Positions 1-64,000 are shown, counted from the first letter of the stretch. The stretch: DNA of 64,000 nucleotides from Minisyncoccota bacterium (GCA_041651055.1 JBAZJW010000004.1:2018-66017), one strand, 5' to 3'. Notes: generated from the sequence alone by a model not told the origin. A program made the numbers and translations.

Positions 1-2654
1 GTGAATATAAAACACGCATCACCTGCTAGTGCACCCTCAGTACCAGTGGCGTTGTATTGTACCATACCTGCGGTGTCACCTGCTGCGGTAGCTGTCATGG
101 TGCTCCACGAGAGTCCACCATCACCGTCTGTGATGAGAGCTTGATTAGCGGTACCGTCAGTAGTGGGAAGGGTTAGGGTATAATTGGCAGAGATTGCTGG
201 CACCGCAATGGCGACGTAGTTTGTACTACCATCGTAGAGTCTAAATACTGTAGTAGTGTCTGTGTCACCTAAGTAGATACCAGCCTCAAAGGTTTTGAGT
301 CCACTAACTGTTTGTGCATCCTCTAGACGCATAGGAGTTTTCTGTGTACCAGCTTGAGAGAAGTAGAGTACGTCTGCTATGAAGTAGATTTGGTCCGCTG
401 TGGGAGTGAGTGCGGTGTTGCTAGTGAGTGTGATGCCACGTTGACCGTCTGTGCCTGTGCCACCTACGAATGATGCTGCGTAGATGTTTGCTGCGGTTTC
501 GATGTCACCACCTACGTAGAATTCTGTAACCCCGGTTGCGTATGTAGGGCTGGGTGACGCGCTGTCAATCGTTACTGCTCTACCAGAACCTGCGATGAGA
601 GACTGAACCGTGAGGGTGTCTGTATTGGCGTTGCCTATGGTTACGTTACCATTGAATGTGTTAGCTAATGTGAACGTATTAGCCAAGTTACGCGCTGCAA
701 GTTCTTGTGCCGCATCCTCAAGGGTGATTGCTCTTGCTGTGCTAAGTCCGGTTACTGTTATGTATCCTACGCCATCTGAGTCGTAGAATCTGTTAACGTG
801 GCTAGACGCGTCTACATCAGCAGCTGCGACTTTTTGGTAGCTTGAACCGTCTGTGATGGTGTCCATCGTGAGTGCCGCGGTCCATTGGTAGCCTGTTGCA
901 CCTGAGTTTACAATCAAGTATTGTCCCGCTGTGCCTACGGCGATTTCACTAAAGGCTGTAGTAGTGCTCAAATATGGTATCGCATATTGAGTCCATGAAC
1001 TTTTGTTCGTACCACCGTCTGCCACGGCAACATCTGTACCAGAAGCATAGTATGCTGCGTTACCAGCGACTTGTAATGCACCAGTAGAAACATTTACGTA
1101 GTTGTTGCCAAACGTCACAACTGGATCAGTGCCTGTTGATACGTCAAACGTCCATGCGATTGTAGCGTCTCCACCAGCGGCCCAGGTTCGTGCACCAGTT
1201 AACTCAGTAGGATCAAACGCGATGCTACTAGACGTGAGGTCAATAGCTAAACCCTCGGATACGATAGAGGGCGTAGACGTAGAAGCTGCAACACTTGAGT
1301 AGACTAAACCACTCGTCAGCAAGCCTAAGTTTACCTCAGCACTCAACGTAGCGTCTGCTGTGCTGACCCAGTATTTAGCGTCTGTTGGTGCACCACTTGG
1401 TGAAATAGAAACCCAACCGCCGTCATAGATTTTGAGGATGTTGTTTGTGTAGTCCCACGCTATCCAAGCGGTGTCGGTAGCAGGTACAACATCAGCCCAG
1501 CGTGGGATGGCTAAGCCGTAGTCTTGACCGGTTGTGATGGTTACACCTGAGATGTCGACAGAGTCGGTAGCTGCGAATGTAAGTGTAGCTGCGAGGTCGG
1601 TAGCGGTGATGGTGTCGTTAGTGATCATGGCTGAGGTTACAGTACCCCATGAAGGATCGGTACCGTCAGTTATCAACACTGTATTCGCTGCACCAATAGC
1701 AAGCTCCGTCCAAGCTGGAGAGGAACTTCCAATGATTAGGTCACCTCTTGTTACCGTGAGCGCAGCAATAGCTGTAAGGTCGGCATCTAGGGTTTGTGCG
1801 CCTATAGCTGTTAACGCAGCTGCGGGAGTTTTGAATTCAAGCGCGGAGTTGTCGTTGGTTGATGTAAGGAAATAATTAGTTCCACCAGATGTTAACACCG
1901 CAGCTGCAGCCGCGCCGGTGAGTTGGATTACTGAAGCATCCGCAAAGGTTAACCCTGCAACGGCAGCTAGTTCGGCGTCGTAGGCTTGGACGTTGGTGCC
2001 TATTGCTAAACCTAGGTTCGTACGTGCAGTTGCGTAGTCAGCAGAACCAAGCAACGAGACCATATTAGCTGAGGAGCTAATTACACTGGCCGTACCAGAA
2101 CCTGTGAAGTATGGTATTGCGTTTGCCGCGCTGGTTACACCTGAGATAGCTTGAAGGTCTGCGTCGAGGGTGAGGATTGTACCACTAATGGTCAGGCCCG
2201 TGCTTAGGGTGAACCACGTAACTCCACTCGCACTATCATCCCAACCCATCATGCGGTCTGCGTTAGGATCAGCCATGTAGCTGTTAGTACCACCAGCATC
2301 TAGGTCTATGTAGCCGTTGGTGTCACCGTCCCACACTGCGATGATCATATCACCACCACCTGCTGGCGTACCCAAAGTCCATGACGTGGATGAGTGGGTG
2401 TATTGCATGTACTTACCATCATCAGCCGCGTCGGGTTCTTCTACGGTTAGACCATGAATCGTGGTTGCGTCTCCTGCACCACTAGACGATTCAAAGTATA
2501 AGCCGTCACTACTGACTTTGATGTCCGATCCAGCCATGAGGTTTTGACCATTGGCTAGGTCACGTGGTCGTACTGACCAACCAAATGCTAATGAGGGTAT
2601 CAGTAGTAATGATACAATCAATGTAAACCAGAAACCACCTTTAGTTGTAACCAT
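1..2654 (-). CDS. large secreted/virion structural protein (tail-fibre-like), partial: start at 2654, C-terminus lies beyond window start
   Basis: Minus-strand frame open from ATG at 2652-2654 (AAGAGG RBS upstream) to position 1 with no stop. N-terminus MVTTKGGFWFTLIVSLLLIPSLAFG is a signal/TM segment. Rest is G/T/S/A-rich, beta-rich in character. Plus-strand ORFs listed here are antisense shadows. Confidence 0.5.
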   Translation of the reverse strand, partial: MVTTKGGFWFTLIVSLLLIPSLAFGWSVRPRDLANGQNLMAGSDIKVSSDGLYFESSSGAGDATTIHGLTVEEPDAADDGKYMQYTHSSTSWTLGTPAGGGDMIIAVWDGDTNGYIDLDAGGTNSYMADPNADRMMGWDDSASGVTWFTLSTGLTISGTILTLDADLQAISGVTSAANAIPYFTGSGTASVISSSANMVSLLGSADYATARTNLGLAIGTNVQAYDAELAAVAGLTFADASVIQLTGAAAAAVLTSGGTNYFLTSTNDNSALEFKTPAAALTAIGAQTLDADLTAIAALTVTRGDLIIGSSSPAWTELAIGAANTVLITDGTDPSWGTVTSAMITNDTITATDLAATLTFAATDSVDISGVTITTGQDYGLAIPRWADVVPATDTAWIAWDYTNNILKIYDGGWVSISPSGAPTDAKYWVSTADATLSAEVNLGLLTSGLVYSSVAASTSTPSIVSEGLAIDLTSSSIAFDPTELTGARTWAAGGDATIAWTFDVSTGTDPVVTFGNNYVNVSTGALQVAGNAAYYASGTDVAVADGGTNKSSWTQYAIPYLSTTTAFSEIAVGTAGQYLIVNSGATGYQWTAALTMDTITDGSSYQKVAAADVDASSHVNRFYDSDGVGYITVTGLSTARAITLEDAAQELAARNLANTFTLANTFNGNVTIGNANTDTLTVQSLIAGSGRAVTIDSASPSPTYATGVTEFYVGGDIETAANIYAASFVGGTGTDGQRGITLTSNTALTPTADQIYFIADVLYFSQAGTQKTPMRLEDAQTVSGLKTFEAGIYLGDTDTTTVFRLYDGSTNYVAIAVPAISANYTLTLPTTDGTANQALITDGDGGLSWSTMTATAAGDTAGMVQYNATGTEGALAGDACFIF

Positions 2655-2665
2655 GCTAATACCTC

Positions 2666-3037
2666 TTATTGAATGGCGAAGTGTGCAGTCAGCGTGGCGT
2701 TGGTGGCACCAGCTGTTTCCCACGCAGCGATTTTCATAAACCGGGCCATGGTGGGAGTGAACGTAATAACATCACGACCATCTGCGGCATTACCTGAGAT
2801 GTTGGTAAGGCCGGTTGCTATTGAGTTGCCTTCGGTGGATTGGACAAAGTTTATGGCGTCGTTCGAGAGTAAGTATCCCAACGACACACTTACTCCAGCG
2901 GTGCTGATGTAGTATTGAAGCGAGAACGTACCACTTTTGCCAAACGTGCCTATGTCTATGATGTCAGAGTAGGACGTTGTGCCAGTGGTTATTGTTGATG
3001 AGTTCCATAGTCGGTTGATTACGATGTCACGTGACAT
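2666..3037 (-). CDS. hypothetical structural protein (123 aa)
   Basis: ATG at 3035-3037 with AAGGAG 7 nt upstream. Stop abuts the start of the next gene. T/S/G-rich composition. Confidence 0.45.
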   Translation of the reverse strand: MSRDIVINRLWNSSTITTGTTSYSDIIDIGTFGKSGTFSLQYYISTAGVSVSLGYLLSNDAINFVQSTEGNSIATGLTNISGNAADGRDVITFTPTMARFMKIAAWETAGATNATLTAHFAIQ

Positions 3038-3047
3038 AGGTGTCTCC

Positions 3048-3683
3048 TTAGTGCGTCTTGGTTGCTTGTAACATAGCTTTTAAGGTGGGGGATAACTCGT
3101 GCTTATCCCCGCCGTTGCCACCGATGGTGGGAATGGGCGTGTCACTGGGAATATGTTTAGTAAACAACACCGGGTCCGGGGTGACGTTGATTACGTCGGG
3201 TTCGTCGTTAGTGGGTGCTAAGTCTGCCATTAGTTCTTTGTAAGCTGCTTCTGGGTCGTAGCCTAGGTCTGCATCGTCGTTGGTATCAGTCTCACCAGAT
3301 GAGCGTTTGGTGACTCGTAGTAATTGTTCAAACACTATAGCATTGCCTGTACCAGAAGTAGGTGTGGCTGAGTGTTGGGCTATACGGTTGAGGATGTTTT
3401 CACCCGTCTTAGTGCGTACGTCTGCACTCACGGCTTTGTCTTCGACAATGTCCACGAGAGCCTTTGCTACCTTCTCGGCCGCGTCTTCCATTATTTTAAC
3501 GGCTTTCCCATAACGATCTTCTATTATCTTACGTTGACGCTCGATTTCTTGCTTAAAGAGTGGGTTAGCTTTTATGACTGACAGTCTCGACGCACTGATT
3601 TGAAAGTTTTGTAGGATTTCTGAGTTTTTCTTGCCCTCTGCGAACTCCTTGGCGAGTTGGATATGAAAGGGTGAAAGTCTCAT
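3048..3683 (-). CDS. DNA-binding protein with N-terminal HTH (terminase-small-subunit-like or regulator), acidic C-terminal half
   Basis: ATG at 3681-3683 with AAGGAG RBS. N-terminus LSPFHIQLAKEFAEGKKNSEILQNFQIS resembles the Terminase_2/sigma-region-4-type HTH. First gene after the leftward consensus promoter. Confidence 0.45.
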   Translation of the reverse strand: MRLSPFHIQLAKEFAEGKKNSEILQNFQISASRLSVIKANPLFKQEIERQRKIIEDRYGKAVKIMEDAAEKVAKALVDIVEDKAVSADVRTKTGENILNRIAQHSATPTSGTGNAIVFEQLLRVTKRSSGETDTNDDADLGYDPEAAYKELMADLAPTNDEPDVINVTPDPVLFTKHIPSDTPIPTIGGNGGDKHELSPTLKAMLQATKTH

Positions 3684-3806
3684 GTTAAGTAACTCCTTTT
3701 AATTGGTTGCTAGGTTTCTAGGGCCGGGCCTGGCGATTATTAACTCTGTCCTCCTAGACGACTTAACTAAACTCCTCCAGGCCCAGCTTGATGACTAACT
3801 ACTTAC

Positions 3807-3858
3807 TAGCTTTACTGGGTTTCTGCTTCTTACTCTTTTTCTTAGTTTTCTTTCCCAT
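3807..3858 (-). CDS. possible 17-aa lysine-rich leader peptide (MGKKTKKKSKKQKPSKASK) in the leftward leader
   Basis: ATG at 3856-3858 (minus) with AGGAG 6 nt upstream, about 40 nt downstream of the minus-strand promoter TSS. Tiny ORF, speculative. Confidence 0.15.
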
Positions 3859-3905
3859 TTCCCGGCTCCTGTGTGTGGGTTGTTATACTCTCCCATGATT
3901 GAGAC

Positions 3906-3934
3906 ATTATAGCAGCTTTCTATAACCCTGTCAA
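3906..3934 (-). promoter_or_regulatory. sigma70-type promoter, leftward (TTGACA-N17-TATAAT, perfect consensus)
   Basis: Reverse complement of 3929-3934 is TTGACA and of 3906-3911 is TATAAT, with a 17-nt spacer. A-rich UP-like tract beyond the -35. Confidence 0.6.
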
Positions 3935-4219
3935 GACCTTTTTATAAGCGGGTCGAGATTGTGTACTTATTTGTACTCACCTACTTCTAGTCCCTCCTGA
4001 CTCTCGTCATCACTGTCATTGTAGTTACTGTCAACTACCCAAAAATTTTTGTGGAAAAAAATTTTCATGTGGAGTCCTTGTCCCCGATTTGGCCGACGTT
4101 TGGCGAAAATCGGTTCATCGGGTCGAGCGATGAGAGAGAAAACGTCAAGTGACATAGAAATAGGCTAGATTGACTAGATTTGGAGCGTCTTCTAGGATAA
4201 AGATTCCTGCATTTTTTTG

Positions 4220-4248
4220 TTGACATTCTAGATTCCATCTGATATACT
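4220..4248 (+). promoter_or_regulatory. sigma70-type promoter, rightward (TTGACA-N17-TATACT)
   Basis: TTGACA at 4220-4225, 17-nt spacer, TATACT at 4243-4248. T-run upstream. Drives gene 4421..4912. Confidence 0.6.
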
Positions 4249-4420
4249 GGCCTCAAGAAATAAGGGATTTGTTCTTTGATAGGCAAAAGATCGACCTCAA
4301 AGGGAATGTCAGGCGCGGTTCCCGGCTCCAAGCCACGGATAAAGGGAGTCGATTGACTGAAATCTGATAGAATCAGTCATCACCCGACCCCTATTCTATC
4401 CCAAATGAGAGGAGCATACT

Positions 4421-4912
4421 ATGGCTAAAAAGTCTGATCGCAAACCTATCCGCACTTATCAAGATGCCACTAGCGCGACCATGAACGTCTATCTGGTCGA
4501 AGCTACGACCAAGGACAAAGCCACTGGCAAGAGAATGGTGGTATGGTCTGGTGAATACGCTGAACCTGCCACGCTGAATGATGGTATCAAGGTCGATGGC
4601 CGGGATGAAGTGACTAAGGTCTGGAAGTCAGAGAGATTCACCAACTTCTTGGACACTCAGAGAAACGCCACCAAGGAATCCCGGTCTGCTATGATTAAAC
4701 AACTGCTTGCAGCTATGGTCGCTGGTGATGCTATCAAGGTGGTCGAACTCTCGACTAAACTCGGCATTGACCTCAAGAAGGGTCTGACCAAGATTCTCGC
4801 TGACTTGCAGGTCGAGCCTACCACTGAACCTGAACCCGAACCAGAGGACGACACAGACGATGATCCTATGGACGAAATTGCACAGGCGTTGCTTGATGAC
4901 GCTGGTAAGTAG
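4421..4912 (+). CDS. early protein with acidic C-terminal tail (163 aa), unknown function
   Basis: ATG with GAGAGGAG RBS. C-terminus EPTTEPEPEPEDDTDDDPMDEIAQALLDDAGK. First rightward gene after a strong promoter, followed by a terminator. Confidence 0.6.
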   Translation: MAKKSDRKPIRTYQDATSATMNVYLVEATTKDKATGKRMVVWSGEYAEPATLNDGIKVDGRDEVTKVWKSERFTNFLDTQRNATKESRSAMIKQLLAAMVAGDAIKVVELSTKLGIDLKKGLTKILADLQVEPTTEPEPEPEDDTDDDPMDEIAQALLDDAGK

Positions 4913-4918
4913 CGCCTA

Positions 4919-4954
4919 AAACCCTACCCATCGCAAGGTGGGTAGGGTTTTTTA
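4919..4954 (+). terminator. rho-independent terminator
   Basis: AAACCCTACCCA / loop TCGCAAGG / TGGGTAGGGTTT: a perfect 12-bp stem followed by TTTTTT. Confidence 0.7.
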
Positions 4955-4959
4955 GTGCT

Positions 4960-5385
4960 ATTATTCCATAGTCCTATCATATTATTATACCTATCCAGTT
5001 CATTTATTGAACCTATTATGTTACCATATCCATCGCACGATTAATGTTCATATTCACCCTATTTATTGGCTAAGCTATTGATTTTATTAGCTATTTAATG
5101 CCTACCAAATGTTTCCAATTTTCTATTATCTCATAAGTGATTGATTTTATTGCATATTTAATGGTTTGCTGAATGGTTTGATATACCAGTAGGGGTAGGG
5201 GGGTAGACTGGTAGTCTTTATACATATATATTTTTTTTTTTTTACTACACCCTCTACCTCTTGGTATATCAATAACCGAGAAATATCCTAAAAGGCTAAT
5301 AATATCAATAGCTTAGAGGAAATCGCTACATTAGAACATTTTATGAGTACCTAAAAGCCTAATAATATCAATAGCTTAGCGAATT
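4960..5385. repeat. AT-rich non-coding region with direct repeats (iterons) and poly-T tract; candidate ori or regulatory region
   Basis: 26-nt imperfect direct repeats ATTGATTTTATT(A/G)C(T/A)TATTTAATG at 5076 and 5141. 21-nt exact repeats CTAATAATATCAATAGCTTAG at 5296 and 5359. T13 run around 5230. Repeated TATTTATTG. Confidence 0.4.
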
Positions 5386-5388
5386 TGC

Positions 5389-5417
5389 TTGACATCCCTC
5401 AAATAATATGCTATCAT
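5389..5417 (+). promoter_or_regulatory. sigma70-type promoter (TTGACA-N17-TATCAT)
   Basis: TTGACA at 5389-5394, 17-nt spacer, TATCAT at 5412-5417, just upstream of gene 5454. Confidence 0.55.
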
Positions 5418-5453
5418 GTAGGCATCTCAAACGAATGAATAGGAGGTGTGGTT

Positions 5454-6323
5454 ATGAACAAGACTGATAAAGAACTAGAGGATGAGTTTAATAAAGCTAT
5501 GTTAGAGGACGTTGATCCAGTGTGTATGAAACAGAACGAGGGAGTAGTGTTAACGCAGGTAGAATATAGTGAGTCAGTGGACACTACTACACACGCTACT
5601 ACAGACACCCTGCCCGGTCAGGGGTATGGTAGACATAAGAACCAACAGGTGCAATTAAGCAGAGCACGTCAAAGACAAAAGAAGCAAGACACCTTACCAA
5701 TGATAGGTGGAGAGTATGGTATGTATGCGTGTGATAATGCCGTTGCTAGAGTGTTGTGGATGGCTAAGGGACAAGATAGTATTAAGCCTAGGTGGGCAGT
5801 GAAGGCGTTGGTGACACTTAGGGATAATGGGGTGTGTCAGGTATGTGGTGATGAGTGTGATACACATGGAGAGGTGGTTAGAAAGACACCATCGGTAGCA
5901 GGTGGGGAGTTCAATGAGTTTAATTGCATATTGGTGTGTCCAAATTGTTATGCAGTGTGGCCTAAGAAGAGTTTTGATAAGACTAGATCACCAATGTTGA
6001 ATATATATACACAATATATGTATGTGTTGAAACGTAGAGGATTTGGTAGAAAGGGTGCGGTGCCACTGTCTGCTAAGGGTATGGAGAAGTATAGGGAGGT
6101 GTGTCATAGGTTAGAAGATAGCCAGATACGGCTAGAGGTAGAGTTAGAGAACATGCAACGTACGGTTGGTAAGGAGATTGTTAAGAGACGTATGACAGAG
6201 GAGGAGTACATGGAGATGATTAGTATGAAAAAGAAACCAATTAAAGACATAGAAGTTTCAAATCTTGAACCGGATATGTCAGTAGATGAGGATGGTACGG
6301 TATGGAGGACAGTTAAGGAATGA
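5454..6323 (+). CDS. HNH-like endonuclease-domain protein (290 aa)
   Basis: AGGAGG RBS 7 nt upstream of ATG 5454. Motif CQVCGDECDTHGEVVRK...GGEFNEFNCILVCPNCY has the CxxC...H...N...CxxC HNH layout, with the last His replaced by Tyr. Confidence 0.45.
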   Translation: MNKTDKELEDEFNKAMLEDVDPVCMKQNEGVVLTQVEYSESVDTTTHATTDTLPGQGYGRHKNQQVQLSRARQRQKKQDTLPMIGGEYGMYACDNAVARVLWMAKGQDSIKPRWAVKALVTLRDNGVCQVCGDECDTHGEVVRKTPSVAGGEFNEFNCILVCPNCYAVWPKKSFDKTRSPMLNIYTQYMYVLKRRGFGRKGAVPLSAKGMEKYREVCHRLEDSQIRLEVELENMQRTVGKEIVKRRMTEEEYMEMISMKKKPIKDIEVSNLEPDMSVDEDGTVWRTVKE

Positions 6324-6494
6324 CTGAATAGCACCTTTCCCGTCCCGGATCGTCGAGATTAGTCCACCGAGCGAGCGTAGCGAGGGAGGGCCGTGTGGGT
6401 AGCAACGAGACTAGACTCACACATGTAGTCCAAACGTAGGAGTAAGCCTAGTTGGTGAGAGCTAAATAGCTGAAATGATTAGAGAATTTGAGAA

Positions 6495-6509
6495 AGCTAT
6501 AATATAGCT
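6495..6509. promoter_or_regulatory. 7-1-7 perfect inverted repeat AGCTATA-A-TATAGCT (operator-like) upstream of promoter 6572
   Basis: Palindrome read directly from the sequence. The AGCTAT/ATAGCT core recurs at 5072, 5089, 5311, 5374, 6506 and 6529. Confidence 0.3.
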
Positions 6510-6571
6510 ATATTGTAGCCATGCCATAAGCTATTGGAATCATTAAGCAATCAAGATATTTTCGATTTTTC

Positions 6572-6600
6572 TTGACAATCTCGCTCCAATATGCTATAAT
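6572..6600 (+). promoter_or_regulatory. sigma70-type promoter (TTGACA-N17-TATAAT, perfect consensus)
   Basis: TTGACA at 6572-6577, 17-nt spacer, TATAAT at 6595-6600. Confidence 0.65.
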
Positions 6601-6669
6601 TGTCCAGATAATTGAAGTAGGCAATAAGTGAGGATTAGACTAGGATTAACCCATAAAAGAGAGGAGACC

Positions 6670-6903
6670 ATGAAAATCACGGTTCCAGCCCACAAATGCT
6701 ACAAATATGAAGAGGTTTGGGAAGTTGTAGAATTCAAGGACGGTTGCATATATAAGACCGAGCCTCTAGGGTTTGTAGTAGCCATAGATGATCCAGATTA
6801 TGACAGAATAGACAGAAGTAGATATACATTGGCCACGATAAATGCCAAACCCGGCAAAGAGTATGTGTTAGAACTGTACAAAGCACAGAAGATCGCAAAC
6901 TAA
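6670..6903 (+). CDS. hypothetical early protein (77 aa)
   Basis: ATG preceded by the conserved AAAAGAGAGGAGACC motif. The ORF track start at 6628 is a read-through of the leader. Confidence 0.5.
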   Translation: MKITVPAHKCYKYEEVWEVVEFKDGCIYKTEPLGFVVAIDDPDYDRIDRSRYTLATINAKPGKEYVLELYKAQKIAN

Positions 6904-6920
6904 AAGAGAGGAGACTCCAA

Positions 6921-7040
6921 ATGACCCCAAAAGCCGCACGGAAGTTACTCAGAAAGTACAACTACCACATTATGAACCACAAGGTTGGTAACGCCACAGC
7001 TCCAGACTGGATGTTGAGGTTGTGGAAAAAGTGTACATAA
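6921..7040 (+). CDS. small basic protein (39 aa)
   Basis: ATG preceded by AAAAGAGAGGAGACTCCAA. MTPKAARKLLRKYNYHIMNHKVGNATAPDWMLRLWKKCT. Confidence 0.35.
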   Translation: MTPKAARKLLRKYNYHIMNHKVGNATAPDWMLRLWKKCT

Positions 7041-7263
7041 GCAGCACTCAAGGGGTAGGCTAACGTGAAACCCTCCAGCCAAACTATAGGACACTCACTT
7101 GAAGCGTATCTCAGGTCACGTGAGGTGGTGTATGGTAAATCTAACTATCATAACAATCTAGCCAAGTATCCTAACCGGATTAAGTTGCAAACCCATCGTA
7201 GGGTCAGTGGGATCGACGATGGGTTTGTGACGTTTAGGAAGTATAAAAAGAGAGGAGACTAAC

Positions 7264-7443
7264 ATGACTACAAACAAGGTAGTAGTTGAACTTACACTAA
7301 AGCAGTTGGATGATTTACTGTCCAATAGAGTCTCACAAATGAAACCTGTTATTGAGTATATCAGGGATAACGTGCAAGACGTTGAAGACTACATTCCAGA
7401 CCTCGCAGACCTGGACATGGGTGAGCTTGAGGACGAAGGCTAA
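7264..7443 (+). CDS. small acidic protein (59 aa)
   Basis: ATG preceded by AAAAAGAGAGGAGACTAAC. Confidence 0.45.
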   Translation: MTTNKVVVELTLKQLDDLLSNRVSQMKPVIEYIRDNVQDVEDYIPDLADLDMGELEDEG

Positions 7444-7445
7444 TC

Positions 7446-7715
7446 ATGTACATACCCACCCCACTAGATGAATACGTTGTCACCCCAATGCCAGACGGGA
7501 CGTATAGCGTGTGGAATGAACCCAAGGACACACGTTATGCCGTCTGGCAGGCTGGCAACGGTAGGTACAGATGTACATGTGATCATTGGACTTATCGTTG
7601 CAAACTTTGGGGCGCGGATTGCAAACATATCACACTCGTCAAGGCGAGTAACAAAAGAGAGGAGACTAACTATGAAAAAGCCCACCAAAACAGACAAAGG
7701 TATCAAAGCCTTTAA
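7446..7715 (+). CDS. SWIM-type zinc-finger protein (89 aa)
   Basis: CTCDHWTYRCKLWGADCKH fits the CxCxnCxH SWIM pattern. The 3' end runs through the next gene's conserved leader. Confidence 0.5.
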   Translation: MYIPTPLDEYVVTPMPDGTYSVWNEPKDTRYAVWQAGNGRYRCTCDHWTYRCKLWGADCKHITLVKASNKREETNYEKAHQNRQRYQSL

Positions 7716-8097
7716 AGTTGTTGGCCCTCAGGGGTATGGCACGAATGTTACGGGTGCTATTTTTGGTGTTCGTGGTATCACTCCAACCATTCGAGAGTTT
7801 CTCGACAAGTATCCAAACTATTTCCCAAAATACAAACGTGGTGCTATTATTAACCAAGCGCCGAAGAGTGCTGGAGTGTTTTGTTTCAGCACCATTGTGG
7901 ATGCTCGTAAGTTTATACACAATAACTTCCAACTTCGTGAGCAGGACGTCAAAATACTCCAGGTAACTGGTTGGGGACGTAGGAAGATCACTGAAATAAT
8001 ACCTGGTTGTATGGAACTTAGTACGCTGTTTCGAAAGTGTGACCCATTTGACTTAACGCGGGCACCCCCAAGGAACCATCGGCTTCAGACGCATTAA
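7672..8097 (+). CDS. hypothetical protein (141 aa)
   Basis: ATG preceded by AAAAGAGAGGAGACTAAC. In frame with track ORF 7468..8097. Confidence 0.5.
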   Translation: MKKPTKTDKGIKAFKVVGPQGYGTNVTGAIFGVRGITPTIREFLDKYPNYFPKYKRGAIINQAPKSAGVFCFSTIVDARKFIHNNFQLREQDVKILQVTGWGRRKITEIIPGCMELSTLFRKCDPFDLTRAPPRNHRLQTH

Positions 8098-8130
8098 AGT
8101 GGGCAACAAAATAAGAGAGGACAAAAAGTC

Positions 8131-8412
8131 ATGACAACCATTCTAGGCCAACATATTTCACTCATACGGCCCTCACCACCACACAGGGCCATCGTCTACA
8201 AAAACGAGCGACCCCGGCCTAAGTCTCCAGTTAGGAGCAAACGCGCCATGTGTGGTAAGGTTCGTTTGATATGTGTGGAAGTTCTAGGTGGGATTATCTA
8301 CTCCATCACTAAAGGCACACACTTAAACGTCATACAAACCTTCAACATAGACCCAAGTAGGGTGATACGAACAGGTTGGCAACTCGATAACAACCAGTTC
8401 ATATGGCGGTGA
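8131..8412 (+). CDS. hypothetical protein (93 aa)
   Basis: ATG preceded by the variant motif AATAAGAGAGGAC. Confidence 0.45.
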   Translation: MTTILGQHISLIRPSPPHRAIVYKNERPRPKSPVRSKRAMCGKVRLICVEVLGGIIYSITKGTHLNVIQTFNIDPSRVIRTGWQLDNNQFIWR

Positions 8413-8419
8413 GGTGAGT

Positions 8420-8791
8420 ATGGGACTGCTAAACGACGACAATAAGGTAACTACAGGCGTGAAGGTAGCTATTAGGTCAAAGACCGAAGACCCTAGGTAC
8501 TTTCAAGCTAATGACTTATTGAAGCAGATTGATAAGTTGAGGGCTGAGCGTAGCAACTTACTGAAACAAGCGGATCAGTATAGAGAGAGGTTGGATACGT
8601 TAGAAGCACAGTTTCATAGGATTGTGCTTGAGTTAGAACCTACCGAGATATGCACCACTAACAAACCCAAATCCCCACAAGACAAAAAAGCTGAGTCAGT
8701 TAAGGCTATTCAACAGGCGTTGGCAAGTAAGTTAGCTGACTCACCGGGGTTTGAGGAACAGTTAATGAAAATCTTGGAGACGATGAAATGA
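8420..8791 (+). CDS. coiled-coil protein (123 aa)
   Basis: ATG at 8420 with GAGGTGAG upstream. Heptad-like charged repeats. Confidence 0.5.
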   Translation: MGLLNDDNKVTTGVKVAIRSKTEDPRYFQANDLLKQIDKLRAERSNLLKQADQYRERLDTLEAQFHRIVLELEPTEICTTNKPKSPQDKKAESVKAIQQALASKLADSPGFEEQLMKILETMK

Positions 8792-9042
8792 TCACTAAAA
8801 AACGTCACAACACTGAGTATTCAGTTGCTAAGGAATGGGCACGTAAGCGTAACTTCACGAAGTTTCTGTTGGCAGGTATGAAAGCTAGGTTACGTATCAC
8901 AGAGGTTCAAGAGGTTCTTACACCTATCGAACAGCAACGTGTATTGGAACTAACCCAAGAACTCAACGCCATTGTTAGAGCATGGTCAGGTAACAACCCA
9001 TTGTCGAGAACGTTGTTTGAGAGTAACAAGAGAGGAAAGTAG
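8788..9042 (+). CDS. hypothetical protein (84 aa)
   Basis: ATGA overlap with the upstream gene. Good coding continuity. Confidence 0.5.
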   Translation: MITKKRHNTEYSVAKEWARKRNFTKFLLAGMKARLRITEVQEVLTPIEQQRVLELTQELNAIVRAWSGNNPLSRTLFESNKRGK

Positions 9043-9043
9043 T

Positions 9044-9244
9044 ATGAACGTAAACCGCGTCGTAGAAGTGAGGATGTTTGATTCGTTAGGACAGCCAACC
9101 TTTAACTACGACATAGACGTCAGCACGAGTCTCATGTCTAAAAAATGGCCCAAGTTCGTGTATACTGTGTTGAGAGAATCTCTAACTGTGTGTATGCAAG
9201 GCGGGTGTGTTATTATGAGAGGTGTGTTAACGCCCAGACTATGA
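9044..9244 (+). CDS. hypothetical protein (66 aa)
   Basis: ATG preceded by AACAAGAGAGGAAAGTAG. Confidence 0.4.
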   Translation: MNVNRVVEVRMFDSLGQPTFNYDIDVSTSLMSKKWPKFVYTVLRESLTVCMQGGCVIMRGVLTPRL

Positions 9245-9263
9245 AAAGAGAGGAAACTAAATT

Positions 9264-9416
9264 ATGCAACCCCCAGTGGATCGTTTCATGGAGGTTAATA
9301 TGCACAACTACCGCAGACTCTCATTTGATGATGAGTTTCTGCCTGAGTTGGCACTAGAAACCGAACCTGATGAGTGTTTTATGTTCTTCGCAGAGAAGGA
9401 GGACGAACAAGAATGA
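9264..9416 (+). CDS. small acidic protein (50 aa)
   Basis: ATG preceded by AAAAGAGAGGAAACTAAATT. ATGA overlap with the next gene. Confidence 0.35.
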   Translation: MQPPVDRFMEVNMHNYRRLSFDDEFLPELALETEPDECFMFFAEKEDEQE

Positions 9417-9751
9417 AACCCGACTTAAATGACCCCATGAGTGTTGCTATTGCTAGTGCAACGTTAGTATTGCATAATGCGTTTAGTCGTAGCATGAACA
9501 CAACCTTCGAACAAGAATTCGTTTATGTCCCAATGCAATTTCCAGTTGGGTTTGCAGAAACACTTTCGTCGTTAATGGAAACAGACCAAGAAATAGGTCC
9601 GATAGTTGTTACGAGTATTTTAGTGGCTGGCTTAGAAAGTATTATTAATGACTTCAACCTGAGAAACAAAGACTCCAGAGTCGCATTACGAGAAGCTATA
9701 ACAAAACATGCAAACGAAGCACGTAAGGCACAAAATGCTGACTTACACTAA
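9413..9751 (+). CDS. hypothetical protein (112 aa)
   Basis: GAAGGAGG RBS before ATG 9413. Confidence 0.5.
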   Translation: MKPDLNDPMSVAIASATLVLHNAFSRSMNTTFEQEFVYVPMQFPVGFAETLSSLMETDQEIGPIVVTSILVAGLESIINDFNLRNKDSRVALREAITKHANEARKAQNADLH

Positions 9752-9832
9752 CAAACGTCCCTGTGGCCACGGGACATGTGTGGGTGGCCATGACGCACGA
9801 GGGTTAGGTCAGTGCTAAGTCGCCCGCACTAC

Positions 9833-9910
9833 CGGGCGGCAGTCTCCTCCACCCATAGCAAGCGTGACCAACGTGAGCAATGATTGGGTTAAGGACTCCG
9901 CCCGGTTTTT
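9833..9910 (+). terminator. long-range hairpin (CCGGGCGG ... CCGCCCGG) plus TTTTT closing a GC-rich structured non-coding segment
   Basis: Inverted 8-mers at 9833-9840 and 9898-9905 followed by T5. An inner hairpin CGCCCG-CACTAC-CGGGCG. Upstream hairpin GTCCC-TGTGGCCAC-GGGAC at 9757-9775. Confidence 0.4.
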
Positions 9911-9938
9911 ATTAATTTTGACATAAAAGGAGACCAAC

Positions 9939-10394
9939 ATGGAAGACGAAAACAAAAGTGAGTTCGGTAAAGGATGTGCGTATTGTTTGGTGCTATTCGC
10001 AAACCACTTCGACAATGACATGTGGCATAAGGTTGTAGAGTACAACTGGGCAATTCAAGGTAAGGAAGTATCAAAGGACGCTCAGTGGTGGTTGGATAAC
10101 ATAGTCCCAATTTATAAAGGCGACAAAGCTAAGGCACTCTCGTCTCAGATTGTGTCTTGGGCCAATGGTGCGTCGGATCATTTGTATGATTTGCAGATTC
10201 CACAGGATGGGTCTGAGTTGTCAGATGTGTTGACAGAGATACGTGAAACGGGACTGAAAATGGGCCACGGGTTTCTTGAGCCAGTTACTTGGACACCTGA
10301 TGATATGTTTAAGTTGAGAGAACTAACCTTTAAGGCTGCTACGTTGATTGACCAGAAATTAGGTGTAGAGGTAGAGAAAGGTCAGTGGGAATAA
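9939..10394 (+). CDS. hypothetical protein (151 aa)
   Basis: AAAAGGAGACC RBS. Confidence 0.5.
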   Translation: MEDENKSEFGKGCAYCLVLFANHFDNDMWHKVVEYNWAIQGKEVSKDAQWWLDNIVPIYKGDKAKALSSQIVSWANGASDHLYDLQIPQDGSELSDVLTEIRETGLKMGHGFLEPVTWTPDDMFKLRELTFKAATLIDQKLGVEVEKGQWE

Positions 10395-10430
10395 CCTTTA
10401 AACTTAATTCATTCAGAAAGTGAATTCATT

Positions 10431-10889
10431 ATGTCTACGAAATTAATTGACTCCTATTCCAAGCTACTCCCCTACGACGGTACGCTCTATTCGCCAGTTA
10501 AGCGTACGCCGTACGTAGGGGAGTTAGCTATTACGTTAAGTGACCCTAGAGGTTATTGTTGTGTTGTGAGTGCCATCAATAACGACATAGCTACGGTGTA
10601 TTGGTTAGATGACCTTCCCAACGCTACGAGAACTTATCCAGTGAAGTCACTCATCCCAACGGGTAAGACACCACTAGACTTACTCAAGTTATACGAGCCT
10701 ACACCACAGTCACTTAATGACGCACTCACTAAAGAGCGTAGTCAGGTTGACTACCTAGCGTTCAAAAAGAAAGGAGGTGGGTCAGCCACTAACAAGAAGC
10801 CTAAGTTTGACGTCAAAAACATGTCTAAGGAACAAAAAGATCAGTTAAAAGGGTTTATTATGCAGTTATTAAAGGGAGGAGACAAATGA
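10431..10889 (+). CDS. hypothetical protein (152 aa)
   Basis: Complete ORF. Lys-rich C-terminus. Confidence 0.5.
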   Translation: MSTKLIDSYSKLLPYDGTLYSPVKRTPYVGELAITLSDPRGYCCVVSAINNDIATVYWLDDLPNATRTYPVKSLIPTGKTPLDLLKLYEPTPQSLNDALTKERSQVDYLAFKKKGGGSATNKKPKFDVKNMSKEQKDQLKGFIMQLLKGGDK

Positions 10890-11071
10890 ACGACAACGGT
10901 GAACGTTTTCTGTCTGAGTTGAAAGACCTCTGTAAGAAACATTTTGTGCATTTGATTGAGGAGTGGGTAGACGACAGCGATGGTAACACAATGTTCACGG
11001 GTATACACTTCCAAGGCCCCGATTTCTGGATTCCAGTAACGGATATGCTGTTGGAAAGTGAGGAGGACTAA
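10886..11071 (+). CDS. hypothetical protein (61 aa)
   Basis: GGGAGGAGAC RBS. ATGA overlap with the upstream gene. Confidence 0.45.
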   Translation: MNDNGERFLSELKDLCKKHFVHLIEEWVDDSDGNTMFTGIHFQGPDFWIPVTDMLLESEED

Positions 11072-11073
11072 CC

Positions 11074-11253
11074 ATGAAACGCGTCATAAGAATTCTGTAC
11101 TTTGAAGGCCCAGACGAGTGGATAGACCTAACACTAAAAAAATCTTGGCTCCAGCCAGACGTGGAAGTTTCTATTGCTCAGGGACACATAGCTAAGGAAC
11201 TGAGCAGAACCATTATTGTTGACGATCACTTCCTTGATAACAAGGAGGACTAA
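11074..11253 (+). CDS. hypothetical protein (59 aa)
   Basis: GAGGAGG RBS before ATG 11074. Confidence 0.4.
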   Translation: MKRVIRILYFEGPDEWIDLTLKKSWLQPDVEVSIAQGHIAKELSRTIIVDDHFLDNKED

Positions 11254-11254
11254 C

Positions 11255-11431
11255 ATGTCAGTAGGAATGAAAACATTGCTACAAATAGCCACTCAATTAA
11301 AATCCGAAAACAATAAGAACCCTGAATACGATAGGGCTTTAGTTGAATTTCTAACAGAAGCACTCGGCCTTACTATGGACCACAAGAATGACGTTGCAGA
11401 GTTATTGGACATTAAACTGGAGGTGCATTAA
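11255..11431 (+). CDS. hypothetical protein (58 aa)
   Basis: AAGGAGG RBS before ATG 11255. Confidence 0.4.
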   Translation: MSVGMKTLLQIATQLKSENNKNPEYDRALVEFLTEALGLTMDHKNDVAELLDIKLEVH

Positions 11432-11433
11432 AA

Positions 11434-12327
11434 ATGCTCGTAACCGACCCTTCGACGATACAAGAGCTACGTGCAAATGGTATAGACGTCTATGACTTCT
11501 CATCAATTAGTCGTGCTATCTCATGTCCCCGTGCATACTACTATCGACACGAACTGGGCTTGACCATAGCTGTCACACCTGAGCCTAGTTACTCACTAGA
11601 GTTTGGCCGATGCGTCCACAAAGCATTGCAACACTGGTATGTGAATCGCAAGGACGACGATGCCATTTTAATGTTTGCAAACGAATTCAAACCCTTTGAA
11701 GAAAAGCCTACGTTAAGTGCCAAAACCGGCAAGGAACTAGACGCCACGTATACGGTTAGGTTTGGCTGTTCGTTGTTGGATGCATACTTCACTAAATATG
11801 CTAACGAGAATTATACGTTAATCCAGAACGAGGTTCCAGTAGCAGAGGAACTAAGCGACAATGTATTCATAGCAGGTAGGATTGACAAAGTAATTGATCG
11901 TAATGGTAAGATTGTGTTTATCGACCACAAGACAAGTAAATACATGGACAAATACACCGTCAATCCTAATCCCCAGTTTGCAGGGTATAAGTTTCTATGC
12001 GAGAAGTTAACTGGCAAACACGTAAGCGGTGAGTTGGACATGTTAGGTGTAGCGAAGTCTAAGGACTTAACTACGTTGCTCAGACGTGAGCCGTTTGACT
12101 ACACTCCTTGGCAAATGGAACAATGGAAGCGTAGTATAACCGAACACATCAACATGATTCGTAGGTGGCGTGAGAGTAAGTTCTTTCCGCAGTATTGGAA
12201 CTGCAAACCGTTTTTTAGGGATTGTCAATTCTTGCCGTTGTGTACGTTGGCACGTCACGAAGAAGAAGATAGTTTGATTGCTAACCTCTATCGGGTGGAG
12301 TTTTGGGACCCCTTTACAGTAGACTAA
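11434..12327 (+). CDS. PD-(D/E)xK exonuclease, Cas4/RecB-like with Fe-S-type cysteine cluster
   Basis: N-terminal Cys (AISCPRAYYY). GRIDKVIDRNGKIVFIDHKTSKY resembles the D..(D/E)xK motifs. C-terminus has three Cys: CKPFFRDCQFLPLC. Confidence 0.55.
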   Translation: MLVTDPSTIQELRANGIDVYDFSSISRAISCPRAYYYRHELGLTIAVTPEPSYSLEFGRCVHKALQHWYVNRKDDDAILMFANEFKPFEEKPTLSAKTGKELDATYTVRFGCSLLDAYFTKYANENYTLIQNEVPVAEELSDNVFIAGRIDKVIDRNGKIVFIDHKTSKYMDKYTVNPNPQFAGYKFLCEKLTGKHVSGELDMLGVAKSKDLTTLLRREPFDYTPWQMEQWKRSITEHINMIRRWRESKFFPQYWNCKPFFRDCQFLPLCTLARHEEEDSLIANLYRVEFWDPFTVD

Positions 12328-12336
12328 GGAGACACT

Positions 12337-12522
12337 ATGAAAACCCTCAAAGACATTAACCTATGTACTCACCCCGACCCGGGTGGGTGTTTTTATCACA
12401 TTTACCTATTATACAAAGCCCAAGGTGCAACTATGCAACTCCCAGGTGGTTATCCTGCACCAGCGTGTGACCATTGTAAGTGGTTGAAGCGTGATGAGGA
12501 CTTTCATGCACCTATGGACTAA
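12337..12522 (+). CDS. Cys/His-rich small protein (61 aa)
   Basis: AAGGAGAC RBS. Contains C...H...C...C..H..C residues. Confidence 0.4.
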   Translation: MKTLKDINLCTHPDPGGCFYHIYLLYKAQGATMQLPGGYPAPACDHCKWLKRDEDFHAPMD

Positions 12523-12627
12523 CCCAAAAAGGAGGTGATTAAACATGGCAACGATTCTAGCTATTAACCTGGCTATTGTGATCGTTTGGATAATCCTTAA
12601 ACATGCGAACTGAAAGGAGTACGTACT

Positions 12628-12924
12628 ATGCTTAGGTTCCCATATCCAATTAAGTTCGTAGCATCGAACAAACACGAGTTCGATGTGCGTGTAACGAAAC
12701 CCAACAAACGATCATGGTGGTTGCAAATCCTTGACGATGGGGTAGTAATTAAAACAATAAAAGTCTCTAAAACCTCAGTCAAGTTGCGCTACCCCACTAA
12801 AAATGGAGGAACAGCAGATGGTCCAACCATACTCAGGTCGCTCGTCAAGGAGGACAGGTTATCAAGGGTACGGGAGTCCACGATCAACAGGCAAACGAAT
12901 AGCAAGTCTACGTCTAGCAGATAA
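12628..12924 (+). CDS. hypothetical protein (98 aa)
   Basis: AAAGGAG RBS. Overlaps the next gene by about 100 nt. Confidence 0.4.
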   Translation: MLRFPYPIKFVASNKHEFDVRVTKPNKRSWWLQILDDGVVIKTIKVSKTSVKLRYPTKNGGTADGPTILRSLVKEDRLSRVRESTINRQTNSKSTSSR

Positions 12925-13306
12925 TGATGTGTTTATTATTGTTGAGGCACCATATGATGCGGGGTTTACGGAGACCCTTAAGACTAGCATCCCACAAAAG
13001 AAACGCATTTGGGACGCAAACGATAAGGCGTGGTTCGTTGTAAAAGATCAACTTGATAAACTCACACATATACTTGACCAGTATTATGATGAGGTTATCT
13101 TGTTGGGATTTCCACAGCAGTCAATGGCCACGGACGCATGGGGGAAGTTGTATCTAACACAAGGCGCACCTATTGAGGTGATACAGGCGGTGTATAGGGT
13201 ACTTGCTAAGAAGTATCATCCTGATTTAGGTGGTGATGTAGAGAAGATGAAACAGGTTAATGCAGCATACAAAGAATTAATGGGGGAATTTACTAACGGT
13301 GACTAG
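12818..13306 (+). CDS. J-domain (DnaJ-like) protein
   Basis: C-terminal VYRVLAKKYHPDLGGDVEKMKQVNAAYKEL carries the HPD motif. GGAGGA RBS before ATG 12818. Confidence 0.65.
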   Translation: MVQPYSGRSSRRTGYQGYGSPRSTGKRIASLRLADNDVFIIVEAPYDAGFTETLKTSIPQKKRIWDANDKAWFVVKDQLDKLTHILDQYYDEVILLGFPQQSMATDAWGKLYLTQGAPIEVIQAVYRVLAKKYHPDLGGDVEKMKQVNAAYKELMGEFTNGD

Positions 13307-13315
13307 GAGGTCAAA

Positions 13316-13588
13316 ATGAAAAAACTCATCTTAACAGCAATCATGTTCGGGTTACTTACGTCTGGTGCATACGCACAGGACACCAAACCTCAACCTAAGC
13401 CTAAGTCAACTGAAGAACTCACTTGGCAAGCACAGGCACTGCAAAACGAATACCTTTATTTACAGGAACGTCTCAAAAACATCCAGTTTGAGTTCAACAA
13501 AATCAAAGCCGAACTGGACGCTCGTAAGGTACCAATGGTTGATACGTCTAAACCTGACTCCAAAGAGGACAAGAAAGGAAAAAAATAA
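13316..13588 (+). CDS. secreted coiled-coil protein with signal peptide (90 aa)
   Basis: MKKLILTAIMFGLLTSGAYA-QD signal peptide. Charged coiled-coil body. Confidence 0.5.
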   Translation: MKKLILTAIMFGLLTSGAYAQDTKPQPKPKSTEELTWQAQALQNEYLYLQERLKNIQFEFNKIKAELDARKVPMVDTSKPDSKEDKKGKK

Positions 13589-14188
13589 ATGGACCTAACC
13601 ACTAATAAAAATGCACAGGTAGCAACTCAGCGTATCAAGGGTAAAAAGCTGACGTTGCAGGATTTGAAGCGTGCAAATAGTGTTACCACTCAAATTAAGA
13701 ACGTATACATACTATGCGATATTAGCGGTTCGATGAGTGGGAACAAACTGACCTCACTTAGAGACGCCTTGAAGAAGGTCTACCGTCCTGGTATTAAGGT
13801 GTTTGCGTTTAGCGATCAAGTGTACGAGCTACAAGAATCTGACTTTGCCTTGTTACAGGTGATGGGCGGTACGGGCATGATGAACGTGTTACGTGAAACC
13901 TGGCGTTGCGATCCGCGTCATATAATTCTTATCACTGATGGTGAGCCAACTGATACCAGTGAAGACGAAATCCTACTCGCAGCTGAGGCCCACAAAACCA
14001 TACCTATTGATACGATTGGTGTGAGCGAATATGGTCGACGTGGCTTCAATGCCGGGTTTCTAGAGGCGTTGTCACGCATCACTGGTGGCAAATTTAACGA
14101 CTGCAGCAAACCGTTTGAATTAACCTTTATAGTTGAAACCCTACTAATAGGTATGGGTTCCGAGAAGAGAGGAGCAATTCAACTATGA
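13589..14188 (+). CDS. von Willebrand factor A (vWA) domain protein
   Basis: MIDAS motif DISGSMSG. ILITDGEPTD block. Confidence 0.65.
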   Translation: MDLTTNKNAQVATQRIKGKKLTLQDLKRANSVTTQIKNVYILCDISGSMSGNKLTSLRDALKKVYRPGIKVFAFSDQVYELQESDFALLQVMGGTGMMNVLRETWRCDPRHIILITDGEPTDTSEDEILLAAEAHKTIPIDTIGVSEYGRRGFNAGFLEALSRITGGKFNDCSKPFELTFIVETLLIGMGSEKRGAIQL

Positions 14189-14439
14189 GAACCTATAATG
14201 TTATATATTTTCTAGACGACAAAGAGAACCTAACCTGTCACATGGATTTGGGAACTTATTATGACAGTATAATCATTAACAACGAGACTGATTACATACA
14301 CGCCAACCCACAAACGATATTTTATGTCCCAATTCATGACGAGCAGACGTTTGTTAACTTCAAAAATTCAGTTATTTGGGCATTTAACCACTACATGAAG
14401 AATAAACATGCATCAACTCACACTAGTCCTAAGGAGTAA
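14185..14439 (+). CDS. hypothetical protein (84 aa)
   Basis: ATGA overlap. Preceded by a variant of the conserved leader (GAGAAGAGAGGAGCAATTCAACT). Confidence 0.45.
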   Translation: MRTYNVIYFLDDKENLTCHMDLGTYYDSIIINNETDYIHANPQTIFYVPIHDEQTFVNFKNSVIWAFNHYMKNKHASTHTSPKE

Positions 14440-14443
14440 GCCA

Positions 14444-15247
14444 ATGCAACTCAACATTCCAGACCCAACGTCAGTGAATGATTACATTCCTGATAGTTAT
14501 AATGCACTAATCTACGGCCCGTCTGGGACAGGTAAGACTGAATTCTGGGCAACCTGGGCTGAGGCAGGTGAGGTGTTGGGACTAGACTCTGATCAGGGTA
14601 TCGTAACAATCAAGTCTACACCTAGAATCTCACCTGAGCTTAAAGCACGTATCAAACACATACCCATTATTGACAAATCCACCGACCCTCACATCAAAGA
14701 ACCCATTGGTTGGGCTATAGTAAAGGCAGTCGTTGAGTCTGTCGCTGCTACGGGTAAGTTTGGTAACTGCCAACCCAAAACTCTCGTCATAGACTCCATG
14801 ACCACAGTCTCAGCTATGACAATGACATGGGTGTTAACTCAAAACCGCAAGTCCCCTGAGACTCAACCATCCTTGCCAGACTGGGGCAAACAAATTGAGG
14901 AACTCAAACGTATTATTAACCTTGGACGTAGCATTAAGGGTGTCAACTTTATATGCGTCGCACATGAGCAATACGAGAAAGACGAGTTATCTGGACGTGT
15001 GTGGTGCTTGCCACTTGTCACTGGTAAGTTTGCCCAACAAATAGGTGGATACTTCGACGAGGTTTATCATGCTAAAGTCGAGCAAACTGGTGACAAGCAT
15101 GTGTATAAACTGGACACAAAAGCGACGGGACTTATTACTGCTAAGTCGCGGTTAGACTTACCCACACCAATCGCAACTCATTACAACAGTCTCAAAGGCA
15201 CGTTGGAAAAGTTGCAAGTGAAAGGAGGTGTCACAACAACAAAATGA
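14444..15247 (+). CDS. AAA_24/Sak4-like RecA-family ATPase
   Basis: Walker A ALIYGPSGTGKTEF. Walker B-like TLVIDS. FICVAHE block. Confidence 0.55.
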   Translation: MQLNIPDPTSVNDYIPDSYNALIYGPSGTGKTEFWATWAEAGEVLGLDSDQGIVTIKSTPRISPELKARIKHIPIIDKSTDPHIKEPIGWAIVKAVVESVAATGKFGNCQPKTLVIDSMTTVSAMTMTWVLTQNRKSPETQPSLPDWGKQIEELKRIINLGRSIKGVNFICVAHEQYEKDELSGRVWCLPLVTGKFAQQIGGYFDEVYHAKVEQTGDKHVYKLDTKATGLITAKSRLDLPTPIATHYNSLKGTLEKLQVKGGVTTTK

Positions 15248-15292
15248 CAATTACCCTTATTATTAACCGTTAACCAAATGGAGGAGCTTAGT

Positions 15293-15733
15293 ATGCCAAC
15301 GATTAACCTTGGAGTAGATTACGAAGACGTGAAATCTCTTGACGAATGGATCGTCGTGCCCGGTGGGACATATTCATTTGTCGTTCGCGGCATCGACGAG
15401 AAAAAATCCAAAACCGGACGGCCGATGTTGAACTGGCGAATTGAAGTCACCGACCCCGTGTCACAGCGCCCTGTGAGTGTGTTCTACAACACTGTCCTGC
15501 CGTGGATGGACAACGGCGAACTCAGCGTTAAGGGTTGCGGGATGCTTGTGTCTATCGCAAAGGCAGTAGGCTTGCCCTGGACTGGCAAAGACCTCAACAC
15601 TGAGGACTACATCGGACGTGCCGGTAGCGTCGTGCTCAAAGTTAGTAAAGCTCAGAAAGACGACGGGACTGGTAAATACGTCGACGATCCTGATGGTAAG
15701 GTCCGTAACGAAGTTGAGAAGTTTGTCTACTAA
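15293..15733 (+). CDS. hypothetical protein, possibly ssDNA-binding partner of the ATPase
   Basis: AATGGAGGAG RBS. Position downstream of a Sak4-like gene. No clear motif. Confidence 0.4.
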   Translation: MPTINLGVDYEDVKSLDEWIVVPGGTYSFVVRGIDEKKSKTGRPMLNWRIEVTDPVSQRPVSVFYNTVLPWMDNGELSVKGCGMLVSIAKAVGLPWTGKDLNTEDYIGRAGSVVLKVSKAQKDDGTGKYVDDPDGKVRNEVEKFVY

Positions 15734-15803
15734 CCATTCCCACATCTATTAACCTTTTTCCAAGCATGACATTAGTTGTGCTAACTCTCTAGGAGGTTCT
15801 AAT

Positions 15804-16076
15804 ATGAAGACCGAACAAGTAGAAATCAAGTCCAAAGGCGAATCGTTGGGAACGTTTGACTACGCATACCCTGAGACGTTGGACGAGGGTATCAGTGTTG
15901 ACACAGCGGACTCAGTGTTTAAGCTGTACGCCATGCAGCGCAAGATTCGTTTCATGGACGCCAAACGCAGAGAGCTGACTGGTGGTGGTCTCCCGAAGGC
16001 TCTCACTGAGAAACTTCGCTCCTTGGATAAGGGCAAGTTGGCTCAGATTGCCGAGTTGCTGGGGATCGAACTGTAG
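15804..16076 (+). CDS. hypothetical protein (90 aa)
   Basis: AGGAGG RBS. Confidence 0.45.
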   Translation: MKTEQVEIKSKGESLGTFDYAYPETLDEGISVDTADSVFKLYAMQRKIRFMDAKRRELTGGGLPKALTEKLRSLDKGKLAQIAELLGIEL

Positions 16077-16366
16077 GTTATTAGTCGTTAGCTCCCTAAC
16101 CGGGGTTGGAGGGTTCCGCACCTAATGGGATTTAACTTAGGTTAGATATACACACTGGAACGCTTGATGTTCATGCAACTACCGGTCTTACACTTGGGAA
16201 TTTACATGACGAGAGGAACCAGTCATGTGAGGTTGCAAGTGGGGGAGCTTATTACTAGCGTAGCGGTGGTAGGGTAGAAACAAAGGGTTGAATCTAGACG
16301 TCATTGCGCCTATAGGCAGAGTAAGACCCGTTCTGCCCGAAACCGCCACTTAAAGGAGGGGGAAAG

Positions 16367-16606
16367 ATGGATGACAATAGACCATTCCCAATTCAAGGTG
16401 GAGTTTTTAGACAGCCTGACGGGGAAGTTCGGAGGCCCGTCGAGCGTTATTTACCGTGTACTATTCCGTGGTGGTTAGCGGAGGAAGCGTATAAATTGTA
16501 TGTCAAGGAAGGCGGAAGAGGCCAAACGCTGGAGAGATTAGCGGAACGTGGCGGTTTTGGCCGTGAAGAACTTATATACTTAATTCGTGGACGGTGGGGT
16601 GAGTGA
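16367..16606 (+). CDS. small protein with C-terminal HTH-like segment (island gene)
   Basis: G-rich RBS AAAGGAGGGGGAAAG. QTLERLAERGGFGREELIYLI resembles an HTH. Confidence 0.45.
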   Translation: MDDNRPFPIQGGVFRQPDGEVRRPVERYLPCTIPWWLAEEAYKLYVKEGGRGQTLERLAERGGFGREELIYLIRGRWGE

Positions 16607-16637
16607 CCACGCCCCAGGCGGGCGAAAGGGGGAAGGG

Positions 16638-17099
16638 ATGAACATAGAATTTGAAGTTTTGACAGATACGCTTTTACATATTGGAGAGGTTCAAGAGAAT
16701 TTGGAAATCTTTATCGGAGAACTACGGCAGCGTGGTCTTGCACATGACAGAACGAAGCTGCAAGAACTAGAATTTGACGCTTTCGTTTCAACCCGCCCGA
16801 AGTTCAAGAAAGCGAACTACGGAAGTCCTGAGTATCAAGAATGTGTGGATGCTATCAAGCCAGCGATTGACCATCATTACCAGCTTAACAGGCACCACAC
16901 GGCTTTTCATCAAGAAGGTATCAACGAAATGAACCTCATTGACATTCTCGAAATGGTGGCTGATTGGAGAGCCGCAGCGAGAAGAAGTCCAACTCAGACA
17001 TTTGAACAGTCCTTAGATTATGCGTTTAATAAGTACAAGATAGACGAACAGCTAAAGGGGATTATACTGCATACTCTCAAGGACTTGAATTGGGTGTAG
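16638..17099 (+). CDS. hypothetical His-rich protein (153 aa, island gene)
   Basis: GGGGGAAGGG RBS before ATG 16638. HHYQLNRHHTAFH suggests a metal-binding patch. Confidence 0.45.
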   Translation: MNIEFEVLTDTLLHIGEVQENLEIFIGELRQRGLAHDRTKLQELEFDAFVSTRPKFKKANYGSPEYQECVDAIKPAIDHHYQLNRHHTAFHQEGINEMNLIDILEMVADWRAAARRSPTQTFEQSLDYAFNKYKIDEQLKGIILHTLKDLNWV

Positions 17100-17110
17100 G
17101 AGGTCCAGCC

Positions 17111-17461
17111 ATGAACGATGTGAACAGGGAAGTGGCAGAGAAGGTTATGGGGTGGGAAGTGTTGGACATAGACTTGCCGCCTGGTGAAAAACGAATGTGG
17201 GCCTCACACGAAGTCGATTCCATTGGCTATAAATATTTCAAGCCACAAATAGCCGTGAAGGACTTCGACCCCATGCACCGGATTGAGCACGCGTGGATGG
17301 TGGTGGAGAAGTTTGATGGTTGTCTGCATTTGAGGCAGCACAATAAAAATGGAAAATGGGAAGCGTTCTTTTGTGACGCTGGCCCAGGGCACGAAGCAGA
17401 GGGAGACACCGCACAAGAAGCGATATGCAAAGCCGCACTCGCGGCAAAGGAGGAAGCATGA
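17111..17461 (+). CDS. hypothetical protein (116 aa, island gene)
   Basis: GTAGGAGG RBS. AEKVMGWE motif. C-terminal KAALAAKEEA is repeated in a downstream ORF. Confidence 0.45.
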   Translation: MNDVNREVAEKVMGWEVLDIDLPPGEKRMWASHEVDSIGYKYFKPQIAVKDFDPMHRIEHAWMVVEKFDGCLHLRQHNKNGKWEAFFCDAGPGHEAEGDTAQEAICKAALAAKEEA

Positions 17462-17715
17462 AACTAGGAAAGTGTATTTATACAGGCGAACACGGAGACT
17501 ATGCTCACCATATTCTTTTGGATGAGTTTCCAAATGACGTGCTCAAAATTTCAACGGTGTTCTCAAGGAGCATTAATGGCTACAGTGAGAACTCAATCCT
17601 CTTGGAAAGAGGAACGGTCAGAAGGCTGGTCACTCTCCTACAAGAATGGCTGGGAGAACCTATAGGCATGACTGCCAAGGTAAAGCTGCCGAAGAAGCGG
17701 AAGGAGGGGAAGTGA
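17458..17715 (+). CDS. hypothetical protein (85 aa, island gene)
   Basis: AAAGGAGGAAGC RBS. ATGA overlap. Confidence 0.4.
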   Translation: MKLGKCIYTGEHGDYAHHILLDEFPNDVLKISTVFSRSINGYSENSILLERGTVRRLVTLLQEWLGEPIGMTAKVKLPKKRKEGK

Positions 17716-17891
17716 TGTTGGTCCAATGTCCTTACTGCTTCGGTAAGGCAGTTATCTGCTGCGGTCTGTGTGGTGGTCGCAAAGTGGTTCCAAAAGAGGC
17801 TGCAAACCAATACAGAAAACTTGCGAATCCTACTGTGGATGACAGGATTAGGATACGAGAGCAGTTCAAGGCAAAGGAGGGGGAGGGATGA
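17715..17891 (+). CDS. zinc-finger protein (59 aa, CxxC..CCGLCGG)
   Basis: GGAAGGAGGGGAAG RBS. MLVQCPYCFGKAVICCGLCGGRKV. Confidence 0.4.
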   Translation: MLVQCPYCFGKAVICCGLCGGRKVVPKEAANQYRKLANPTVDDRIRIREQFKAKEGEG

Positions 17892-18079
17892 TACTAGCCC
17901 TGAAACTATACAAGCTCTGTCCATCCTGGCGGTATCACGTTAGGCGCACATGGGCTATGGAGCCGCCGTTTAGGACGCATTGGTTCTGTAAGCATTGTCC
18001 TATAAAGATGTTCAACGGGATAGGAATGGCGTGGAGACGAACAAGAGACAGGGCCGCACTCGCGGCAAAGGACAACTGA
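17888..18079 (+). CDS. Cys/His-rich small protein (63 aa)
   Basis: AAAGGAGGGGGAGGG RBS. C-terminal AALAAK repeats the junction sequence seen at 17433. Confidence 0.35.
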   Translation: MILALKLYKLCPSWRYHVRRTWAMEPPFRTHWFCKHCPIKMFNGIGMAWRRTRDRAALAAKDN

Positions 18080-18255
18080 TGCTGCTGCGTATAACTGCCC
18101 CGCATTTTGTAGCAGGAATGGACACGGAAACCAGAGAATGTGCCCCGATTATTAATTATATGAAGATGTGGACTATTGGCGGTATCAAGTCTTATTGTGA
18201 AAAGAAAGGTTGGAAGTGCGAAAAGATAGACAAGAAGGAGGGGGAGCATGAGTGA
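18079..18255 (+). CDS. small Cys-containing protein (58 aa)
   Basis: TGATG overlap start. Confidence 0.3.
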   Translation: MLLRITAPHFVAGMDTETRECAPIINYMKMWTIGGIKSYCEKKGWKCEKIDKKEGEHE

Positions 18256-18700
18256 GCGAAGGTTTTATATAGCAGAAATAGAGGAGAATGATGGAACATA
18301 CAAAAACCCAGAAGTAATCACCGAGTCTGTGCTGAGGCGGTGGGCAATCCAAATGTTCAATGCTCAATGGACTTGTGCTGATGATGTGAGAATTGACATC
18401 CTACTCCACGGCTCGGGGGAGAAGGGCGATGACTTACCTCCCCGTGAGATGAGGGCAGAGCCGTATTACAAGAAGCTCGGTGAGGGGGAGAAGGAAGTAA
18501 AGGTCAACCACGAACAGTTTGAAGCTGTACGAGCAGCAATGCCCTCCCCCGCGCCGACAAGGGCGGAGTGGGAAGCGTGGATAAACAGATTTCCGTGGGT
18601 GTATTTGCAGGATTGCACCGTAATGGGAACAGGATATGATAATGGGGCAGAAAGGTTAAGGGACTGGTTCAAGTCCATGCCAATCATTCCCAAGGAGTGA
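18248..18700 (+). CDS. hypothetical protein (150 aa). In-frame TGA is followed by a 46-codon extension (to 18838) that repeats its C-terminal module
   Basis: AGAAGGAGGGGGAG RBS. See the finding on the in-frame stop. Confidence 0.45.
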   Translation: MSERRFYIAEIEENDGTYKNPEVITESVLRRWAIQMFNAQWTCADDVRIDILLHGSGEKGDDLPPREMRAEPYYKKLGEGEKEVKVNHEQFEAVRAAMPSPAPTRAEWEAWINRFPWVYLQDCTVMGTGYDNGAERLRDWFKSMPIIPKE

Positions 18701-18842
18701 ACCCCCACGCCGACAAGGGAGGAATGGGCTCACAAACTGGCCCATGCGCTATGTACGAAGGACTATTTTAGCCATGAGACACAAAGGGAAGAGGTAGAAA
18801 ACTTACTTCTTTCCATGCCCATCGTGCCGAAAGGATGAACTA

Positions 18843-19016
18843 ATGAACAAATCAAAACTACTCCGCGACAGAGACATAGCTATCATACTATCCACAATAC
18901 ATCTCTCTAAGCGTGAGAAACGAACTAGATCAACAACCTATACAGTTACTCTACCAACACTATTATTAATCATACTAGCAATAGCCTTATTATTAACCTC
19001 ACACCTAACCTACTAG
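18843..19016 (+). CDS. small membrane-anchored protein (57 aa)
   Basis: C-terminal TM segment LPTLLLIILAIALLLTSHL. Weak RBS. Confidence 0.3.
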   Translation: MNKSKLLRDRDIAIILSTIHLSKREKRTRSTTYTVTLPTLLLIILAIALLLTSHLTY

Positions 19017-19028
19017 GAGGAACCCGAC

Positions 19029-19751
19029 ATGATACCTACTATGATGAATGACCTAACCAATCCCCCACTTGACAATGTTGCAGTCTACCTAAGTGGTGGT
19101 ATAGACTCGTCCGTGGTGCTTTATCACGTGACTAAAAAATGCAAAAACGTTCGCACGTATACGGCAGTTTTTGGTGTATCTAATGACGAGTCTGCCAAAG
19201 CTCAACGCGTGGCTAACTATTTTGGCACAACACACACTGAGGTATTTATATTCAAGTCTGATATACTAGACTCTCTCCCATATGTAATGCGTCTATTCGA
19301 CAGACCTCGATACAACATCTGGCCGTTTTTTCTGGCTAGACGTGCCTTCTATGATGAGGTTAAAACAGCCTACATAGGTGAGGGGTCAGATGAGATATTT
19401 GGTTATCCCGATCGTGGTTACCTCGAAGGCTGGGCCGGGCAGTTGATTTATGTACGTCCAACCTATGATATAGTCAACTCCCACTTCGGCATCACTCTCA
19501 AAGCCCCGTTCACTGAGTTACACCACAAGCTCATAGCAGACTACGGTTCCCAGTCCGCACCGTTAGCATACTTCGATCCACCCAACAAATCCTACCTTCG
19601 TTCAGCATATAAACGTCTCTTGCCAGACTGGATACTCAACACTCCCACAACTGCACCAGCATTTACTAACTACACCGAACTTGGGATCACTAAACATGAA
19701 TTCCAAATCGCAGCTACACGTGCATGGTTGGGGGTGCATGATGTTCACTAA
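19029..19751 (+). CDS. asparagine-synthetase-like (AsnB C-terminal domain only) PP-loop amidotransferase
   Basis: PP-loop VYLSGGIDSSVV. AsnB signature YIGEGSDEIFGYPDR. No glutaminase domain and no QueC-type Cys cluster. Confidence 0.7.
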   Translation: MIPTMMNDLTNPPLDNVAVYLSGGIDSSVVLYHVTKKCKNVRTYTAVFGVSNDESAKAQRVANYFGTTHTEVFIFKSDILDSLPYVMRLFDRPRYNIWPFFLARRAFYDEVKTAYIGEGSDEIFGYPDRGYLEGWAGQLIYVRPTYDIVNSHFGITLKAPFTELHHKLIADYGSQSAPLAYFDPPNKSYLRSAYKRLLPDWILNTPTTAPAFTNYTELGITKHEFQIAATRAWLGVHDVH

Positions 19752-20490
19752 ACTAACCATCGAACTCACCAACATCTGCAACTTATCATGTGATCCTTGT
19801 CCACGTCACCACCTAAAAATGAACTTTGGCTACATGAACGAGCAGCTATTCTATAAGTTGCTAGACCAATGTCCCCCAGGTACCACTATCCTACCGTTCT
19901 GGCGTGGTGAATCGCTCCTACACCCACAGGCTATTGAGCTGCTCTATTACGCAGTTTCCCGTAAATTAGATGTTGTGTTAGCAACCAACGGTTCCCGAAT
20001 GGTTGAACTACACCAACAAATCGGCCTCATAAAAAAGCTAAAAGCGATCAACGTGAGCTTACATAACATCGACTCATATTCAGCCTACCTATGGCTCCAA
20101 GAACTCAAACACGCTACAAACTCACCAATCGACATACAACTATCCTATGTCGAAGGTGAACACACCGACGTTCCAGAGGAGTTATTTAACCACTTAAACC
20201 TTCGCCGTTATAAACAACACTCCTTCAACGGTGTATGGGGATGCACCGATGCTGAACCAGTATTATACCAAGACTGGTGTCAGCGTTTAGACACTGACCT
20301 AGTAATCACGTGGGATGGTAAAGTCTCACGTTGCTGCTATGTGTGGCAACCAATAGAAGGTTTAGATGCTAACACACAAACTCTGGAATCCATACAATAT
20401 CATCCAAATTATAGTCGTATCATTACTAACTATCCCGACCGCATTTGCTCTGCGTGTGACCAATGGCGAGGCGGGGGTAGAACTCTCTAA
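19738..20490 (+). CDS. radical SAM enzyme
   Basis: CxxxCxxC triad in IELTNICNLSCDPCPRHH. Additional C-terminal Cys (RCCYVW...CSACDQW). Confidence 0.7.
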   Translation: MMFTKLTIELTNICNLSCDPCPRHHLKMNFGYMNEQLFYKLLDQCPPGTTILPFWRGESLLHPQAIELLYYAVSRKLDVVLATNGSRMVELHQQIGLIKKLKAINVSLHNIDSYSAYLWLQELKHATNSPIDIQLSYVEGEHTDVPEELFNHLNLRRYKQHSFNGVWGCTDAEPVLYQDWCQRLDTDLVITWDGKVSRCCYVWQPIEGLDANTQTLESIQYHPNYSRIITNYPDRICSACDQWRGGGRTL

Positions 20491-20505
20491 CCCAGGAGTC
20501 AAACT

Positions 20506-21321
20506 ATGGACATTTTAATCCTTGGTGGCGATGGCATGTTGGGGCATCAGTTACTTAAATCCCTAAGTCATAAACACTACGTAAAAGCAACCATTCACGG
20601 GCCGGAGATGTTTGGTAGAATCAACACATTTCCATATGTTGACGTCACAAACACAGACCACTTAACAGAAATACTCTCTGAATTTCACCCTAAAGTTGTT
20701 ATCAATGCAGTGGGTTTCGTTAAACAACGGTTTCATGACTACGTCAAAAACATCGAAGTAAACGCTTTGTTTCCACACAAACTAAACAACCTCTGTAAGT
20801 CTATTCATGCGCGACTTATACACATCAGCACGGACTGTGTGTTTAGTGGTAACAATAGCAGCTACACAGAACAACATACACCTGATCCTGTTGACATCTA
20901 TGGTATGACAAAACTACTTGGTGAAATTCACTCATCTTATGGTTGTCTTACTCTACGCACGTCATTCATAGGACGTGAACTTAAGAATAAGTTAGGTTTA
21001 CTTGAGTGGTTTCTAGGTCAAACCGGGACGAGTGTAAACGGCTACATAAACGCTGTTTTCAGTGGCCTAACCACCATCGAATTTGGGCGTGTTATAGAGA
21101 TGATACTAGACTCCCACGAACTACATGGTCTACTTAACGTATCTGGTTATCCCATTAATAAGTATGATCTCTTACTTAAACTCCGTGCTAAATTCAACCT
21201 AAACATAGACATCAAACCATGTATGGAACCAGTGATTAATAGGTCGTTAGATTCATCCAAGTTTATGAAACGCTTCAACTACCAGCCCCCAACCTGGGAT
21301 TCGTTGATTGAGGAACTATGA
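20506..21321 (+). CDS. NAD(P)-dependent sugar reductase/epimerase, RmlD-like
   Basis: ILILGGDGMLG Rossmann motif. YGMTK (YxxxK) catalytic pair. About 270 aa, as in dTDP-4-dehydrorhamnose reductases. Confidence 0.6.
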   Translation: MDILILGGDGMLGHQLLKSLSHKHYVKATIHGPEMFGRINTFPYVDVTNTDHLTEILSEFHPKVVINAVGFVKQRFHDYVKNIEVNALFPHKLNNLCKSIHARLIHISTDCVFSGNNSSYTEQHTPDPVDIYGMTKLLGEIHSSYGCLTLRTSFIGRELKNKLGLLEWFLGQTGTSVNGYINAVFSGLTTIEFGRVIEMILDSHELHGLLNVSGYPINKYDLLLKLRAKFNLNIDIKPCMEPVINRSLDSSKFMKRFNYQPPTWDSLIEEL

Positions 21322-22268
21322 AAATCCTTCACTACCATCACAACGGCGTGGGTGTGGTGCTTAGCAACGAAATGAACACCAGACCTAACATCACATCAAA
21401 GGTGTTCACCACCGCCAGACATCCTTTTGGGTTTAAGGCTGACTACGTGCTACCACCCAATATACCAATTCTAGGTTCACAAAACCTTTCATATTGGATA
21501 TTGTTTAGTACACTACACAAACGTTATGATATATTACATAGTCATGATGGAATTCCCCTACCACAACGTGTATTACGCAAATGGTCTGGCCGGGTTGTGC
21601 AGCACTACCACAATCCATTATTTACTGACTTCTACCCACACACTCCCATACCATCGTTCGTATCAACGCCAGCCATGACATTAACTATCCCAAATTCTGT
21701 GTGGATGCCACTACCTATAGACCCACTTAAATTCCATCCAGGTGTTAGACTTTATAACCCATACAATCCAGTTATAGGATTCTCATACAATATAAGCGCA
21801 GACAAGAATAAACTAAAATACATTCCACTTAATGAACTTATGCAGTTCTCACGGGACTGTAAACAAGTCATCATGAAAGGTTTATCTGATTCTATTCATC
21901 ATACCAAAATGCCAGCCTACTACCAATCAATAGACATTTATGTGGATCGCTTGGGACTGGACTCCTATGGTTGGCAAGCTATCGAAGCGGCGGCGTGTGG
22001 GTGCGTGGTAGTTACTCAAGCCAAGAACTCTCCAGAAGATTGTCCATTTAGTTATGCAACTCCAGAGACACTTTCTAACGTGCTAGAATCCATCATAACT
22101 CTACCAGTTAAGATGTTCATAAACATGAAACATCAATCCATTGAATACGCCAATAAATATCACAACGTCTCAACACTCGTTGACAGATACCTACAATATT
22201 ACTCTAACCTAGGAGACCTAAATGCTTTTAAAAACTGCATGGAGCACACTAGCATTACTGCTATATAA
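21318..22268 (+). CDS. putative glycosyltransferase
   Basis: C-terminal QAIEAAACGCVVV resembles the GT-B E...G.PVV sugar-donor motif. ATGA overlap. Confidence 0.45.
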   Translation: MKILHYHHNGVGVVLSNEMNTRPNITSKVFTTARHPFGFKADYVLPPNIPILGSQNLSYWILFSTLHKRYDILHSHDGIPLPQRVLRKWSGRVVQHYHNPLFTDFYPHTPIPSFVSTPAMTLTIPNSVWMPLPIDPLKFHPGVRLYNPYNPVIGFSYNISADKNKLKYIPLNELMQFSRDCKQVIMKGLSDSIHHTKMPAYYQSIDIYVDRLGLDSYGWQAIEAAACGCVVVTQAKNSPEDCPFSYATPETLSNVLESIITLPVKMFINMKHQSIEYANKYHNVSTLVDRYLQYYSNLGDLNAFKNCMEHTSITAI

Positions 22269-23250
22269 GCGTCAGAGTCAATGGGCCGTGCCAACATCAT
22301 TAGGTGTATGTCTGACAGATAGATGCAACATCAAATGCACCTACTGTATGCGAGAAACGTTTAAACCACCAAGCGGTGAGTTAGACCTAGACGATATTCA
22401 AGTTATGTTACGTAATGCACCTACTGTTACAGGCGTCTGTATTATGGGTTTGTGTGAACCTTATTGTAATCCTAATACGAGTCGTATCATCAAATGGTTA
22501 AAAGATGAAGGTCACTACAGTATATCATTCACTACAAATTGTACCATCCCATTCACACCCGTTAAATTAGATGCACTTCGACGCGTTGATGACATGGCCG
22601 TGAGTATAGACTCAGCTGATCCAGTGGTGTTTCGTGAATTAAGAGGTACTAGCTTAGACACAGTCATGACCCACCTAACCGATATTATTCGTTATAAACG
22701 TGTGCTCAAGTTAACCGCCACTGACTCACCACCCATTCACATCAATGCTGTAATAACTCAACGTAACTGGTCTGGCATACCAGACCTAATAAAAATGTTC
22801 GAACCCTATGCTAACGACCTAACCTACCTAATGCTAGACCCATGCACACGACCTGATTACTCAAAGGCAGACGTATTTACATCAACTGAGAAACCGTCTA
22901 ACTTCGACGACTTTAAACACCTTGCCAAACTCTCACCACTTAAAGTCATAGGTTTCGACTACATGTTCCAGCCATCTAGTGAGTGGTCTACCTGCTCAAT
23001 GTCGTGGTTAGGCCCATTCGTACAACCCAACGGTGACGTTTATCCTTGTTATGGTTATAGAACTGTCGTTGGTAACATCTATCGTGAATCCCTACTCCAC
23101 GCCTGGAACTCCCCACTCATACGAGAGTTTCGACGTTCCTTACAAACTCCCTATCCACCGTTAGTTCAATGTCGTTTCTGTAACTTCGCCCGTCCTAAAT
23201 GGCAAGTAGGTGGTGCATACAATAAACTCCACGAGGATCAAGACAAATGA
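22222..23250 (+). CDS. radical SAM enzyme with SPASM-like C-terminal Cys cluster
   Basis: CLTDRCNIKCTYCMRE triad. C-terminal CYGYR...QCRFCNF is SPASM-like. Start uncertain (22222 or a downstream ATG). Confidence 0.65.
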   Translation: MLLKTAWSTLALLLYKRQSQWAVPTSLGVCLTDRCNIKCTYCMRETFKPPSGELDLDDIQVMLRNAPTVTGVCIMGLCEPYCNPNTSRIIKWLKDEGHYSISFTTNCTIPFTPVKLDALRRVDDMAVSIDSADPVVFRELRGTSLDTVMTHLTDIIRYKRVLKLTATDSPPIHINAVITQRNWSGIPDLIKMFEPYANDLTYLMLDPCTRPDYSKADVFTSTEKPSNFDDFKHLAKLSPLKVIGFDYMFQPSSEWSTCSMSWLGPFVQPNGDVYPCYGYRTVVGNIYRESLLHAWNSPLIREFRRSLQTPYPPLVQCRFCNFARPKWQVGGAYNKLHEDQDK

Positions 23251-23948
23251 CAGACTTTGATTATCAGTGGAAATACTTATCCAACTCACCCTATTTAGAA
23301 CACAACTCAGATAGGGTGAAAGAACTCCTAGACCTAACAATGCTACCGCCTGAGTGGTTTAATGGTAAGTATTGCCTAGACGTTGGCTGTGGTTCGGGAC
23401 GCTACACATATGCTATGCAACAACTAGGTGCAAAGGTTATATCAATAGACAACAGCATCTATGCACTCCAGCTAACAAGTCAAATAAACAAACACGTCTT
23501 TCTACATGACATCACCAAAGCACCGTTTTTTATACGTGGTTGTGCATTAACATTCTGCTATGGTGTGATCCACCACACACCCAACCCTAGAAAAGCCTTC
23601 TCAAACCTAGCAAAGGGTGTACCTAGTGGAGGTTATTTATTTGTTATGGTATACCGTGACTCTCCCGTTCAAAAACGGTACGAAGGTTTCAGAAAACTAT
23701 TTAAATCCCTACCTGCTGTAATGAGGTTACCTTTTGTTTATATGATTACTCTAGTGTTCCGTTATAATTACATCCCACCATTTTATCATCCAGTTCATAC
23801 AGTTCATGGTTGGTGGGACGCATTAAGTCCGACATACAACTTCACATTCACCGAGGACGAAATAGTAACGTGGTTTAGAGAAGAAGGGTTTAGTAACTTA
23901 TACACTTCTACCCTACCTAACATATGTATGACAGGACTAAAACTATGA
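23247..23948 (+). CDS. class I SAM-dependent methyltransferase
   Basis: Motif I LDVGCGSGRYTYAM. Confidence 0.65.
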   Translation: MTDFDYQWKYLSNSPYLEHNSDRVKELLDLTMLPPEWFNGKYCLDVGCGSGRYTYAMQQLGAKVISIDNSIYALQLTSQINKHVFLHDITKAPFFIRGCALTFCYGVIHHTPNPRKAFSNLAKGVPSGGYLFVMVYRDSPVQKRYEGFRKLFKSLPAVMRLPFVYMITLVFRYNYIPPFYHPVHTVHGWWDALSPTYNFTFTEDEIVTWFREEGFSNLYTSTLPNICMTGLKL

Positions 23949-24589
23949 AAATCCTCTTTGTCCCACACGATGCAGGTAACTTTGCTCCGTTGGTAGCTAA
24001 GTGTCTACGTGACCAAGGTTACGATGCTAGGTGTATAATTTTTTCACAATCGTATCTAAGTTATAAGGTTCAACCACCAGACAAAGTAATCGGCGGTCGT
24101 GGTGTGTGGTCACTATTAATATTAGAACTAAAACGCTGGCTCGTGTTGTATGAGGCACTTAGTTATGATGTGATTGTTTTTACCTTTGGTAGTACCATCC
24201 TCCCGAACCCGGCGTTTATAGGTTGGGGATTGAGTAGTAAAATTTCACTAAAAATGCGTATGTTTTATTCATGTATAGTCTATCCATTCAGTTATCTAAT
24301 GTTAGATGTTTGGTTGTTACATAAACTACACAAACGCATAGGTGTATTGTTCCAGGGCGGCGACGCGCGTAGAGGTGACATACTACGTACGCGTGGGTAT
24401 CCAGACATAGACGAAGAACCCAAGGGTTATTATATTAACTTCATTGACAGATTAAAGTCCCGGCGTGCCAAACTTTGGGACAAATATGCTGATGTTATTT
24501 GGTACCACAACCCCGATCTCTGGTGGGGACTACCTAAACGCTCAACCTTTATGCCGTACCCAATAGAGACTAACCATGAAACGTTCTGA
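23945..24589 (+). CDS. GT-B glycosyltransferase, N-terminal (acceptor) half-like
   Basis: MKILFVPHDAGNFAPLVAKCLRDQGYDARCI resembles a GT4 N-terminus. ATGA overlap with the methyltransferase. Confidence 0.4.
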   Translation: MKILFVPHDAGNFAPLVAKCLRDQGYDARCIIFSQSYLSYKVQPPDKVIGGRGVWSLLILELKRWLVLYEALSYDVIVFTFGSTILPNPAFIGWGLSSKISLKMRMFYSCIVYPFSYLMLDVWLLHKLHKRIGVLFQGGDARRGDILRTRGYPDIDEEPKGYYINFIDRLKSRRAKLWDKYADVIWYHNPDLWWGLPKRSTFMPYPIETNHETF

Positions 24590-24932
24590 TATACGTAGAC
24601 TCTACGTCCATAACCGCATGATCCTAATGAAAGGATTTAATGAGGTTGGTATAGTTATAAGTATCTGGAACACGTCTATGCTACTGTTGCTTACGTTGTC
24701 TAACTTATTTGGACGGTCTATTAAAGTTGTGTGGATGGTGGTTATAGCTATACCTACTATTGTAGTTGTCTTTTATTTAGTAGGTCTCCTACTCTACAAA
24801 CGCGGCTTCATGAACGCGGAGTCAGAATGGATAGCAAGTGTAAGTCCTCCACATATGGACATAATCAAACGTCTAGACCACATAGAAAAGGAGCTACAGG
24901 ATGTCAAGACTAACATTCGGACACATAGTTAA
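24576..24932 (+). CDS. small membrane protein (2 TM), between the GT halves
   Basis: Hydrophobic segments IVISIWNTSMLLLLTL and VVWMVVIAIPTIVVVFYLVGLLLY. Confidence 0.4.
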   Translation: MKRSDIRRLYVHNRMILMKGFNEVGIVISIWNTSMLLLLTLSNLFGRSIKVVWMVVIAIPTIVVVFYLVGLLLYKRGFMNAESEWIASVSPPHMDIIKRLDHIEKELQDVKTNIRTHS

Positions 24933-25494
24933 CCACCGTGAGCCAAAAGGTAGTCGTTTCGTATTAGACGCTGTTCATAAAGCACGTATGTCAGGTGCAG
25001 ACTTCGGGTTTATATTTGCTGAACGTCTCTCATATCAGGAGGCTATGAAGTTATACCCCCAAATTGATGTGTTGCTTGAGCAGTTTGTTATAGGCTGGTA
25101 TGGTCTACAAGCATGTGAGTTTGCACTCATGGGTAAGCCGGTTGTAGTCTATCTACGTGAGGCTGACGGCCCGCCGCTGGTACCTAGCCAACTCTGGCAG
25201 GACATACCATTTATCAACGCCACTCCAGATCAAATCCCTGGTGTGATTATAAACATCACCAAGATGTCAACTCTTGCTCTAACTGAATTAGGAAAACGCG
25301 GCATAGCCTTCGTTAAGAAATATCATTCAAACACTGTAGTAACCCAACAAGTCATGAATGAGTTATTAACCCTACCAAATCACTCGGAATTAAACGAATC
25401 TCACGGAAAACTTTCCCCTAAGGAGGTGCATTGTGATGAAAAAGGTAATCCTATTAGCGTGGCTGCTTCAAATAGTGATCTACCCAAACTATAA
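24901..25494 (+). CDS. GT-B glycosyltransferase, C-terminal (donor-binding) half-like
   Basis: GHIVNHREPKGSRFVLDAV and LEQFVIGWYGLQACEFALMGKPVVV resemble the GT4 C-domain E-x7-E region. Confidence 0.5.
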   Translation: MSRLTFGHIVNHREPKGSRFVLDAVHKARMSGADFGFIFAERLSYQEAMKLYPQIDVLLEQFVIGWYGLQACEFALMGKPVVVYLREADGPPLVPSQLWQDIPFINATPDQIPGVIINITKMSTLALTELGKRGIAFVKKYHSNTVVTQQVMNELLTLPNHSELNESHGKLSPKEVHCDEKGNPISVAASNSDLPKL

Positions 25495-25684
25495 AGGCAT
25501 CCAAGGTGAGGTTGACTACTCTCGTCCAGCCATCGTGATTGACAAGGACGAAGTCTACCAAACCATACCAGGTACAACAGAACGTGACTACACTAAACCT
25601 AGCTACACTATAGAAGACAAACGTCCAGATACACGTAGACATCATCAACGTTACATAATCGACATGGAGGACCCGTTGGAATGA
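25436..25684 (+). CDS. small secreted/membrane protein (82 aa)
   Basis: AAGGAGGTG RBS. N-terminus KKVILLAWLLQIVIY is hydrophobic. Confidence 0.35.
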   Translation: MKKVILLAWLLQIVIYPNYKGIQGEVDYSRPAIVIDKDEVYQTIPGTTERDYTKPSYTIEDKRPDTRRHHQRYIIDMEDPLE

Positions 25685-26982
25685 ACATATTCACTATCAA
25701 CCTATCAGACATAACTATCCCACCAACTCGTCAACGTACTGACAAGGACGACAAATACATTGACCAGTTATCCGAATCCATCCGTATGATAGGCCAAATC
25801 AACCCTATTATACTTGACGAAACCAACACCCTCATAGCAGGTTGGTGTCGTATCAAGGCGTTTGAGTTGCTAGGACGCACCGAAATCTATGCACGTCGTT
25901 GGGAGGACTTGGACCAATATGAAAAAGAACTTATCGAGTTCGAAGAAAACGTTAGACGTAAAAATCTATCCTATAACGAACAGTTGCTCGCTGAACTTGC
26001 ACTCCATGAACGATTCCAGCAGTATCACGGCGTACAGAAGTCCCCATTTTACGGCCACGTTTCTAAAGGACGACCCAAATGGCGAGTGGAAGACATGGCT
26101 AACTTTATGGGATTCTCAATAGGTAAAATGAGTGAGCGTCTCAAGCTCGCACAAGAAATCCGCCGCAACCCTGAGATGGGTGACTTCAAGACCGAATCCC
26201 AAGCACGTCACGCTATGGAACGCAAACAAGCACAGGCTATACGTACGGTGTTAGCTGCTGTTAAGGTGAGTGAACAGAAGGAAACCACACCATCCAACGA
26301 ACCCAAACCATTATTTGAAACCTATCACCACGGTGACATCACCCTCATTAACGCAGACGCCAAACTCGTCATCCCTACCCTACCAGACGACTCTATAAGT
26401 TGCCTCATCACCGACCCGCCTTGGAACGTTCTCTTTGATGAGTCATTTGGTACAGACACCAAAATAGGACTGGAGTTAACTCATGAGACTCTCAGACTTC
26501 TATACCCAAAATTGCAGTCAGGATCATTATGTGTCATGTATTGTGCAACAAGACACCTTATCACAGGAAAAATTTATGAACTCGTTCAGTCTTGTGGTTA
26601 TGCTATCTACCCCACTATACATATATGGTACAAACCACACTCTGCAGGAAGTTCCATACCTTATCGTGAACTCAAGAACGACTACGAACCCGCGCTCTTA
26701 TTCTCAAAAGGACTCGGAAGAGATTTTCATAGTCCTATGTGGGCAGTTATTAGTGGTCTAGTAGAAGGCAAACGTTATCATACTGCACAGAAATGTACGG
26801 ACGTGCTGAAGCAACTCATTCAGAATTTCACGGTTGAAAATGAGTTAGTGATTGACCCGTTTATGGGTTCCGGACAGACGATGTTAGCCTGTCGTGCGTT
26901 GAAGCGTCGCGGATTGGGTATAGAAAAAGAACCTGACCATTATCATACTGCTATTTATCTAATGGAGGAACCTCATGTCTGA
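25681..26982 (+). CDS. ParB-like nuclease domain fused to beta-class DNA (N6-adenine/N4-cytosine) methyltransferase
   Basis: ParB-N block IPPTRQR...LSESIRMIGQINPIILDE. MTase motif IV ITDPPWNV, then motif I FMGSGQT near the C-terminus (beta-class order). Confidence 0.7.
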   Translation: MNIFTINLSDITIPPTRQRTDKDDKYIDQLSESIRMIGQINPIILDETNTLIAGWCRIKAFELLGRTEIYARRWEDLDQYEKELIEFEENVRRKNLSYNEQLLAELALHERFQQYHGVQKSPFYGHVSKGRPKWRVEDMANFMGFSIGKMSERLKLAQEIRRNPEMGDFKTESQARHAMERKQAQAIRTVLAAVKVSEQKETTPSNEPKPLFETYHHGDITLINADAKLVIPTLPDDSISCLITDPPWNVLFDESFGTDTKIGLELTHETLRLLYPKLQSGSLCVMYCATRHLITGKIYELVQSCGYAIYPTIHIWYKPHSAGSSIPYRELKNDYEPALLFSKGLGRDFHSPMWAVISGLVEGKRYHTAQKCTDVLKQLIQNFTVENELVIDPFMGSGQTMLACRALKRRGLGIEKEPDHYHTAIYLMEEPHV

Positions 26983-27169
26983 ACAATGGTTTGACATAGG
27001 TCGATGCGTCTATTGTGGGGCTATATTATATGACCTACATTACCCTACATCAGTTGGCTGGAACCCAACCGGGCGTCACCGTTGGAAAGGCGGCGACCCG
27101 GATTGCAGACACCGCGCACTGGAAATGGAGGTAGATGACGATGAAATTCATACGAGCACAGATAACTGA
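26975..27169 (+). CDS. zinc-ribbon protein (64 aa)
   Basis: CVYCG...CRHR. Confidence 0.4.
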   Translation: MSEQWFDIGRCVYCGAILYDLHYPTSVGWNPTGRHRWKGGDPDCRHRALEMEVDDDEIHTSTDN

Positions 27170-27353
27170 CACCCTACACGACCGCTTGATGGCCCTCACC
27201 ACACATCATGGTGAGTACACCCACTTGATTCGTAAAGCCATTCGCGAGTTCGTTACCAATGAGGAGGCCCGCCGTGGAATTGACAACACAACTAGACTTA
27301 CAATCCAAGTGCAGCAAACTAAAACTAGTCCTTCCAAAATCCCTAACCCATAA
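27135..27353 (+). CDS. ribbon-helix-helix (CopG/Arc-like) DNA-binding protein
   Basis: MKFIRAQITDTLHDRLMALTTHHGEYTHLIRKAIREFV shows a beta-alpha-alpha pattern. Its 3' end overlaps the polymerase start. Confidence 0.45.
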   Translation: MTMKFIRAQITDTLHDRLMALTTHHGEYTHLIRKAIREFVTNEEARRGIDNTTRLTIQVQQTKTSPSKIPNP

Positions 27354-29613
27354 ACGCCTAGCTATTGTTGGTGAAGCACTAGGCGCAGACGAGGAGGAAC
27401 AAGGTGATTACTTCGTTGGCAAGGCTGGGTTCTTACTTGATAAACTCCTTCGTGAGTGTGGTCTCATCCGTGATGCTATTCATATTACTAATGTTCTTAA
27501 AATACGTCCTCCGGATAACAAAGTACCCAGACTAGGTGAGTTAGGTCTAACCATAGATGACTTCGTCCCATATCTAAAGGAAGAACTCTCACTTGTCAAA
27601 CCTAACATTATCCTTGCATTAGGTGCCCCGGCCATGCAGGTTCTAACTGGCAAAGACGGTATAACCAAATGGCGCGGCTCGACGGTTCCTTGCACTTTAA
27701 TCCCAGGGAACATACCAGTTGTGATCACTCTTCACCCGTCGTATATACAGCGTGGTCAGTGGCACCTATATCCATATGTTAGGCATGACTTTGAAACCTT
27801 TGCAGATATGGGATTTGGGTTGCATAAACAAACCCAACCATTTGAAATGTTGATTGAGCCTACACTAACTCAAATTATGGACTACTTAAACGAAATATAC
27901 GAGACGTCCACTGAAACGTCCATAGACATAGAGACCGTTAACAAGACCCACATCACTTGTGTGGGGTTTACTAAGAATGAGAACTCGGCAATCTGCATAC
28001 CTTTTCGTTCGAAGGGTCTACGTAACCACTGGGCCGAGCATGAGCAACTACTTATACTTGAAGCGATGCGTCGTGTCTATCAGAAACCGGGCCTTGTCAA
28101 GATTGGTCAGAACTTCCTAGACTACGACGCCCATTACCTCTATCCGTTGTTAGGCTTCCCACGTGAACCCCTATTCGACACCCTCTATGCACATCAGTTA
28201 ATTCACGCCGACGCGCGTCATGACCTAGGGTTCATCATAAGTGTCTACACCGACATGCCCTACCATAAAGACGACGCCAAAGACTGGGAATCTAAAAAAC
28301 TCCCACACGATCAAGCCTTGTGGGAATACAACTGTCGTGATACAATAGGCACACACCGTGCTGCACTTAAACTAAGGAGCGACCTACATGAATTGGGACT
28401 CTACGGTTTTCTCACCGGCTACATCATGCCATTCAAACGCGCCCTATTTGAGATGGAGTGGAGAGGAATATACGTTGATCAAGAACTGCGTGGGAGAATG
28501 GCAAAAGACATTGAAGATAACCTTTTACCAGACGCATTGTGGTGCATCGAAGAACTCACAGGTAAAGCTATTAATCCAAACTCATCCAAGCAGGTTGGGG
28601 AGTACCTCAACGACGTCCTCCACATACCCGTTCCAAGGACAGACAAAGGCAACTACACAGTCGATGAGGATAAGTTAGAAGAACTCTTCGCGAGGTTTCC
28701 AAAGCATCGTCGTATCATGGAGATGTTTATATGCACCCGTAAGATGAAGGCTAAGGACTTGGGTACCTATCTCACTGCACCCTTATCAAGTGACGGTCGC
28801 CTACGCACTAGCTTTGGCATAGCTAAAACCGGTAGACTCACCTCTGGTACTAACCACCGTGGCGAGGGCACGAACCTCCAGAACCAGCCCAAGCGATTGC
28901 GCGTGGTTTATAAAGCCGACCCCGGTCGTAAGTTACTATGTCCTGACCTCGTAGGTGCTGAAGCCTTCGTAACTGTCTGGCAATCCGGGGCAAAGAAACT
29001 CAAAGCTGAGATGTTGAAAGGTAAAAAAATCCATGCTATCGTCGCCAACTGGATCACCGGCAAACCCATTAGCGAACTCCCACCCGAAACCTACCGCAAC
29101 ATAAAAGCCTGTGTGCATGGTAGCAACTATAAAATGGGCGTGAACAAATTCGCCAAGACCATAGGCTCAACCGTTGAAGAAGCCAAGCGTGTGCGTGAAC
29201 AATACTTTGCTGTGTTTCCTGAGTTGGCTGGGTATCATGCATGGGTAGAGAATGAAGTTGTCACCAAACGTAAACTCATCACGCCTTATGGACGGGTACG
29301 TATATTCACAGGCGACTTGAAAAAAGACGATATGTATTCTGCTTATTCACAAATTCCACAATCCACTATTGCGGACACAATAAATACAGGGATACTCGGT
29401 CTTTGGTTGGTGAAGCCAGACGATATATACTTACTGCTACAAGTACATGATGAAGTTGTAATAGAGCTACTTCCAGACAGAATTGAGTGGTTCAAACTGT
29501 ACATAGAAGCACATCTATCCAAACTACGCGAACTATGGATTGGAGATGATTATTTAGTTATTCCAGTGGACATAGGTAAGGCTAAGGACAGGTGGTACGG
29601 AGGTGAAAAGTAA
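27259..29613 (+). CDS. family A DNA polymerase with 3'-5' exonuclease domain and N-terminal family-4 UDG-like domain
   Basis: UDG-like GEALGADEEEQGDYFVGKAGFLLDKLL plus HPSY. Exo I IDIETV. Pol motif A LLCPDLVGAE, motif B RNIKACVHGSNYKMG, motif C LLQVHDEVV. Confidence 0.85.
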   Translation: MRRPAVELTTQLDLQSKCSKLKLVLPKSLTHKRLAIVGEALGADEEEQGDYFVGKAGFLLDKLLRECGLIRDAIHITNVLKIRPPDNKVPRLGELGLTIDDFVPYLKEELSLVKPNIILALGAPAMQVLTGKDGITKWRGSTVPCTLIPGNIPVVITLHPSYIQRGQWHLYPYVRHDFETFADMGFGLHKQTQPFEMLIEPTLTQIMDYLNEIYETSTETSIDIETVNKTHITCVGFTKNENSAICIPFRSKGLRNHWAEHEQLLILEAMRRVYQKPGLVKIGQNFLDYDAHYLYPLLGFPREPLFDTLYAHQLIHADARHDLGFIISVYTDMPYHKDDAKDWESKKLPHDQALWEYNCRDTIGTHRAALKLRSDLHELGLYGFLTGYIMPFKRALFEMEWRGIYVDQELRGRMAKDIEDNLLPDALWCIEELTGKAINPNSSKQVGEYLNDVLHIPVPRTDKGNYTVDEDKLEELFARFPKHRRIMEMFICTRKMKAKDLGTYLTAPLSSDGRLRTSFGIAKTGRLTSGTNHRGEGTNLQNQPKRLRVVYKADPGRKLLCPDLVGAEAFVTVWQSGAKKLKAEMLKGKKIHAIVANWITGKPISELPPETYRNIKACVHGSNYKMGVNKFAKTIGSTVEEAKRVREQYFAVFPELAGYHAWVENEVVTKRKLITPYGRVRIFTGDLKKDDMYSAYSQIPQSTIADTINTGILGLWLVKPDDIYLLLQVHDEVVIELLPDRIEWFKLYIEAHLSKLRELWIGDDYLVIPVDIGKAKDRWYGGEK

Positions 29614-29614
29614 C

Positions 29615-30133
29615 ATGAGTGGGTATGCAGAAAACTTACTTGGACGCAGATTTGGTAAGTTAGTGGTGTTAGAAAAAATCAACACACACAAAGTTACTTC
29701 TAGGAGTGCGTGGTGGAAGTGTCAATGTGATTGTGGAAATATAACAGAAGTCGCTGCAAGACACTTAAAAGCTAAACTCAAACCTAAAACAGACTGCGGT
29801 TGTGTTAAGGGATACTCAAAAAGTGGCACGTATATATCGTATAGAAGTATGAGAAATAGATGTCTGAATAAAAACTCACCAGACTATCCTAAATACGGAG
29901 GTCGTGGGATAACTGTCTGTGGACGGTGGTTAGACAGCTTTGAAAACTTTTCGAAAGATATGGGTCCACGTCCAATAGGAACGACGTTAGATAGGAAAGA
30001 TAAGTTAGGGAACTATGAACCATCAAATTGTAAATGGTCAACATACCACGAGCAAACATTAAACAGGAGTACGTCACTAATTTCAAAAGAAGAACTGGAT
30101 CGCTTAAATAAGACACTTGGTTTTGTCAAGTAG
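29615..30133 (+). CDS. HNH_3-like putative (homing) endonuclease with N-terminal Cys-rich domain, paralog A
   Basis: FGKLVV, CQCDCGN..CGC, YGGRGITVCGRW, LDRKDKLGNYEPSNCKW. Paralog of 32058..32585. Confidence 0.45.
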   Translation: MSGYAENLLGRRFGKLVVLEKINTHKVTSRSAWWKCQCDCGNITEVAARHLKAKLKPKTDCGCVKGYSKSGTYISYRSMRNRCLNKNSPDYPKYGGRGITVCGRWLDSFENFSKDMGPRPIGTTLDRKDKLGNYEPSNCKWSTYHEQTLNRSTSLISKEELDRLNKTLGFVK

Positions 30134-30141
30134 GAGGTCAT

Positions 30142-30465
30142 ATGCCACAATTTTATCCACCCACACCAGAAGAACAACAAAGGATGCACAACATAATCAC
30201 AGCAGTCTTAGATCAACTCTATCCACGTGATAAAATTACCTTACTCAATCGTGACGAAACCTACCACTTATGCAACCTGGTAAGTGAAGTCACAGGCCAC
30301 ATACAAGAATACTCCAACTTAGTTTGGAGTCACTTCAACCACTTAAACAAACCAACCGTTGATCCGAGTCATGAAGTGTTGTTACGTAAGCTAGAACGTG
30401 CGTTGAATAACCGTGGACTAGATATTAACAACCTAATCAATTCATTAAATGAAGGGAGTAAGTGA
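30142..30465 (+). CDS. hypothetical protein (107 aa)
   Basis: AGGAGG RBS. Confidence 0.45.
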   Translation: MPQFYPPTPEEQQRMHNIITAVLDQLYPRDKITLLNRDETYHLCNLVSEVTGHIQEYSNLVWSHFNHLNKPTVDPSHEVLLRKLERALNNRGLDINNLINSLNEGSK

Positions 30466-30641
30466 TGACCGACCAATTACATGATTTCTATGTCAAAGGT
30501 TCAGATGGTGTTGTGTATCGTGCCATCTACGCACTAGATAACGACTTCTATCTAGTATGCAACACCAACGTCGACGTCACCGATATGCCAGTTCCAGTGT
30601 ATGTAATCCGAGGTGAGAAAGTAGAGGACTTCAACGCATGA
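30465..30641 (+). CDS. hypothetical protein (58 aa)
   Basis: TGATG overlap at the start, ATGA overlap at the end. Confidence 0.35.
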   Translation: MTDQLHDFYVKGSDGVVYRAIYALDNDFYLVCNTNVDVTDMPVPVYVIRGEKVEDFNA

Positions 30642-30862
30642 CCACCTTCGACCTCATAACCTGGGGTTTAAACCTAGGAGCACTCATTGGCGTGATACTT
30701 AACATTAAGCATCGCCGTGAGTGCTTCTATTTTTGGTTTGTTACTAACGCTGGTTGGTGTATCGTTGACTACTACAAAGGCATCTACGCTCAAGCAGCAC
30801 TATTTTTCGTCTACTGGTTACTCGCAATCTGGGGTATCTTCGCCTGGAGGTCTAAGTCCTAA
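30638..30862 (+). CDS. small membrane protein (2-3 TM, Trp-rich)
   Basis: LITWGLNLGALIGVIL and AALFFVYWLLAIWGIFAW. Confidence 0.4.
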   Translation: MTTFDLITWGLNLGALIGVILNIKHRRECFYFWFVTNAGWCIVDYYKGIYAQAALFFVYWLLAIWGIFAWRSKS

Positions 30863-32046
30863 TGCCACGTAAATGCTCCCCGTCGTTTATGGAATCCTAC
30901 CTCGAATACACCCGTTACCAGGAGTCTCCCGCACGGTTCCATTCATGGACCTCACTCTATGCTATATCGTCGGCGGTGAAACGTAACGTCTATATAGACA
31001 AATTCTACTACCGCCTATACCCTAATCTCTACATTGCACTCGTTGGTCCCAGTGCTGCTGTCAAAAAAACCACCGCCGCAGATATAGCAGCAGGGTTAAT
31101 TGAGACCCTACCAAAGATTCTATTTCTCAAAGGTAAAGTCACCGCTTGGGAGTTTTTCCACGAACTTGGCAATGCCACTAAAATCGGAGACGCGGCCGCG
31201 AGTATCTATTCACCAGAAGCTAAAAACTTATTTGGTGACCTAGGTAAGATAGAACTAGTCACGATGCTAACTGACCTCTATGGCTCACCAAGCTCATTTA
31301 CATATCGCACTCTCAAGCACGGTACCATAAACATCAAAAACGTCTGCATCAACCTAATGATCTGCTCTACACCCGAATGGCTCATAACAGGTACCACCAC
31401 TGATGAGATCGCAGGTGGTTGGACAGGACGATTCGTATACATTTTTGAAGAAACCTGTGACCGTAGTATAGCCTTCCCAGAAGACTTCATCACGCCTGAG
31501 TTGCAACAAGTCAAACAAGACCTCATAGAGGACTTGCTAGACATCTCTCAGGCCAGTGGAGAATTCGTCATAACTCCACAGGCCAAGGCTGAGTATCTAA
31601 TTTGGTACAACTCCCGCAAGTCCGAATGGAAAGACGAACGTCTTATGGGCTACTATGGACGCAAAGCTGACCTAGTTTGGAAAATCGCTATGTTGATCTC
31701 ACTCTCACGTGATAACTCACTCGTTATTAACGAAGAGATACTAGCCTATGCTTGGGGTATGTTAAAAGACATAGAAGGTAGTATGGGTAAAGCCCTTGCG
31801 CATGTTATTGATGACCCCGCACTAAGATACAAAGATTCTGTAGTGTCATATATTGTTAACCAACCTGGACATCGTGCAACTAGAGTAGCTATTCTAAAGA
31901 AATTTTGGAACAGATTTGATTCAGATATGTTAGATAGAATTATACGAAATGCTCTGGAGTGTAGAACTATTAAACAGTATAGTGTTCACCAAGGCAAGAC
32001 CTCAGACATAATGTATGAAATTAACGAAGACCCGATTAATCCATAA
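30862..32046 (+). CDS. hypothetical replication-module protein with deviant P-loop-like segment (394 aa)
   Basis: LYIALVGPSAAVKKTT is not a canonical GxxxxGK[ST] motif. Sits between the polymerase and the HNH paralogs. Confidence 0.4.
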   Translation: MPRKCSPSFMESYLEYTRYQESPARFHSWTSLYAISSAVKRNVYIDKFYYRLYPNLYIALVGPSAAVKKTTAADIAAGLIETLPKILFLKGKVTAWEFFHELGNATKIGDAAASIYSPEAKNLFGDLGKIELVTMLTDLYGSPSSFTYRTLKHGTINIKNVCINLMICSTPEWLITGTTTDEIAGGWTGRFVYIFEETCDRSIAFPEDFITPELQQVKQDLIEDLLDISQASGEFVITPQAKAEYLIWYNSRKSEWKDERLMGYYGRKADLVWKIAMLISLSRDNSLVINEEILAYAWGMLKDIEGSMGKALAHVIDDPALRYKDSVVSYIVNQPGHRATRVAILKKFWNRFDSDMLDRIIRNALECRTIKQYSVHQGKTSDIMYEINEDPINP

Positions 32047-32057
32047 GGAGAAATGTT

Positions 32058-32585
32058 GTGAACAAAATACCAGACTTAATAGGACAACGATTCGGCAAAT
32101 TGGTTGTAATAAGTTTTCATGGTTTAAATAAACAGAATAAATCTATGTGGGAATGTATCTGTGATTGTGGTAAACATAAAGTTATACGTGGTTCTTTACT
32201 ACGTTATGGAACATCACAGAGTTGCGGTTGTTTACGTACTAAAAGTGTGACCAAACATGGATTATGGGGTAGTCCCACCTATTCTAGTTGGCATGGTATG
32301 AAACAACGTTGCGCTAATCCAAACAGAGACGTTTATAAGGACTATGGTGGTAGAGGAATTACTATGTGTGAGCGTTGGAACAAGTTTGAAAAATTTTTAG
32401 AGGATATGGGAGAGTGTCCTAAAGGATTAACCCTAGATAGAATAGACAACAACGGTAATTATGAACCCGGTAATTGTCGATGGGTGTCGATGTTAGAACA
32501 AACATACAACAGGAGAAAGAATAACACATTAACCATTGATGAAACTAAGAAGCTCTACCATAATTTTGGTATAAAAGGTTACTAG
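32058..32585 (+). CDS. HNH_3-like putative (homing) endonuclease, paralog B
   Basis: GTG start with AAGGAGAA RBS. FGKLVV, CICDCGK..CGC, YGGRGITMCERW, LDRIDNNGNYEPGNCRW. Confidence 0.45.
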   Translation: MNKIPDLIGQRFGKLVVISFHGLNKQNKSMWECICDCGKHKVIRGSLLRYGTSQSCGCLRTKSVTKHGLWGSPTYSSWHGMKQRCANPNRDVYKDYGGRGITMCERWNKFEKFLEDMGECPKGLTLDRIDNNGNYEPGNCRWVSMLEQTYNRRKNNTLTIDETKKLYHNFGIKGY

Positions 32586-32613
32586 ATTCTTCGTTGGAAC
32601 CATAGGAGGACTT

Positions 32614-32976
32614 ATGACCCTAGAAACCCGGCCCGAAACGCTCATGGGCAAGACTCATAGGATTCGCACAGGATACGGATGGCTATACGTAACCATTAAT
32701 GAACTAGACTCCAAACCCGTAGAAGTCTTTGCCACCATAGGTAAAAGTGGCGCATCCATTATGGCAAAAGCCGAAATCGTTGGACGCTTCGTATCGCTAT
32801 GCCTACGCTACGACATCCCTCTCAAAGAAATAATCGACCAACTCATAGACGTCTCAGGCTCGGAGCAACTCCCTGTAGGCGACACAGTTATCAAATCCAT
32901 ACCTGATGCAGTAGGTAAGTTACTCCATCACTTGTACATAAAAACTCCACCCAAACAACAAGTGGAGTCTCTATGA
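32614..32976 (+). CDS. hypothetical protein resembling the class II RNR C-terminal (NrdJb-like) block, with Cys replaced
   Basis: RTGYGWLYVTINELDSKPVEVFATIGKSGASIMAKAEIVGRFVSLCLRYD, compared with the remembered KTGCG.LYVT..EVF..GK.GGC pattern. Tentative. Confidence 0.35.
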   Translation: MTLETRPETLMGKTHRIRTGYGWLYVTINELDSKPVEVFATIGKSGASIMAKAEIVGRFVSLCLRYDIPLKEIIDQLIDVSGSEQLPVGDTVIKSIPDAVGKLLHHLYIKTPPKQQVESL

Positions 32977-33034
32977 AACTATTAGGCTTTATAGTCTACT
33001 TCATAATCATAGCGTTTCTTATAGCTATATGGAG

Positions 33035-36000
33035 TTACCAATGACGTGCGTTGGGTGGTTTCTTAGCGTCTATCGTCCGCTTACCAGCCAGCCACGTCCA
33101 GGGTGGTTCACCCCTGGCTGACTCCCTACCAATTTTCGTAGCCTGCGCTGTCCCAGGTACCCCAAACCCCTTAGCAGCTAACTCAGCAGACTTAGCCGTG
33201 AAAATGTCACCCTTATATAACTGTCTAACCGCTTCCTCACCAAACTTCACCGCAGGTCCGAACGGAGTTTGACCATATCTAATCCCACCACCTATCACCG
33301 GGACATTCTCAAGTAGCTCCTTAGCCATCTGCCAACTAGCACTAGGCAAGGACTCTCCTTCTTCCAACGCTTCAGCAGCAGCCCGAAGTGGCGTAGGGAA
33401 CGGTGAATTCATACCCATGAAGTCTTCATACAGCATATTAATCAACGTCGTAGACACAATATACTTCCCTAACTTCTCAAACCTCTCCTTGGAGTTAATT
33501 CTCGGATTACCCATCCCTAGTACGTCCCGGATGAAAAAATTCCAGTCATTAATTACAAACGTCTGCAGCAACGTCAACATCCTACCTTCTTGACTCCGCT
33601 GAATCTTAGCAATATCACTCGGTGCCCCGGACGCTTGGGTCTTAACCACTACATCATCAGCATAGTTAGCTGCTTTACTCTTACTCAACCCATCAGCCAT
33701 ACCTTTTCTATATGCACCTCTCCATGTAGTCCACGCGGTTGCAATATCTAACCACTGAATAGGCTTCATACCAGCTTTACCAATGACTTGCTTAGTCTGA
33801 CCTATCCTCCCGCCTCTTATGGCATCGAACGCCTGTTGCATAGACACATCATAAGCTCTACCTAACAATACGTTAGACCTACCAAACGGTTCACGCCAGA
33901 GTCGCCTATTGCCGATTGACTCAATTAAGTCTCTCACCCCTTGAAAGGTATGTTTGACTCCTATCTCTGGTATCGTGTTTCTCAACGCACTAAACTGTAT
34001 CAACATGGTTCTCAAATTATAACTAAGCAACGCAAACGTCATGTTTCTATTCAACGCCATGATAGCTCTAGCAACGTTACCATGTAGCAACACCGTGCCT
34101 TGTTGTATACCTGTTTGATATGTCAACCAATCATTCACATACTTATAGAAGTTAGGATGTGTTTGGGACAACTGCCATTTATCACCCGTCGCGGCGTCTT
34201 GGAAAATCCCACTCAACTCTCTAATCTTAGCAATCCTTGGACTCATGTGGATATGTTTAACTGCCTGAGGTAGATACTTCTCCATAATCGTGAAGGCATC
34301 CAGCTCAAGTGGTAGCAACTCCTTACCTCTATGCTTAGCATACTTAAACGGTGTCGCAGTAGGATGAATGAACCGCTCAAGTGTGTCCAACCCCTGGGTC
34401 ATGGGGTTCATACCTAGGTTCTCTAACTTACTAAAATCATGCATAAAGGTGAAGTAGTTTTCAACCTTCGGAAACGGGGCATGACCACTAGCAACCCTAG
34501 CTGCGTTTAATCTTAGGTAAAACTCATCCAGCTTCTCACGCATCAACTTATAAACCTGCATCTCACTATCACTCAGCTTAGGTACCTCTGTTATACCCAT
34601 AGCTTTCAACCGTTCTAACCCATCATTATACCAAACCATTTGTTTACTTTTGGGATCACGTATATATGATCTCTGTTGCGCAATAGCATACGTCCCGATT
34701 CGTTTCCTAGCGTTGTAGTCAATCATCTCACGGAGGGTTTGCATCCACTTATCAACCGTCCTGCGCTCGACTGCTACAGCATGTTCACCTTCCTTAATGG
34801 GTCTATAAAATAGTTCCTTAGCCTCTGGTCCGGCGTATTCAAACACCCGTATAGGATTCTCAAATAACTCCCTATACGTACTCATAGGTATCTCATTCAA
34901 ATTTTGAGCTATGTTACGCTCTAGACCCTTGACCTCAGGTGCGTATAACTTCTTACCCTTGAACGTAATCGTCCTGCGTTTCTTAACCGTCTCGTTCCAG
35001 TCAGTCGTGAACAACTTCTCATTAGGTATCTGCTTCTGAAACGGGGTTTTCATTTGAGACTCGGCACGTATAATTTTGATCCTGTCAACTAAATCATCAA
35101 ACATCTTCTGGAACCCTAACATATCCAACGTAACCGTAGGCACTTCCTGAGCCTGTCCAAGCCTAACCAAGTCATCCATGCCCATAGACTTAAATCTTAG
35201 TTTACCTTTGTCCTCACTTAGATACGACACCCACATCTTATTCTTAATGTTAGGATCAGGCACGATACCTACTATCGTCCCAAACCCAGGTACTTTATCA
35301 CCCTTCTTGACCGACCTAAACGTCTTCCCAGGTACCACTGCAGTGGCTTTTTCTTCTTGTGTTAATCCAACGCTTGGTCTCTCAACAGACACCCCAACAT
35401 CTGCTAAGTCATCAAATATATCACTCTCACCTTCAGCTACTCTCATCCCAGGTTCCGGGGCTTCTACGTCTGATTTGGGGCGTATCACTTGAGTACCCTT
35501 AGTAGGTGTGACAGGTGGACTAGGCTCAACCTTAGGTGCAACTTTAACTTCTGCCTTAACTGGAGGTGCTTTTTTCTCAACAACCGGTGGCTTAACCTTC
35601 GTAGCTACTGTTTTTCCTTCCTGCACCAACGGCTCAGTAAACTGTCCACTCCCTAAGGTCTTCTCCAAGTCCGGCATCGCAGCTTTTAGTGTTCTCCCAA
35701 CCGCACTATCCTCAGCCTCTATAACCTTTAATGCACTCAACGTGTCAGTAGGCCCAAACACTTCCTTAGCTGCTTGTACCAACACACCCAAATCAAACGT
35801 CTCAACCTCTGTACCCGGCACCCCTCTAGCAAAAGACTTATTCAACATATTCACGAACGTTCCATACAACTCATCTTGCTTCTGTTGTGCTACCTTCATA
35901 TCCCCATACGAAGGCATCCCTAACCTCTTTCTAACCTGATTAATAAACCCCAAGGCACTTACACCACTACTCTTAGCCAAGTGACCCTCAGCTACATACC

Positions 36001-37312
36001 TTTCTTTCCTAACCCTAGCAGCTTCCATTATACGTTTAGCCGCTTCAGGTATTGTAGCTGGCTCATTAGGTATTGCGGTTCCCATCGTAGCCTTAGGTGC
36101 AACATCACCACCGGTCACTACGGGTTGTGTTCTGCCTAATGTCTCGGCCTGTGGTATGCCAACCTTCAAGTCCATTCCTAGCGTTGGCGCGATACTCTCA
36201 CCTTCTACAATCCCACCAGCAGGTACCGGCTTAGGTGGTACTCCCTTAATATCAGGCATCGTCGCGCCTTGCATCACAACACCACCACTTCTACCAACTT
36301 CTGATGACGGTACCTGAACCTTAGACAACGACTCACCTTCTACGATGCCACCCTTGTCAACGTTTTTAATCTCAGGTTGATAGTTAACCTGTCTACCTGC
36401 ACCCGGTTGTATATTCTGCCACGTCGCGCCTTCTTTGATACCCCACAACCTAGCATCATACGCCTTTCTAAGAGTGTGCGCGATCTTACGCTTCATATGT
36501 ACATCATCTAACTCACTCAAATACTTAATCTGATCCATCACATGTGGAGGTATCTCACCCACGAACCCTTTAGGTACCTTTAACTTAGCCAGTTGTGCAG
36601 CCGGTACCAACGCCATAGAAGGATCAGTTATAACTTCCATTATCAACTTAATACTCGGCGCGAGTCGCTTGGCCCAGACTTTAGAATCCTTAACTCCTAT
36701 CTCCTCAAACCCGGCTTCTAAGTCCTGGTCAATAGTCTTACCCATGTGCATCTTGTAGTAGTCTTCAAACGTCACACCCCATTTGCCAGGTGTTGAGATG
36801 CTCTCTAACGTACTCACGAACCCGGCCCCCATTCTAACAGCGATCTGCTGCCAATACGGCATCTTCCAAAACTGTTGTGGATCATACGTCTCAGCAGACA
36901 TATACCCCAACATAAACGGCTGACCAGTCATAGCATTTAACGTACCCAATCCTACTCCTGCTGTCCTAGATGCTACCTTCAACGCACCCACACCAGCTTC
37001 AGCCATAGGTGATAGTGGTTCTTTAACTGCTAGGCTATTCAAGTAACTATCAAAATTAGACTTCCCTTGAGGTTGCTCCTTAATCTCTAACCTATTCATT
37101 GCACTTATGAAGTTTCCTTCGTTGTCTGGACTAGCCTCTAAATAACCACGTGTCTTATCGGCTAATTTTAAGTCACTCATTGGATCGGTTCCAAGTTCAT
37201 ACGCACGTCTATGTTCAGTCGTTAACTGTTCAAGCTCATTCGTGGCAGTGAGTGGTTGGACCGTTACTGGTGTTACACCAATACTACTCCAATCGCGTTG
37301 TGCACTTACCAT
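33035..37312 (-). CDS. very large virion protein (1425 aa; internal/ejection or tape-measure-like) with Pro-rich linker
   Basis: Single uninterrupted ORF. KVKPPVVEKKAPPVKAEVKVAPKVEPSPPVTP linker. Last gene of the minus-strand late operon. Confidence 0.55.
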   Translation of the reverse strand: MVSAQRDWSSIGVTPVTVQPLTATNELEQLTTEHRRAYELGTDPMSDLKLADKTRGYLEASPDNEGNFISAMNRLEIKEQPQGKSNFDSYLNSLAVKEPLSPMAEAGVGALKVASRTAGVGLGTLNAMTGQPFMLGYMSAETYDPQQFWKMPYWQQIAVRMGAGFVSTLESISTPGKWGVTFEDYYKMHMGKTIDQDLEAGFEEIGVKDSKVWAKRLAPSIKLIMEVITDPSMALVPAAQLAKLKVPKGFVGEIPPHVMDQIKYLSELDDVHMKRKIAHTLRKAYDARLWGIKEGATWQNIQPGAGRQVNYQPEIKNVDKGGIVEGESLSKVQVPSSEVGRSGGVVMQGATMPDIKGVPPKPVPAGGIVEGESIAPTLGMDLKVGIPQAETLGRTQPVVTGGDVAPKATMGTAIPNEPATIPEAAKRIMEAARVRKERYVAEGHLAKSSGVSALGFINQVRKRLGMPSYGDMKVAQQKQDELYGTFVNMLNKSFARGVPGTEVETFDLGVLVQAAKEVFGPTDTLSALKVIEAEDSAVGRTLKAAMPDLEKTLGSGQFTEPLVQEGKTVATKVKPPVVEKKAPPVKAEVKVAPKVEPSPPVTPTKGTQVIRPKSDVEAPEPGMRVAEGESDIFDDLADVGVSVERPSVGLTQEEKATAVVPGKTFRSVKKGDKVPGFGTIVGIVPDPNIKNKMWVSYLSEDKGKLRFKSMGMDDLVRLGQAQEVPTVTLDMLGFQKMFDDLVDRIKIIRAESQMKTPFQKQIPNEKLFTTDWNETVKKRRTITFKGKKLYAPEVKGLERNIAQNLNEIPMSTYRELFENPIRVFEYAGPEAKELFYRPIKEGEHAVAVERRTVDKWMQTLREMIDYNARKRIGTYAIAQQRSYIRDPKSKQMVWYNDGLERLKAMGITEVPKLSDSEMQVYKLMREKLDEFYLRLNAARVASGHAPFPKVENYFTFMHDFSKLENLGMNPMTQGLDTLERFIHPTATPFKYAKHRGKELLPLELDAFTIMEKYLPQAVKHIHMSPRIAKIRELSGIFQDAATGDKWQLSQTHPNFYKYVNDWLTYQTGIQQGTVLLHGNVARAIMALNRNMTFALLSYNLRTMLIQFSALRNTIPEIGVKHTFQGVRDLIESIGNRRLWREPFGRSNVLLGRAYDVSMQQAFDAIRGGRIGQTKQVIGKAGMKPIQWLDIATAWTTWRGAYRKGMADGLSKSKAANYADDVVVKTQASGAPSDIAKIQRSQEGRMLTLLQTFVINDWNFFIRDVLGMGNPRINSKERFEKLGKYIVSTTLINMLYEDFMGMNSPFPTPLRAAAEALEEGESLPSASWQMAKELLENVPVIGGGIRYGQTPFGPAVKFGEEAVRQLYKGDIFTAKSAELAAKGFGVPGTAQATKIGRESARGEPPWTWLAGKRTIDAKKPPNARHW

Positions 37313-38298
37313 CAGCGTTTCCTCATGTGTGCAATAATATCATTTAATATAGAATCAAGTGTTCTACCACTACGTTTTGCTTCTTGTCTGAGTTCCCCTA
37401 TAGTTGGTCGCCAAGGACTGCCATCTGCATTTTTACCAACTGGTAGTTCTATACCCACTAAACTACCACCTGATCTAAGTGTGTTTGGTTCCCATATATA
37501 AAACCTACCAGAATTATCTAGTATCAAATCATTAAGCTGTCTTGCTATCTCCATACCACCTTCTTTGGTTACTTTTGGTTCAGCAGCGTCTTTCATTAGT
37601 TTTTCACGACGCTCTTGTGCTTCCATACTTTGTCTATTAATCTGTATTTCGGTTGGTGGTTTAACACTAATCGTACTAGGCTTACCCTTAACTAACGTTC
37701 CTTTCTCATTAGCTTCACGTAGTTCCAGTTCTTGCTTGTTGAGTTTACTAGGATGCGCAGTCATAATATGTTGATACTCAGCATCGGTTAACTCTATCGT
37801 AAACCCATTAGTCATATTAGTATAACTCTGCTTACTCTCCTTCTCCTCTTTCTTAGCAGCAGCGTCCTTAGCACCTTTCAACCTAGCTTCTAGTTCCTGT
37901 ATCTCCAACCCGCGCTTCTTGAGTTCATGCTCCCTAGTGAGTGCACTCTCACCACGCTTTAATCCATACTCCTCAGCCTCCTGTCCCATCTTCCACTTCT
38001 CGTGTCCCATCTTCTCGCGTTCTAACTCATACTTAGCCTTATCCCACGGAGCAATCTCCTTTGGTTGTAACCACCCAATCCCACCAATACTCAACACTCC
38101 AGGTGTCTTAGCACCCTTCTCAGGATCAACAGGCTCCCAATGACCACTCTCAATTAACTTCATATACGTCTGCAACGCATCCTTACCACGGTCTAACTCC
38201 TCTTGTCGATACTTCTCCTGCGTTGCAGCAGCACCTTTAAGATACCCACCTGCAAGCGACCCAATTCCAGGCGCAGCATTGTCTAAGAACGTAGCCAT
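37312..38298 (-). CDS. coiled-coil, Lys/Glu-rich virion protein (328 aa)
   Basis: ATGA overlap with the 1425-aa gene. Charged heptad repeats. Confidence 0.5.
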   Translation of the reverse strand: MATFLDNAAPGIGSLAGGYLKGAAATQEKYRQEELDRGKDALQTYMKLIESGHWEPVDPEKGAKTPGVLSIGGIGWLQPKEIAPWDKAKYELEREKMGHEKWKMGQEAEEYGLKRGESALTREHELKKRGLEIQELEARLKGAKDAAAKKEEKESKQSYTNMTNGFTIELTDAEYQHIMTAHPSKLNKQELELREANEKGTLVKGKPSTISVKPPTEIQINRQSMEAQERREKLMKDAAEPKVTKEGGMEIARQLNDLILDNSGRFYIWEPNTLRSGGSLVGIELPVGKNADGSPWRPTIGELRQEAKRSGRTLDSILNDIIAHMRKR

Positions 38299-38308
38299 TT
38301 AGAACCTC

Positions 38309-39124
38309 CTATCTATAGATAAACCTAGCTTCTGACGGCCAGTCTTCAGTAAACGTTTCAGCAGATGTTTTTGCAGGTGTGGTGGTTACCTGTCCAGTTG
38401 TACTAGCTGGAGTCTTAGAACTCAACTTAGCCAACGACTCACCAATCCCACTCAACGTTTCACCCGTATCCTTGTTCTGATAATACGACGTCTGCATTAC
38501 CTGATTAGGCGAGGCAGCAGCTGTAGTCGGATACCCCTGTAGTATCCCACTAGCTGACTGATACCCCGTGTTCAAATTCGTAGGTTGTGTCTTACCAAAC
38601 TCCAATGCCTTACCCATGTACTCGTTCTTCAACGTAAGGTTCAACGTCTTCCTATCCTCACGTGACTTAGCAGTCGCAGCAGCTTTCTCGTCTTGGGCTT
38701 TCATAGCAACATCAGCTAACATTCTCATTTTCAACCCACCCGTTGGCACCTTATCTGCTATCATACGTCTGGCTGTCTCAGCCTGTGCGTCTATGTCACG
38801 TAGCTTAGCCTGCGTTGCATATTCAATCTCGTCAAATTGACTCTTAAACACATCCAACGCTTCTGGCTCAGCACCCTGTAAAATTGCACGAAACAACCCG
38901 GCTGTCCTACCCCATGACTCAGGATCATTCATAGACTCAACAGATGAGAGATTTTTCAAGGCCATCTGTCTAATCAAATCCTGGTTAGCAGATATACGAC
39001 TTCCTTGTGCTTCTGATGCTTCAACTTGATTATTATAATCGCTCTGACCTTTAATACTACTATACAAACTCGCAGCAGAACCTACCCCACCTACGATAGC
39101 AGAAAACGTATCTAACCAGCCCAT
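38309..39124 (-). CDS. hypothetical virion protein with hydrophobic Gly-rich N-terminus (271 aa)
   Basis: N-terminus MGWLDTFSAIVGGVGSAASLY. Confidence 0.5.
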   Translation of the reverse strand: MGWLDTFSAIVGGVGSAASLYSSIKGQSDYNNQVEASEAQGSRISANQDLIRQMALKNLSSVESMNDPESWGRTAGLFRAILQGAEPEALDVFKSQFDEIEYATQAKLRDIDAQAETARRMIADKVPTGGLKMRMLADVAMKAQDEKAAATAKSREDRKTLNLTLKNEYMGKALEFGKTQPTNLNTGYQSASGILQGYPTTAAASPNQVMQTSYYQNKDTGETLSGIGESLAKLSSKTPASTTGQVTTTPAKTSAETFTEDWPSEARFIYR

Positions 39125-39135
39125 TCTAGTACCTC

Positions 39136-39429
39136 CTATGGATACACCCTACCTATGTTAGTCAACACCACCGTCCCTGCTGAGTTAATAGTCACACGCC
39201 AATAACTAGCCGGGTTTCCGTTATCTCTCAACACAACTCCCTTAGTATTATCCGTTATAACCACATCACTCCCATGCTCAACATAATTATAAAACTTCCC
39301 ATGACCTCGATAACCCTCTAAGTTATCCATTCGTGTGCTTATCAACTCAAATATCCTATTAGCCTCAAGCACCCAGTCATAAGGATCGTCACCTCTAATT
39401 TTATACATTGTCCCGGCTTGCTCGGTCAT
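39136..39429 (-). CDS. hypothetical structural protein (97 aa)
   Basis: Tightly packed in the operon. Confidence 0.45.
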   Translation of the reverse strand: MTEQAGTMYKIRGDDPYDWVLEANRIFELISTRMDNLEGYRGHGKFYNYVEHGSDVVITDNTKGVVLRDNGNPASYWRVTINSAGTVVLTNIGRVYP

Positions 39430-41300
39430 CGCACTTCAATCTCCCTTAACTCGTGGCTCGTAGGCCCGGCATTAGTATTAGTCGCCTTAACATATACAAA
39501 CCTACCCTTAATCTTAGACTCAAAACTCCTCCAGTTATACGCATCAGCATGTGTGAGACTCGTCAACGTCACACTATACCTAGACACCCCATCCACAAAA
39601 AACTCCAACGTCCAACTCCCATCAGCATCGACCCTATATTCTTTTAACCAAGACGTCTCAGTCACTCGTTTAGCTTTCACACCATATGCTACTTCTGGAC
39701 TCTTAACCAGGTCTTCTGGAGCAGATGTGAAGTCATAATTCTTAGTCACTACCTCTACCGAAATACTTTCATCTGTTGTACCTACATCACCACTCAACAA
39801 CTGATACACCGTTGAATTACCACTACTTGTACTAAACTGGTAATCCGTTGACCCATACAACACCCCATTAGCATCATCACCGAAAATATCGTCTAGTCTA
39901 GTTGTTATGAGTCTCCACTGTTTCTCAACAGGGTTGAATTCTAGCAAGTTATTAGCCGACGTCCCGGTGGTGTCTTTCATAGGTGCAATCAAATAATACC
40001 TACCATTATAACAGGTAGCTCTACACTTACTCGGGGCTTGGTCTCTATCGACTACCGAATACAACGACGTTGGACTCTGCCAAAACGCCTTCTCGATGGG
40101 TGTACTCACACACGTACTCTTAACCCCATCAAACATATACACCCCATCTCTAGCTAAGTAATAAATCCCCCCACCTACGCTAGCTACCGACCACCTTGCA
40201 TACGTCCCAACTGTAGCTTTGGTCTCATCAGTTGTAAACGTATCAGGATATTCAGTGTAACCACTCAACCCAACCACACTATGCTGGGTAACAATATACA
40301 ACTTCCCTTCTGCTATGGCTAGGTTTTGTACCACCGTACCAGCCTGGCCCGCTTCGACATAATACGTCGACGGCCAGCTGTCTGGTTGGTCTGCAATACA
40401 ATTATAAACTCTATTTCTATAATTCGTATCACCCGTTAAAAACAACACATTTTTCAACGCCATAACCACATCGCACGTAGGTGGTATCCCAGCGTCTGTT
40501 ACAGCAACTTGAGTGAGGTTACTATCAGGTATCGTGTCGACATAATATGTCACTACATTATCAGGTATAATGGCTATTAAGTATCTAGTCCCACCATCGG
40601 CTATAGTTCTATACAACCTTCTAGCTGTGATCCTACTATCATTAGATACTGTCAAGTTAGCAACCATCACAGATTGATCGTCTGTCACAGTTATACTCGC
40701 ACACGCAGGTGATGGCTCAGACTCAGCGCCTGTAGCGCCATCATAAAACGTATACACATACGAATACGCACCAGCTGACAACTGCCCGGTTGCCGAGTCA
40801 ATACTAACCAGCGGTGCACTCTCAGGAGCGTCGATACCCCAGGTTTTAGTAGACGTTCCGTTGTCAGCTATCATCGTAACGCCGTCGGTCATGTAGACAT
40901 AGGTATACGTACTTATCTCAGGCTTAACCGCAGCATACGAAATATGTCTAGCACTTGTCAAACTAGATGATATAGACGTGGTAACATTAGTAAGTGAATT
41001 CCACCTAGACGTGCCAGTTGATCCACTATGAAAAATCAACTGTTTATCTATACCCTCAACGTTGATCTGAAATAAATTACTAATCACTCCTACCGTTAAT
41101 TGACTATTAAAATACGGCGTATGCACCGCGTGTCTCTCACGACACCTAACCGCTCCAGTATTATCGAAGTTGACATTCTTACCTACATACACGCTATCAT
41201 CGTGCATCAACTCATGCCGAGCTTTGTTTTGCCAACCTTGTTTAAAATCACCAATTAAAAGGCTCATTTTCTGTTGAATATCCTCCGCACTGAATCGCAC
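39426..41300 (-). CDS. tail protein (624 aa)
   Basis: Long beta-rich ORF in the tail gene block. Confidence 0.5.
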   Translation of the reverse strand: MRFSAEDIQQKMSLLIGDFKQGWQNKARHELMHDDSVYVGKNVNFDNTGAVRCRERHAVHTPYFNSQLTVGVISNLFQINVEGIDKQLIFHSGSTGTSRWNSLTNVTTSISSSLTSARHISYAAVKPEISTYTYVYMTDGVTMIADNGTSTKTWGIDAPESAPLVSIDSATGQLSAGAYSYVYTFYDGATGAESEPSPACASITVTDDQSVMVANLTVSNDSRITARRLYRTIADGGTRYLIAIIPDNVVTYYVDTIPDSNLTQVAVTDAGIPPTCDVVMALKNVLFLTGDTNYRNRVYNCIADQPDSWPSTYYVEAGQAGTVVQNLAIAEGKLYIVTQHSVVGLSGYTEYPDTFTTDETKATVGTYARWSVASVGGGIYYLARDGVYMFDGVKSTCVSTPIEKAFWQSPTSLYSVVDRDQAPSKCRATCYNGRYYLIAPMKDTTGTSANNLLEFNPVEKQWRLITTRLDDIFGDDANGVLYGSTDYQFSTSSGNSTVYQLLSGDVGTTDESISVEVVTKNYDFTSAPEDLVKSPEVAYGVKAKRVTETSWLKEYRVDADGSWTLEFFVDGVSRYSVTLTSLTHADAYNWRSFESKIKGRFVYVKATNTNAGPTSHELREIEVR

Positions 41301-42340
41301 TCCAACATAAATATAACCTCAAATGCCTTAGCTTTGTCAACATCTCTACCAGAACCTTCTGCGTTGAAGGCTAGTGCCAACACGCCATGCTGGATAATAG
41401 GTATAAAGCAGTCATTCAAATAAATCTCACTCTCAACATTAGGCGTATCGTCTATTAGTCCCTTATACCACACATGCAACGCACCATCTGATACCCTACC
41501 CATTGTAACAATCCCATACGGACCATCTAACCTAACTACTGCCGTTGGCGTACTTGCTACTCCCTGTGCATAGGCGTCACTAACTGTACCATAATTAGAC
41601 GTGAAGTCTTGATTCACGCCGTTTATTTCCATTCTAGTTAACTTACCATACTGTCCAGATGTTAATATCACACCACTATCATCAGCAGTTACTGACCATC
41701 CCATACTACTGGAGTCTGCTAATACTACTGTATTAGCTGTAGTTGTTGCAGACGTAGTCGCAGACAATACTCCACTTGTGTCAACTGACAGCGACCAAAA
41801 TGTTGTAGGTCCACTTAATATAATTGTTTGGGTAGTACCAGTGAGCACAGATGTTGTGGACAATACTCCACTAGTATTTACACTTACTGTCCACAACGCG
41901 TCACTTGAATCCGCTAAGGTAACACTCGTAACCACTTCCCATCCAAACGGTCCGATTGCTCCAGTAGGTACAGGTACCACTCTAACTGTTGCATCCCTAC
42001 CTGTGCCCATTACTGTAGCTGCAAGCGGACTCGTGCCTGTGGTTCCTAATGACCACGTCGCGGTCACGAAGTCTAACTCACCTAATGATACTATGTCTAG
42101 CTGAGATTTGTCATAACTCACATAATGCGCGTTTAGGAAATTACTCGGTACATTAGCCTCACCCGTTGTGGTACTAACATACCTAAGTGAATCTCCATCT
42201 ACAATAAGAGTTGCTTCTGCAAATCGTCTGAGAGTTTTACGTAAATAACTAAGTATACTAGCGGGTGTCCAAATAGGCGCATAAGTGACGTCTTCACCTA
42301 ATAAGTCTAACACATCTGAGATAAAGTCGTTAGCTTTCAT
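41264..42340 (-). CDS. tail fibre-like protein with internal Thr/Ser-rich repeats (358 aa)
   Basis: Repeated motifs VDTSGVLSATTSATT and VNTSGVLSTTSVLTGTT. Confidence 0.5.
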   Translation of the reverse strand: MKANDFISDVLDLLGEDVTYAPIWTPASILSYLRKTLRRFAEATLIVDGDSLRYVSTTTGEANVPSNFLNAHYVSYDKSQLDIVSLGELDFVTATWSLGTTGTSPLAATVMGTGRDATVRVVPVPTGAIGPFGWEVVTSVTLADSSDALWTVSVNTSGVLSTTSVLTGTTQTIILSGPTTFWSLSVDTSGVLSATTSATTTANTVVLADSSSMGWSVTADDSGVILTSGQYGKLTRMEINGVNQDFTSNYGTVSDAYAQGVASTPTAVVRLDGPYGIVTMGRVSDGALHVWYKGLIDDTPNVESEIYLNDCFIPIIQHGVLALAFNAEGSGRDVDKAKAFEVIFMLECDSVRRIFNRK

Positions 42341-42350
42341 ATGAGTCCTG

Positions 42351-43085
42351 TTATGTGGTTTCCTCTTTCTCCTGCTTAGGTGCAGCTACCTTTCGCTGTT
42401 GCTCAGTAATGTTGTCATATATAAACTCTGGTGGGAATGGTTCATGATCCCGGCCACCCGGAAAACGTGACTTAACACTAACCGTGAATTTGTCTAATTC
42501 CTCAGTATACTTTTTATACTCATCTACCATATCCTTAGCTCTACCAGGTTCACTAGCAAACGCAGCAAACCTAGTATACCTAAACAACACCATAACATGA
42601 CTATCAGGAATCCTAGGTACCGATGTAGACGTCAACGTCGCAGGTTCAAACGCCCCAATAATCGTATATTGACTATCCCCCTGATCGTCTATTGGACACG
42701 TCACGATAGCAGCATGTGCATAGTTAAATGGATTCAACAACGTATAATACTGCGCCCCGGCTGAGTCTACAGTACCTTCCCACCCACTTGCATAGAACTC
42801 AAATTGATCTAACATACACGGATGAATACGCTTGCCTGAGTTGCTGTCTGCTATATATAAGGGTGCTATACAAACTTCACTACTACTTCCCAACGGTACC
42901 GCAAAGAAGTTTCTAGTACCGTCTATGTTAATACTATCTCTGCGTTCGTCGAACAACGTGAACAACGCAGTAAGTTTGTATCCTTCGTTTAGACGTTCCA
43001 ATAAAAACGCGTCTGTGCGATAGATGTTGTCGTCTTCTAGAGAGGTTTTAATTGTCGTTAACAACTCTGAAGTTAGCATTATCAC
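42351..43085 (-). CDS. hypothetical tail-associated protein (244 aa)
   Basis: ATGA overlap with the upstream tailspike gene. Confidence 0.45.
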   Translation of the reverse strand: MIMLTSELLTTIKTSLEDDNIYRTDAFLLERLNEGYKLTALFTLFDERRDSINIDGTRNFFAVPLGSSSEVCIAPLYIADSNSGKRIHPCMLDQFEFYASGWEGTVDSAGAQYYTLLNPFNYAHAAIVTCPIDDQGDSQYTIIGAFEPATLTSTSVPRIPDSHVMVLFRYTRFAAFASEPGRAKDMVDEYKKYTEELDKFTVSVKSRFPGGRDHEPFPPEFIYDNITEQQRKVAAPKQEKEETT

Positions 43086-45523
43086 TCCTGCATATAAGGT
43101 CCAACTAGATCATAGAATGTTGTAAGTGGACTAGCCCCGGCGTGGTTCTGGTCAAACACAACCACCCCCACAGGAACCCAATCAGGGTTAGGTAACTTAG
43201 GCAACTGTGCAGATACTGACGCCGCTGCTGTAGGACCAACAATATAATGTCCAGGTAACCCACTTGATGAAGCTATACACAACAGGGCTTTCTTGTACTC
43301 ACCAGAACCCGTAGTTTCACTCGTCAAATCCCAAAAATCGTCTGTTGCGTCTTTTCCTTGAACTATTCTATTACCACCTATCGTAAATACTATATCATTA
43401 GTTGTCTTGACATAACCACCAGTTGACGCAGTAGAACACCCAGCGCCGGTTGTGCCAAATACATAATTATAACTAGTTGCTCTAACCGTCATATTATAGT
43501 TAGTTGCTAATGTCGTTCCCATGCTAATGTTCGTAGCAGCGTAAGGAACATCATTGCCACTAATGTTCATCTTACATGTTCCAGTTAGGAAACAAGAAGC
43601 AATACTTATTCCTTTCTCTCCACTTGAAGCGTCTAAGTATATTCTATTATTCTTACATACAACAGTGTCCGTATAATTATGTGGAGTAGCACCAGCGGCG
43701 GAATAACCAAAAGCAATACCAACCATATTATCAGCATACGTGTCATCTGGTATTCCTATTAGATTATTGACAATATCCACACCATGTCCATAAAAGAACC
43801 ATATAGAAACACCACCATTAACTGGATCAGGTCTAAATTGATTGTTAGCAATAAACACGTTTTTAGGTATCTCATTAGTTGTATTTGCATTACCGTTCAT
43901 GTTACCAATAGCAATACCGTGTTGAATGAACCTATCATAGTTGCAGTTAGTTATTTTAATGTTTTCACACACACTATCACTATCACCCATAATCCCAGTA
44001 GCCATACCATAACAGTTTTGAAAGTGCACCCCATCAACGGTGACATTAGCACTTCTAGCTATTTGCAACGCAGGTAGTAAACTAATTCCACCCGCAGCAT
44101 AAACTGTTGCACGGTGATTTTTTATCTCACCACCAATTATTCTAACATTTTTAGACCTACCAACATAGATACTATGTCTACCACAGTCATCAAATGTGTT
44201 ACCTATTAGATCAACATTACCTTCATGTGGACAGGTTATTACGACCGTGGCCCCGACACTTTCATCTGACAACGTCTCATTTACTGTCATGGACGTTCCA
44301 GTAACTCCAGTAACATTAAACGTAGCACAGTTGGTAGTTGCAGTTGCACCTGTAATGGTAATCTTATCACCTATCGCAAAACCATCCACTAAATACGACG
44401 CATTAGCATCACTAATAACTCCTCCTGACGCAGTGAAGCTAACGGTTGTAGACGATTTATATGTTCCAGTTGCTATATCAATTCCGTAACCTTGTCCGGC
44501 TGTGGATGTAGCATTAGCTCTAATGTCTTTTATTAGACAATTTTCAACTACTGCGTTTTTCCATGTACCACTAAGATTAGCATTTAACACTATACCTTGA
44601 TTCACATCATGTATATACAAGTTACTAAACCTAGTATTACTAATCGTCTGTCCAGATGCTGCACTAATTCCACCTTGAAAATCACTTATTGTACTATTAC
44701 CCTCACCTACGAGTTCGAGACCTTCTATAACTATATCATCACAAGTATCTGCTAACTGGAATATAACAGCAGTTGTGCTGGCTGCAGACAGTGTAATACT
44801 ACCATTACCTTTAATAGTTAAGTGTGTTTTACTCGTAATCGTCAACCCAGTAGCTATTGTATAATCCCCATCCATGATGATGGTTGAGTTAGTGGGAGCT
44901 GCTGTAATACACGCCTGTATGGGTACACCAGTTACTCCCCACCATTCAGGTCTAAATGTACCACCGGTGCTAAATGCGTAGGTTCCCGATCCAGAGAAGA
45001 TGTTTTGAGTTGGACCAGCTATAATGTTAGAAGGAGACGGCAACGTAACTGTTATTCCACCAGACGTAGAAAAATACGCCCCGTTTTCAAACTCAAACAT
45101 TATATTAGAATAACTACCTAAATTCAACGAAGTGGCAAACGCGTAGGTAGTTGTACTATCTGCTCTTGTGTGTGGAATTACAACGGTGGCTTTTTTAGTA
45201 GTTCCGATAGTTTCACATATCCCTTTCAATGTGCTACCGTAACCAGTTACTCCATGGTTAGCCTCAGATGAACTAACATAATATCGCATACGTTCATAGC
45301 TACCGTCACCTCTACTTAGGTAACTACTAACCGTCACACCTGTAGCAGTCATTGTGTAGTCTTTATTAATTACACCATCAATGGTTACTCCAGTGGCAGA
45401 CGTATATTCACTTATCACATCAGCCTTAAAGCTACCACCAGGACTCACTGCACAGGTACCAGTTGTAAACGTGTGCGTCGCGGTTATGCTACCGTTGACA
45501 CTTTCTGTTAGGTGTTTAGGCAT
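43082..45523 (-). CDS. tailspike-like protein with right-handed parallel beta-helix (pectate-lyase-like) repeats (813 aa)
   Basis: Repeats such as VENCLIKDIRANATS, NVRIIGGEIKNHRATVYAAGG and ISNTRFSNLYIHDVNQGIVLNANLSG. Confidence 0.6.
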   Translation of the reverse strand: MPKHLTESVNGSITATHTFTTGTCAVSPGGSFKADVISEYTSATGVTIDGVINKDYTMTATGVTVSSYLSRGDGSYERMRYYVSSSEANHGVTGYGSTLKGICETIGTTKKATVVIPHTRADSTTTYAFATSLNLGSYSNIMFEFENGAYFSTSGGITVTLPSPSNIIAGPTQNIFSGSGTYAFSTGGTFRPEWWGVTGVPIQACITAAPTNSTIIMDGDYTIATGLTITSKTHLTIKGNGSITLSAASTTAVIFQLADTCDDIVIEGLELVGEGNSTISDFQGGISAASGQTISNTRFSNLYIHDVNQGIVLNANLSGTWKNAVVENCLIKDIRANATSTAGQGYGIDIATGTYKSSTTVSFTASGGVISDANASYLVDGFAIGDKITITGATATTNCATFNVTGVTGTSMTVNETLSDESVGATVVITCPHEGNVDLIGNTFDDCGRHSIYVGRSKNVRIIGGEIKNHRATVYAAGGISLLPALQIARSANVTVDGVHFQNCYGMATGIMGDSDSVCENIKITNCNYDRFIQHGIAIGNMNGNANTTNEIPKNVFIANNQFRPDPVNGGVSIWFFYGHGVDIVNNLIGIPDDTYADNMVGIAFGYSAAGATPHNYTDTVVCKNNRIYLDASSGEKGISIASCFLTGTCKMNISGNDVPYAATNISMGTTLATNYNMTVRATSYNYVFGTTGAGCSTASTGGYVKTTNDIVFTIGGNRIVQGKDATDDFWDLTSETTGSGEYKKALLCIASSSGLPGHYIVGPTAAASVSAQLPKLPNPDWVPVGVVVFDQNHAGASPLTTFYDLVGPYMQE

Positions 45524-46425
45524 TAAATACCCTCCACATCATGACTAACCCTGAAGTCATCGTTCCATAAGGTACCACCGGTTACGTCTCTCACACGTCT
45601 TGGCATAGACGTCGTACCCATGTCCTCTATAATTGCATCACGAAGCAAATTAGCATAGTCCGTTTTGGCGTCACGTGCTAGGCCAATAAACGCAGGGTTT
45701 TGTGTGATAGTAAATACTAACCTATAACAATCCCACAATGCTCCTGCTTCAATTAACTCAGGTCTAAACACCGGCTCGTCGGTGTCTGCACTAAGATCAG
45801 CTACGTACTTCTTATAATGTACTGTTAGCACATAATCCTGATCTGGCACGGGCCATACTTCAAATGTCACCAACCCATCACCTTTGGTCTTACTAGTGAT
45901 CCTATAATGTGTAGGCGGCCCCGTAGACGTCCTCTCAGGATCGAGTGCGTTAAGATAATTCTCACTAACTTCTCCCAACCTACTTTGATATACCAAACTC
46001 ACAATCTCCCCAACATCAGCCACTGTAGGTGTATAATATGTCCTAAATATGCCATAGTTAGTTGACGCTGCCGTTGACCCGCCATATGCAGTTAGCAATA
46101 CAATATTCGTTGCGTCGGTTATTGTTGTGATTTCATATGGTTGGGACTCACTACCAAATCTAATAAAATCCCCAACTGCGAAGTTAGTAAACGTCGTCCC
46201 CGACCCAACCACTGCAGTACTGTCATGCGTCACAGTGACAGTGTCTACAGTCGACGTATTAGCATAATCACCCTCTAGCTTAACAGTCGTTCTATCCTTT
46301 AGAAACTCCCAATCCTCAGCACCTAGAATTTGTTTATACCTGATGTTAATTCGCTGCTTGACTACCGGCATTGACAACATCGGGACGAATTCTTTGAGGT
46401 TGAGTGCCATTAATCTTAGGTTCAT
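45523..46425 (-). CDS. hypothetical head-tail or tail protein (300 aa)
   Basis: Start may be an internal Met (46380 or 46371), which would reduce the overlap with the upstream gene. Confidence 0.45.
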   Translation of the reverse strand: MNLRLMALNLKEFVPMLSMPVVKQRINIRYKQILGAEDWEFLKDRTTVKLEGDYANTSTVDTVTVTHDSTAVVGSGTTFTNFAVGDFIRFGSESQPYEITTITDATNIVLLTAYGGSTAASTNYGIFRTYYTPTVADVGEIVSLVYQSRLGEVSENYLNALDPERTSTGPPTHYRITSKTKGDGLVTFEVWPVPDQDYVLTVHYKKYVADLSADTDEPVFRPELIEAGALWDCYRLVFTITQNPAFIGLARDAKTDYANLLRDAIIEDMGTTSMPRRVRDVTGGTLWNDDFRVSHDVEGI

Positions 46426-48025
46426 TTTTAGGCTCCATTTGACGTTTTACTTGATACCCACGAAGTAGAATCTGTTGTATTTGTCCTAGAAACTCTCTCG
46501 CTTCTTTGTAGCTAGGATTAAACTCTAGGCTTTTTTTAGCGTAGGCTTCGGCTGCCAGTAACCCACCCAATACTAACTGTGCTTTAGCTGCGTTTAACCA
46601 TAATTCCCAGAGTCTAATAGCACCATCATAACGATTAATACCTTCCATTGTGTAGTGCAATGCATGAATTGAGTCATTAGCAACTTGGTACATGCCACCT
46701 AGGTTGACCAATGAAAATCCATCAGTAGGCGAGTGTTTAATCGCTTTGTGGTAGTAGTCTACGCTAGAGGTTTTCTTCGCGCGAATGAAGTAATATTCAG
46801 TTAGTGTCTTATGAATGAGGTCTTTGTAGGTTGATAGTATTACAATAATTAATCCAGCTATTATGTACCATTCGGGTGTATACGTAGCATCACCTCGTAA
46901 GCATGCAAACAACACAAACCAGATCATTACGTTAGTGGGTTCTGTATGTAAGTTGTGCATAAATATACCAGATATTAATGCTGCTATTAGTGCACCTTTT
47001 AAAAGTAAGTCTGCATCTGATAGTAGTGCCATTATGATTAAACTCAAATATGCCACCAAACCAGGTATGCCTACATCACAGGCCATTTGAATGTAGTCAT
47101 TATGACACTTCTGCGGGTAGGGACAAGAGTAGTTACTTGGATCAAGAAACGCGCCGTTGGATTTGTTGTTGAGATCACGCTGTATGTAAGGTATTCTGCA
47201 CTTCAAGCAATCCAACCCAAGCCCGAATCCTGGGGTGAGTTTAATTTGTTCCCAAGCTATTCGCCAGTAGTTGAGTCTCTCCTTAAGTGTACCTTTGCTG
47301 TAGTCACTAATTAAATGCCTCCAGCCTGTTGAGAGTAACATCATTCCAATACCAATGCTCATTATAACAAGCAACGTATACACATCATCTGATTGAGTTG
47401 TTACCAACACAAACAACCCACCCACCACCATGCCTAGGTAACTACCTTTACATTTAGTAATCCAAACTGTATAACCTATTAATGCGCTGACTAGATACCA
47501 CCACCTAGACTCAGCACCCAGTAACAATGACAAAAAGAAACTCACCGCCATGAGGTTCCCAAGCATGTTAGTATTACCAATAAACCCTAGTGGAAATAGA
47601 TACTGAGGTAGTGCGTTGGATAAGTTGCGTAGTGGCTCTCGCTTAAAGACTCCCTGTAAGACAGCATACAAGCAATTAGCCACAATGCCTATCATAACAA
47701 TACCAAGACCAGTTAGATTAATACCATTAAACGCTGTCACTATGAACATAACCATCCCGGTCCAGACGCTTAACTCACTAACCCCAACATAGTGATATGG
47801 AGAAACTAACGTAGCCACGATCCACCACCCTACCATGCCTAACGTTATCCATATCACCATATCAGGTAAATAAATACTGGTACCTTCTACCCACCACTGG
47901 AGGAGGTATGCCACGCCAAGCAAAGGCATAAGTGCGCGTCTCAAGACCTCATAGGGTGCTCTAAATTGAGGCCCACTCATTAAGACGGTTAAAATGGCGA
48001 GTAGTATATAAGGTACCAGTTCCAT
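46346..48025 (-). CDS. Wzy_C-domain (O-antigen ligase / polymerase / O-oligosaccharyltransferase-like) polytopic membrane protein with C-terminal TPR-like repeats
   Basis: About 10-12 hydrophobic helices. Loop motif CHNDYIQMACDVGIPGL matches the Wzy_C H-N-x-Y-L...G-x-x-G signature. C-terminus has TPR-like helices (NPSYKEAREFLGQI). Confidence 0.55.
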   Translation of the reverse strand: MELVPYILLAILTVLMSGPQFRAPYEVLRRALMPLLGVAYLLQWWVEGTSIYLPDMVIWITLGMVGWWIVATLVSPYHYVGVSELSVWTGMVMFIVTAFNGINLTGLGIVMIGIVANCLYAVLQGVFKREPLRNLSNALPQYLFPLGFIGNTNMLGNLMAVSFFLSLLLGAESRWWYLVSALIGYTVWITKCKGSYLGMVVGGLFVLVTTQSDDVYTLLVIMSIGIGMMLLSTGWRHLISDYSKGTLKERLNYWRIAWEQIKLTPGFGLGLDCLKCRIPYIQRDLNNKSNGAFLDPSNYSCPYPQKCHNDYIQMACDVGIPGLVAYLSLIIMALLSDADLLLKGALIAALISGIFMHNLHTEPTNVMIWFVLFACLRGDATYTPEWYIIAGLIIVILSTYKDLIHKTLTEYYFIRAKKTSSVDYYHKAIKHSPTDGFSLVNLGGMYQVANDSIHALHYTMEGINRYDGAIRLWELWLNAAKAQLVLGGLLAAEAYAKKSLEFNPSYKEAREFLGQIQQILLRGYQVKRQMEPKNEPKINGTQPQRIRPDVVNAGSQAAN

Positions 48026-48035
48026 AAGGTTTCTC

Positions 48036-48287
48036 CTAAGCAGTTCCGATTACGAAGACATAGTAATACGACGTTGCAGCAGGTGCAGAACTAAACGTCA
48101 CAACATTCGTGGCAAAGCTAACTCCCAACCTGCCTTCAAATGCTGTGGTTTCCTGCACCCAACACGCGTCGATCGTACCCAATGGAGCCGTCCACGCTGT
48201 ATCGGAGGCATCGCCAGTCAGTTTATAACAAATAAACATCTGATTGGCTACAGGTACAGCAAAAATTGCAGTTTCAGTGAAAGCCAT
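48036..48287 (-). CDS. small structural protein (83 aa)
   Basis: Packed in the head/tail operon. Confidence 0.4.
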   Translation of the reverse strand: MAFTETAIFAVPVANQMFICYKLTGDASDTAWTAPLGTIDACWVQETTAFEGRLGVSFATNVVTFSSAPAATSYYYVFVIGTA

Positions 48288-48302
48288 TTTGCACCCCCTT
48301 CC

Positions 48303-49061
48303 TTATGGTGCAATCATAAGATAAACGGGTTTGTATTCTTGAGCCACACCAACCAACAGCTGAATCCCAAGCGGGGGCGTGGTGTCAACAGTGGTTCTAA
48401 CCGTGGTACCTGCAACCGTGTTACCGACTGCAAGCTCCACAGCAAACCCAGCAGACGGGGTACCTTCTGACCAGACGCACGCTACCCCCCAGGTTTGGAG
48501 CCAGTAGTAATAACTTGCAGCAACCGTGATAGGAGGTACACCAAGAATCCATTCAGTGATAGCGGTTGCGATAACCGTAGCGTAGTAAGGATTCCCAACC
48601 ATGGTTGCTTCTGATGCCGTGGTGAGTGCAGTCGCAATCGGGTCGTACAAGGTGATGTCGCAACTCGTTGCTGTCGTAGCGTTCGCCTTGTAGGATTTGA
48701 TCTTATACTGAATCCCCTCACCAGCGGCGTCGTTAATCTGCAACCAACCGTCTTTGTAAATGCTAGCGGTTGGTTCAGCAGCGGTTTCAACGGTCAACGT
48801 GTAGGCTCCTGCGTCTACAGCCGCAAGGACTTCCTTGTTGATCCAGTTAGCTGAGCTAATCTCGGCGCATTTCACGAACTTACCAGGAGCCAGTGCAACT
48901 GTCCCGTTGTAAGCATACCTAAACACCCGCCCGTCTGCAAATGCCAGTCTCGTCCCAAGAGGTGCTTGCTGAGTAGCAGACGCCTCGTAGATTCCCTGCG
49001 CGGGTGGGACAATAATGTGGTCGCCTTTGCGATACTCACGATACTCGTTCTTTGATGCCAT
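48303..49061 (-). CDS. head-associated structural protein (252 aa; decoration/minor capsid candidate)
   Basis: AAGGAG RBS (plus-strand CTCCTT at 49071-76). Follows the capsid gene after terminator-like hairpins. Confidence 0.45.
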   Translation of the reverse strand: MASKNEYREYRKGDHIIVPPAQGIYEASATQQAPLGTRLAFADGRVFRYAYNGTVALAPGKFVKCAEISSANWINKEVLAAVDAGAYTLTVETAAEPTASIYKDGWLQINDAAGEGIQYKIKSYKANATTATSCDITLYDPIATALTTASEATMVGNPYYATVIATAITEWILGVPPITVAASYYYWLQTWGVACVWSEGTPSAGFAVELAVGNTVAGTTVRTTVDTTPPLGIQLLVGVAQEYKPVYLMIAP

Positions 49062-49094
49062 AGTTAAATCTCCTTCGGATTAGGCTACCTCAGA

Positions 49095-49153
49095 CGTGCA
49101 TTGGCTTGCACGCGGAGATAGGTTGTGGGGGAGTCGCCACTAACTGCTCCCCC
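49095..49153 (-). terminator. two stem-loops (GGGGGAG..CTCCCCC and CGTGCA..TGCACG) immediately after the capsid gene; partial terminator or mRNA-stabilising element
   Basis: 7-bp and 6-bp GC-rich stems read directly. No clear U-tract. Confidence 0.3.
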
Positions 49154-49167
49154 GTGCGTTAAAAGGT

Positions 49168-50094
49168 TTAGCTGACAGATGAGATGTAACCATTCCATCT
49201 AGGTGCTGTGCAAATAAAAGACCCAGCCCACAGCAACTGCCTTACCCAAGCATCCTGGTTGATAGGAACCTTAGGTTCGGTCCAATACATATTGCGTTTC
49301 CTATGCACGACCATTTTCCAATAGTCCGTGTTAAGGATGAAAATATACCCACTTGGGCAGTAGTGGTCCACTACGATAGTGGCTTTGTTAAACGCGATCC
49401 CAGTGAAACCTACACGAGCAAGATCAGGAGCGGTGGTCAAGTCGCCACGCTGAGTGGGCTGAACCCGGTTCCAAATCTTATCGTAGATGTCCTGGGTCGT
49501 GATAATCAGATCAGGCTGTACGGCACCATCACAGCAGTTGCCGTACGCACTCTGGAGCATACTCATAGAGAACGCTCCACCTGTGCTGTCTACCTGACCG
49601 CGCCACCAAGAATACGACGTCTTGCTGATCTCACCATAGGTGCCCGTTGTAGCCAGTGCACTAATCAACGGCGGGATCGCTTTGGTGTCGCTCCAAGACG
49701 TATCAAAAATCGCCTCAGAGAACTTTTTAGTGAAGGTTTTCTGCGCGTTCTGCATTTTGGACTGAACGATAGACAGAATTTTCTCATCGCCCTCGACCTT
49801 GAGTTCAGTCTCACCATCCATGGTCACGTTGACCCACATCAGATACCAAGCATGCTTAGCCAACGTGGTGGTTTCAATAAGTGAGATATCGAACTCATCC
49901 AGTCCAGAATACCATCCTGAGTTCAAGTCACCATACAGCACTGGCACGTCGATCTTGGAACCGGAGTCGTAGGTGACTTTGTTTTTTGACATCAACCTAG
50001 TAAAAATCGGGGTTGAATAATAGAACTGATCCGTAAGAATGGGAATGTATTTCTCCCGTACGTGAGCATCAAGTTCTGAATAAGTAAGAGCCAT
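49168..50094 (-). CDS. probable major capsid protein (308 aa)
   Basis: Directly follows the scaffold-like gene and precedes the hairpins. Size typical for HK97-fold capsid proteins. No motif proof. Confidence 0.5.
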   Translation of the reverse strand: MALTYSELDAHVREKYIPILTDQFYYSTPIFTRLMSKNKVTYDSGSKIDVPVLYGDLNSGWYSGLDEFDISLIETTTLAKHAWYLMWVNVTMDGETELKVEGDEKILSIVQSKMQNAQKTFTKKFSEAIFDTSWSDTKAIPPLISALATTGTYGEISKTSYSWWRGQVDSTGGAFSMSMLQSAYGNCCDGAVQPDLIITTQDIYDKIWNRVQPTQRGDLTTAPDLARVGFTGIAFNKATIVVDHYCPSGYIFILNTDYWKMVVHRKRNMYWTEPKVPINQDAWVRQLLWAGSFICTAPRWNGYISSVS

Positions 50095-50108
50095 GATTTA
50101 ATCTCCTG

Positions 50109-50897
50109 TTAGTCTAACTTACCCTGCATGGCACGCTCTTTGATGATAGACTCAGTTGCTTCTTCCCATGAGAGAGGCTTGTCGGAGCGTTTCACGATAA
50201 CTGGTCTAGAGCTACTGTGAATCCCATCAGTCCGGGCCTTGGCCAGTTCTTCCTTGAGCCTACGTTGAACTTCCTCCTCGACAATAGAGTCTCGATAGAG
50301 GTCTGTGTAGGCTTTTTCAAGGTCTAGTTGGCCGGTTTTAAGTGCATGGTCGAGTAACTTTTGTTTATCAAGATTCGCGTGTTTCGATGCGAGGTCGGTT
50401 AGTTGTGCTTGATAGTTAAACATGCGATCCACCCGTTTGGATGAATCAGTCATAGCCTTTTGAGCGCTGAGTAACTCAGACTTGAGACCGGTTATTTGTT
50501 CCTCAAGTTTTCTCAACATCTCAGCATTAGCAGCAGGTTCGCCTTTGGAGAGTTGTGCACGTAGCTCCTCCTCCTTGGCTTTCTGTACTTGCTCGTCTTC
50601 GGTCTTAGTGGTGTCTTCAAGTGACTTATACCATTCTCGCCATTGAGTTGTTTCCTGTTCCATCGCACCATAGTTTTGCAACTTCTGCATGTATTCTTGT
50701 TCCCGTGCAGAGAATTCCTTGCGTTGTTCAGCTAGAGTTTGAGTCTTGCGCGTGTAGTCCGCTTGCATAGACTTGTACAACTGTTGCAACTCAGGTGCTA
50801 ACTCGTTAGGGTTAATGTTTAAGTCTTTGAAGAGTTCTGCGTTAGTAAGATCGTCCTTCTTGTCATCTGCCATTTGTCGTCTCCTTCGTTGCTCCAA
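50109..50897 (-). CDS. scaffolding-like coiled-coil protein (262 aa)
   Basis: Highly charged, heptad-rich sequence between the portal and capsid genes. Confidence 0.45.
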   Translation of the reverse strand: MEQRRRRQMADDKKDDLTNAELFKDLNINPNELAPELQQLYKSMQADYTRKTQTLAEQRKEFSAREQEYMQKLQNYGAMEQETTQWREWYKSLEDTTKTEDEQVQKAKEEELRAQLSKGEPAANAEMLRKLEEQITGLKSELLSAQKAMTDSSKRVDRMFNYQAQLTDLASKHANLDKQKLLDHALKTGQLDLEKAYTDLYRDSIVEEEVQRRLKEELAKARTDGIHSSSRPVIVKRSDKPLSWEEATESIIKERAMQGKLD

Positions 50898-50929
50898 AAC
50901 GGAGTCTCAGAGCTATAAAAAGTTAATGG

Positions 50930-51331
50930 TTAAACTCCAGAGGTCGGTGGTTGCCTCGGAGGGCCAGTAAGTGATACGGCGCGGTTTCGGTCGGAACGTA
51001 ACTTGGCTTGCTGAAGTGCTAACTTACCTTCCTGTTCCATGCCGTAGTGTTTGGTGATTTTTAAGTAAGCGTTTTGCAAGGTCTCGTCTATGATGTAGCG
51101 TATAGATGGTTCGACCTCTGCTGCACGTCGCATGATCACACCTGCTTGCATGAGTAGCTTAATGGCTTGTTGCTCTTGGGGTGTGTCCGGGCCTGGACCA
51201 CCCGGGCCTTGAGACTGCGCACCAGGAGGCCCGGCACCGGGCATCATAGGTGCTTGTGAGGGAGTCTCAGGTTGGTCTTCCATTGAACTAAGGCTACTCA
51301 AACTTTCAGTTTCGTTTTCGTTAAATGCCAT
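50930..51331 (-). CDS. Pro/Gly-rich head protein (133 aa)
   Basis: PMMPGAGPPGAQSQGPGGPGPD. Confidence 0.4.
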   Translation of the reverse strand: MAFNENETESLSSLSSMEDQPETPSQAPMMPGAGPPGAQSQGPGGPGPDTPQEQQAIKLLMQAGVIMRRAAEVEPSIRYIIDETLQNAYLKITKHYGMEQEGKLALQQAKLRSDRNRAVSLTGPPRQPPTSGV

Positions 51332-51377
51332 TTTCTCACCTCATTGATTCATTTAATGAATTGAATGTGTTGGTTAT

Positions 51378-52103
51378 TTATGCCCAACGATGTCTAGCCT
51401 GACCAATCGTTGGGGGTAAACCTACGAAACGTGCACTGGCCGGTCGAGACTCACTTAGATTAGCCTCTGGATTGGGGTCTCTTAGTGAGAGTGCCTTAAG
51501 TAATTCTGACTCTGCGTTTGTACGTTGTTCTGCATAGGCTTGTTCACGTGAGATACGTAGGCGATTCGCTGCGTCTATTTCAGCAGGTGTACGCCCGCGT
51601 TCGGCTGCGAATTCAACTCCGGTTCGTATTGTAGGAGCTATCACGCCCGAGGTCGGTGAGCCTGTCATGGCGTTACCAACAGGCGGCCTACCCGGTCCGT
51701 GGTAACTTTGACCATATGTAGGACGTGGGTCAGCGCCAGGACCACCCAAGGCTGCACTTGAGACGTTTCCACCTATACCATCAAATGCACCTGCATAGTC
51801 CATACCTGCAATAATAGCAGCGGCAGCTGGAGTAGCAAACATAGATGCAACTTGTGCTATGTCAGAACCCTTAATGGCTGATTTACCCAAAAGAGGTTCA
51901 GCGGCGTCCATACCAGAAGCACCTCCACCAAAGCCAGTTTCCGCTGCGTTTTCTGTTGCAGAAGCCATTTCACTCGCAACACCAGTTATAATAGCACTCA
52001 CATCAGCGTCGGTAGAATCAGATTCACCCTCACCCAAATCGCCAAAGTCTCCAGCTGTTACTACGTTGGCGCCTTCTCCAACACCCACACCAGGAGCACA
52101 CAT
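51378..52103 (-). CDS. Gly/Ala-rich virion protein (241 aa)
   Basis: Low-complexity G/A/S-rich sequence. Confidence 0.45.
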   Translation of the reverse strand: MCAPGVGVGEGANVVTAGDFGDLGEGESDSTDADVSAIITGVASEMASATENAAETGFGGGASGMDAAEPLLGKSAIKGSDIAQVASMFATPAAAAIIAGMDYAGAFDGIGGNVSSAALGGPGADPRPTYGQSYHGPGRPPVGNAMTGSPTSGVIAPTIRTGVEFAAERGRTPAEIDAANRLRISREQAYAEQRTNAESELLKALSLRDPNPEANLSESRPASARFVGLPPTIGQARHRWA

Positions 52104-52105
52104 AG

Positions 52106-52555
52106 TTATACCTCTCTCTCGTAGTAAGTGTAGATTTTTTTCATGTTAAAGAGTCTCTGAAACGCATCACCATTTATGTGGCTAGATGTTCCAGAGATAC
52201 GTTTAAAGCCGAGTTCTTTGAATTTTGCCACAATTAGGTCACGAAACTTGAACCCTAACCCCGGCCCGTATAGTTGGCGTATTAATGCAGTATCACCATT
52301 GGATTGATAAATCATACATCCAACTCTCTCACCGTTTAATATCCCTATTAAAGCACTCGCCTGTCCAAGTAGAACCATACCAACAGATTCACATAGGTTG
52401 TCCATTCCATAAATCTCAGGTATCTTGGAGTTAATCATTGGTGACCACATCATTAGGATTTCTTCTCTACTAAGGAGTGGTCTGAGTTCTAAGTTATCCA
52501 TTAGCAGCCGGACTCCCGCCGGATTGGTTAGGGAATTGCGTACTAGCACCTGCAT
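52106..52555 (-). CDS. GNAT-family N-acetyltransferase-like protein
   Basis: RQLYGPGLGFKF resembles the acetyl-CoA-binding motif A (R/Q-x-x-G-x-G/A). About 150 aa. Overlaps the portal 3' end. Confidence 0.45.
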   Translation of the reverse strand: MQVLVRNSLTNPAGVRLLMDNLELRPLLSREEILMMWSPMINSKIPEIYGMDNLCESVGMVLLGQASALIGILNGERVGCMIYQSNGDTALIRQLYGPGLGFKFRDLIVAKFKELGFKRISGTSSHINGDAFQRLFNMKKIYTYYEREV

Positions 52556-54299
52556 GACTCGCAGGTTGCTGCGGCGTGACTTCTTGGTTTTGCTCGTCCT
52601 GACGTTTCATTTCAACTCGCTTTAGGACGTCCTCACGATGGGGGTATTCTAAGTCCTCAAGCAAGGCTCTGTCGTCTATAACTTGCATCTTTCGGAGGTT
52701 CATGGATTGTTGTTTGCGTTCTTGTTTGACCAACTGTAAACTACTCCCCGGCTCGATTTGGAACACTACATCTAGCCACGCACGTTCTTTGCGCTTTGAC
52801 ACAGGTCTAAGTAACTCACTCTCAATCTCTTTAATTTGTTGCTCGTATTTACTCTGTCTCGCACGTAGCACTTCAAATATGCGTTCTGGCTCATAAAACT
52901 GGAATATCCTAGAGATCAACTTACGGCCTATTCTCATGTGCATGGCTTCTATGGCACGACCACGTAACCTCACCAATGCCTGTGCAGCCATCTGAAGTGC
53001 CTCGATTCCGACACCAGAACTAACCTGACCCGTACGAATACCACGCATGACATCAACCATACCAGTAATTTCATCTTTAGCTACCTTGAGGAAGTTTGCT
53101 ACTTCGAATACATATTGTGGAAGTGCCACACCTGCTTCACGTCGCAACTCCCGGCCTGGGCGTTTTTTAACGTGTGATCCCGGTGCGTTTGTGAGTTTGA
53201 TCCATTCTTCCTTCGTTAAAGCGTCAGCATCACCTACCCATATTGCGTTAGACATCAGGATAGCATTTTCAAGGATAGTGGCTAGTAACTTATTAAATTG
53301 TTCTTGTGGGTTGGTTAGCAACTCCACATCACCCCATGACCATCCACAGTCTGGATCAGCGTGCCAACTCAACATGTCTTGTGGGAACTCACCATCATCG
53401 TATGGGTTCTCACCGTCGTCGGCTAGTACGACATCACCTATTAGGACTGACTTTCTTGACATGTTTTTGAATTCGGGTTTGCCGCGTTCAGTTTTAGACC
53501 TGTCTTTGAGCCAGAATTCACGTATATATACACGTGGTACTGCACTGACGTGGGGATCTTGGATGCCTTGGGGCTGAAAGATAGTACCAAGTAATGTCGA
53601 CAAGAACCCTTTGTGCTGTTGGGCTTGTCTAAATGGTGTTAACCCCGCGTCGGCTTTGATGCGGTCAGCGACTTTAGGGTAGATGTCCTGAGCCTTAGAG
53701 AGTGCCCAGACGTCCTCAACGATGAAGTATTCTCCCTCACACAGATTATAGGATTTAATCACTAAAGGATCAAAGTATGCCGCACGAGGATCAACGCTAG
53801 GTACTAGAATCTCGCCTCTGCCGTTACCACCGCTTCGGTCGTATACTGTAGATGTGAACCCGGCCCCGAAAACTTGACCATTATAGACTACATCCGACAT
53901 GCCCTGTCCAAATACACTCTGCTCAAAGATAGCTGAACATAGGTCGTTTAATATATCAGCTGTGTCTTGGAAACTATCGCTCCTTGGCACAATCGACGGG
54001 ATTGGTTTGGAGTCTGTTAATAGAGCTGTCTTTCGTTCGATGTTTTCAATGGTGAAGTTGATAACACTACTAACCTTATGACTCGGCCTACGTACTGGCC
54101 ATTGTTCACCTTTGAGAAATTTAGTATACCTAGCCCAGTCTTGAGTGTGTTGTTGCTTATACAACGCGGCTTCGGTATAATACTTATTAAGCATCCCAAC
54201 ATACTCTATCTCACGCCTAACTTCAGCTTCCTTTGAGAGTATCTGGAGCTTCTCAAATTGTTCGATCTGTTCAGGAGTCGGGTCGTCTTTTTTCGCCAT
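52494..54299 (-). CDS. portal protein (601 aa)
   Basis: Size and position (downstream of terminase, upstream of scaffold and capsid). Confidence 0.55.
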   Translation of the reverse strand: MAKKDDPTPEQIEQFEKLQILSKEAEVRREIEYVGMLNKYYTEAALYKQQHTQDWARYTKFLKGEQWPVRRPSHKVSSVINFTIENIERKTALLTDSKPIPSIVPRSDSFQDTADILNDLCSAIFEQSVFGQGMSDVVYNGQVFGAGFTSTVYDRSGGNGRGEILVPSVDPRAAYFDPLVIKSYNLCEGEYFIVEDVWALSKAQDIYPKVADRIKADAGLTPFRQAQQHKGFLSTLLGTIFQPQGIQDPHVSAVPRVYIREFWLKDRSKTERGKPEFKNMSRKSVLIGDVVLADDGENPYDDGEFPQDMLSWHADPDCGWSWGDVELLTNPQEQFNKLLATILENAILMSNAIWVGDADALTKEEWIKLTNAPGSHVKKRPGRELRREAGVALPQYVFEVANFLKVAKDEITGMVDVMRGIRTGQVSSGVGIEALQMAAQALVRLRGRAIEAMHMRIGRKLISRIFQFYEPERIFEVLRARQSKYEQQIKEIESELLRPVSKRKERAWLDVVFQIEPGSSLQLVKQERKQQSMNLRKMQVIDDRALLEDLEYPHREDVLKRVEMKRQDEQNQEVTPQQPASHAGASTQFPNQSGGSPAANG

Positions 54300-54302
54300 T
54301 TT

Positions 54303-55472
54303 TTATAACCTATCAGTGTAGTATCCGCAAACGTGAATTGTAGTTGTCACACCAGCCGCAGTAGCATACCAATATAACGCCTGTGCTGCACTCAATGCCG
54401 TGTCGAAGGTGGTGTAACCAGTCACACAGTGTGCCTCTGGAGCCTGTGCTGAGGATTCAATGTCGAAGTAGTAACTGGTTTCTGATGTTGTGGTTAGTAA
54501 CCTTAGTCTAGATCGAGTCGAAAAAATAGGCACACAGCTACTTATATCTAAGGACGTATATGTTACTCCCGCTGTCGCTGCTGTGAACTCTTCAATAGGT
54601 GCAGCGTAACGGTAGTAGTTGCCACTAAAAATATCAAAATCTAACACTTGACTAGAGCCATTGGTTAGCACTGCACCAATACACCGGTCGCTGCCGTTGT
54701 ACCAACCAACTTTAGATTCTGACCAAGCTGGTGCAGTAGTGGAGTTTAAAAACTCACTAGCTGTGAGTAACCTCGATGCAGCGGACACCACAGCAGAGTC
54801 ATCTATGTAGATGTAATGAATCTGTGATGCACCTAGGTTAGATGATGCTGCGTTGGAACCGGCTGGACCTAATGTAAAGGTTATTTGTGTCGCGGTGTAT
54901 AGATGCTGGTTGGTTGTCCCGTTGTGTGCCCAAATGCCGCCCTTGATGGTGATTGCTGTGGTAGATGAGTAACCTAAATAAAAACCATTTTTCATGCCAC
55001 TGTTGTGTGCGGTGCTTTGTAGAGTAGTAATATCTACCCCGTACTCAGTCAACACACCTTGTACAGTTGTACTAGAATAATACGTCGCGGCTGCTACAAC
55101 ACCCACTAAACCCGCACCCAGGCCAGCGGTGGTTGACAATAAATCCGTCGCACCTATGAGAGCCTGGTTGCTGGTATTTGGAAACGTGAATGTCCTGTCA
55201 GCCGTTAAACCACTAGATGATAAAATCGGACTATAGCCAGCTGAGTTAATAGTAAAAGTAGTTGACGTTGTACCCGTATCAGTATGTTGCACATGTAGAT
55301 GATCGTCTATATACCCACCCAATGCAGTAGCAGGTATAACGGTGTCGTCAATATAGTGTACACTAACACTCCCACCCAAGTAAGTCTCACGGGTGAATGT
55401 TGTTGATGCATCACCCCAACTGATGTCTTCTTTACCTATTAGTTCATTAACTAACTTAATTACTGTTGCCAT
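54303..55472 (-). CDS. tail fibre-like protein (389 aa)
   Basis: N-terminus MATVIKLVNEL resembles T7-type fibre N-termini (MANVIKTV). Thr/Ser-rich beta-rich body. Confidence 0.45.
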   Translation of the reverse strand: MATVIKLVNELIGKEDISWGDASTTFTRETYLGGSVSVHYIDDTVIPATALGGYIDDHLHVQHTDTGTTSTTFTINSAGYSPILSSSGLTADRTFTFPNTSNQALIGATDLLSTTAGLGAGLVGVVAAATYYSSTTVQGVLTEYGVDITTLQSTAHNSGMKNGFYLGYSSTTAITIKGGIWAHNGTTNQHLYTATQITFTLGPAGSNAASSNLGASQIHYIYIDDSAVVSAASRLLTASEFLNSTTAPAWSESKVGWYNGSDRCIGAVLTNGSSQVLDFDIFSGNYYRYAAPIEEFTAATAGVTYTSLDISSCVPIFSTRSRLRLLTTTSETSYYFDIESSAQAPEAHCVTGYTTFDTALSAAQALYWYATAAGVTTTIHVCGYYTDRL

Positions 55473-55777
55473 TCCTGTTGCTCCTTGTGTTCGTTGACAA
55501 GTCTAAACACGTCTTCTTCTGATTTAGCACCCTGTTCAATGGCCCACGCGATTTCGTCAGTGGTTAGTCCATCAGCTCTACCTCGGTCTGGAAGTGGATA
55601 GTCAACGCCGGTATCATATTCGATGTTATCGTCTGTGTTAGTCAATGGGTAACTGATCACCCTTTGCCCACCCTGAAGGAGCTTTTGAAGTAAGTTCACT
55701 AATCTTAGCAGCAAAAGAGTCTGGAGTATCATTAGTGGCAACAGCAATAGGGGCAGAAGGTTTAGTAGTTGTGTCAT
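55460..55777 (-). CDS. hypothetical protein; true start probably downstream (about 55661, GTG)
   Basis: The Leu-rich N-terminus of the tracked ORF is an out-of-frame read of the upstream gene. The C-terminal part is hydrophilic. Confidence 0.3.
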   Translation of the reverse strand: MTQLLNLLPLLLLPLMILQTLLLLRLVNLLQKLLQGGQRVISYPLTNTDDNIEYDTGVDYPLPDRGRADGLTTDEIAWAIEQGAKSEEDVFRLVNEHKEQQEWQQ

Positions 55778-56114
55778 TTTTAGTCACCTTTGGGTTAGTA
55801 TGTTCTTCACCACACTTATTAGAGCAAAACACCTGACCTAAGTGTACAGGGGTGAATTTTTTGTCACAGTGTTTGCAAACATATTCATATTGTTTCAACC
55901 CCTCAGCCCATGCGGGTTCAAGGTAGAAATTGCTTAGGTTGCCTTGCATGTGGACTTCTAGTACAATGCCACAAAAAATCTGCCAAATTGGAAGGTGGTA
56001 GTCGTCTGCTATTTGGTGCATTAGTTCAGACGCGTGTTCGGGCAGACACAGCAGTAGGTCCTCGGTGTATTTGTTGAGTGTAACTTCGTCGAGTTTCTTT
56101 TTAGTTACCTGCAT
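55638..56114 (-). CDS. zinc-ribbon protein downstream of terminase (158 aa; possible small terminase or DNA-binding protein)
   Basis: CKHCDKKFTPVHLGQVFCSNKCGEEH. Confidence 0.4.
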   Translation of the reverse strand: MQVTKKKLDEVTLNKYTEDLLLCLPEHASELMHQIADDYHLPIWQIFCGIVLEVHMQGNLSNFYLEPAWAEGLKQYEYVCKHCDKKFTPVHLGQVFCSNKCGEEHTNPKVTKNDTTTKPSAPIAVATNDTPDSFAAKISELTSKAPSGWAKGDQLPID

Positions 56115-56122
56115 AAATCCTC

Positions 56123-57886
56123 CTATGAGTTAAGCCAATGGTCGTCGTAGGTGTCGTCTTTACCATAGGCCAAAATACGTGCAAATTCTAAATCACGGAA
56201 TTTAGTCGTGGTTGAGATAGCTGGCTTACGTGCTTGGATTATAGACGCGTCGTCGGGTTCTTGGTTGACGTGACGATACATCGTGTATAAGCCTATCAAC
56301 GCGCTCATGACCCTGTCGTCATACCCGTTGCCGATTGCAGAACCACCACCGGACTCGTCCTGGGTGAAGGTTATCAATTCACGAATCAGGTCTTGACTAT
56401 GTACAATGATTGTCATGTCTGAGATACAATGTGTGCCGTAACTAATTAACGCTTTCTTGGAGCGCAAGTTAGTCTCCCAGCCTAGCTTGTTAGTAAAGCT
56501 CCCATCGTAGGTGTCGATACGTTCCTGACGATAGATGTTCCAGTAGTGGTTCTGCAATTCCTGCAACGTGACGCGGCCATACGACTCGACCTCAACCGAC
56601 GCTAAGGCTTCGTTGTAGAGTTTGCCAACCGAGGCTACGATCTCGGCTAGGTTAAAGGGGTCTACATAACCATGCCATTCAGCGACTTGTTCGGCTACCA
56701 ATGGTATAGGGAGTTTTTTCCAGACTTCGATACATGAAAAGTCACCTTTGGTTTTACCACTTCGGGGGTCGTATTGACCACCACCTGAGACGTCAATGCC
56801 CATTACGTAGATGCCTCGGTCTTCGGGAAGTTTCCAGATGCGTAGGTTACCGTTTTCGTCTGCTTTCAAACCGCGCTTGGAGATGTTGCCACGCCATTTG
56901 GGTTCACTGCATTTGAGAAACATCGTCCTGAGTTTACGTCTATCAAACAGCGGTACACCTGATACGATAAAGGCTTCTTCGTCGTTGCTAGGATATTCCT
57001 GCCGGAACAACTCCACATCGGCGCGCAGGTCGGCGATGGTAGTACGACGCCAGTAGAGTTGTTCTGGTGACAGGCTATATGTGGCCTTGAGTTCTTTTTC
57101 TTCGTCGTTGAGACTCTCCATGAAGGCAGTTCGCTCACGTCCTGTGTTGAACTGGCGCACATATTCTGGCAAGTCAAACCATGCTAGGAAGAACGGTATG
57201 AAGTTGCTACTCCCTTCTTTTGCTGCGAGCCACTCCTCGTGGAAGAAGTTGCCAACTCCTTTTGCTGTGGACTCGTAGAAGATGACACTGTTTAGGGTCT
57301 TAGGAACGGTGGGAATCAAAGCGGGAATGACATCTTCTGCTTTAGTCCATGAACCCAACTCGCTACAGTGAAGGTTATGGTAGCCCGCGCTTCTAGCTAC
57401 GTCTTTCTTGCCAGCCGTTAAAACGGTCAAGGATGACCGTAGTCCGGGATTAAGGTTACGGGTTTTAGGGTCGGGGTTTTCGAAGGTTAGTTCGCGTTTA
57501 GACCCGTAGCGAACCATTGGTTGTAACTCTTTGGGTAGGCAGTCGTAGTAGAGCTTACACATGTTGAAGATTTTCTCACCTGACTCCTTTTCATGTGCGA
57601 TTATAGCAGCGTCTGTGTTCTCGGACATGTGTGAGAGCCAGAAAATGGTGCCTTCGCAGTAAGTGGACATGCCCTCACGCCGGGCCTTGAGGATGATGAA
57701 CCTGAGTAACTTTCTGTTTTGACGTGCGGATTCTACTACCTTGTGAAATTTCTGCTGTGGGGACCAGAAGTTGAACGGGAGCAACTGTTGATTCTGGTCT
57801 TTGATTTTCAACAACTTAGCTGCATAATATTCAAAATCCCACGTGCAGCGTTTGAAGTCGAGGTTATTTAAGACGCTAGAAGTCAT
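56123..57886 (-). CDS. terminase large subunit
   Basis: About 587 aa. N-terminal ATPase region with KARREGMST P-loop-like block, then a nuclease-domain-sized C-terminus. Confidence 0.8.
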   Translation of the reverse strand: MTSSVLNNLDFKRCTWDFEYYAAKLLKIKDQNQQLLPFNFWSPQQKFHKVVESARQNRKLLRFIILKARREGMSTYCEGTIFWLSHMSENTDAAIIAHEKESGEKIFNMCKLYYDCLPKELQPMVRYGSKRELTFENPDPKTRNLNPGLRSSLTVLTAGKKDVARSAGYHNLHCSELGSWTKAEDVIPALIPTVPKTLNSVIFYESTAKGVGNFFHEEWLAAKEGSSNFIPFFLAWFDLPEYVRQFNTGRERTAFMESLNDEEKELKATYSLSPEQLYWRRTTIADLRADVELFRQEYPSNDEEAFIVSGVPLFDRRKLRTMFLKCSEPKWRGNISKRGLKADENGNLRIWKLPEDRGIYVMGIDVSGGGQYDPRSGKTKGDFSCIEVWKKLPIPLVAEQVAEWHGYVDPFNLAEIVASVGKLYNEALASVEVESYGRVTLQELQNHYWNIYRQERIDTYDGSFTNKLGWETNLRSKKALISYGTHCISDMTIIVHSQDLIRELITFTQDESGGGSAIGNGYDDRVMSALIGLYTMYRHVNQEPDDASIIQARKPAISTTTKFRDLEFARILAYGKDDTYDDHWLNS

Positions 57887-58062
57887 TTGGGTCTGTGGCC
57901 ACTCCTTATGGCATGTTTAGCGGGTTTGTTAACTTTAGATGCAAACTCACTAAGCTGCTTATGAGTCATGCTTAACACACCCCGGTTGCGCTTAAACAAC
58001 TTACTAGGCGCGTGTTTAGCGATTGCCATTAGTTTACGTTGCTTCTCACTTACTGCTGGCAT
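57883..58062 (-). CDS. small basic protein, DUF3008-like (59 aa)
   Basis: MPAVSEKQRKLMAIAKHAPSKLFKRNRGVLSMTHKQLSEFASKV. ATGA overlap with the terminase start. Overlaps the 3' end of the RlpA-like gene by 17 nt. Confidence 0.35.
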   Translation of the reverse strand: MPAVSEKQRKLMAIAKHAPSKLFKRNRGVLSMTHKQLSEFASKVNKPAKHAIRSGHRPK

Positions 58063-60730
58063 CTTTCACCGTTATGTGAGGCGGGTTTTTCTTGGCCTCT
58101 TTAATAATGTCGATTTTGATGTTAGCTACACCCTTTTTGGTTATGCCTAATTTGTCTGCTGCGGCCTTGGACAAGTCAAGCACCCTGTTAGGGTATTTAT
58201 ACGGGCCGCGGTCTGTGACTTCAACCACTACACTTTTATTAGTATGCTTATCCGTAACTTTGATCTTTGTGCCTAGCGGTAAGGTTCTATGTGCTGCGGT
58301 CATTTTGTTCATGTCAAAGGGTTTCTTAGGGTTACCTGCCATTGGTTTCCCGTGGAATTGCTTACCATACCATGAGGCTTTCGCACCTTGTGGGTGGGAG
58401 TCGTGGGTGGCAGACTCATCAAGTTTAGGTTTCTCGTCACGTTGAGCAAGTGCCTTGAGTGCTTGCGTGGTTGTGAGTGAGCCTTGTGCGATACGTTGGC
58501 CTTTGATGGTGATGGATTGTTTTAGGTCAGGGGAGAGGGGGAGGTACCAGACTTCTACTTGTTCACCACGTGCCTTTTCATACGCATCAACTAAATTACC
58601 ACGAGCGTCTCGCAACTGTTGATAAGTTGGTGCTGCATTTGGATCAGCAATAGTTGTTTTTATTTTAACTGGCCTAACCCCATACTCCCTCTCAGCCTCT
58701 CTAACCATGTACTCATCATAAACCTTCTCGAAAAACTTACCACCTACCAGGAAGTCCCCGGTTGCGCCGTCGCCGGATATAGCACGACCCGTGCCAGGCC
58801 AGTTCTCACTACGCATCTTTGCAACTAAAGCTGACGCGTCTTCTCTGTATCTTACAATGTCAGTTAACTCACCCATATCGTCGAATATTTTGTACCTGTC
58901 ATCAGCTTTTTCGTAATATGCACCTCCAGCACGATCTTCAAGTGAATATGACTCTGAATCCTTTGGTTTATTTTTAGACGCTGCTGTTGCAATTTTCTCC
59001 TGCTCCTCTACAATCCTAGCGACGTTCTTACCAGCGTTATCTTGCAACTGCTTCATATTCACATAACCCTGATCGAACGTTCTGCCATTAGGAGTCTCAA
59101 AGTGGAGAGTGTACTTACCAGTCTTTAAGTCCTTAGTCCAGTTGAAACTATTGACTAGCTTGTTGTATCTATCTGCTACGATTCTGCCGGTTGACCATGT
59201 TACTGAGTCCTTACCTTCTCGTACGGCTGTGTCGACCCACTCCTTTAATCCAAGTTTGGCCCATTTGAGGTCTTTGAAAGGGGCGGGTGGAATGTTACTA
59301 CGTTGTCCGAGATAACCCTGTGCATAGTTCACTAATGAATCTCTATCATATGCACCATTTATTTTTGCACCTTCTTCGTCTCTAAGTATGTAGTATTCCC
59401 TGTTGTTTAAATCTGGCCTACCAGGAATGTTAGGAGGTTCCTTAGAGATCGTCCAACCAGTAGGTAGTTCGTCTTTTCCAATAGGTGTTGCATACCCCTC
59501 CTCCATCGCCTTCTGGTGTAATGAACTCTGCGTCTCATCCAAGTGCTTAGCTAACTCACCATTAGGCAACTTTCTATCGTGACCACGTGTGAACATAAAC
59601 GCATTATCAGCTACGTTACCTGGCCAGTCATGTGGCTCCACGTAGCGTAGGCCACCTTCAGGAGTGAAGTGGAAGAGACGTTCTTGATAGGTTCCTGGGA
59701 TGTGACCGGGGAGGTTGAAGGAGGAGTAGTTTTCGGGGCCGTACTTACCACCAGCACTACGTTTCTCTAACTTTTCCATCGCATTTGCAACAGCCATTCT
59801 TCTATTTTGCAAACGCGTTATATCCGGTTGCCATATTTCGTATCGCTCTCGATCCGGTGCTTTTTTATACAACTCGTCGAGTTCGTTGGTTGTCCTAGTA
59901 GCTATTCGTTCCAATCTATCACGTGCAGCCTGCAACTTGGGATCAATCGGACCAAGCACACTCGGCTCCCCAGTCTCTTTTAGACTCTTACTCCTCACCA
60001 ACTGCAACATCTCATCCCTACTGACTCTCTGATCACCTAGAGATTTCAGTTTCTGAAGCAAGCCAGTGTAATTGAGTTCCTCCATGTTGATGAGGTTTTT
60101 GTCGGTTGCATACTTCAATGTGCTTAGCATCCCAGTAGCTTTAGGGTTGTCTGGGATGAAGAGTTTACCAATCTGGCCGGTTTCTAGGGCACGTTCGAGT
60201 GGGGAGTAGAACTTAGGACTGCTTGTTAAGCCTGTCTTTGCACCACCAGCACCCCCACCAAACGGTATCGTAGCTAAGTCAAAGTTAGCCATTCCTATAG
60301 ACGTGCGTAACGTCTCACTTGCTTCCTTGGGGTCCATCGCTTGGGTGTAGGTTAACTCTCTACCAGTTTCAGGGTCTTTGAACTTCCCACCAGCAGCTAC
60401 ATGCGCCCAAAGGTTATAGGCGTTGTTGATGCTACTAACTACTGCTCCTGGTAGTGCCAACGCAAACTTAATCGGCGCACCAACTATCGCACCCATAACT
60501 TCGCCTGTGGTGCGGAGCCAGTCTGGTTGAGGTGCAGGTTGAGTAGGCGATTCATAAGCCGGGGGTATGGAGACGAAGGGTTTGTCACCAAGGGGGAGTT
60601 GGTTGGTTTGGTCCCCAGCCCCGGCTTGTGGGTTAGCAACTACACCTTCTGGCGTAGCTGCCATTGCATCACGTTGGTCCTTCCACTTCCTAAATCTCTC
60701 AACCTCAATGTCCGTAGGCTCAGTTCGCAC
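58046..60730 (-). CDS. large protein with C-terminal RlpA-like double-psi beta-barrel (DPBB) lytic-transglycosylase-type domain (894 aa)
   Basis: C-terminus ASWYGKQFHGKPMAGNPKKPFDMNKMTAAHRTLPLGTKIKVTDKHTNKSVVVEVTDRGPYKYPNRVLDLSKAAADKLG is the canonical RlpA/DPBB_1 pattern. Confidence 0.65.
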   Translation of the reverse strand: MRTEPTDIEVERFRKWKDQRDAMAATPEGVVANPQAGAGDQTNQLPLGDKPFVSIPPAYESPTQPAPQPDWLRTTGEVMGAIVGAPIKFALALPGAVVSSINNAYNLWAHVAAGGKFKDPETGRELTYTQAMDPKEASETLRTSIGMANFDLATIPFGGGAGGAKTGLTSSPKFYSPLERALETGQIGKLFIPDNPKATGMLSTLKYATDKNLINMEELNYTGLLQKLKSLGDQRVSRDEMLQLVRSKSLKETGEPSVLGPIDPKLQAARDRLERIATRTTNELDELYKKAPDRERYEIWQPDITRLQNRRMAVANAMEKLEKRSAGGKYGPENYSSFNLPGHIPGTYQERLFHFTPEGGLRYVEPHDWPGNVADNAFMFTRGHDRKLPNGELAKHLDETQSSLHQKAMEEGYATPIGKDELPTGWTISKEPPNIPGRPDLNNREYYILRDEEGAKINGAYDRDSLVNYAQGYLGQRSNIPPAPFKDLKWAKLGLKEWVDTAVREGKDSVTWSTGRIVADRYNKLVNSFNWTKDLKTGKYTLHFETPNGRTFDQGYVNMKQLQDNAGKNVARIVEEQEKIATAASKNKPKDSESYSLEDRAGGAYYEKADDRYKIFDDMGELTDIVRYREDASALVAKMRSENWPGTGRAISGDGATGDFLVGGKFFEKVYDEYMVREAEREYGVRPVKIKTTIADPNAAPTYQQLRDARGNLVDAYEKARGEQVEVWYLPLSPDLKQSITIKGQRIAQGSLTTTQALKALAQRDEKPKLDESATHDSHPQGAKASWYGKQFHGKPMAGNPKKPFDMNKMTAAHRTLPLGTKIKVTDKHTNKSVVVEVTDRGPYKYPNRVLDLSKAAADKLGITKKGVANIKIDIIKEAKKNPPHITVKDASSK

Positions 60731-60993
60731 TATGCTTTAGTCCTTGTCATCTCGTAGAGTCCCGTTGCAGTGGCTCCAGTCATGAAACCCTGCACCAGAA
60801 ACAACACCACCGTTTGAGGACTCGTCCCGGTTGGAGTGATGTATAACGCTACTAAACTAAGTCCCATGCCGATGCCCACAGCAATCCAAGGCTTGGCTTT
60901 ACTAGAAACCTCCCACGTACCATAGATCATCCTAAGCACGATACTTAGCAACACCGAGATTCCTATTGATCCAATTTGGAGTTCCTCTAACAT
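60730..60993 (-). CDS. holin-like 3-TM membrane protein (87 aa)
   Basis: Three hydrophobic helices, short charged C-terminus, adjacent to the muralytic gene. Confidence 0.45.
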   Translation of the reverse strand: MLEELQIGSIGISVLLSIVLRMIYGTWEVSSKAKPWIAVGIGMGLSLVALYITPTGTSPQTVVLFLVQGFMTGATATGLYEMTRTKA

Positions 60994-60995
60994 AG

Positions 60996-61241
60996 TTAGT
61001 CTCCCAAATAAGTGAGTGTAACCTGTGCAGCTATTGGGATTTTTGCTCCCATGAGACCTTGGTTGATTGCGTCCTCAATGACGCTTTGGAGTTGGACAAT
61101 TTCCTGGGGTTCGATGTCCTCACCGCCTGCACTCCCCGCTGCCTGTGCACTTTGCATCCACATAAATACTCGACTTGCAACTCCTGCAAACGCGATAGCC
61201 AGTGCTGTGTATTTCATCCATCTTTCAGTTGTCATTGCCAT
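60996..61241 (-). CDS. single-TM membrane protein (holin/antiholin candidate, 81 aa)
   Basis: N-terminal TM segment YTALAIAFAGVASRVFMWM. Confidence 0.35.
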   Translation of the reverse strand: MAMTTERWMKYTALAIAFAGVASRVFMWMQSAQAAGSAGGEDIEPQEIVQLQSVIEDAINQGLMGAKIPIAAQVTLTYLGD

Positions 61242-61253
61242 GATGTAACCTCC

Positions 61254-61484
61254 TTAAAGTTTGTGTTCGATGTTAGTGTGATACGTCCCACATAGATGCG
61301 TCTTATACGCCTCTATTCCCTTTTGCATTAGTTCAATGGTTTTCAGGGTTTCTTTGGCCCTGACACCTGCATTGTCTGGTCGGTCGTTTTCTAAGTGTTT
61401 AATAATCTTCTTCATGGATATTTGCAAAACCTTCAGACTCCTCTCCCACGTGCAAAGTAGATTGCCGGGATCGTAGACAGTCAT
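61254..61484 (-). CDS. hypothetical protein (76 aa)
   Basis: Start taken at the internal ATG that forms an ATGA overlap with the upstream gene. The tracked ORF extends further, to 61574. Confidence 0.35.
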   Translation of the reverse strand: MTVYDPGNLLCTWERSLKVLQISMKKIIKHLENDRPDNAGVRAKETLKTIELMQKGIEAYKTHLCGTYHTNIEHKL

Positions 61485-61693
61485 CGTTTTAGTTCCACCG
61501 TAAGCTCCGCGATTCTTTTTATCAGGTGTTCCTCTTTCTGGAGTACGTCTTTCATTGTCGCTAGGCGTGCCCATTTCTCGCGTGTGGCCTCACCCAGCTC
61601 AATCGTTAGTTTAGCCAACACCAGCTTTTTCTCTATCACTTCATATGGTTCCTTGTTCCAGTTGTTCATGATCCTACTCCCTAGATTTTTCAA
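61481..61693 (-). CDS. hypothetical coiled-coil protein (70 aa)
   Basis: Complete ORF. Confidence 0.4.
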   Translation of the reverse strand: MKNLGSRIMNNWNKEPYEVIEKKLVLAKLTIELGEATREKWARLATMKDVLQKEEHLIKRIAELTVELKR

Positions 61694-62006
61694 CCCGTGC
61701 TACCTGTACTGCGAGACCCACCATGTCACGTTGTACGCTATCTACTCGTTTTTCGACGTCATCAAACTGCTTGCCAAACTCTTTTTTGCACTCTTCGTGC
61801 ATTTTATCACAGCGCGACTGACCAACCTGTGAGTCAAGTTTCTGTTCGTTCTTAGTAACGCGCCTATCTAAATCAGCGCGTTTAACTTCCTCAACATCCA
61901 ACCTTGCCTTTAGAACGTAATAAACAATCGCAGCTCCAGACCCAGTCCCGATGGCCCCACTAAGAAATGGCGCCAACATAGAAACCCAATCAGGTGTAGG
62001 TGTCAA
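61674..62006 (-). CDS. i-spanin-like protein (N-terminal TM plus periplasmic coiled coil, 110 aa)
   Basis: TM segment WVSMLAPFLSGAIGTGSGAAIVYYVL, then a charged coiled coil with a Cys. Confidence 0.4.
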   Translation of the reverse strand: MTPTPDWVSMLAPFLSGAIGTGSGAAIVYYVLKARLDVEEVKRADLDRRVTKNEQKLDSQVGQSRCDKMHEECKKEFGKQFDDVEKRVDSVQRDMVGLAVQVARVEKSRE

Positions 62007-62022
62007 TCAAGTCGAGCCTCCG

Positions 62023-62163
62023 TTAGCAATTCACGTCGAGAATCCGTATCTTAGGTGCGTCAGGTTTAGGCAACGGCCTGTCGAACCATCCCATCCCGTA
62101 CGCTGAAGAAGCGAACAGCACTATCGCAAGAAGGATAACTATATATTTTGTTGATCTTGCCAT
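62023..62163 (-). CDS. small secreted Pro-rich protein (46 aa; o-spanin-like position, but no lipobox Cys)
   Basis: MARSTKYIVILLAIVLFASSAYGMGWFDRPLPKPDAPKIRILDVNC. GGAG RBS. Not in the ORF track because it is under 60 aa. Confidence 0.3.
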   Translation of the reverse strand: MARSTKYIVILLAIVLFASSAYGMGWFDRPLPKPDAPKIRILDVNC

Positions 62164-62281
62164 TCTCTCCACTCATCGTAATTAACCCACTTGATCCAGA
62201 TATGACCGCATTTGGGGCATTGAGTAGGCCCAGGCTTGTCCTCATACTCATAGCTACATTTCAAACATAGGAACCTAGCCT

Positions 62282-62686
62282 TCACTTACACACCTGTGTA
62301 GCGTTCCCGAATTCAGGGGCATCGGGAGTAACAGTCACCCCGCAGTTGATCGTAACGGACTTTGGTGTGCTCCACCCGTAGGTCAGAGCCTTCGTCCCGT
62401 CGCTCCGTGTCACCTCGACAACAGCCCCAAGGCGATACGAAAACGTACCGTCTGCAAGGCCGGTAATAGTCAAGTTGGTGCATCCCGGGAGACATTGTTG
62501 AGCCAAGAGTGAACCGTTCTGCTCAACCACATAATACTTGAACACAGGACTCATCGAAGCAGGGAATACGCTCGACCTCGGCGTGGGGTCGTCAAGGGAT
62601 TTCGTCACCTGAATCGTGACATCATGGGCCTGTGCGAAGGTTGCGAAGGCCAGTACCAGAATCACCGTTGCGAATAGCTTTTTCAT
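62282..62686 (-). CDS. secreted beta-rich protein with signal peptide (134 aa)
   Basis: MKKLFATVILVLAFATFAQA-HD. Confidence 0.5.
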   Translation of the reverse strand: MKKLFATVILVLAFATFAQAHDVTIQVTKSLDDPTPRSSVFPASMSPVFKYYVVEQNGSLLAQQCLPGCTNLTITGLADGTFSYRLGAVVEVTRSDGTKALTYGWSTPKSVTINCGVTVTPDAPEFGNATQVCK

Positions 62687-62694
62687 AAATCCTC

Positions 62695-64000
62695 CTATTT
62701 GAACGTCGTCCCGTTCATAATGCAGCCTTGGGCGGTTGGGGGTGTTGAGCCATACTCATACGCCCCAATGTCGTACCCTGCCCCCTGCGGCCTAGTGATA
62801 ACTGTCGCTAGTCCCGCTCCGTTAATGCAGCCGTTATATGGACTTCCGAGGGTGTAGCCGTTATTAATCGCATCACCTGACGAAATCGCAAAATAGGTAG
62901 TATTTGGGATCATGTCGGTCCCATATGTTCCGCTGAAGCCCGTTGGGATAGTACCGCCTGTGAAAGCTGGGTTGGTCTTTTTTGCTGAAGTCTCCAAACT
63001 GGTTGTGAAGTCATTGACTCCACCATTTCTATGGTAGTTGACACCACCAGATTCAACGTGAGTATCGGTGGCACTTGATGATCTATAGTACAGATTATTA
63101 CTGTGATTTATGTGACTAAAACTGTTTGTTGAGTCCTCCCCAACAAGTATTGTGGAGGTTGAATTTAAAATATTGTTCTTAAAATCAATAGTACCAGTCG
63201 ATGCAGTCACCAACGTCCTAAATAGATGTGTAGGTGAGTAACCACCTTGGAGCATGGTATTATTATAAATTCCGATATTAGCACCTACATAATTACCTGA
63301 TGTTAAAGACACCATCCCTCCAATGATGATGTTTCCATAAATATATACTGAATCAATCGGGTTGTTATAAGCCGCTGGTATTCCTATTGCATTTGGACTT
63401 GCATAGATGATATTATATCTAAACACTACATTTTCTGGAGATCCATAATATCCACTATAGGTAGGGAGTCCATACGTCCCTACTGCAAATGCTGAAAAAT
63501 TCCCAATGATATTGTAGATTGTATTGTACTCTAATGTGATATTGTCAGCATTGTTAAAACAGTCTATTCCATTTCCCCTATTTGTACCAGATACCTGTCC
63601 AGTATCATGAACAGTGTTGCCTCTAACTGTTATGTTATAATTGCGGTTTGGTATATTGTCTTGCCAGTAATGATAGATAGTTATTCCCTCATGACCCGTA
63701 TGATGGACATGACAATTTTTTATAGTTACATTACTAACTGTGTGAGAGTCTCTCGGCCCAAGATGTATCCCATAATAAAACTGCGACCCACTGTCAGTTG
63801 TTCTATTATTTGTGACCTCACAGTTATCTATTGTTATATCAGATATAGTATAATATAGACCAGCCCTGATCTGCGAGATGTTATGATTGTTGCCATCGAC
63901 TTTGAAACCCTGGAAAACTACGTTACTCTGGTAAATATCAACCATAGACCAACCACTGCTATCTGTAGATGCTTGTAAAGTTGCTCTAGTTCCTGTCCCC
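62695..64000 (-). CDS. beta-helix (pectin-lyase-fold) tailspike/depolymerase-like protein, 5' partial (N-terminus beyond window end)
   Basis: Frame stays open upstream of the M at 63945, to the window edge. Repeats such as VSNVTIKNCHVHHTGHEGITIYHY and NITVRGNTVHDTGQVSG. Confidence 0.6.
   Translation of the reverse strand, partial: GTGTRATLQASTDSSGWSMVDIYQSNVVFQGFKVDGNNHNISQIRAGLYYTISDITIDNCEVTNNRTTDSGSQFYYGIHLGPRDSHTVSNVTIKNCHVHHTGHEGITIYHYWQDNIPNRNYNITVRGNTVHDTGQVSGTNRGNGIDCFNNADNITLEYNTIYNIIGNFSAFAVGTYGLPTYSGYYGSPENVVFRYNIIYASPNAIGIPAAYNNPIDSVYIYGNIIIGGMVSLTSGNYVGANIGIYNNTMLQGGYSPTHLFRTLVTASTGTIDFKNNILNSTSTILVGEDSTNSFSHINHSNNLYYRSSSATDTHVESGGVNYHRNGGVNDFTTSLETSAKKTNPAFTGGTIPTGFSGTYGTDMIPNTTYFAISSGDAINNGYTLGSPYNGCINGAGLATVITRPQGAGYDIGAYEYGSTPPTAQGCIMNGTTFK

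What the first reader, a model, noticed from the sequence alone, without database searches (positions are those of the whole stretch)
58046..60730. 894-aa multi-domain protein ending in an RlpA-like DPBB lytic-transglycosylase domain, placed between the lysis cassette and terminase
The C-terminal 100 aa match the RlpA/DPBB_1 pattern residue for residue (ASWYG..FHG...TA.G..........AAH..LP.GT...VT......SVVV.V.DRGP.......LDLS.AA...LG). RlpA in Pseudomonas is a lytic transglycosylase.

The preceding roughly 790 aa have no obvious match and may carry another enzymatic or structural domain. The only muralytic candidate in the window is therefore a giant protein rather than a compact endolysin.

It may be a virion-associated (injection) peptidoglycan hydrolase that doubles as the lysis enzyme.
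Basis: partly seen in the sequence, partly recalled or inferred. Interest (0 to 1): 0.55.

Follow-up and report, generated by a model that had tools for sequence, protein, structure and literature searches.

The report
Phage polyvalent protein with RlpA-like lysin
A 894-residue phage protein joins a large module of unknown function, otherwise found in the giant "polyvalent" proteins that phages and plasmids are thought to deliver with their DNA, to a cell-wall-cutting RlpA-like domain that is the only recognisable wall-degrading domain in this genome.

Summary
An 894-aa ORF (58046..60730, minus strand, GTG start overlapping the stop of a holin-like gene) ends in a DPBB_1 domain (aa 783-873, E 2e-21). 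It keeps the DRGP aspartate (D840).

The "unmatched" N-terminal part is not an orphan. Residues ~172-750 form a module with 678 relatives in an exhaustive search. It has no Pfam model and no solved-structure match. In other proteins it sits beside ART-PolyVal, LPD38, ddrB-ParB, RadC and LPD23, the hallmark domains of polyvalent proteins. It also occurs in the internal-virion-protein block of a Pelagibacter podophage.

No other muralytic domain was found in the ~65 kb circular podophage genome. My best reading is a small polyvalent-type protein that is packaged and ejected, and whose tethered DPBB domain cuts peptidoglycan at entry. This is inferred, not shown.

A role as the holin-released endolysin, alone or in addition, stays open. 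Holin adjacency and the lack of another lysin favour it. Size and family context argue against it.

The protein is a new domain combination within known kinds, of moderate interest.

The parts
58046..60730 (-). Whole gene, 894 aa, GTG start
   Evidence: ORF list. Identical to NCBI MFA5132953.1. There is one full-length homologue, P0002, at 48% identity with a conserved start.
60659..60730 (-). N-terminal leader, aa 1-24 (MRTEPTDIEVERF...), predicted helix 7-24. Possible packaging or processing signal (inferred).
   Evidence: In the relative L001 the motif MRTxPTQDE(I/L)xR heads both P0002 and the adjacent LPD23/HExxH protein. No other ORF in L001 or in the window has it. AF2 gives helix 7-24 with pLDDT about 84.
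60431..60499 (-). Weakly hydrophobic Gly/Ala-rich segment, aa 78-100, inside a low-confidence, probably disordered region (aa 27-175)
   Evidence: Kyte-Doolittle 19-residue mean up to 1.7. A hydrophobic segment lies at the same position (aa 79-98) in P0002 although the sequence has diverged. pLDDT is below 50.
58481..60217 (-). Polyvalent-protein-associated module, aa 172-750, function unknown, no Pfam model. Sub-parts: helical sub-module (FYSPLERALE..., aa 172-260), coiled coil (264-327), alpha/beta core (330-590), and a C sub-module (650-750) with the GG....FYD-type motif.
   Evidence: 678 relatives at E <= 1e-3, most matching aa 360-580. Family consensus. Co-occurrence with ART-PolyVal, LPD38, ddrB-ParB, RadC and LPD23. 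BFVD fold matches at E down to 1e-11 to phage proteins carrying LT_GEWL, ART-PolyVal and LPD domains. No Pfam match and no PDB match. Translation checked.
58961..59743 (-). Conserved core of the module, aa 330-590. Invariant or near-invariant polar residues: H367, R382, D385, R386, E399, Q401, S402, H405, Q406, Y413, K486, R521, Y522.
   Evidence: Alignments A2, A3 and A4. AF2 model of aa 320-705 has mean pLDDT 76, with the core mostly above 85.
58781..58960 (-). Lineage-specific insertion, aa 591-650, between the core and the C sub-module
   Evidence: In most relatives the GLDLKVGGEGM..FYD motif follows the core directly. Here and in P0002 about 60 aa intervene. pLDDT is low.
58385..58480 (-). 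Polar linker, aa 751-782, probably flexible
   Evidence: pLDDT is below 50 from about aa 765 to 815 in the full-length model, where the shallow alignment of this region may also lower confidence. The sequence is low in complexity and poorly conserved between the window protein and P0002.
58112..58384 (-). DPBB_1 (RlpA-like double-psi beta-barrel) domain, aa 783-873, predicted lytic transglycosylase
   Evidence: Pfam E 2.1e-21. PDB 4avr E 3.4e-17 and 8kea E 5.6e-8. 64 phage records carry related DPBB genes. Translation checked.
58211..58213 (-). Codon of D840 in the DRGP motif, the predicted catalytic aspartate
   Evidence: Translation EVTDRGP. It aligns with the D of NDRGP(F) in PA4485 and of NDRGA(F) in A-1(L) gp15. 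An active-site Asp is predicted for RlpA (V. cholerae D145A is inactive; PMC8820737). The mapping of that residue onto DRGP is from memory.
60730..60993 (-). Upstream 87-aa holin-like membrane protein. Its stop overlaps the GTG start of the 894-aa gene.
   Evidence: PHROG holin families at E 1.5e-8 and 3.6e-6; Pfam Phage_holin_5_2 at E 1.9e-4, below cut-off. Two to three TM-like segments. TAGTG overlap.
57883..58062 (-). Conserved 59-aa basic protein between the gene and the terminase, overlapping the gene's end by 17 nt
   Evidence: 66% identical to the 63-aa ORF at the same position in L001. Only a weak PHROG hit of unknown function.
56123..57886 (-). Large terminase subunit (context)
   Evidence: phrog_2, E 7.7e-24. 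75% identical to the L001 orthologue.

Best explanation
The gene encodes a small phage 'polyvalent' protein. It has a short conserved N-terminal helix and a disordered region with one weakly hydrophobic stretch. A ~580-aa module of unknown, possibly enzymatic, function follows; this module recurs in giant polyvalent proteins of phages and plasmids. A polar linker, probably flexible, then leads to a C-terminal RlpA-like DPBB domain.

The most likely mechanism, inferred by analogy, has three steps. The protein is made late, together with the structural genes. It is packaged into the podovirus particle and leaves it with the DNA. Its tethered DPBB domain then cleaves glycan strands of the host peptidoglycan locally to open the wall for genome entry, while the large module carries out a separate, still unknown task in the newly infected cell.

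Shown here: the architecture, the family relationships, and the absence of any other recognisable lysin. Inferred: packaging, ejection, catalysis, and timing.
For: - Architecture: DPBB_1 at aa 783-873 with the DRGP Asp retained, behind a low-confidence linker.
- The N-terminal module has 678 relatives. Many lie inside proteins of 2,000-7,000 aa.
- In proteins scanned with Pfam the module sits between ART-PolyVal and LPD38 (P0051) and between ddrB-ParB and RadC (P0057). ART-PolyVal occurs in 5 and LPD38 in 3 of 37 mid-size members, with no other family present except a single DUF7178 match.
- The module lies in a 5,000-aa 'LPD23 domain-containing protein' of a P. aeruginosa plasmid.
- A phage contig encodes it beside ddrB-ParB and LPD38 genes.
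- BFVD fold matches (E 1e-11 to 4e-4) are to large phage proteins named LT_GEWL-, ART-PolyVal- and LPD-containing. The pairing of this module with a peptidoglycan-cutting domain has therefore arisen at least twice, with unrelated folds.
- In Pelagibacter podophage HTVC028P the module is in gp34, inside the internal-virion-protein block between 'internal protein A' and 'internal virion protein'. In Pseudoalteromonas phage PH1 it is in the 1,299-aa protein next to TerL.
- In the closest relative the upstream neighbour is an LPD23 protein with a HExxH motif. It shares the N-terminal peptide MRTxPTQDE(I/L)xR with the DPBB protein.
- Literature: polyvalent proteins of phages are predicted to be packaged, and their lysozyme-type domains to breach peptidoglycan at invasion (PMC5512222). 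A virion-borne DPBB domain (A-1(L) hub gp15) lyses cells in vitro (PMC10966104). Virion-associated lysins have a median length of 954 aa against 250 aa for endolysins (PMC8310338).
Against: - There is no direct evidence that the protein is in virions. No domain in it is a known structural or portal-binding domain such as MuF.
- The gene does not lie in the main block of tail and internal-virion genes (33-52 kb), where an internal-virion-protein homologue already exists (39426..41300, phrog_511).
- It lies directly after a holin-like gene with overlapping stop and start codons, the classic position of an endolysin.
- No other lysin is recognisable in the genome, so some protein must do the end-of-cycle lysis.
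- P. aeruginosa RlpA is reported to prefer glycan strands stripped of peptides, and E. coli RlpA is inactive. Activity on intact wall is therefore not guaranteed.
- Packaging of polyvalent proteins is itself largely a prediction.
Confidence: 0.5

Rival explanations
1. It is the phage's endolysin. In this reading a cytoplasmic, unusually large lysin is released through the holes made by the upstream holin-like protein at the end of the cycle. It would act either as the only role of the DPBB domain or in addition to an entry role (dual use).
For: - It lies directly downstream of a holin-like gene, and the overlapping TAG/GTG suggests translational coupling.
- It carries the only muralytic domain found in the whole ~65 kb genome.
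- Several small membrane or coiled-coil proteins lie just upstream, as in lysis cassettes.
- From general knowledge, not tested here: large-hole holins let very large proteins pass, and PRD1 P15 and phi6 P5 are virion proteins that also cause lysis.
Against: - At 894 aa it is far above the endolysin median of 250 aa (PMC8310338).
- About 580 aa belong to a module typical of polyvalent proteins, which has no evident use in lysis.
- In the closest relative the homologue follows an LPD23/HExxH gene rather than a holin-like gene.
- That relative has a 127-aa ORF in its small-gene cluster whose SxxR, H...D and HxH spacing looked by eye like a LAS-type peptidase. No HMM supports this.
- The holin assignment itself is weak: PHROG only, and below the Pfam cut-off.
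- An unrecognisable endolysin among the many ORFs of unknown function cannot be excluded.
Confidence: 0.3
2. The DPBB domain is not catalytic here. It only binds glycan strands, as E. coli RlpA seems to do, and anchors the large module to the cell wall or to another polysaccharide.
For: [quoted passage not shown]
- From general knowledge: the DPBB fold also includes non-enzymatic expansin-like proteins.
- The genome shows other signs of dealing with surface glycans: beta-helix proteins and a Wzy_C membrane protein.
Against: - The DRGP aspartate and the other conserved positions of the Pfam profile are retained, with 76 bits over the full profile.
- The closest solved and tested phage relative of the domain, A-1(L) gp15, lyses cells, and mutations of conserved residues reduce its activity (PMC10966104).
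- The domain is 60-70% identical between the two diverged homologues, while the linker before it is not conserved.
Confidence: 0.1
3. It is an intracellular or periplasmic effector that is not part of the virion and is not the lysin. For example, the weakly hydrophobic segment at aa 78-100 could anchor it in the membrane, where it would remodel the wall during infection or block superinfection.
For: - A weakly hydrophobic Gly/Ala-rich segment is conserved in position in both homologues.
- Many small RlpA-like genes in known phages sit among structural or early genes without an assigned role.
Against: - The hydrophobic segment is marginal (Kyte-Doolittle about 1.7, and it contains Lys and Pro). 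It lies 78 residues from the N-terminus and is not preceded by a signal-like region.
- The family context points to DNA-co-delivered polyvalent proteins.
Confidence: 0.1

Closest known systems
Polyvalent proteins of phages and conjugative elements (Iyer, Burroughs, Anand, de Souza, Aravind 2017; PMC5512222)
   Same: The ~580-aa N-terminal module is found in the same polypeptides as ART-PolyVal, LPD38, ddrB-ParB, RadC and LPD23. The gene is in a phage with a portal-terminase system. A wall-degrading domain is attached, as described for the lysozyme, SpoIID-like and DD-peptidase domains of polyvalent proteins.
   Different: It is much smaller, with two recognisable globular units rather than up to 15. 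No metallopeptidase domain was found in the protein or in the window. The wall-cutting domain is a DPBB, which that paper does not mention (0 occurrences of 'DPBB' or 'RlpA'). The large module has no Pfam model, and I could not tell whether it equals one of the numbered LPDs that never entered Pfam.
RlpA of Pseudomonas aeruginosa and Vibrio cholerae (septal-ring lytic transglycosylase)
   Same: The catalytic-type DPBB_1 domain is shared, including the DRGP aspartate.
   Different: There is no lipoprotein signal and no SPOR domain. The gene is phage-encoded, and the domain lies at the C-terminus of a large unrelated protein. It is a relative of the domain, not an orthologue.
Baseplate hub gp15 of Anabaena myophage A-1(L) (PDB 8KEA; PMC10966104)
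   Same: It is a large phage protein of 899 aa that carries a DPBB domain (matched at E 5.6e-8). That domain is in the virion and lyses host cells in vitro.
   Different: In gp15 the DPBB domain is inserted in a myovirus hub barrel, next to lysozyme-like and peptidase domains. Here it is C-terminal to a polyvalent-type module in a podovirus, and no hub or other structural domain was detected.
Internal virion (ejection) proteins with a lytic transglycosylase domain, such as T7 gp16 (general knowledge, not tested here)
   Same: Both are large podovirus proteins with a glycan-cutting domain at one end. A relative of the N-terminal module lies in the gp14-gp16-like block of Pelagibacter phage HTVC028P.
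   Different: T7 gp16 carries an N-terminal lysozyme-fold (SLT) domain and forms the ejection channel. No sequence or fold similarity to it was found here, and the gene sits next to the terminase rather than in the tail and core gene block.
Stand-alone RlpA-like genes of phages (cyanopodoviruses S-CBP1 and S-SRP01, Sinorhizobium phiM-type phages, Psychrobacter phage D'Alembert)
   Same: They have the same DPBB_1 domain at 41-52% identity. Some lie near capsid or terminase genes.
   Different: Those examined are small single-domain proteins of about 100-120 aa. None of the 64 matching phage records covers more than 14% of this protein.

Membership tests
DPBB_1 (PF03330), RlpA-like lytic transglycosylase domain | Sequence match to the family profile above the curated threshold, over the whole domain | tested here: met
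   76.4 bits against a cut-off of 28.8, E 2.1e-21, profile positions 4-83 of 83. PDB 4avr matches at E 3.4e-17.
DPBB_1 (PF03330), RlpA-like lytic transglycosylase domain | Conserved active-site aspartate (DRGP motif) | tested here: met
   D840 aligns with the Asp of NDRGP in PA4485 and of NDRGA in A-1(L) gp15. That this is the residue mutated in RlpA (P. aeruginosa D157, V. cholerae D145) is from memory and was not aligned here.
DPBB_1 (PF03330), RlpA-like lytic transglycosylase domain | Lytic transglycosylase activity (1,6-anhydroMurNAc products) | not testable with these tools
   This needs a biochemical assay. E. coli RlpA is a family member without detectable activity.
RlpA proper (septal-ring rare lipoprotein A) | N-terminal lipoprotein signal peptide with lipobox cysteine | tested here: not met
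   The N-terminus MRTEPTDIEVERF... is charged. The only hydrophobic stretch is aa 78-100, and there is no lipobox.
RlpA proper (septal-ring rare lipoprotein A) | C-terminal SPOR domain that binds denuded glycans | tested here: not met
   Pfam finds only DPBB_1. The protein ends 21 residues after the domain.
Polyvalent proteins (Iyer et al. 2017) | Contains a domain that recurs in recognised polyvalent proteins | tested here: met
   The module at aa 172-750 occurs beside ART-PolyVal and LPD38 (P0051), beside ddrB-ParB and RadC (P0057), and in an LPD23 protein of plasmid p382. BFVD matches agree.
Polyvalent proteins (Iyer et al. 2017) | Two or more domains of disparate biochemical activity in one polypeptide | tested here: inconclusive
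   There are two globular units, but the activity of the large module is unknown. Its conserved polar residues suggest an enzyme without proving one.
Polyvalent proteins (Iyer et al. 2017) | Processing metallopeptidase (MPTase) in the protein or nearby | tested here: not met
   Neither Pfam nor tblastn finds one in the window. The relative L001 has an adjacent LPD23 protein with a HEIQH motif. This feature is frequent in the class but not obligatory.
Polyvalent proteins (Iyer et al. 2017) | Packaged in the capsid and delivered with the DNA | not testable with these tools
   This needs virion proteomics. Only context supports it.
Virion-associated lysin | Muralytic domain fused to a recognised virion structural domain | tested here: inconclusive
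   No known structural domain was detected. The module occurs in the internal-virion-protein block of HTVC028P. The length of 894 aa fits the median of 954 aa for this class.
Canonical endolysin | Gene adjacent to the holin gene in a lysis cassette | tested here: met
   It lies directly downstream of the holin-like 87-aa gene with overlapping stop and start. The holin call rests on PHROG hits only.
Canonical endolysin | Compact protein made of an enzymatic domain with or without a wall-binding domain | tested here: not met
   The protein has 894 aa, of which about 780 are unrelated to lysis domains. The endolysin median is 250 aa.

The most novel reading that the evidence does not exclude
One protein may do three jobs. 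It would be carried in the particle and ejected. It would open the wall at entry with its DPBB domain and deliver a new enzyme into the cell. That enzyme would be the ~580-aa module with the invariant R..D-R...E-x-Q-S-(D-W)-H-Q constellation, which has no Pfam model and no solved-structure match. Newly made copies would later serve as the phage's only endolysin, released by the upstream holin. If the module proves to be an enzyme, it would define a new and widespread family of phage and plasmid effectors (678 cluster representatives at 50% identity).
Probability: 0.12. Interest if true: 0.65.

Novelty: new variant of a known kind. Interest (0 to 1): 0.4.

Why it matters
First, it shows that the "unmatched" 790 aa belong to a large family that no curated library describes. 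The family runs through phage and plasmid polyvalent proteins, so it is a clear target for structural and biochemical work.

Second, it adds the RlpA-like DPBB fold to the list of wall-breaching domains attached to such proteins. Together with an LT_GEWL-bearing relative, this suggests that the pairing of this module with a glycan-cutting domain arose more than once.

Third, a podophage genome with no compact endolysin poses a testable question: can a polyvalent-type protein also be the lysis enzyme?

The practical value is modest. The protein is already annotated from its DPBB domain, and every functional statement here is an inference.

Tried and rejected
- Word-indexed homologue searches with the full protein and with aa 1-780 returned only the protein itself and one homologue. 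The exhaustive HMMER search was needed to find the family.
- Pfam scans found nothing. I scanned the N-terminal part in four pieces at E up to 5 and ten close relatives.
- A profile of 122 family members found nothing among PDB sequences.
- Foldseek of the AF2 core model against the PDB gave no hit below E 0.009, with TM-scores of about 0.1. The gelsolin and carboxyltransferase rows there are noise.
- I considered that the D385...E399-x-Q401 hairpin followed by a helix could be a PD-(D/E)xK-like nuclease core. Nothing computed supports this, so it is not claimed.
- I suspected that a 127-aa ORF in the relative (L001 8014-8397) was a LAS/M15-type endolysin. Pfam, PHROG and PDB searches gave nothing, and the window has no homologue.
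- The small proteins upstream (134, 110, 106 and 81 aa) gave no lysin-like hit in Pfam or PHROGs; the 134- and 106-aa proteins also gave none against PDB sequences.
- No lipobox ORF, and so no o-spanin candidate, exists between 57.8 and 64 kb.
- Promoter and terminator scans of 55.5-64 kb were at chance level.
- Exact look-ups of two window proteins failed, probably because gene callers chose other start codons.
- I could not walk along the rest of the relative's contig, because only window proteins and certain hits may be looked up.
Full report
**1. The observation.**

The window carries an open reading frame at 58046..60730 on the minus strand: 894 codons with a GTG start. The start is the first possible one in the frame. 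An AAGGA lies about 11 nt upstream, and the start shares one base with the TAG stop of the upstream gene. It also aligns with the start of the only full-length homologue.

Pfam DPBB_1 matches residues 783-873 over nearly the whole profile, with E 2.1e-21 and 76 bits against a cut-off of 28.8. The same stretch matches the solved DPBB protein PA4485 (4avr, E 3.4e-17). It also matches residues 292-372 of the baseplate hub of Anabaena phage A-1(L) (8kea, E 5.6e-8).

The aspartate of the DRGP motif is present as D840 and aligns with the Asp in both solved proteins.

**2. The genome around it.**

The window is almost all of a circular phage genome of about 65 kb. A Logan contig of 65,442 bp carries the same protein, and its genes continue from the window's end into the window's beginning. 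The identical protein is deposited as MFA5132953.1, 'septal ring lytic transglycosylase RlpA family protein', in a MAG labelled Candidatus Paceibacterota.

The minus-strand block is late and structural:
- beta-helix proteins
- a set of small membrane or coiled-coil proteins
- an 87-aa holin-like protein (PHROG holin families at E 1.5e-8 and 3.6e-6; Pfam Phage_holin_5_2 only below threshold)
- the 894-aa gene and a conserved 59-aa gene
- TerL, a P22-type portal, an SU10-type capsid protein and an SU10-type adaptor
- a homologue of an internal virion protein

Promoter-like and terminator-like sites around the gene are no more frequent than in shuffled sequence.

**3. Is it the only muralytic candidate?**

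I scanned the window's ORFs of at least 90 aa (leaving out those nested inside larger ORFs) against Pfam and PHROGs. I also read the precomputed Pfam hits for the stretch beyond the window's end and for the 18-33 kb block. No lysozyme, amidase, peptidase, SLT or other wall-degrading family appears apart from this DPBB domain.

The small proteins next to the holin-like gene give no lysin-like hit in Pfam or PHROGs, and the two I searched against PDB sequences (134 and 106 aa) give none there either. No lipobox ORF lies in that region. An unrecognisable lysin cannot be excluded.

**4. The N-terminal 780 residues.**

Word-indexed searches found only the protein itself and one homologue: P0002, 935 aa, 48% identical, from contigs of about 61 kb. 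The exhaustive HMMER search found 678 cluster representatives at E <= 1e-3 and 29 at E <= 1e-10. Most match residues ~360-580. Smaller sets also match 160-260 and 640-750.

Alignments define one module running from 'FYSxLE...' (aa 172) to about aa 750. It comprises a helical part, a coiled coil, an alpha/beta core and a C-terminal part with a GGEGM..FYD-type motif. In this protein and in P0002 an insertion of about 60 aa separates the core from the C-terminal part.

Invariant or nearly invariant residues are H367, R382, D385, R386, E399, Q401, S402, H405, Q406, Y413, K486, R521 and Y522. All of them are kept in the window protein. This pattern is what one expects of an enzyme, but no activity can be assigned.

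The module has no Pfam model. Neither the window protein, nor ten close relatives, nor any of the 120 listed profile hits carries a Pfam hit there.

An AF2 model of aa 320-705 built on 122 sequences has a mean pLDDT of 76, with the core mostly above 85. It has no significant Foldseek match in the PDB, and the family profile finds no PDB sequence.

**5. What family is it?**

The module keeps company with the signature domains of polyvalent proteins:
- P0051 (1,653 aa) reads ART-PolyVal, then the module, then LPD38.
- P0057 (3,502 aa) reads ddrB-ParB, then the module, then RadC.
- Among 37 mid-size members, the only Pfam families found at E <= 1e-4 are ART-PolyVal (5 members), LPD38 (3) and DUF7178 (1).
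- A P. aeruginosa plasmid has the module inside a 5,000-aa 'LPD23 domain-containing protein'.
- One phage contig encodes it as a separate gene next to ddrB-ParB and LPD38 genes, and that contig has its own XhlA plus Amidase_2 lysis genes.
- BFVD fold matches (E 1e-11 to 4e-4) are to large proteins of uncultured phages annotated as LT_GEWL-, ART-PolyVal-, LPD- or GP88-containing.

In cultured phages the module occurs in Pelagibacter podophage HTVC028P gp34. That gene lies between 'internal protein A' and 'internal virion protein', which is the block of ejected core proteins in T7-like phages. It also occurs in the 1,299-aa protein next to TerL in Pseudoalteromonas phage PH1.

None of the other 149 listed representatives has a DPBB domain. 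The fusion seen here is therefore confined to this small clade.

**6. The closest relative.**

In the P0002 phage the gene sits upstream of the terminase, as it does here: after it come a 194-aa ORF with no counterpart in the window, the orthologue of the 59-aa ORF, and TerL. Its upstream neighbour, however, is a 285-aa protein with LPD23 (E 9.7e-9) and a HEIQH motif.

That neighbour and P0002 begin with nearly the same peptide: MRTAPTQDEIAR and MRTIPTQDELER. The window protein begins MRTEPTDIEVER. No other ORF in either locus begins this way.

The full-length AF2 model puts a confident helix at residues 7-24, followed by about 150 low-confidence residues. I read the shared leader as a possible packaging or processing signal. 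This is an inference from two loci only.

**7. Mechanism.**

Iyer et al. argue that phage polyvalent proteins are packaged and enter the host with the DNA. They also argue that the lysozyme-type domains of these proteins help to breach the peptidoglycan (PMC5512222). That paper does not list a DPBB or RlpA-like domain.

A DPBB domain is known to work from within a virion. The 'endoglucanase' domain of the A-1(L) hub lyses EDTA-treated Anabaena cells, and mutations of conserved residues lower its activity (PMC10966104). Virion-associated lysins have a median length of 954 aa, against 250 aa for endolysins (PMC8310338).

The most likely reading is therefore a small polyvalent-type protein that is packaged and ejected. 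Its DPBB domain, tethered by a low-confidence linker, would cut glycan strands at the entry site. Its large module would act on something else in the cell. Architecture and family links are shown. Packaging, ejection and catalysis are inferred.

**8. The rival that cannot be dismissed.**

The gene follows a holin-like gene with overlapping stop and start codons, and the genome shows no other lysin. A role as the endolysin, alone or in addition to entry, therefore remains open. From general knowledge, PRD1 P15 and phi6 P5 are precedents for virion proteins that also cause lysis.

Several points argue against a pure endolysin:
- the size of the protein
- the polyvalent-type module
- the different upstream neighbour in the relative
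- the weakness of the holin call

A non-catalytic, binding-only DPBB domain is less likely, because the DRGP Asp and the whole profile are conserved. E. coli RlpA shows that it is possible (PMC8820737).

**9. Membership.**

The domain is a member of DPBB_1. The protein is not an RlpA orthologue, because it has no lipoprotein signal and no SPOR domain.

It qualifies as polyvalent-type through its shared module. It is minimal for that class, and no processing peptidase was found in the window.

**10. Verdict.**

The finding is a new domain combination (polyvalent-type module plus DPBB) within known kinds. It also exposes a large family that no curated library models. Interest is moderate at 0.4. 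It would rise if the module proves to be an enzyme, or if the protein proves to be both entry lysin and sole endolysin.

Noticed in passing
L001 9138-9995 and 10001-12808; window 60659-60730 (-): In the relative, two adjacent and otherwise unrelated proteins begin with almost the same 12 residues: the LPD23/HEIQH protein with MRTAPTQDEIAR and the DPBB protein P0002 with MRTIPTQDELER. The window protein begins MRTEPTDIEVER. This may be a shared packaging or processing leader.
   Followed up: partly
window 46346-48025 (-): A 559-aa protein with at least seven TM-like segments and a Wzy_C (O-antigen ligase/polymerase) domain (E 3.7e-14, above the Pfam cut-off) sits inside the structural gene block, next to the SU10-adaptor-like gene. 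This is an odd place for a polytopic membrane enzyme.
   Followed up: partly
window 19029-23948 (+): A cluster encodes an Asn_synthase-like protein, two radical SAM/SPASM proteins, an NAD-dependent epimerase/dehydratase and a methyltransferase (precomputed Pfam). It may be a nucleotide, DNA or glycan modification pathway.
   Followed up: no
window 25681-26982 (+) and 27259-29613 (+): There is a ParB_N plus N6_N4 methyltransferase fusion, and a family A DNA polymerase with an N-terminal UDG-like domain.
   Followed up: no
whole window; L004, L005: The record is deposited as part of a Candidatus Paceibacterota MAG, but the sequence is a complete circular podophage genome of about 65 kb with SU10-type capsid and adaptor proteins and a P22-type portal. 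The taxonomic label probably reflects binning, and the host is unknown.
   Followed up: partly
L001 8014-8397 (+): A 127-aa ORF in the relative's small-gene cluster has SxxR, H...D and HxH spacing that looked by eye like a LAS/M15-type peptidase. Pfam, PHROG and PDB searches found nothing, and the window has no homologue.
   Followed up: yes
window 57883-58062 (-): A 59-aa basic protein (MPAVSEKQRKLMAIAKH...) is conserved at 66% identity in the relative, between the DPBB gene and TerL. It overlaps the end of the 894-aa gene by 17 nt. Its function is unknown.
   Followed up: partly
window 62282-62686 (-): A 134-aa protein carries a clear N-terminal signal peptide (MKKLFATVILVLAFATFAQA/HD) just upstream of the small-gene cluster. 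It has no family or PDB match.
   Followed up: partly
window 60431-60499 (-): A weakly hydrophobic Gly/Ala-rich stretch (aa 78-100) is conserved in position, though not in sequence, in both homologues. It could be a membrane-interacting or SAR-like segment.
   Followed up: partly
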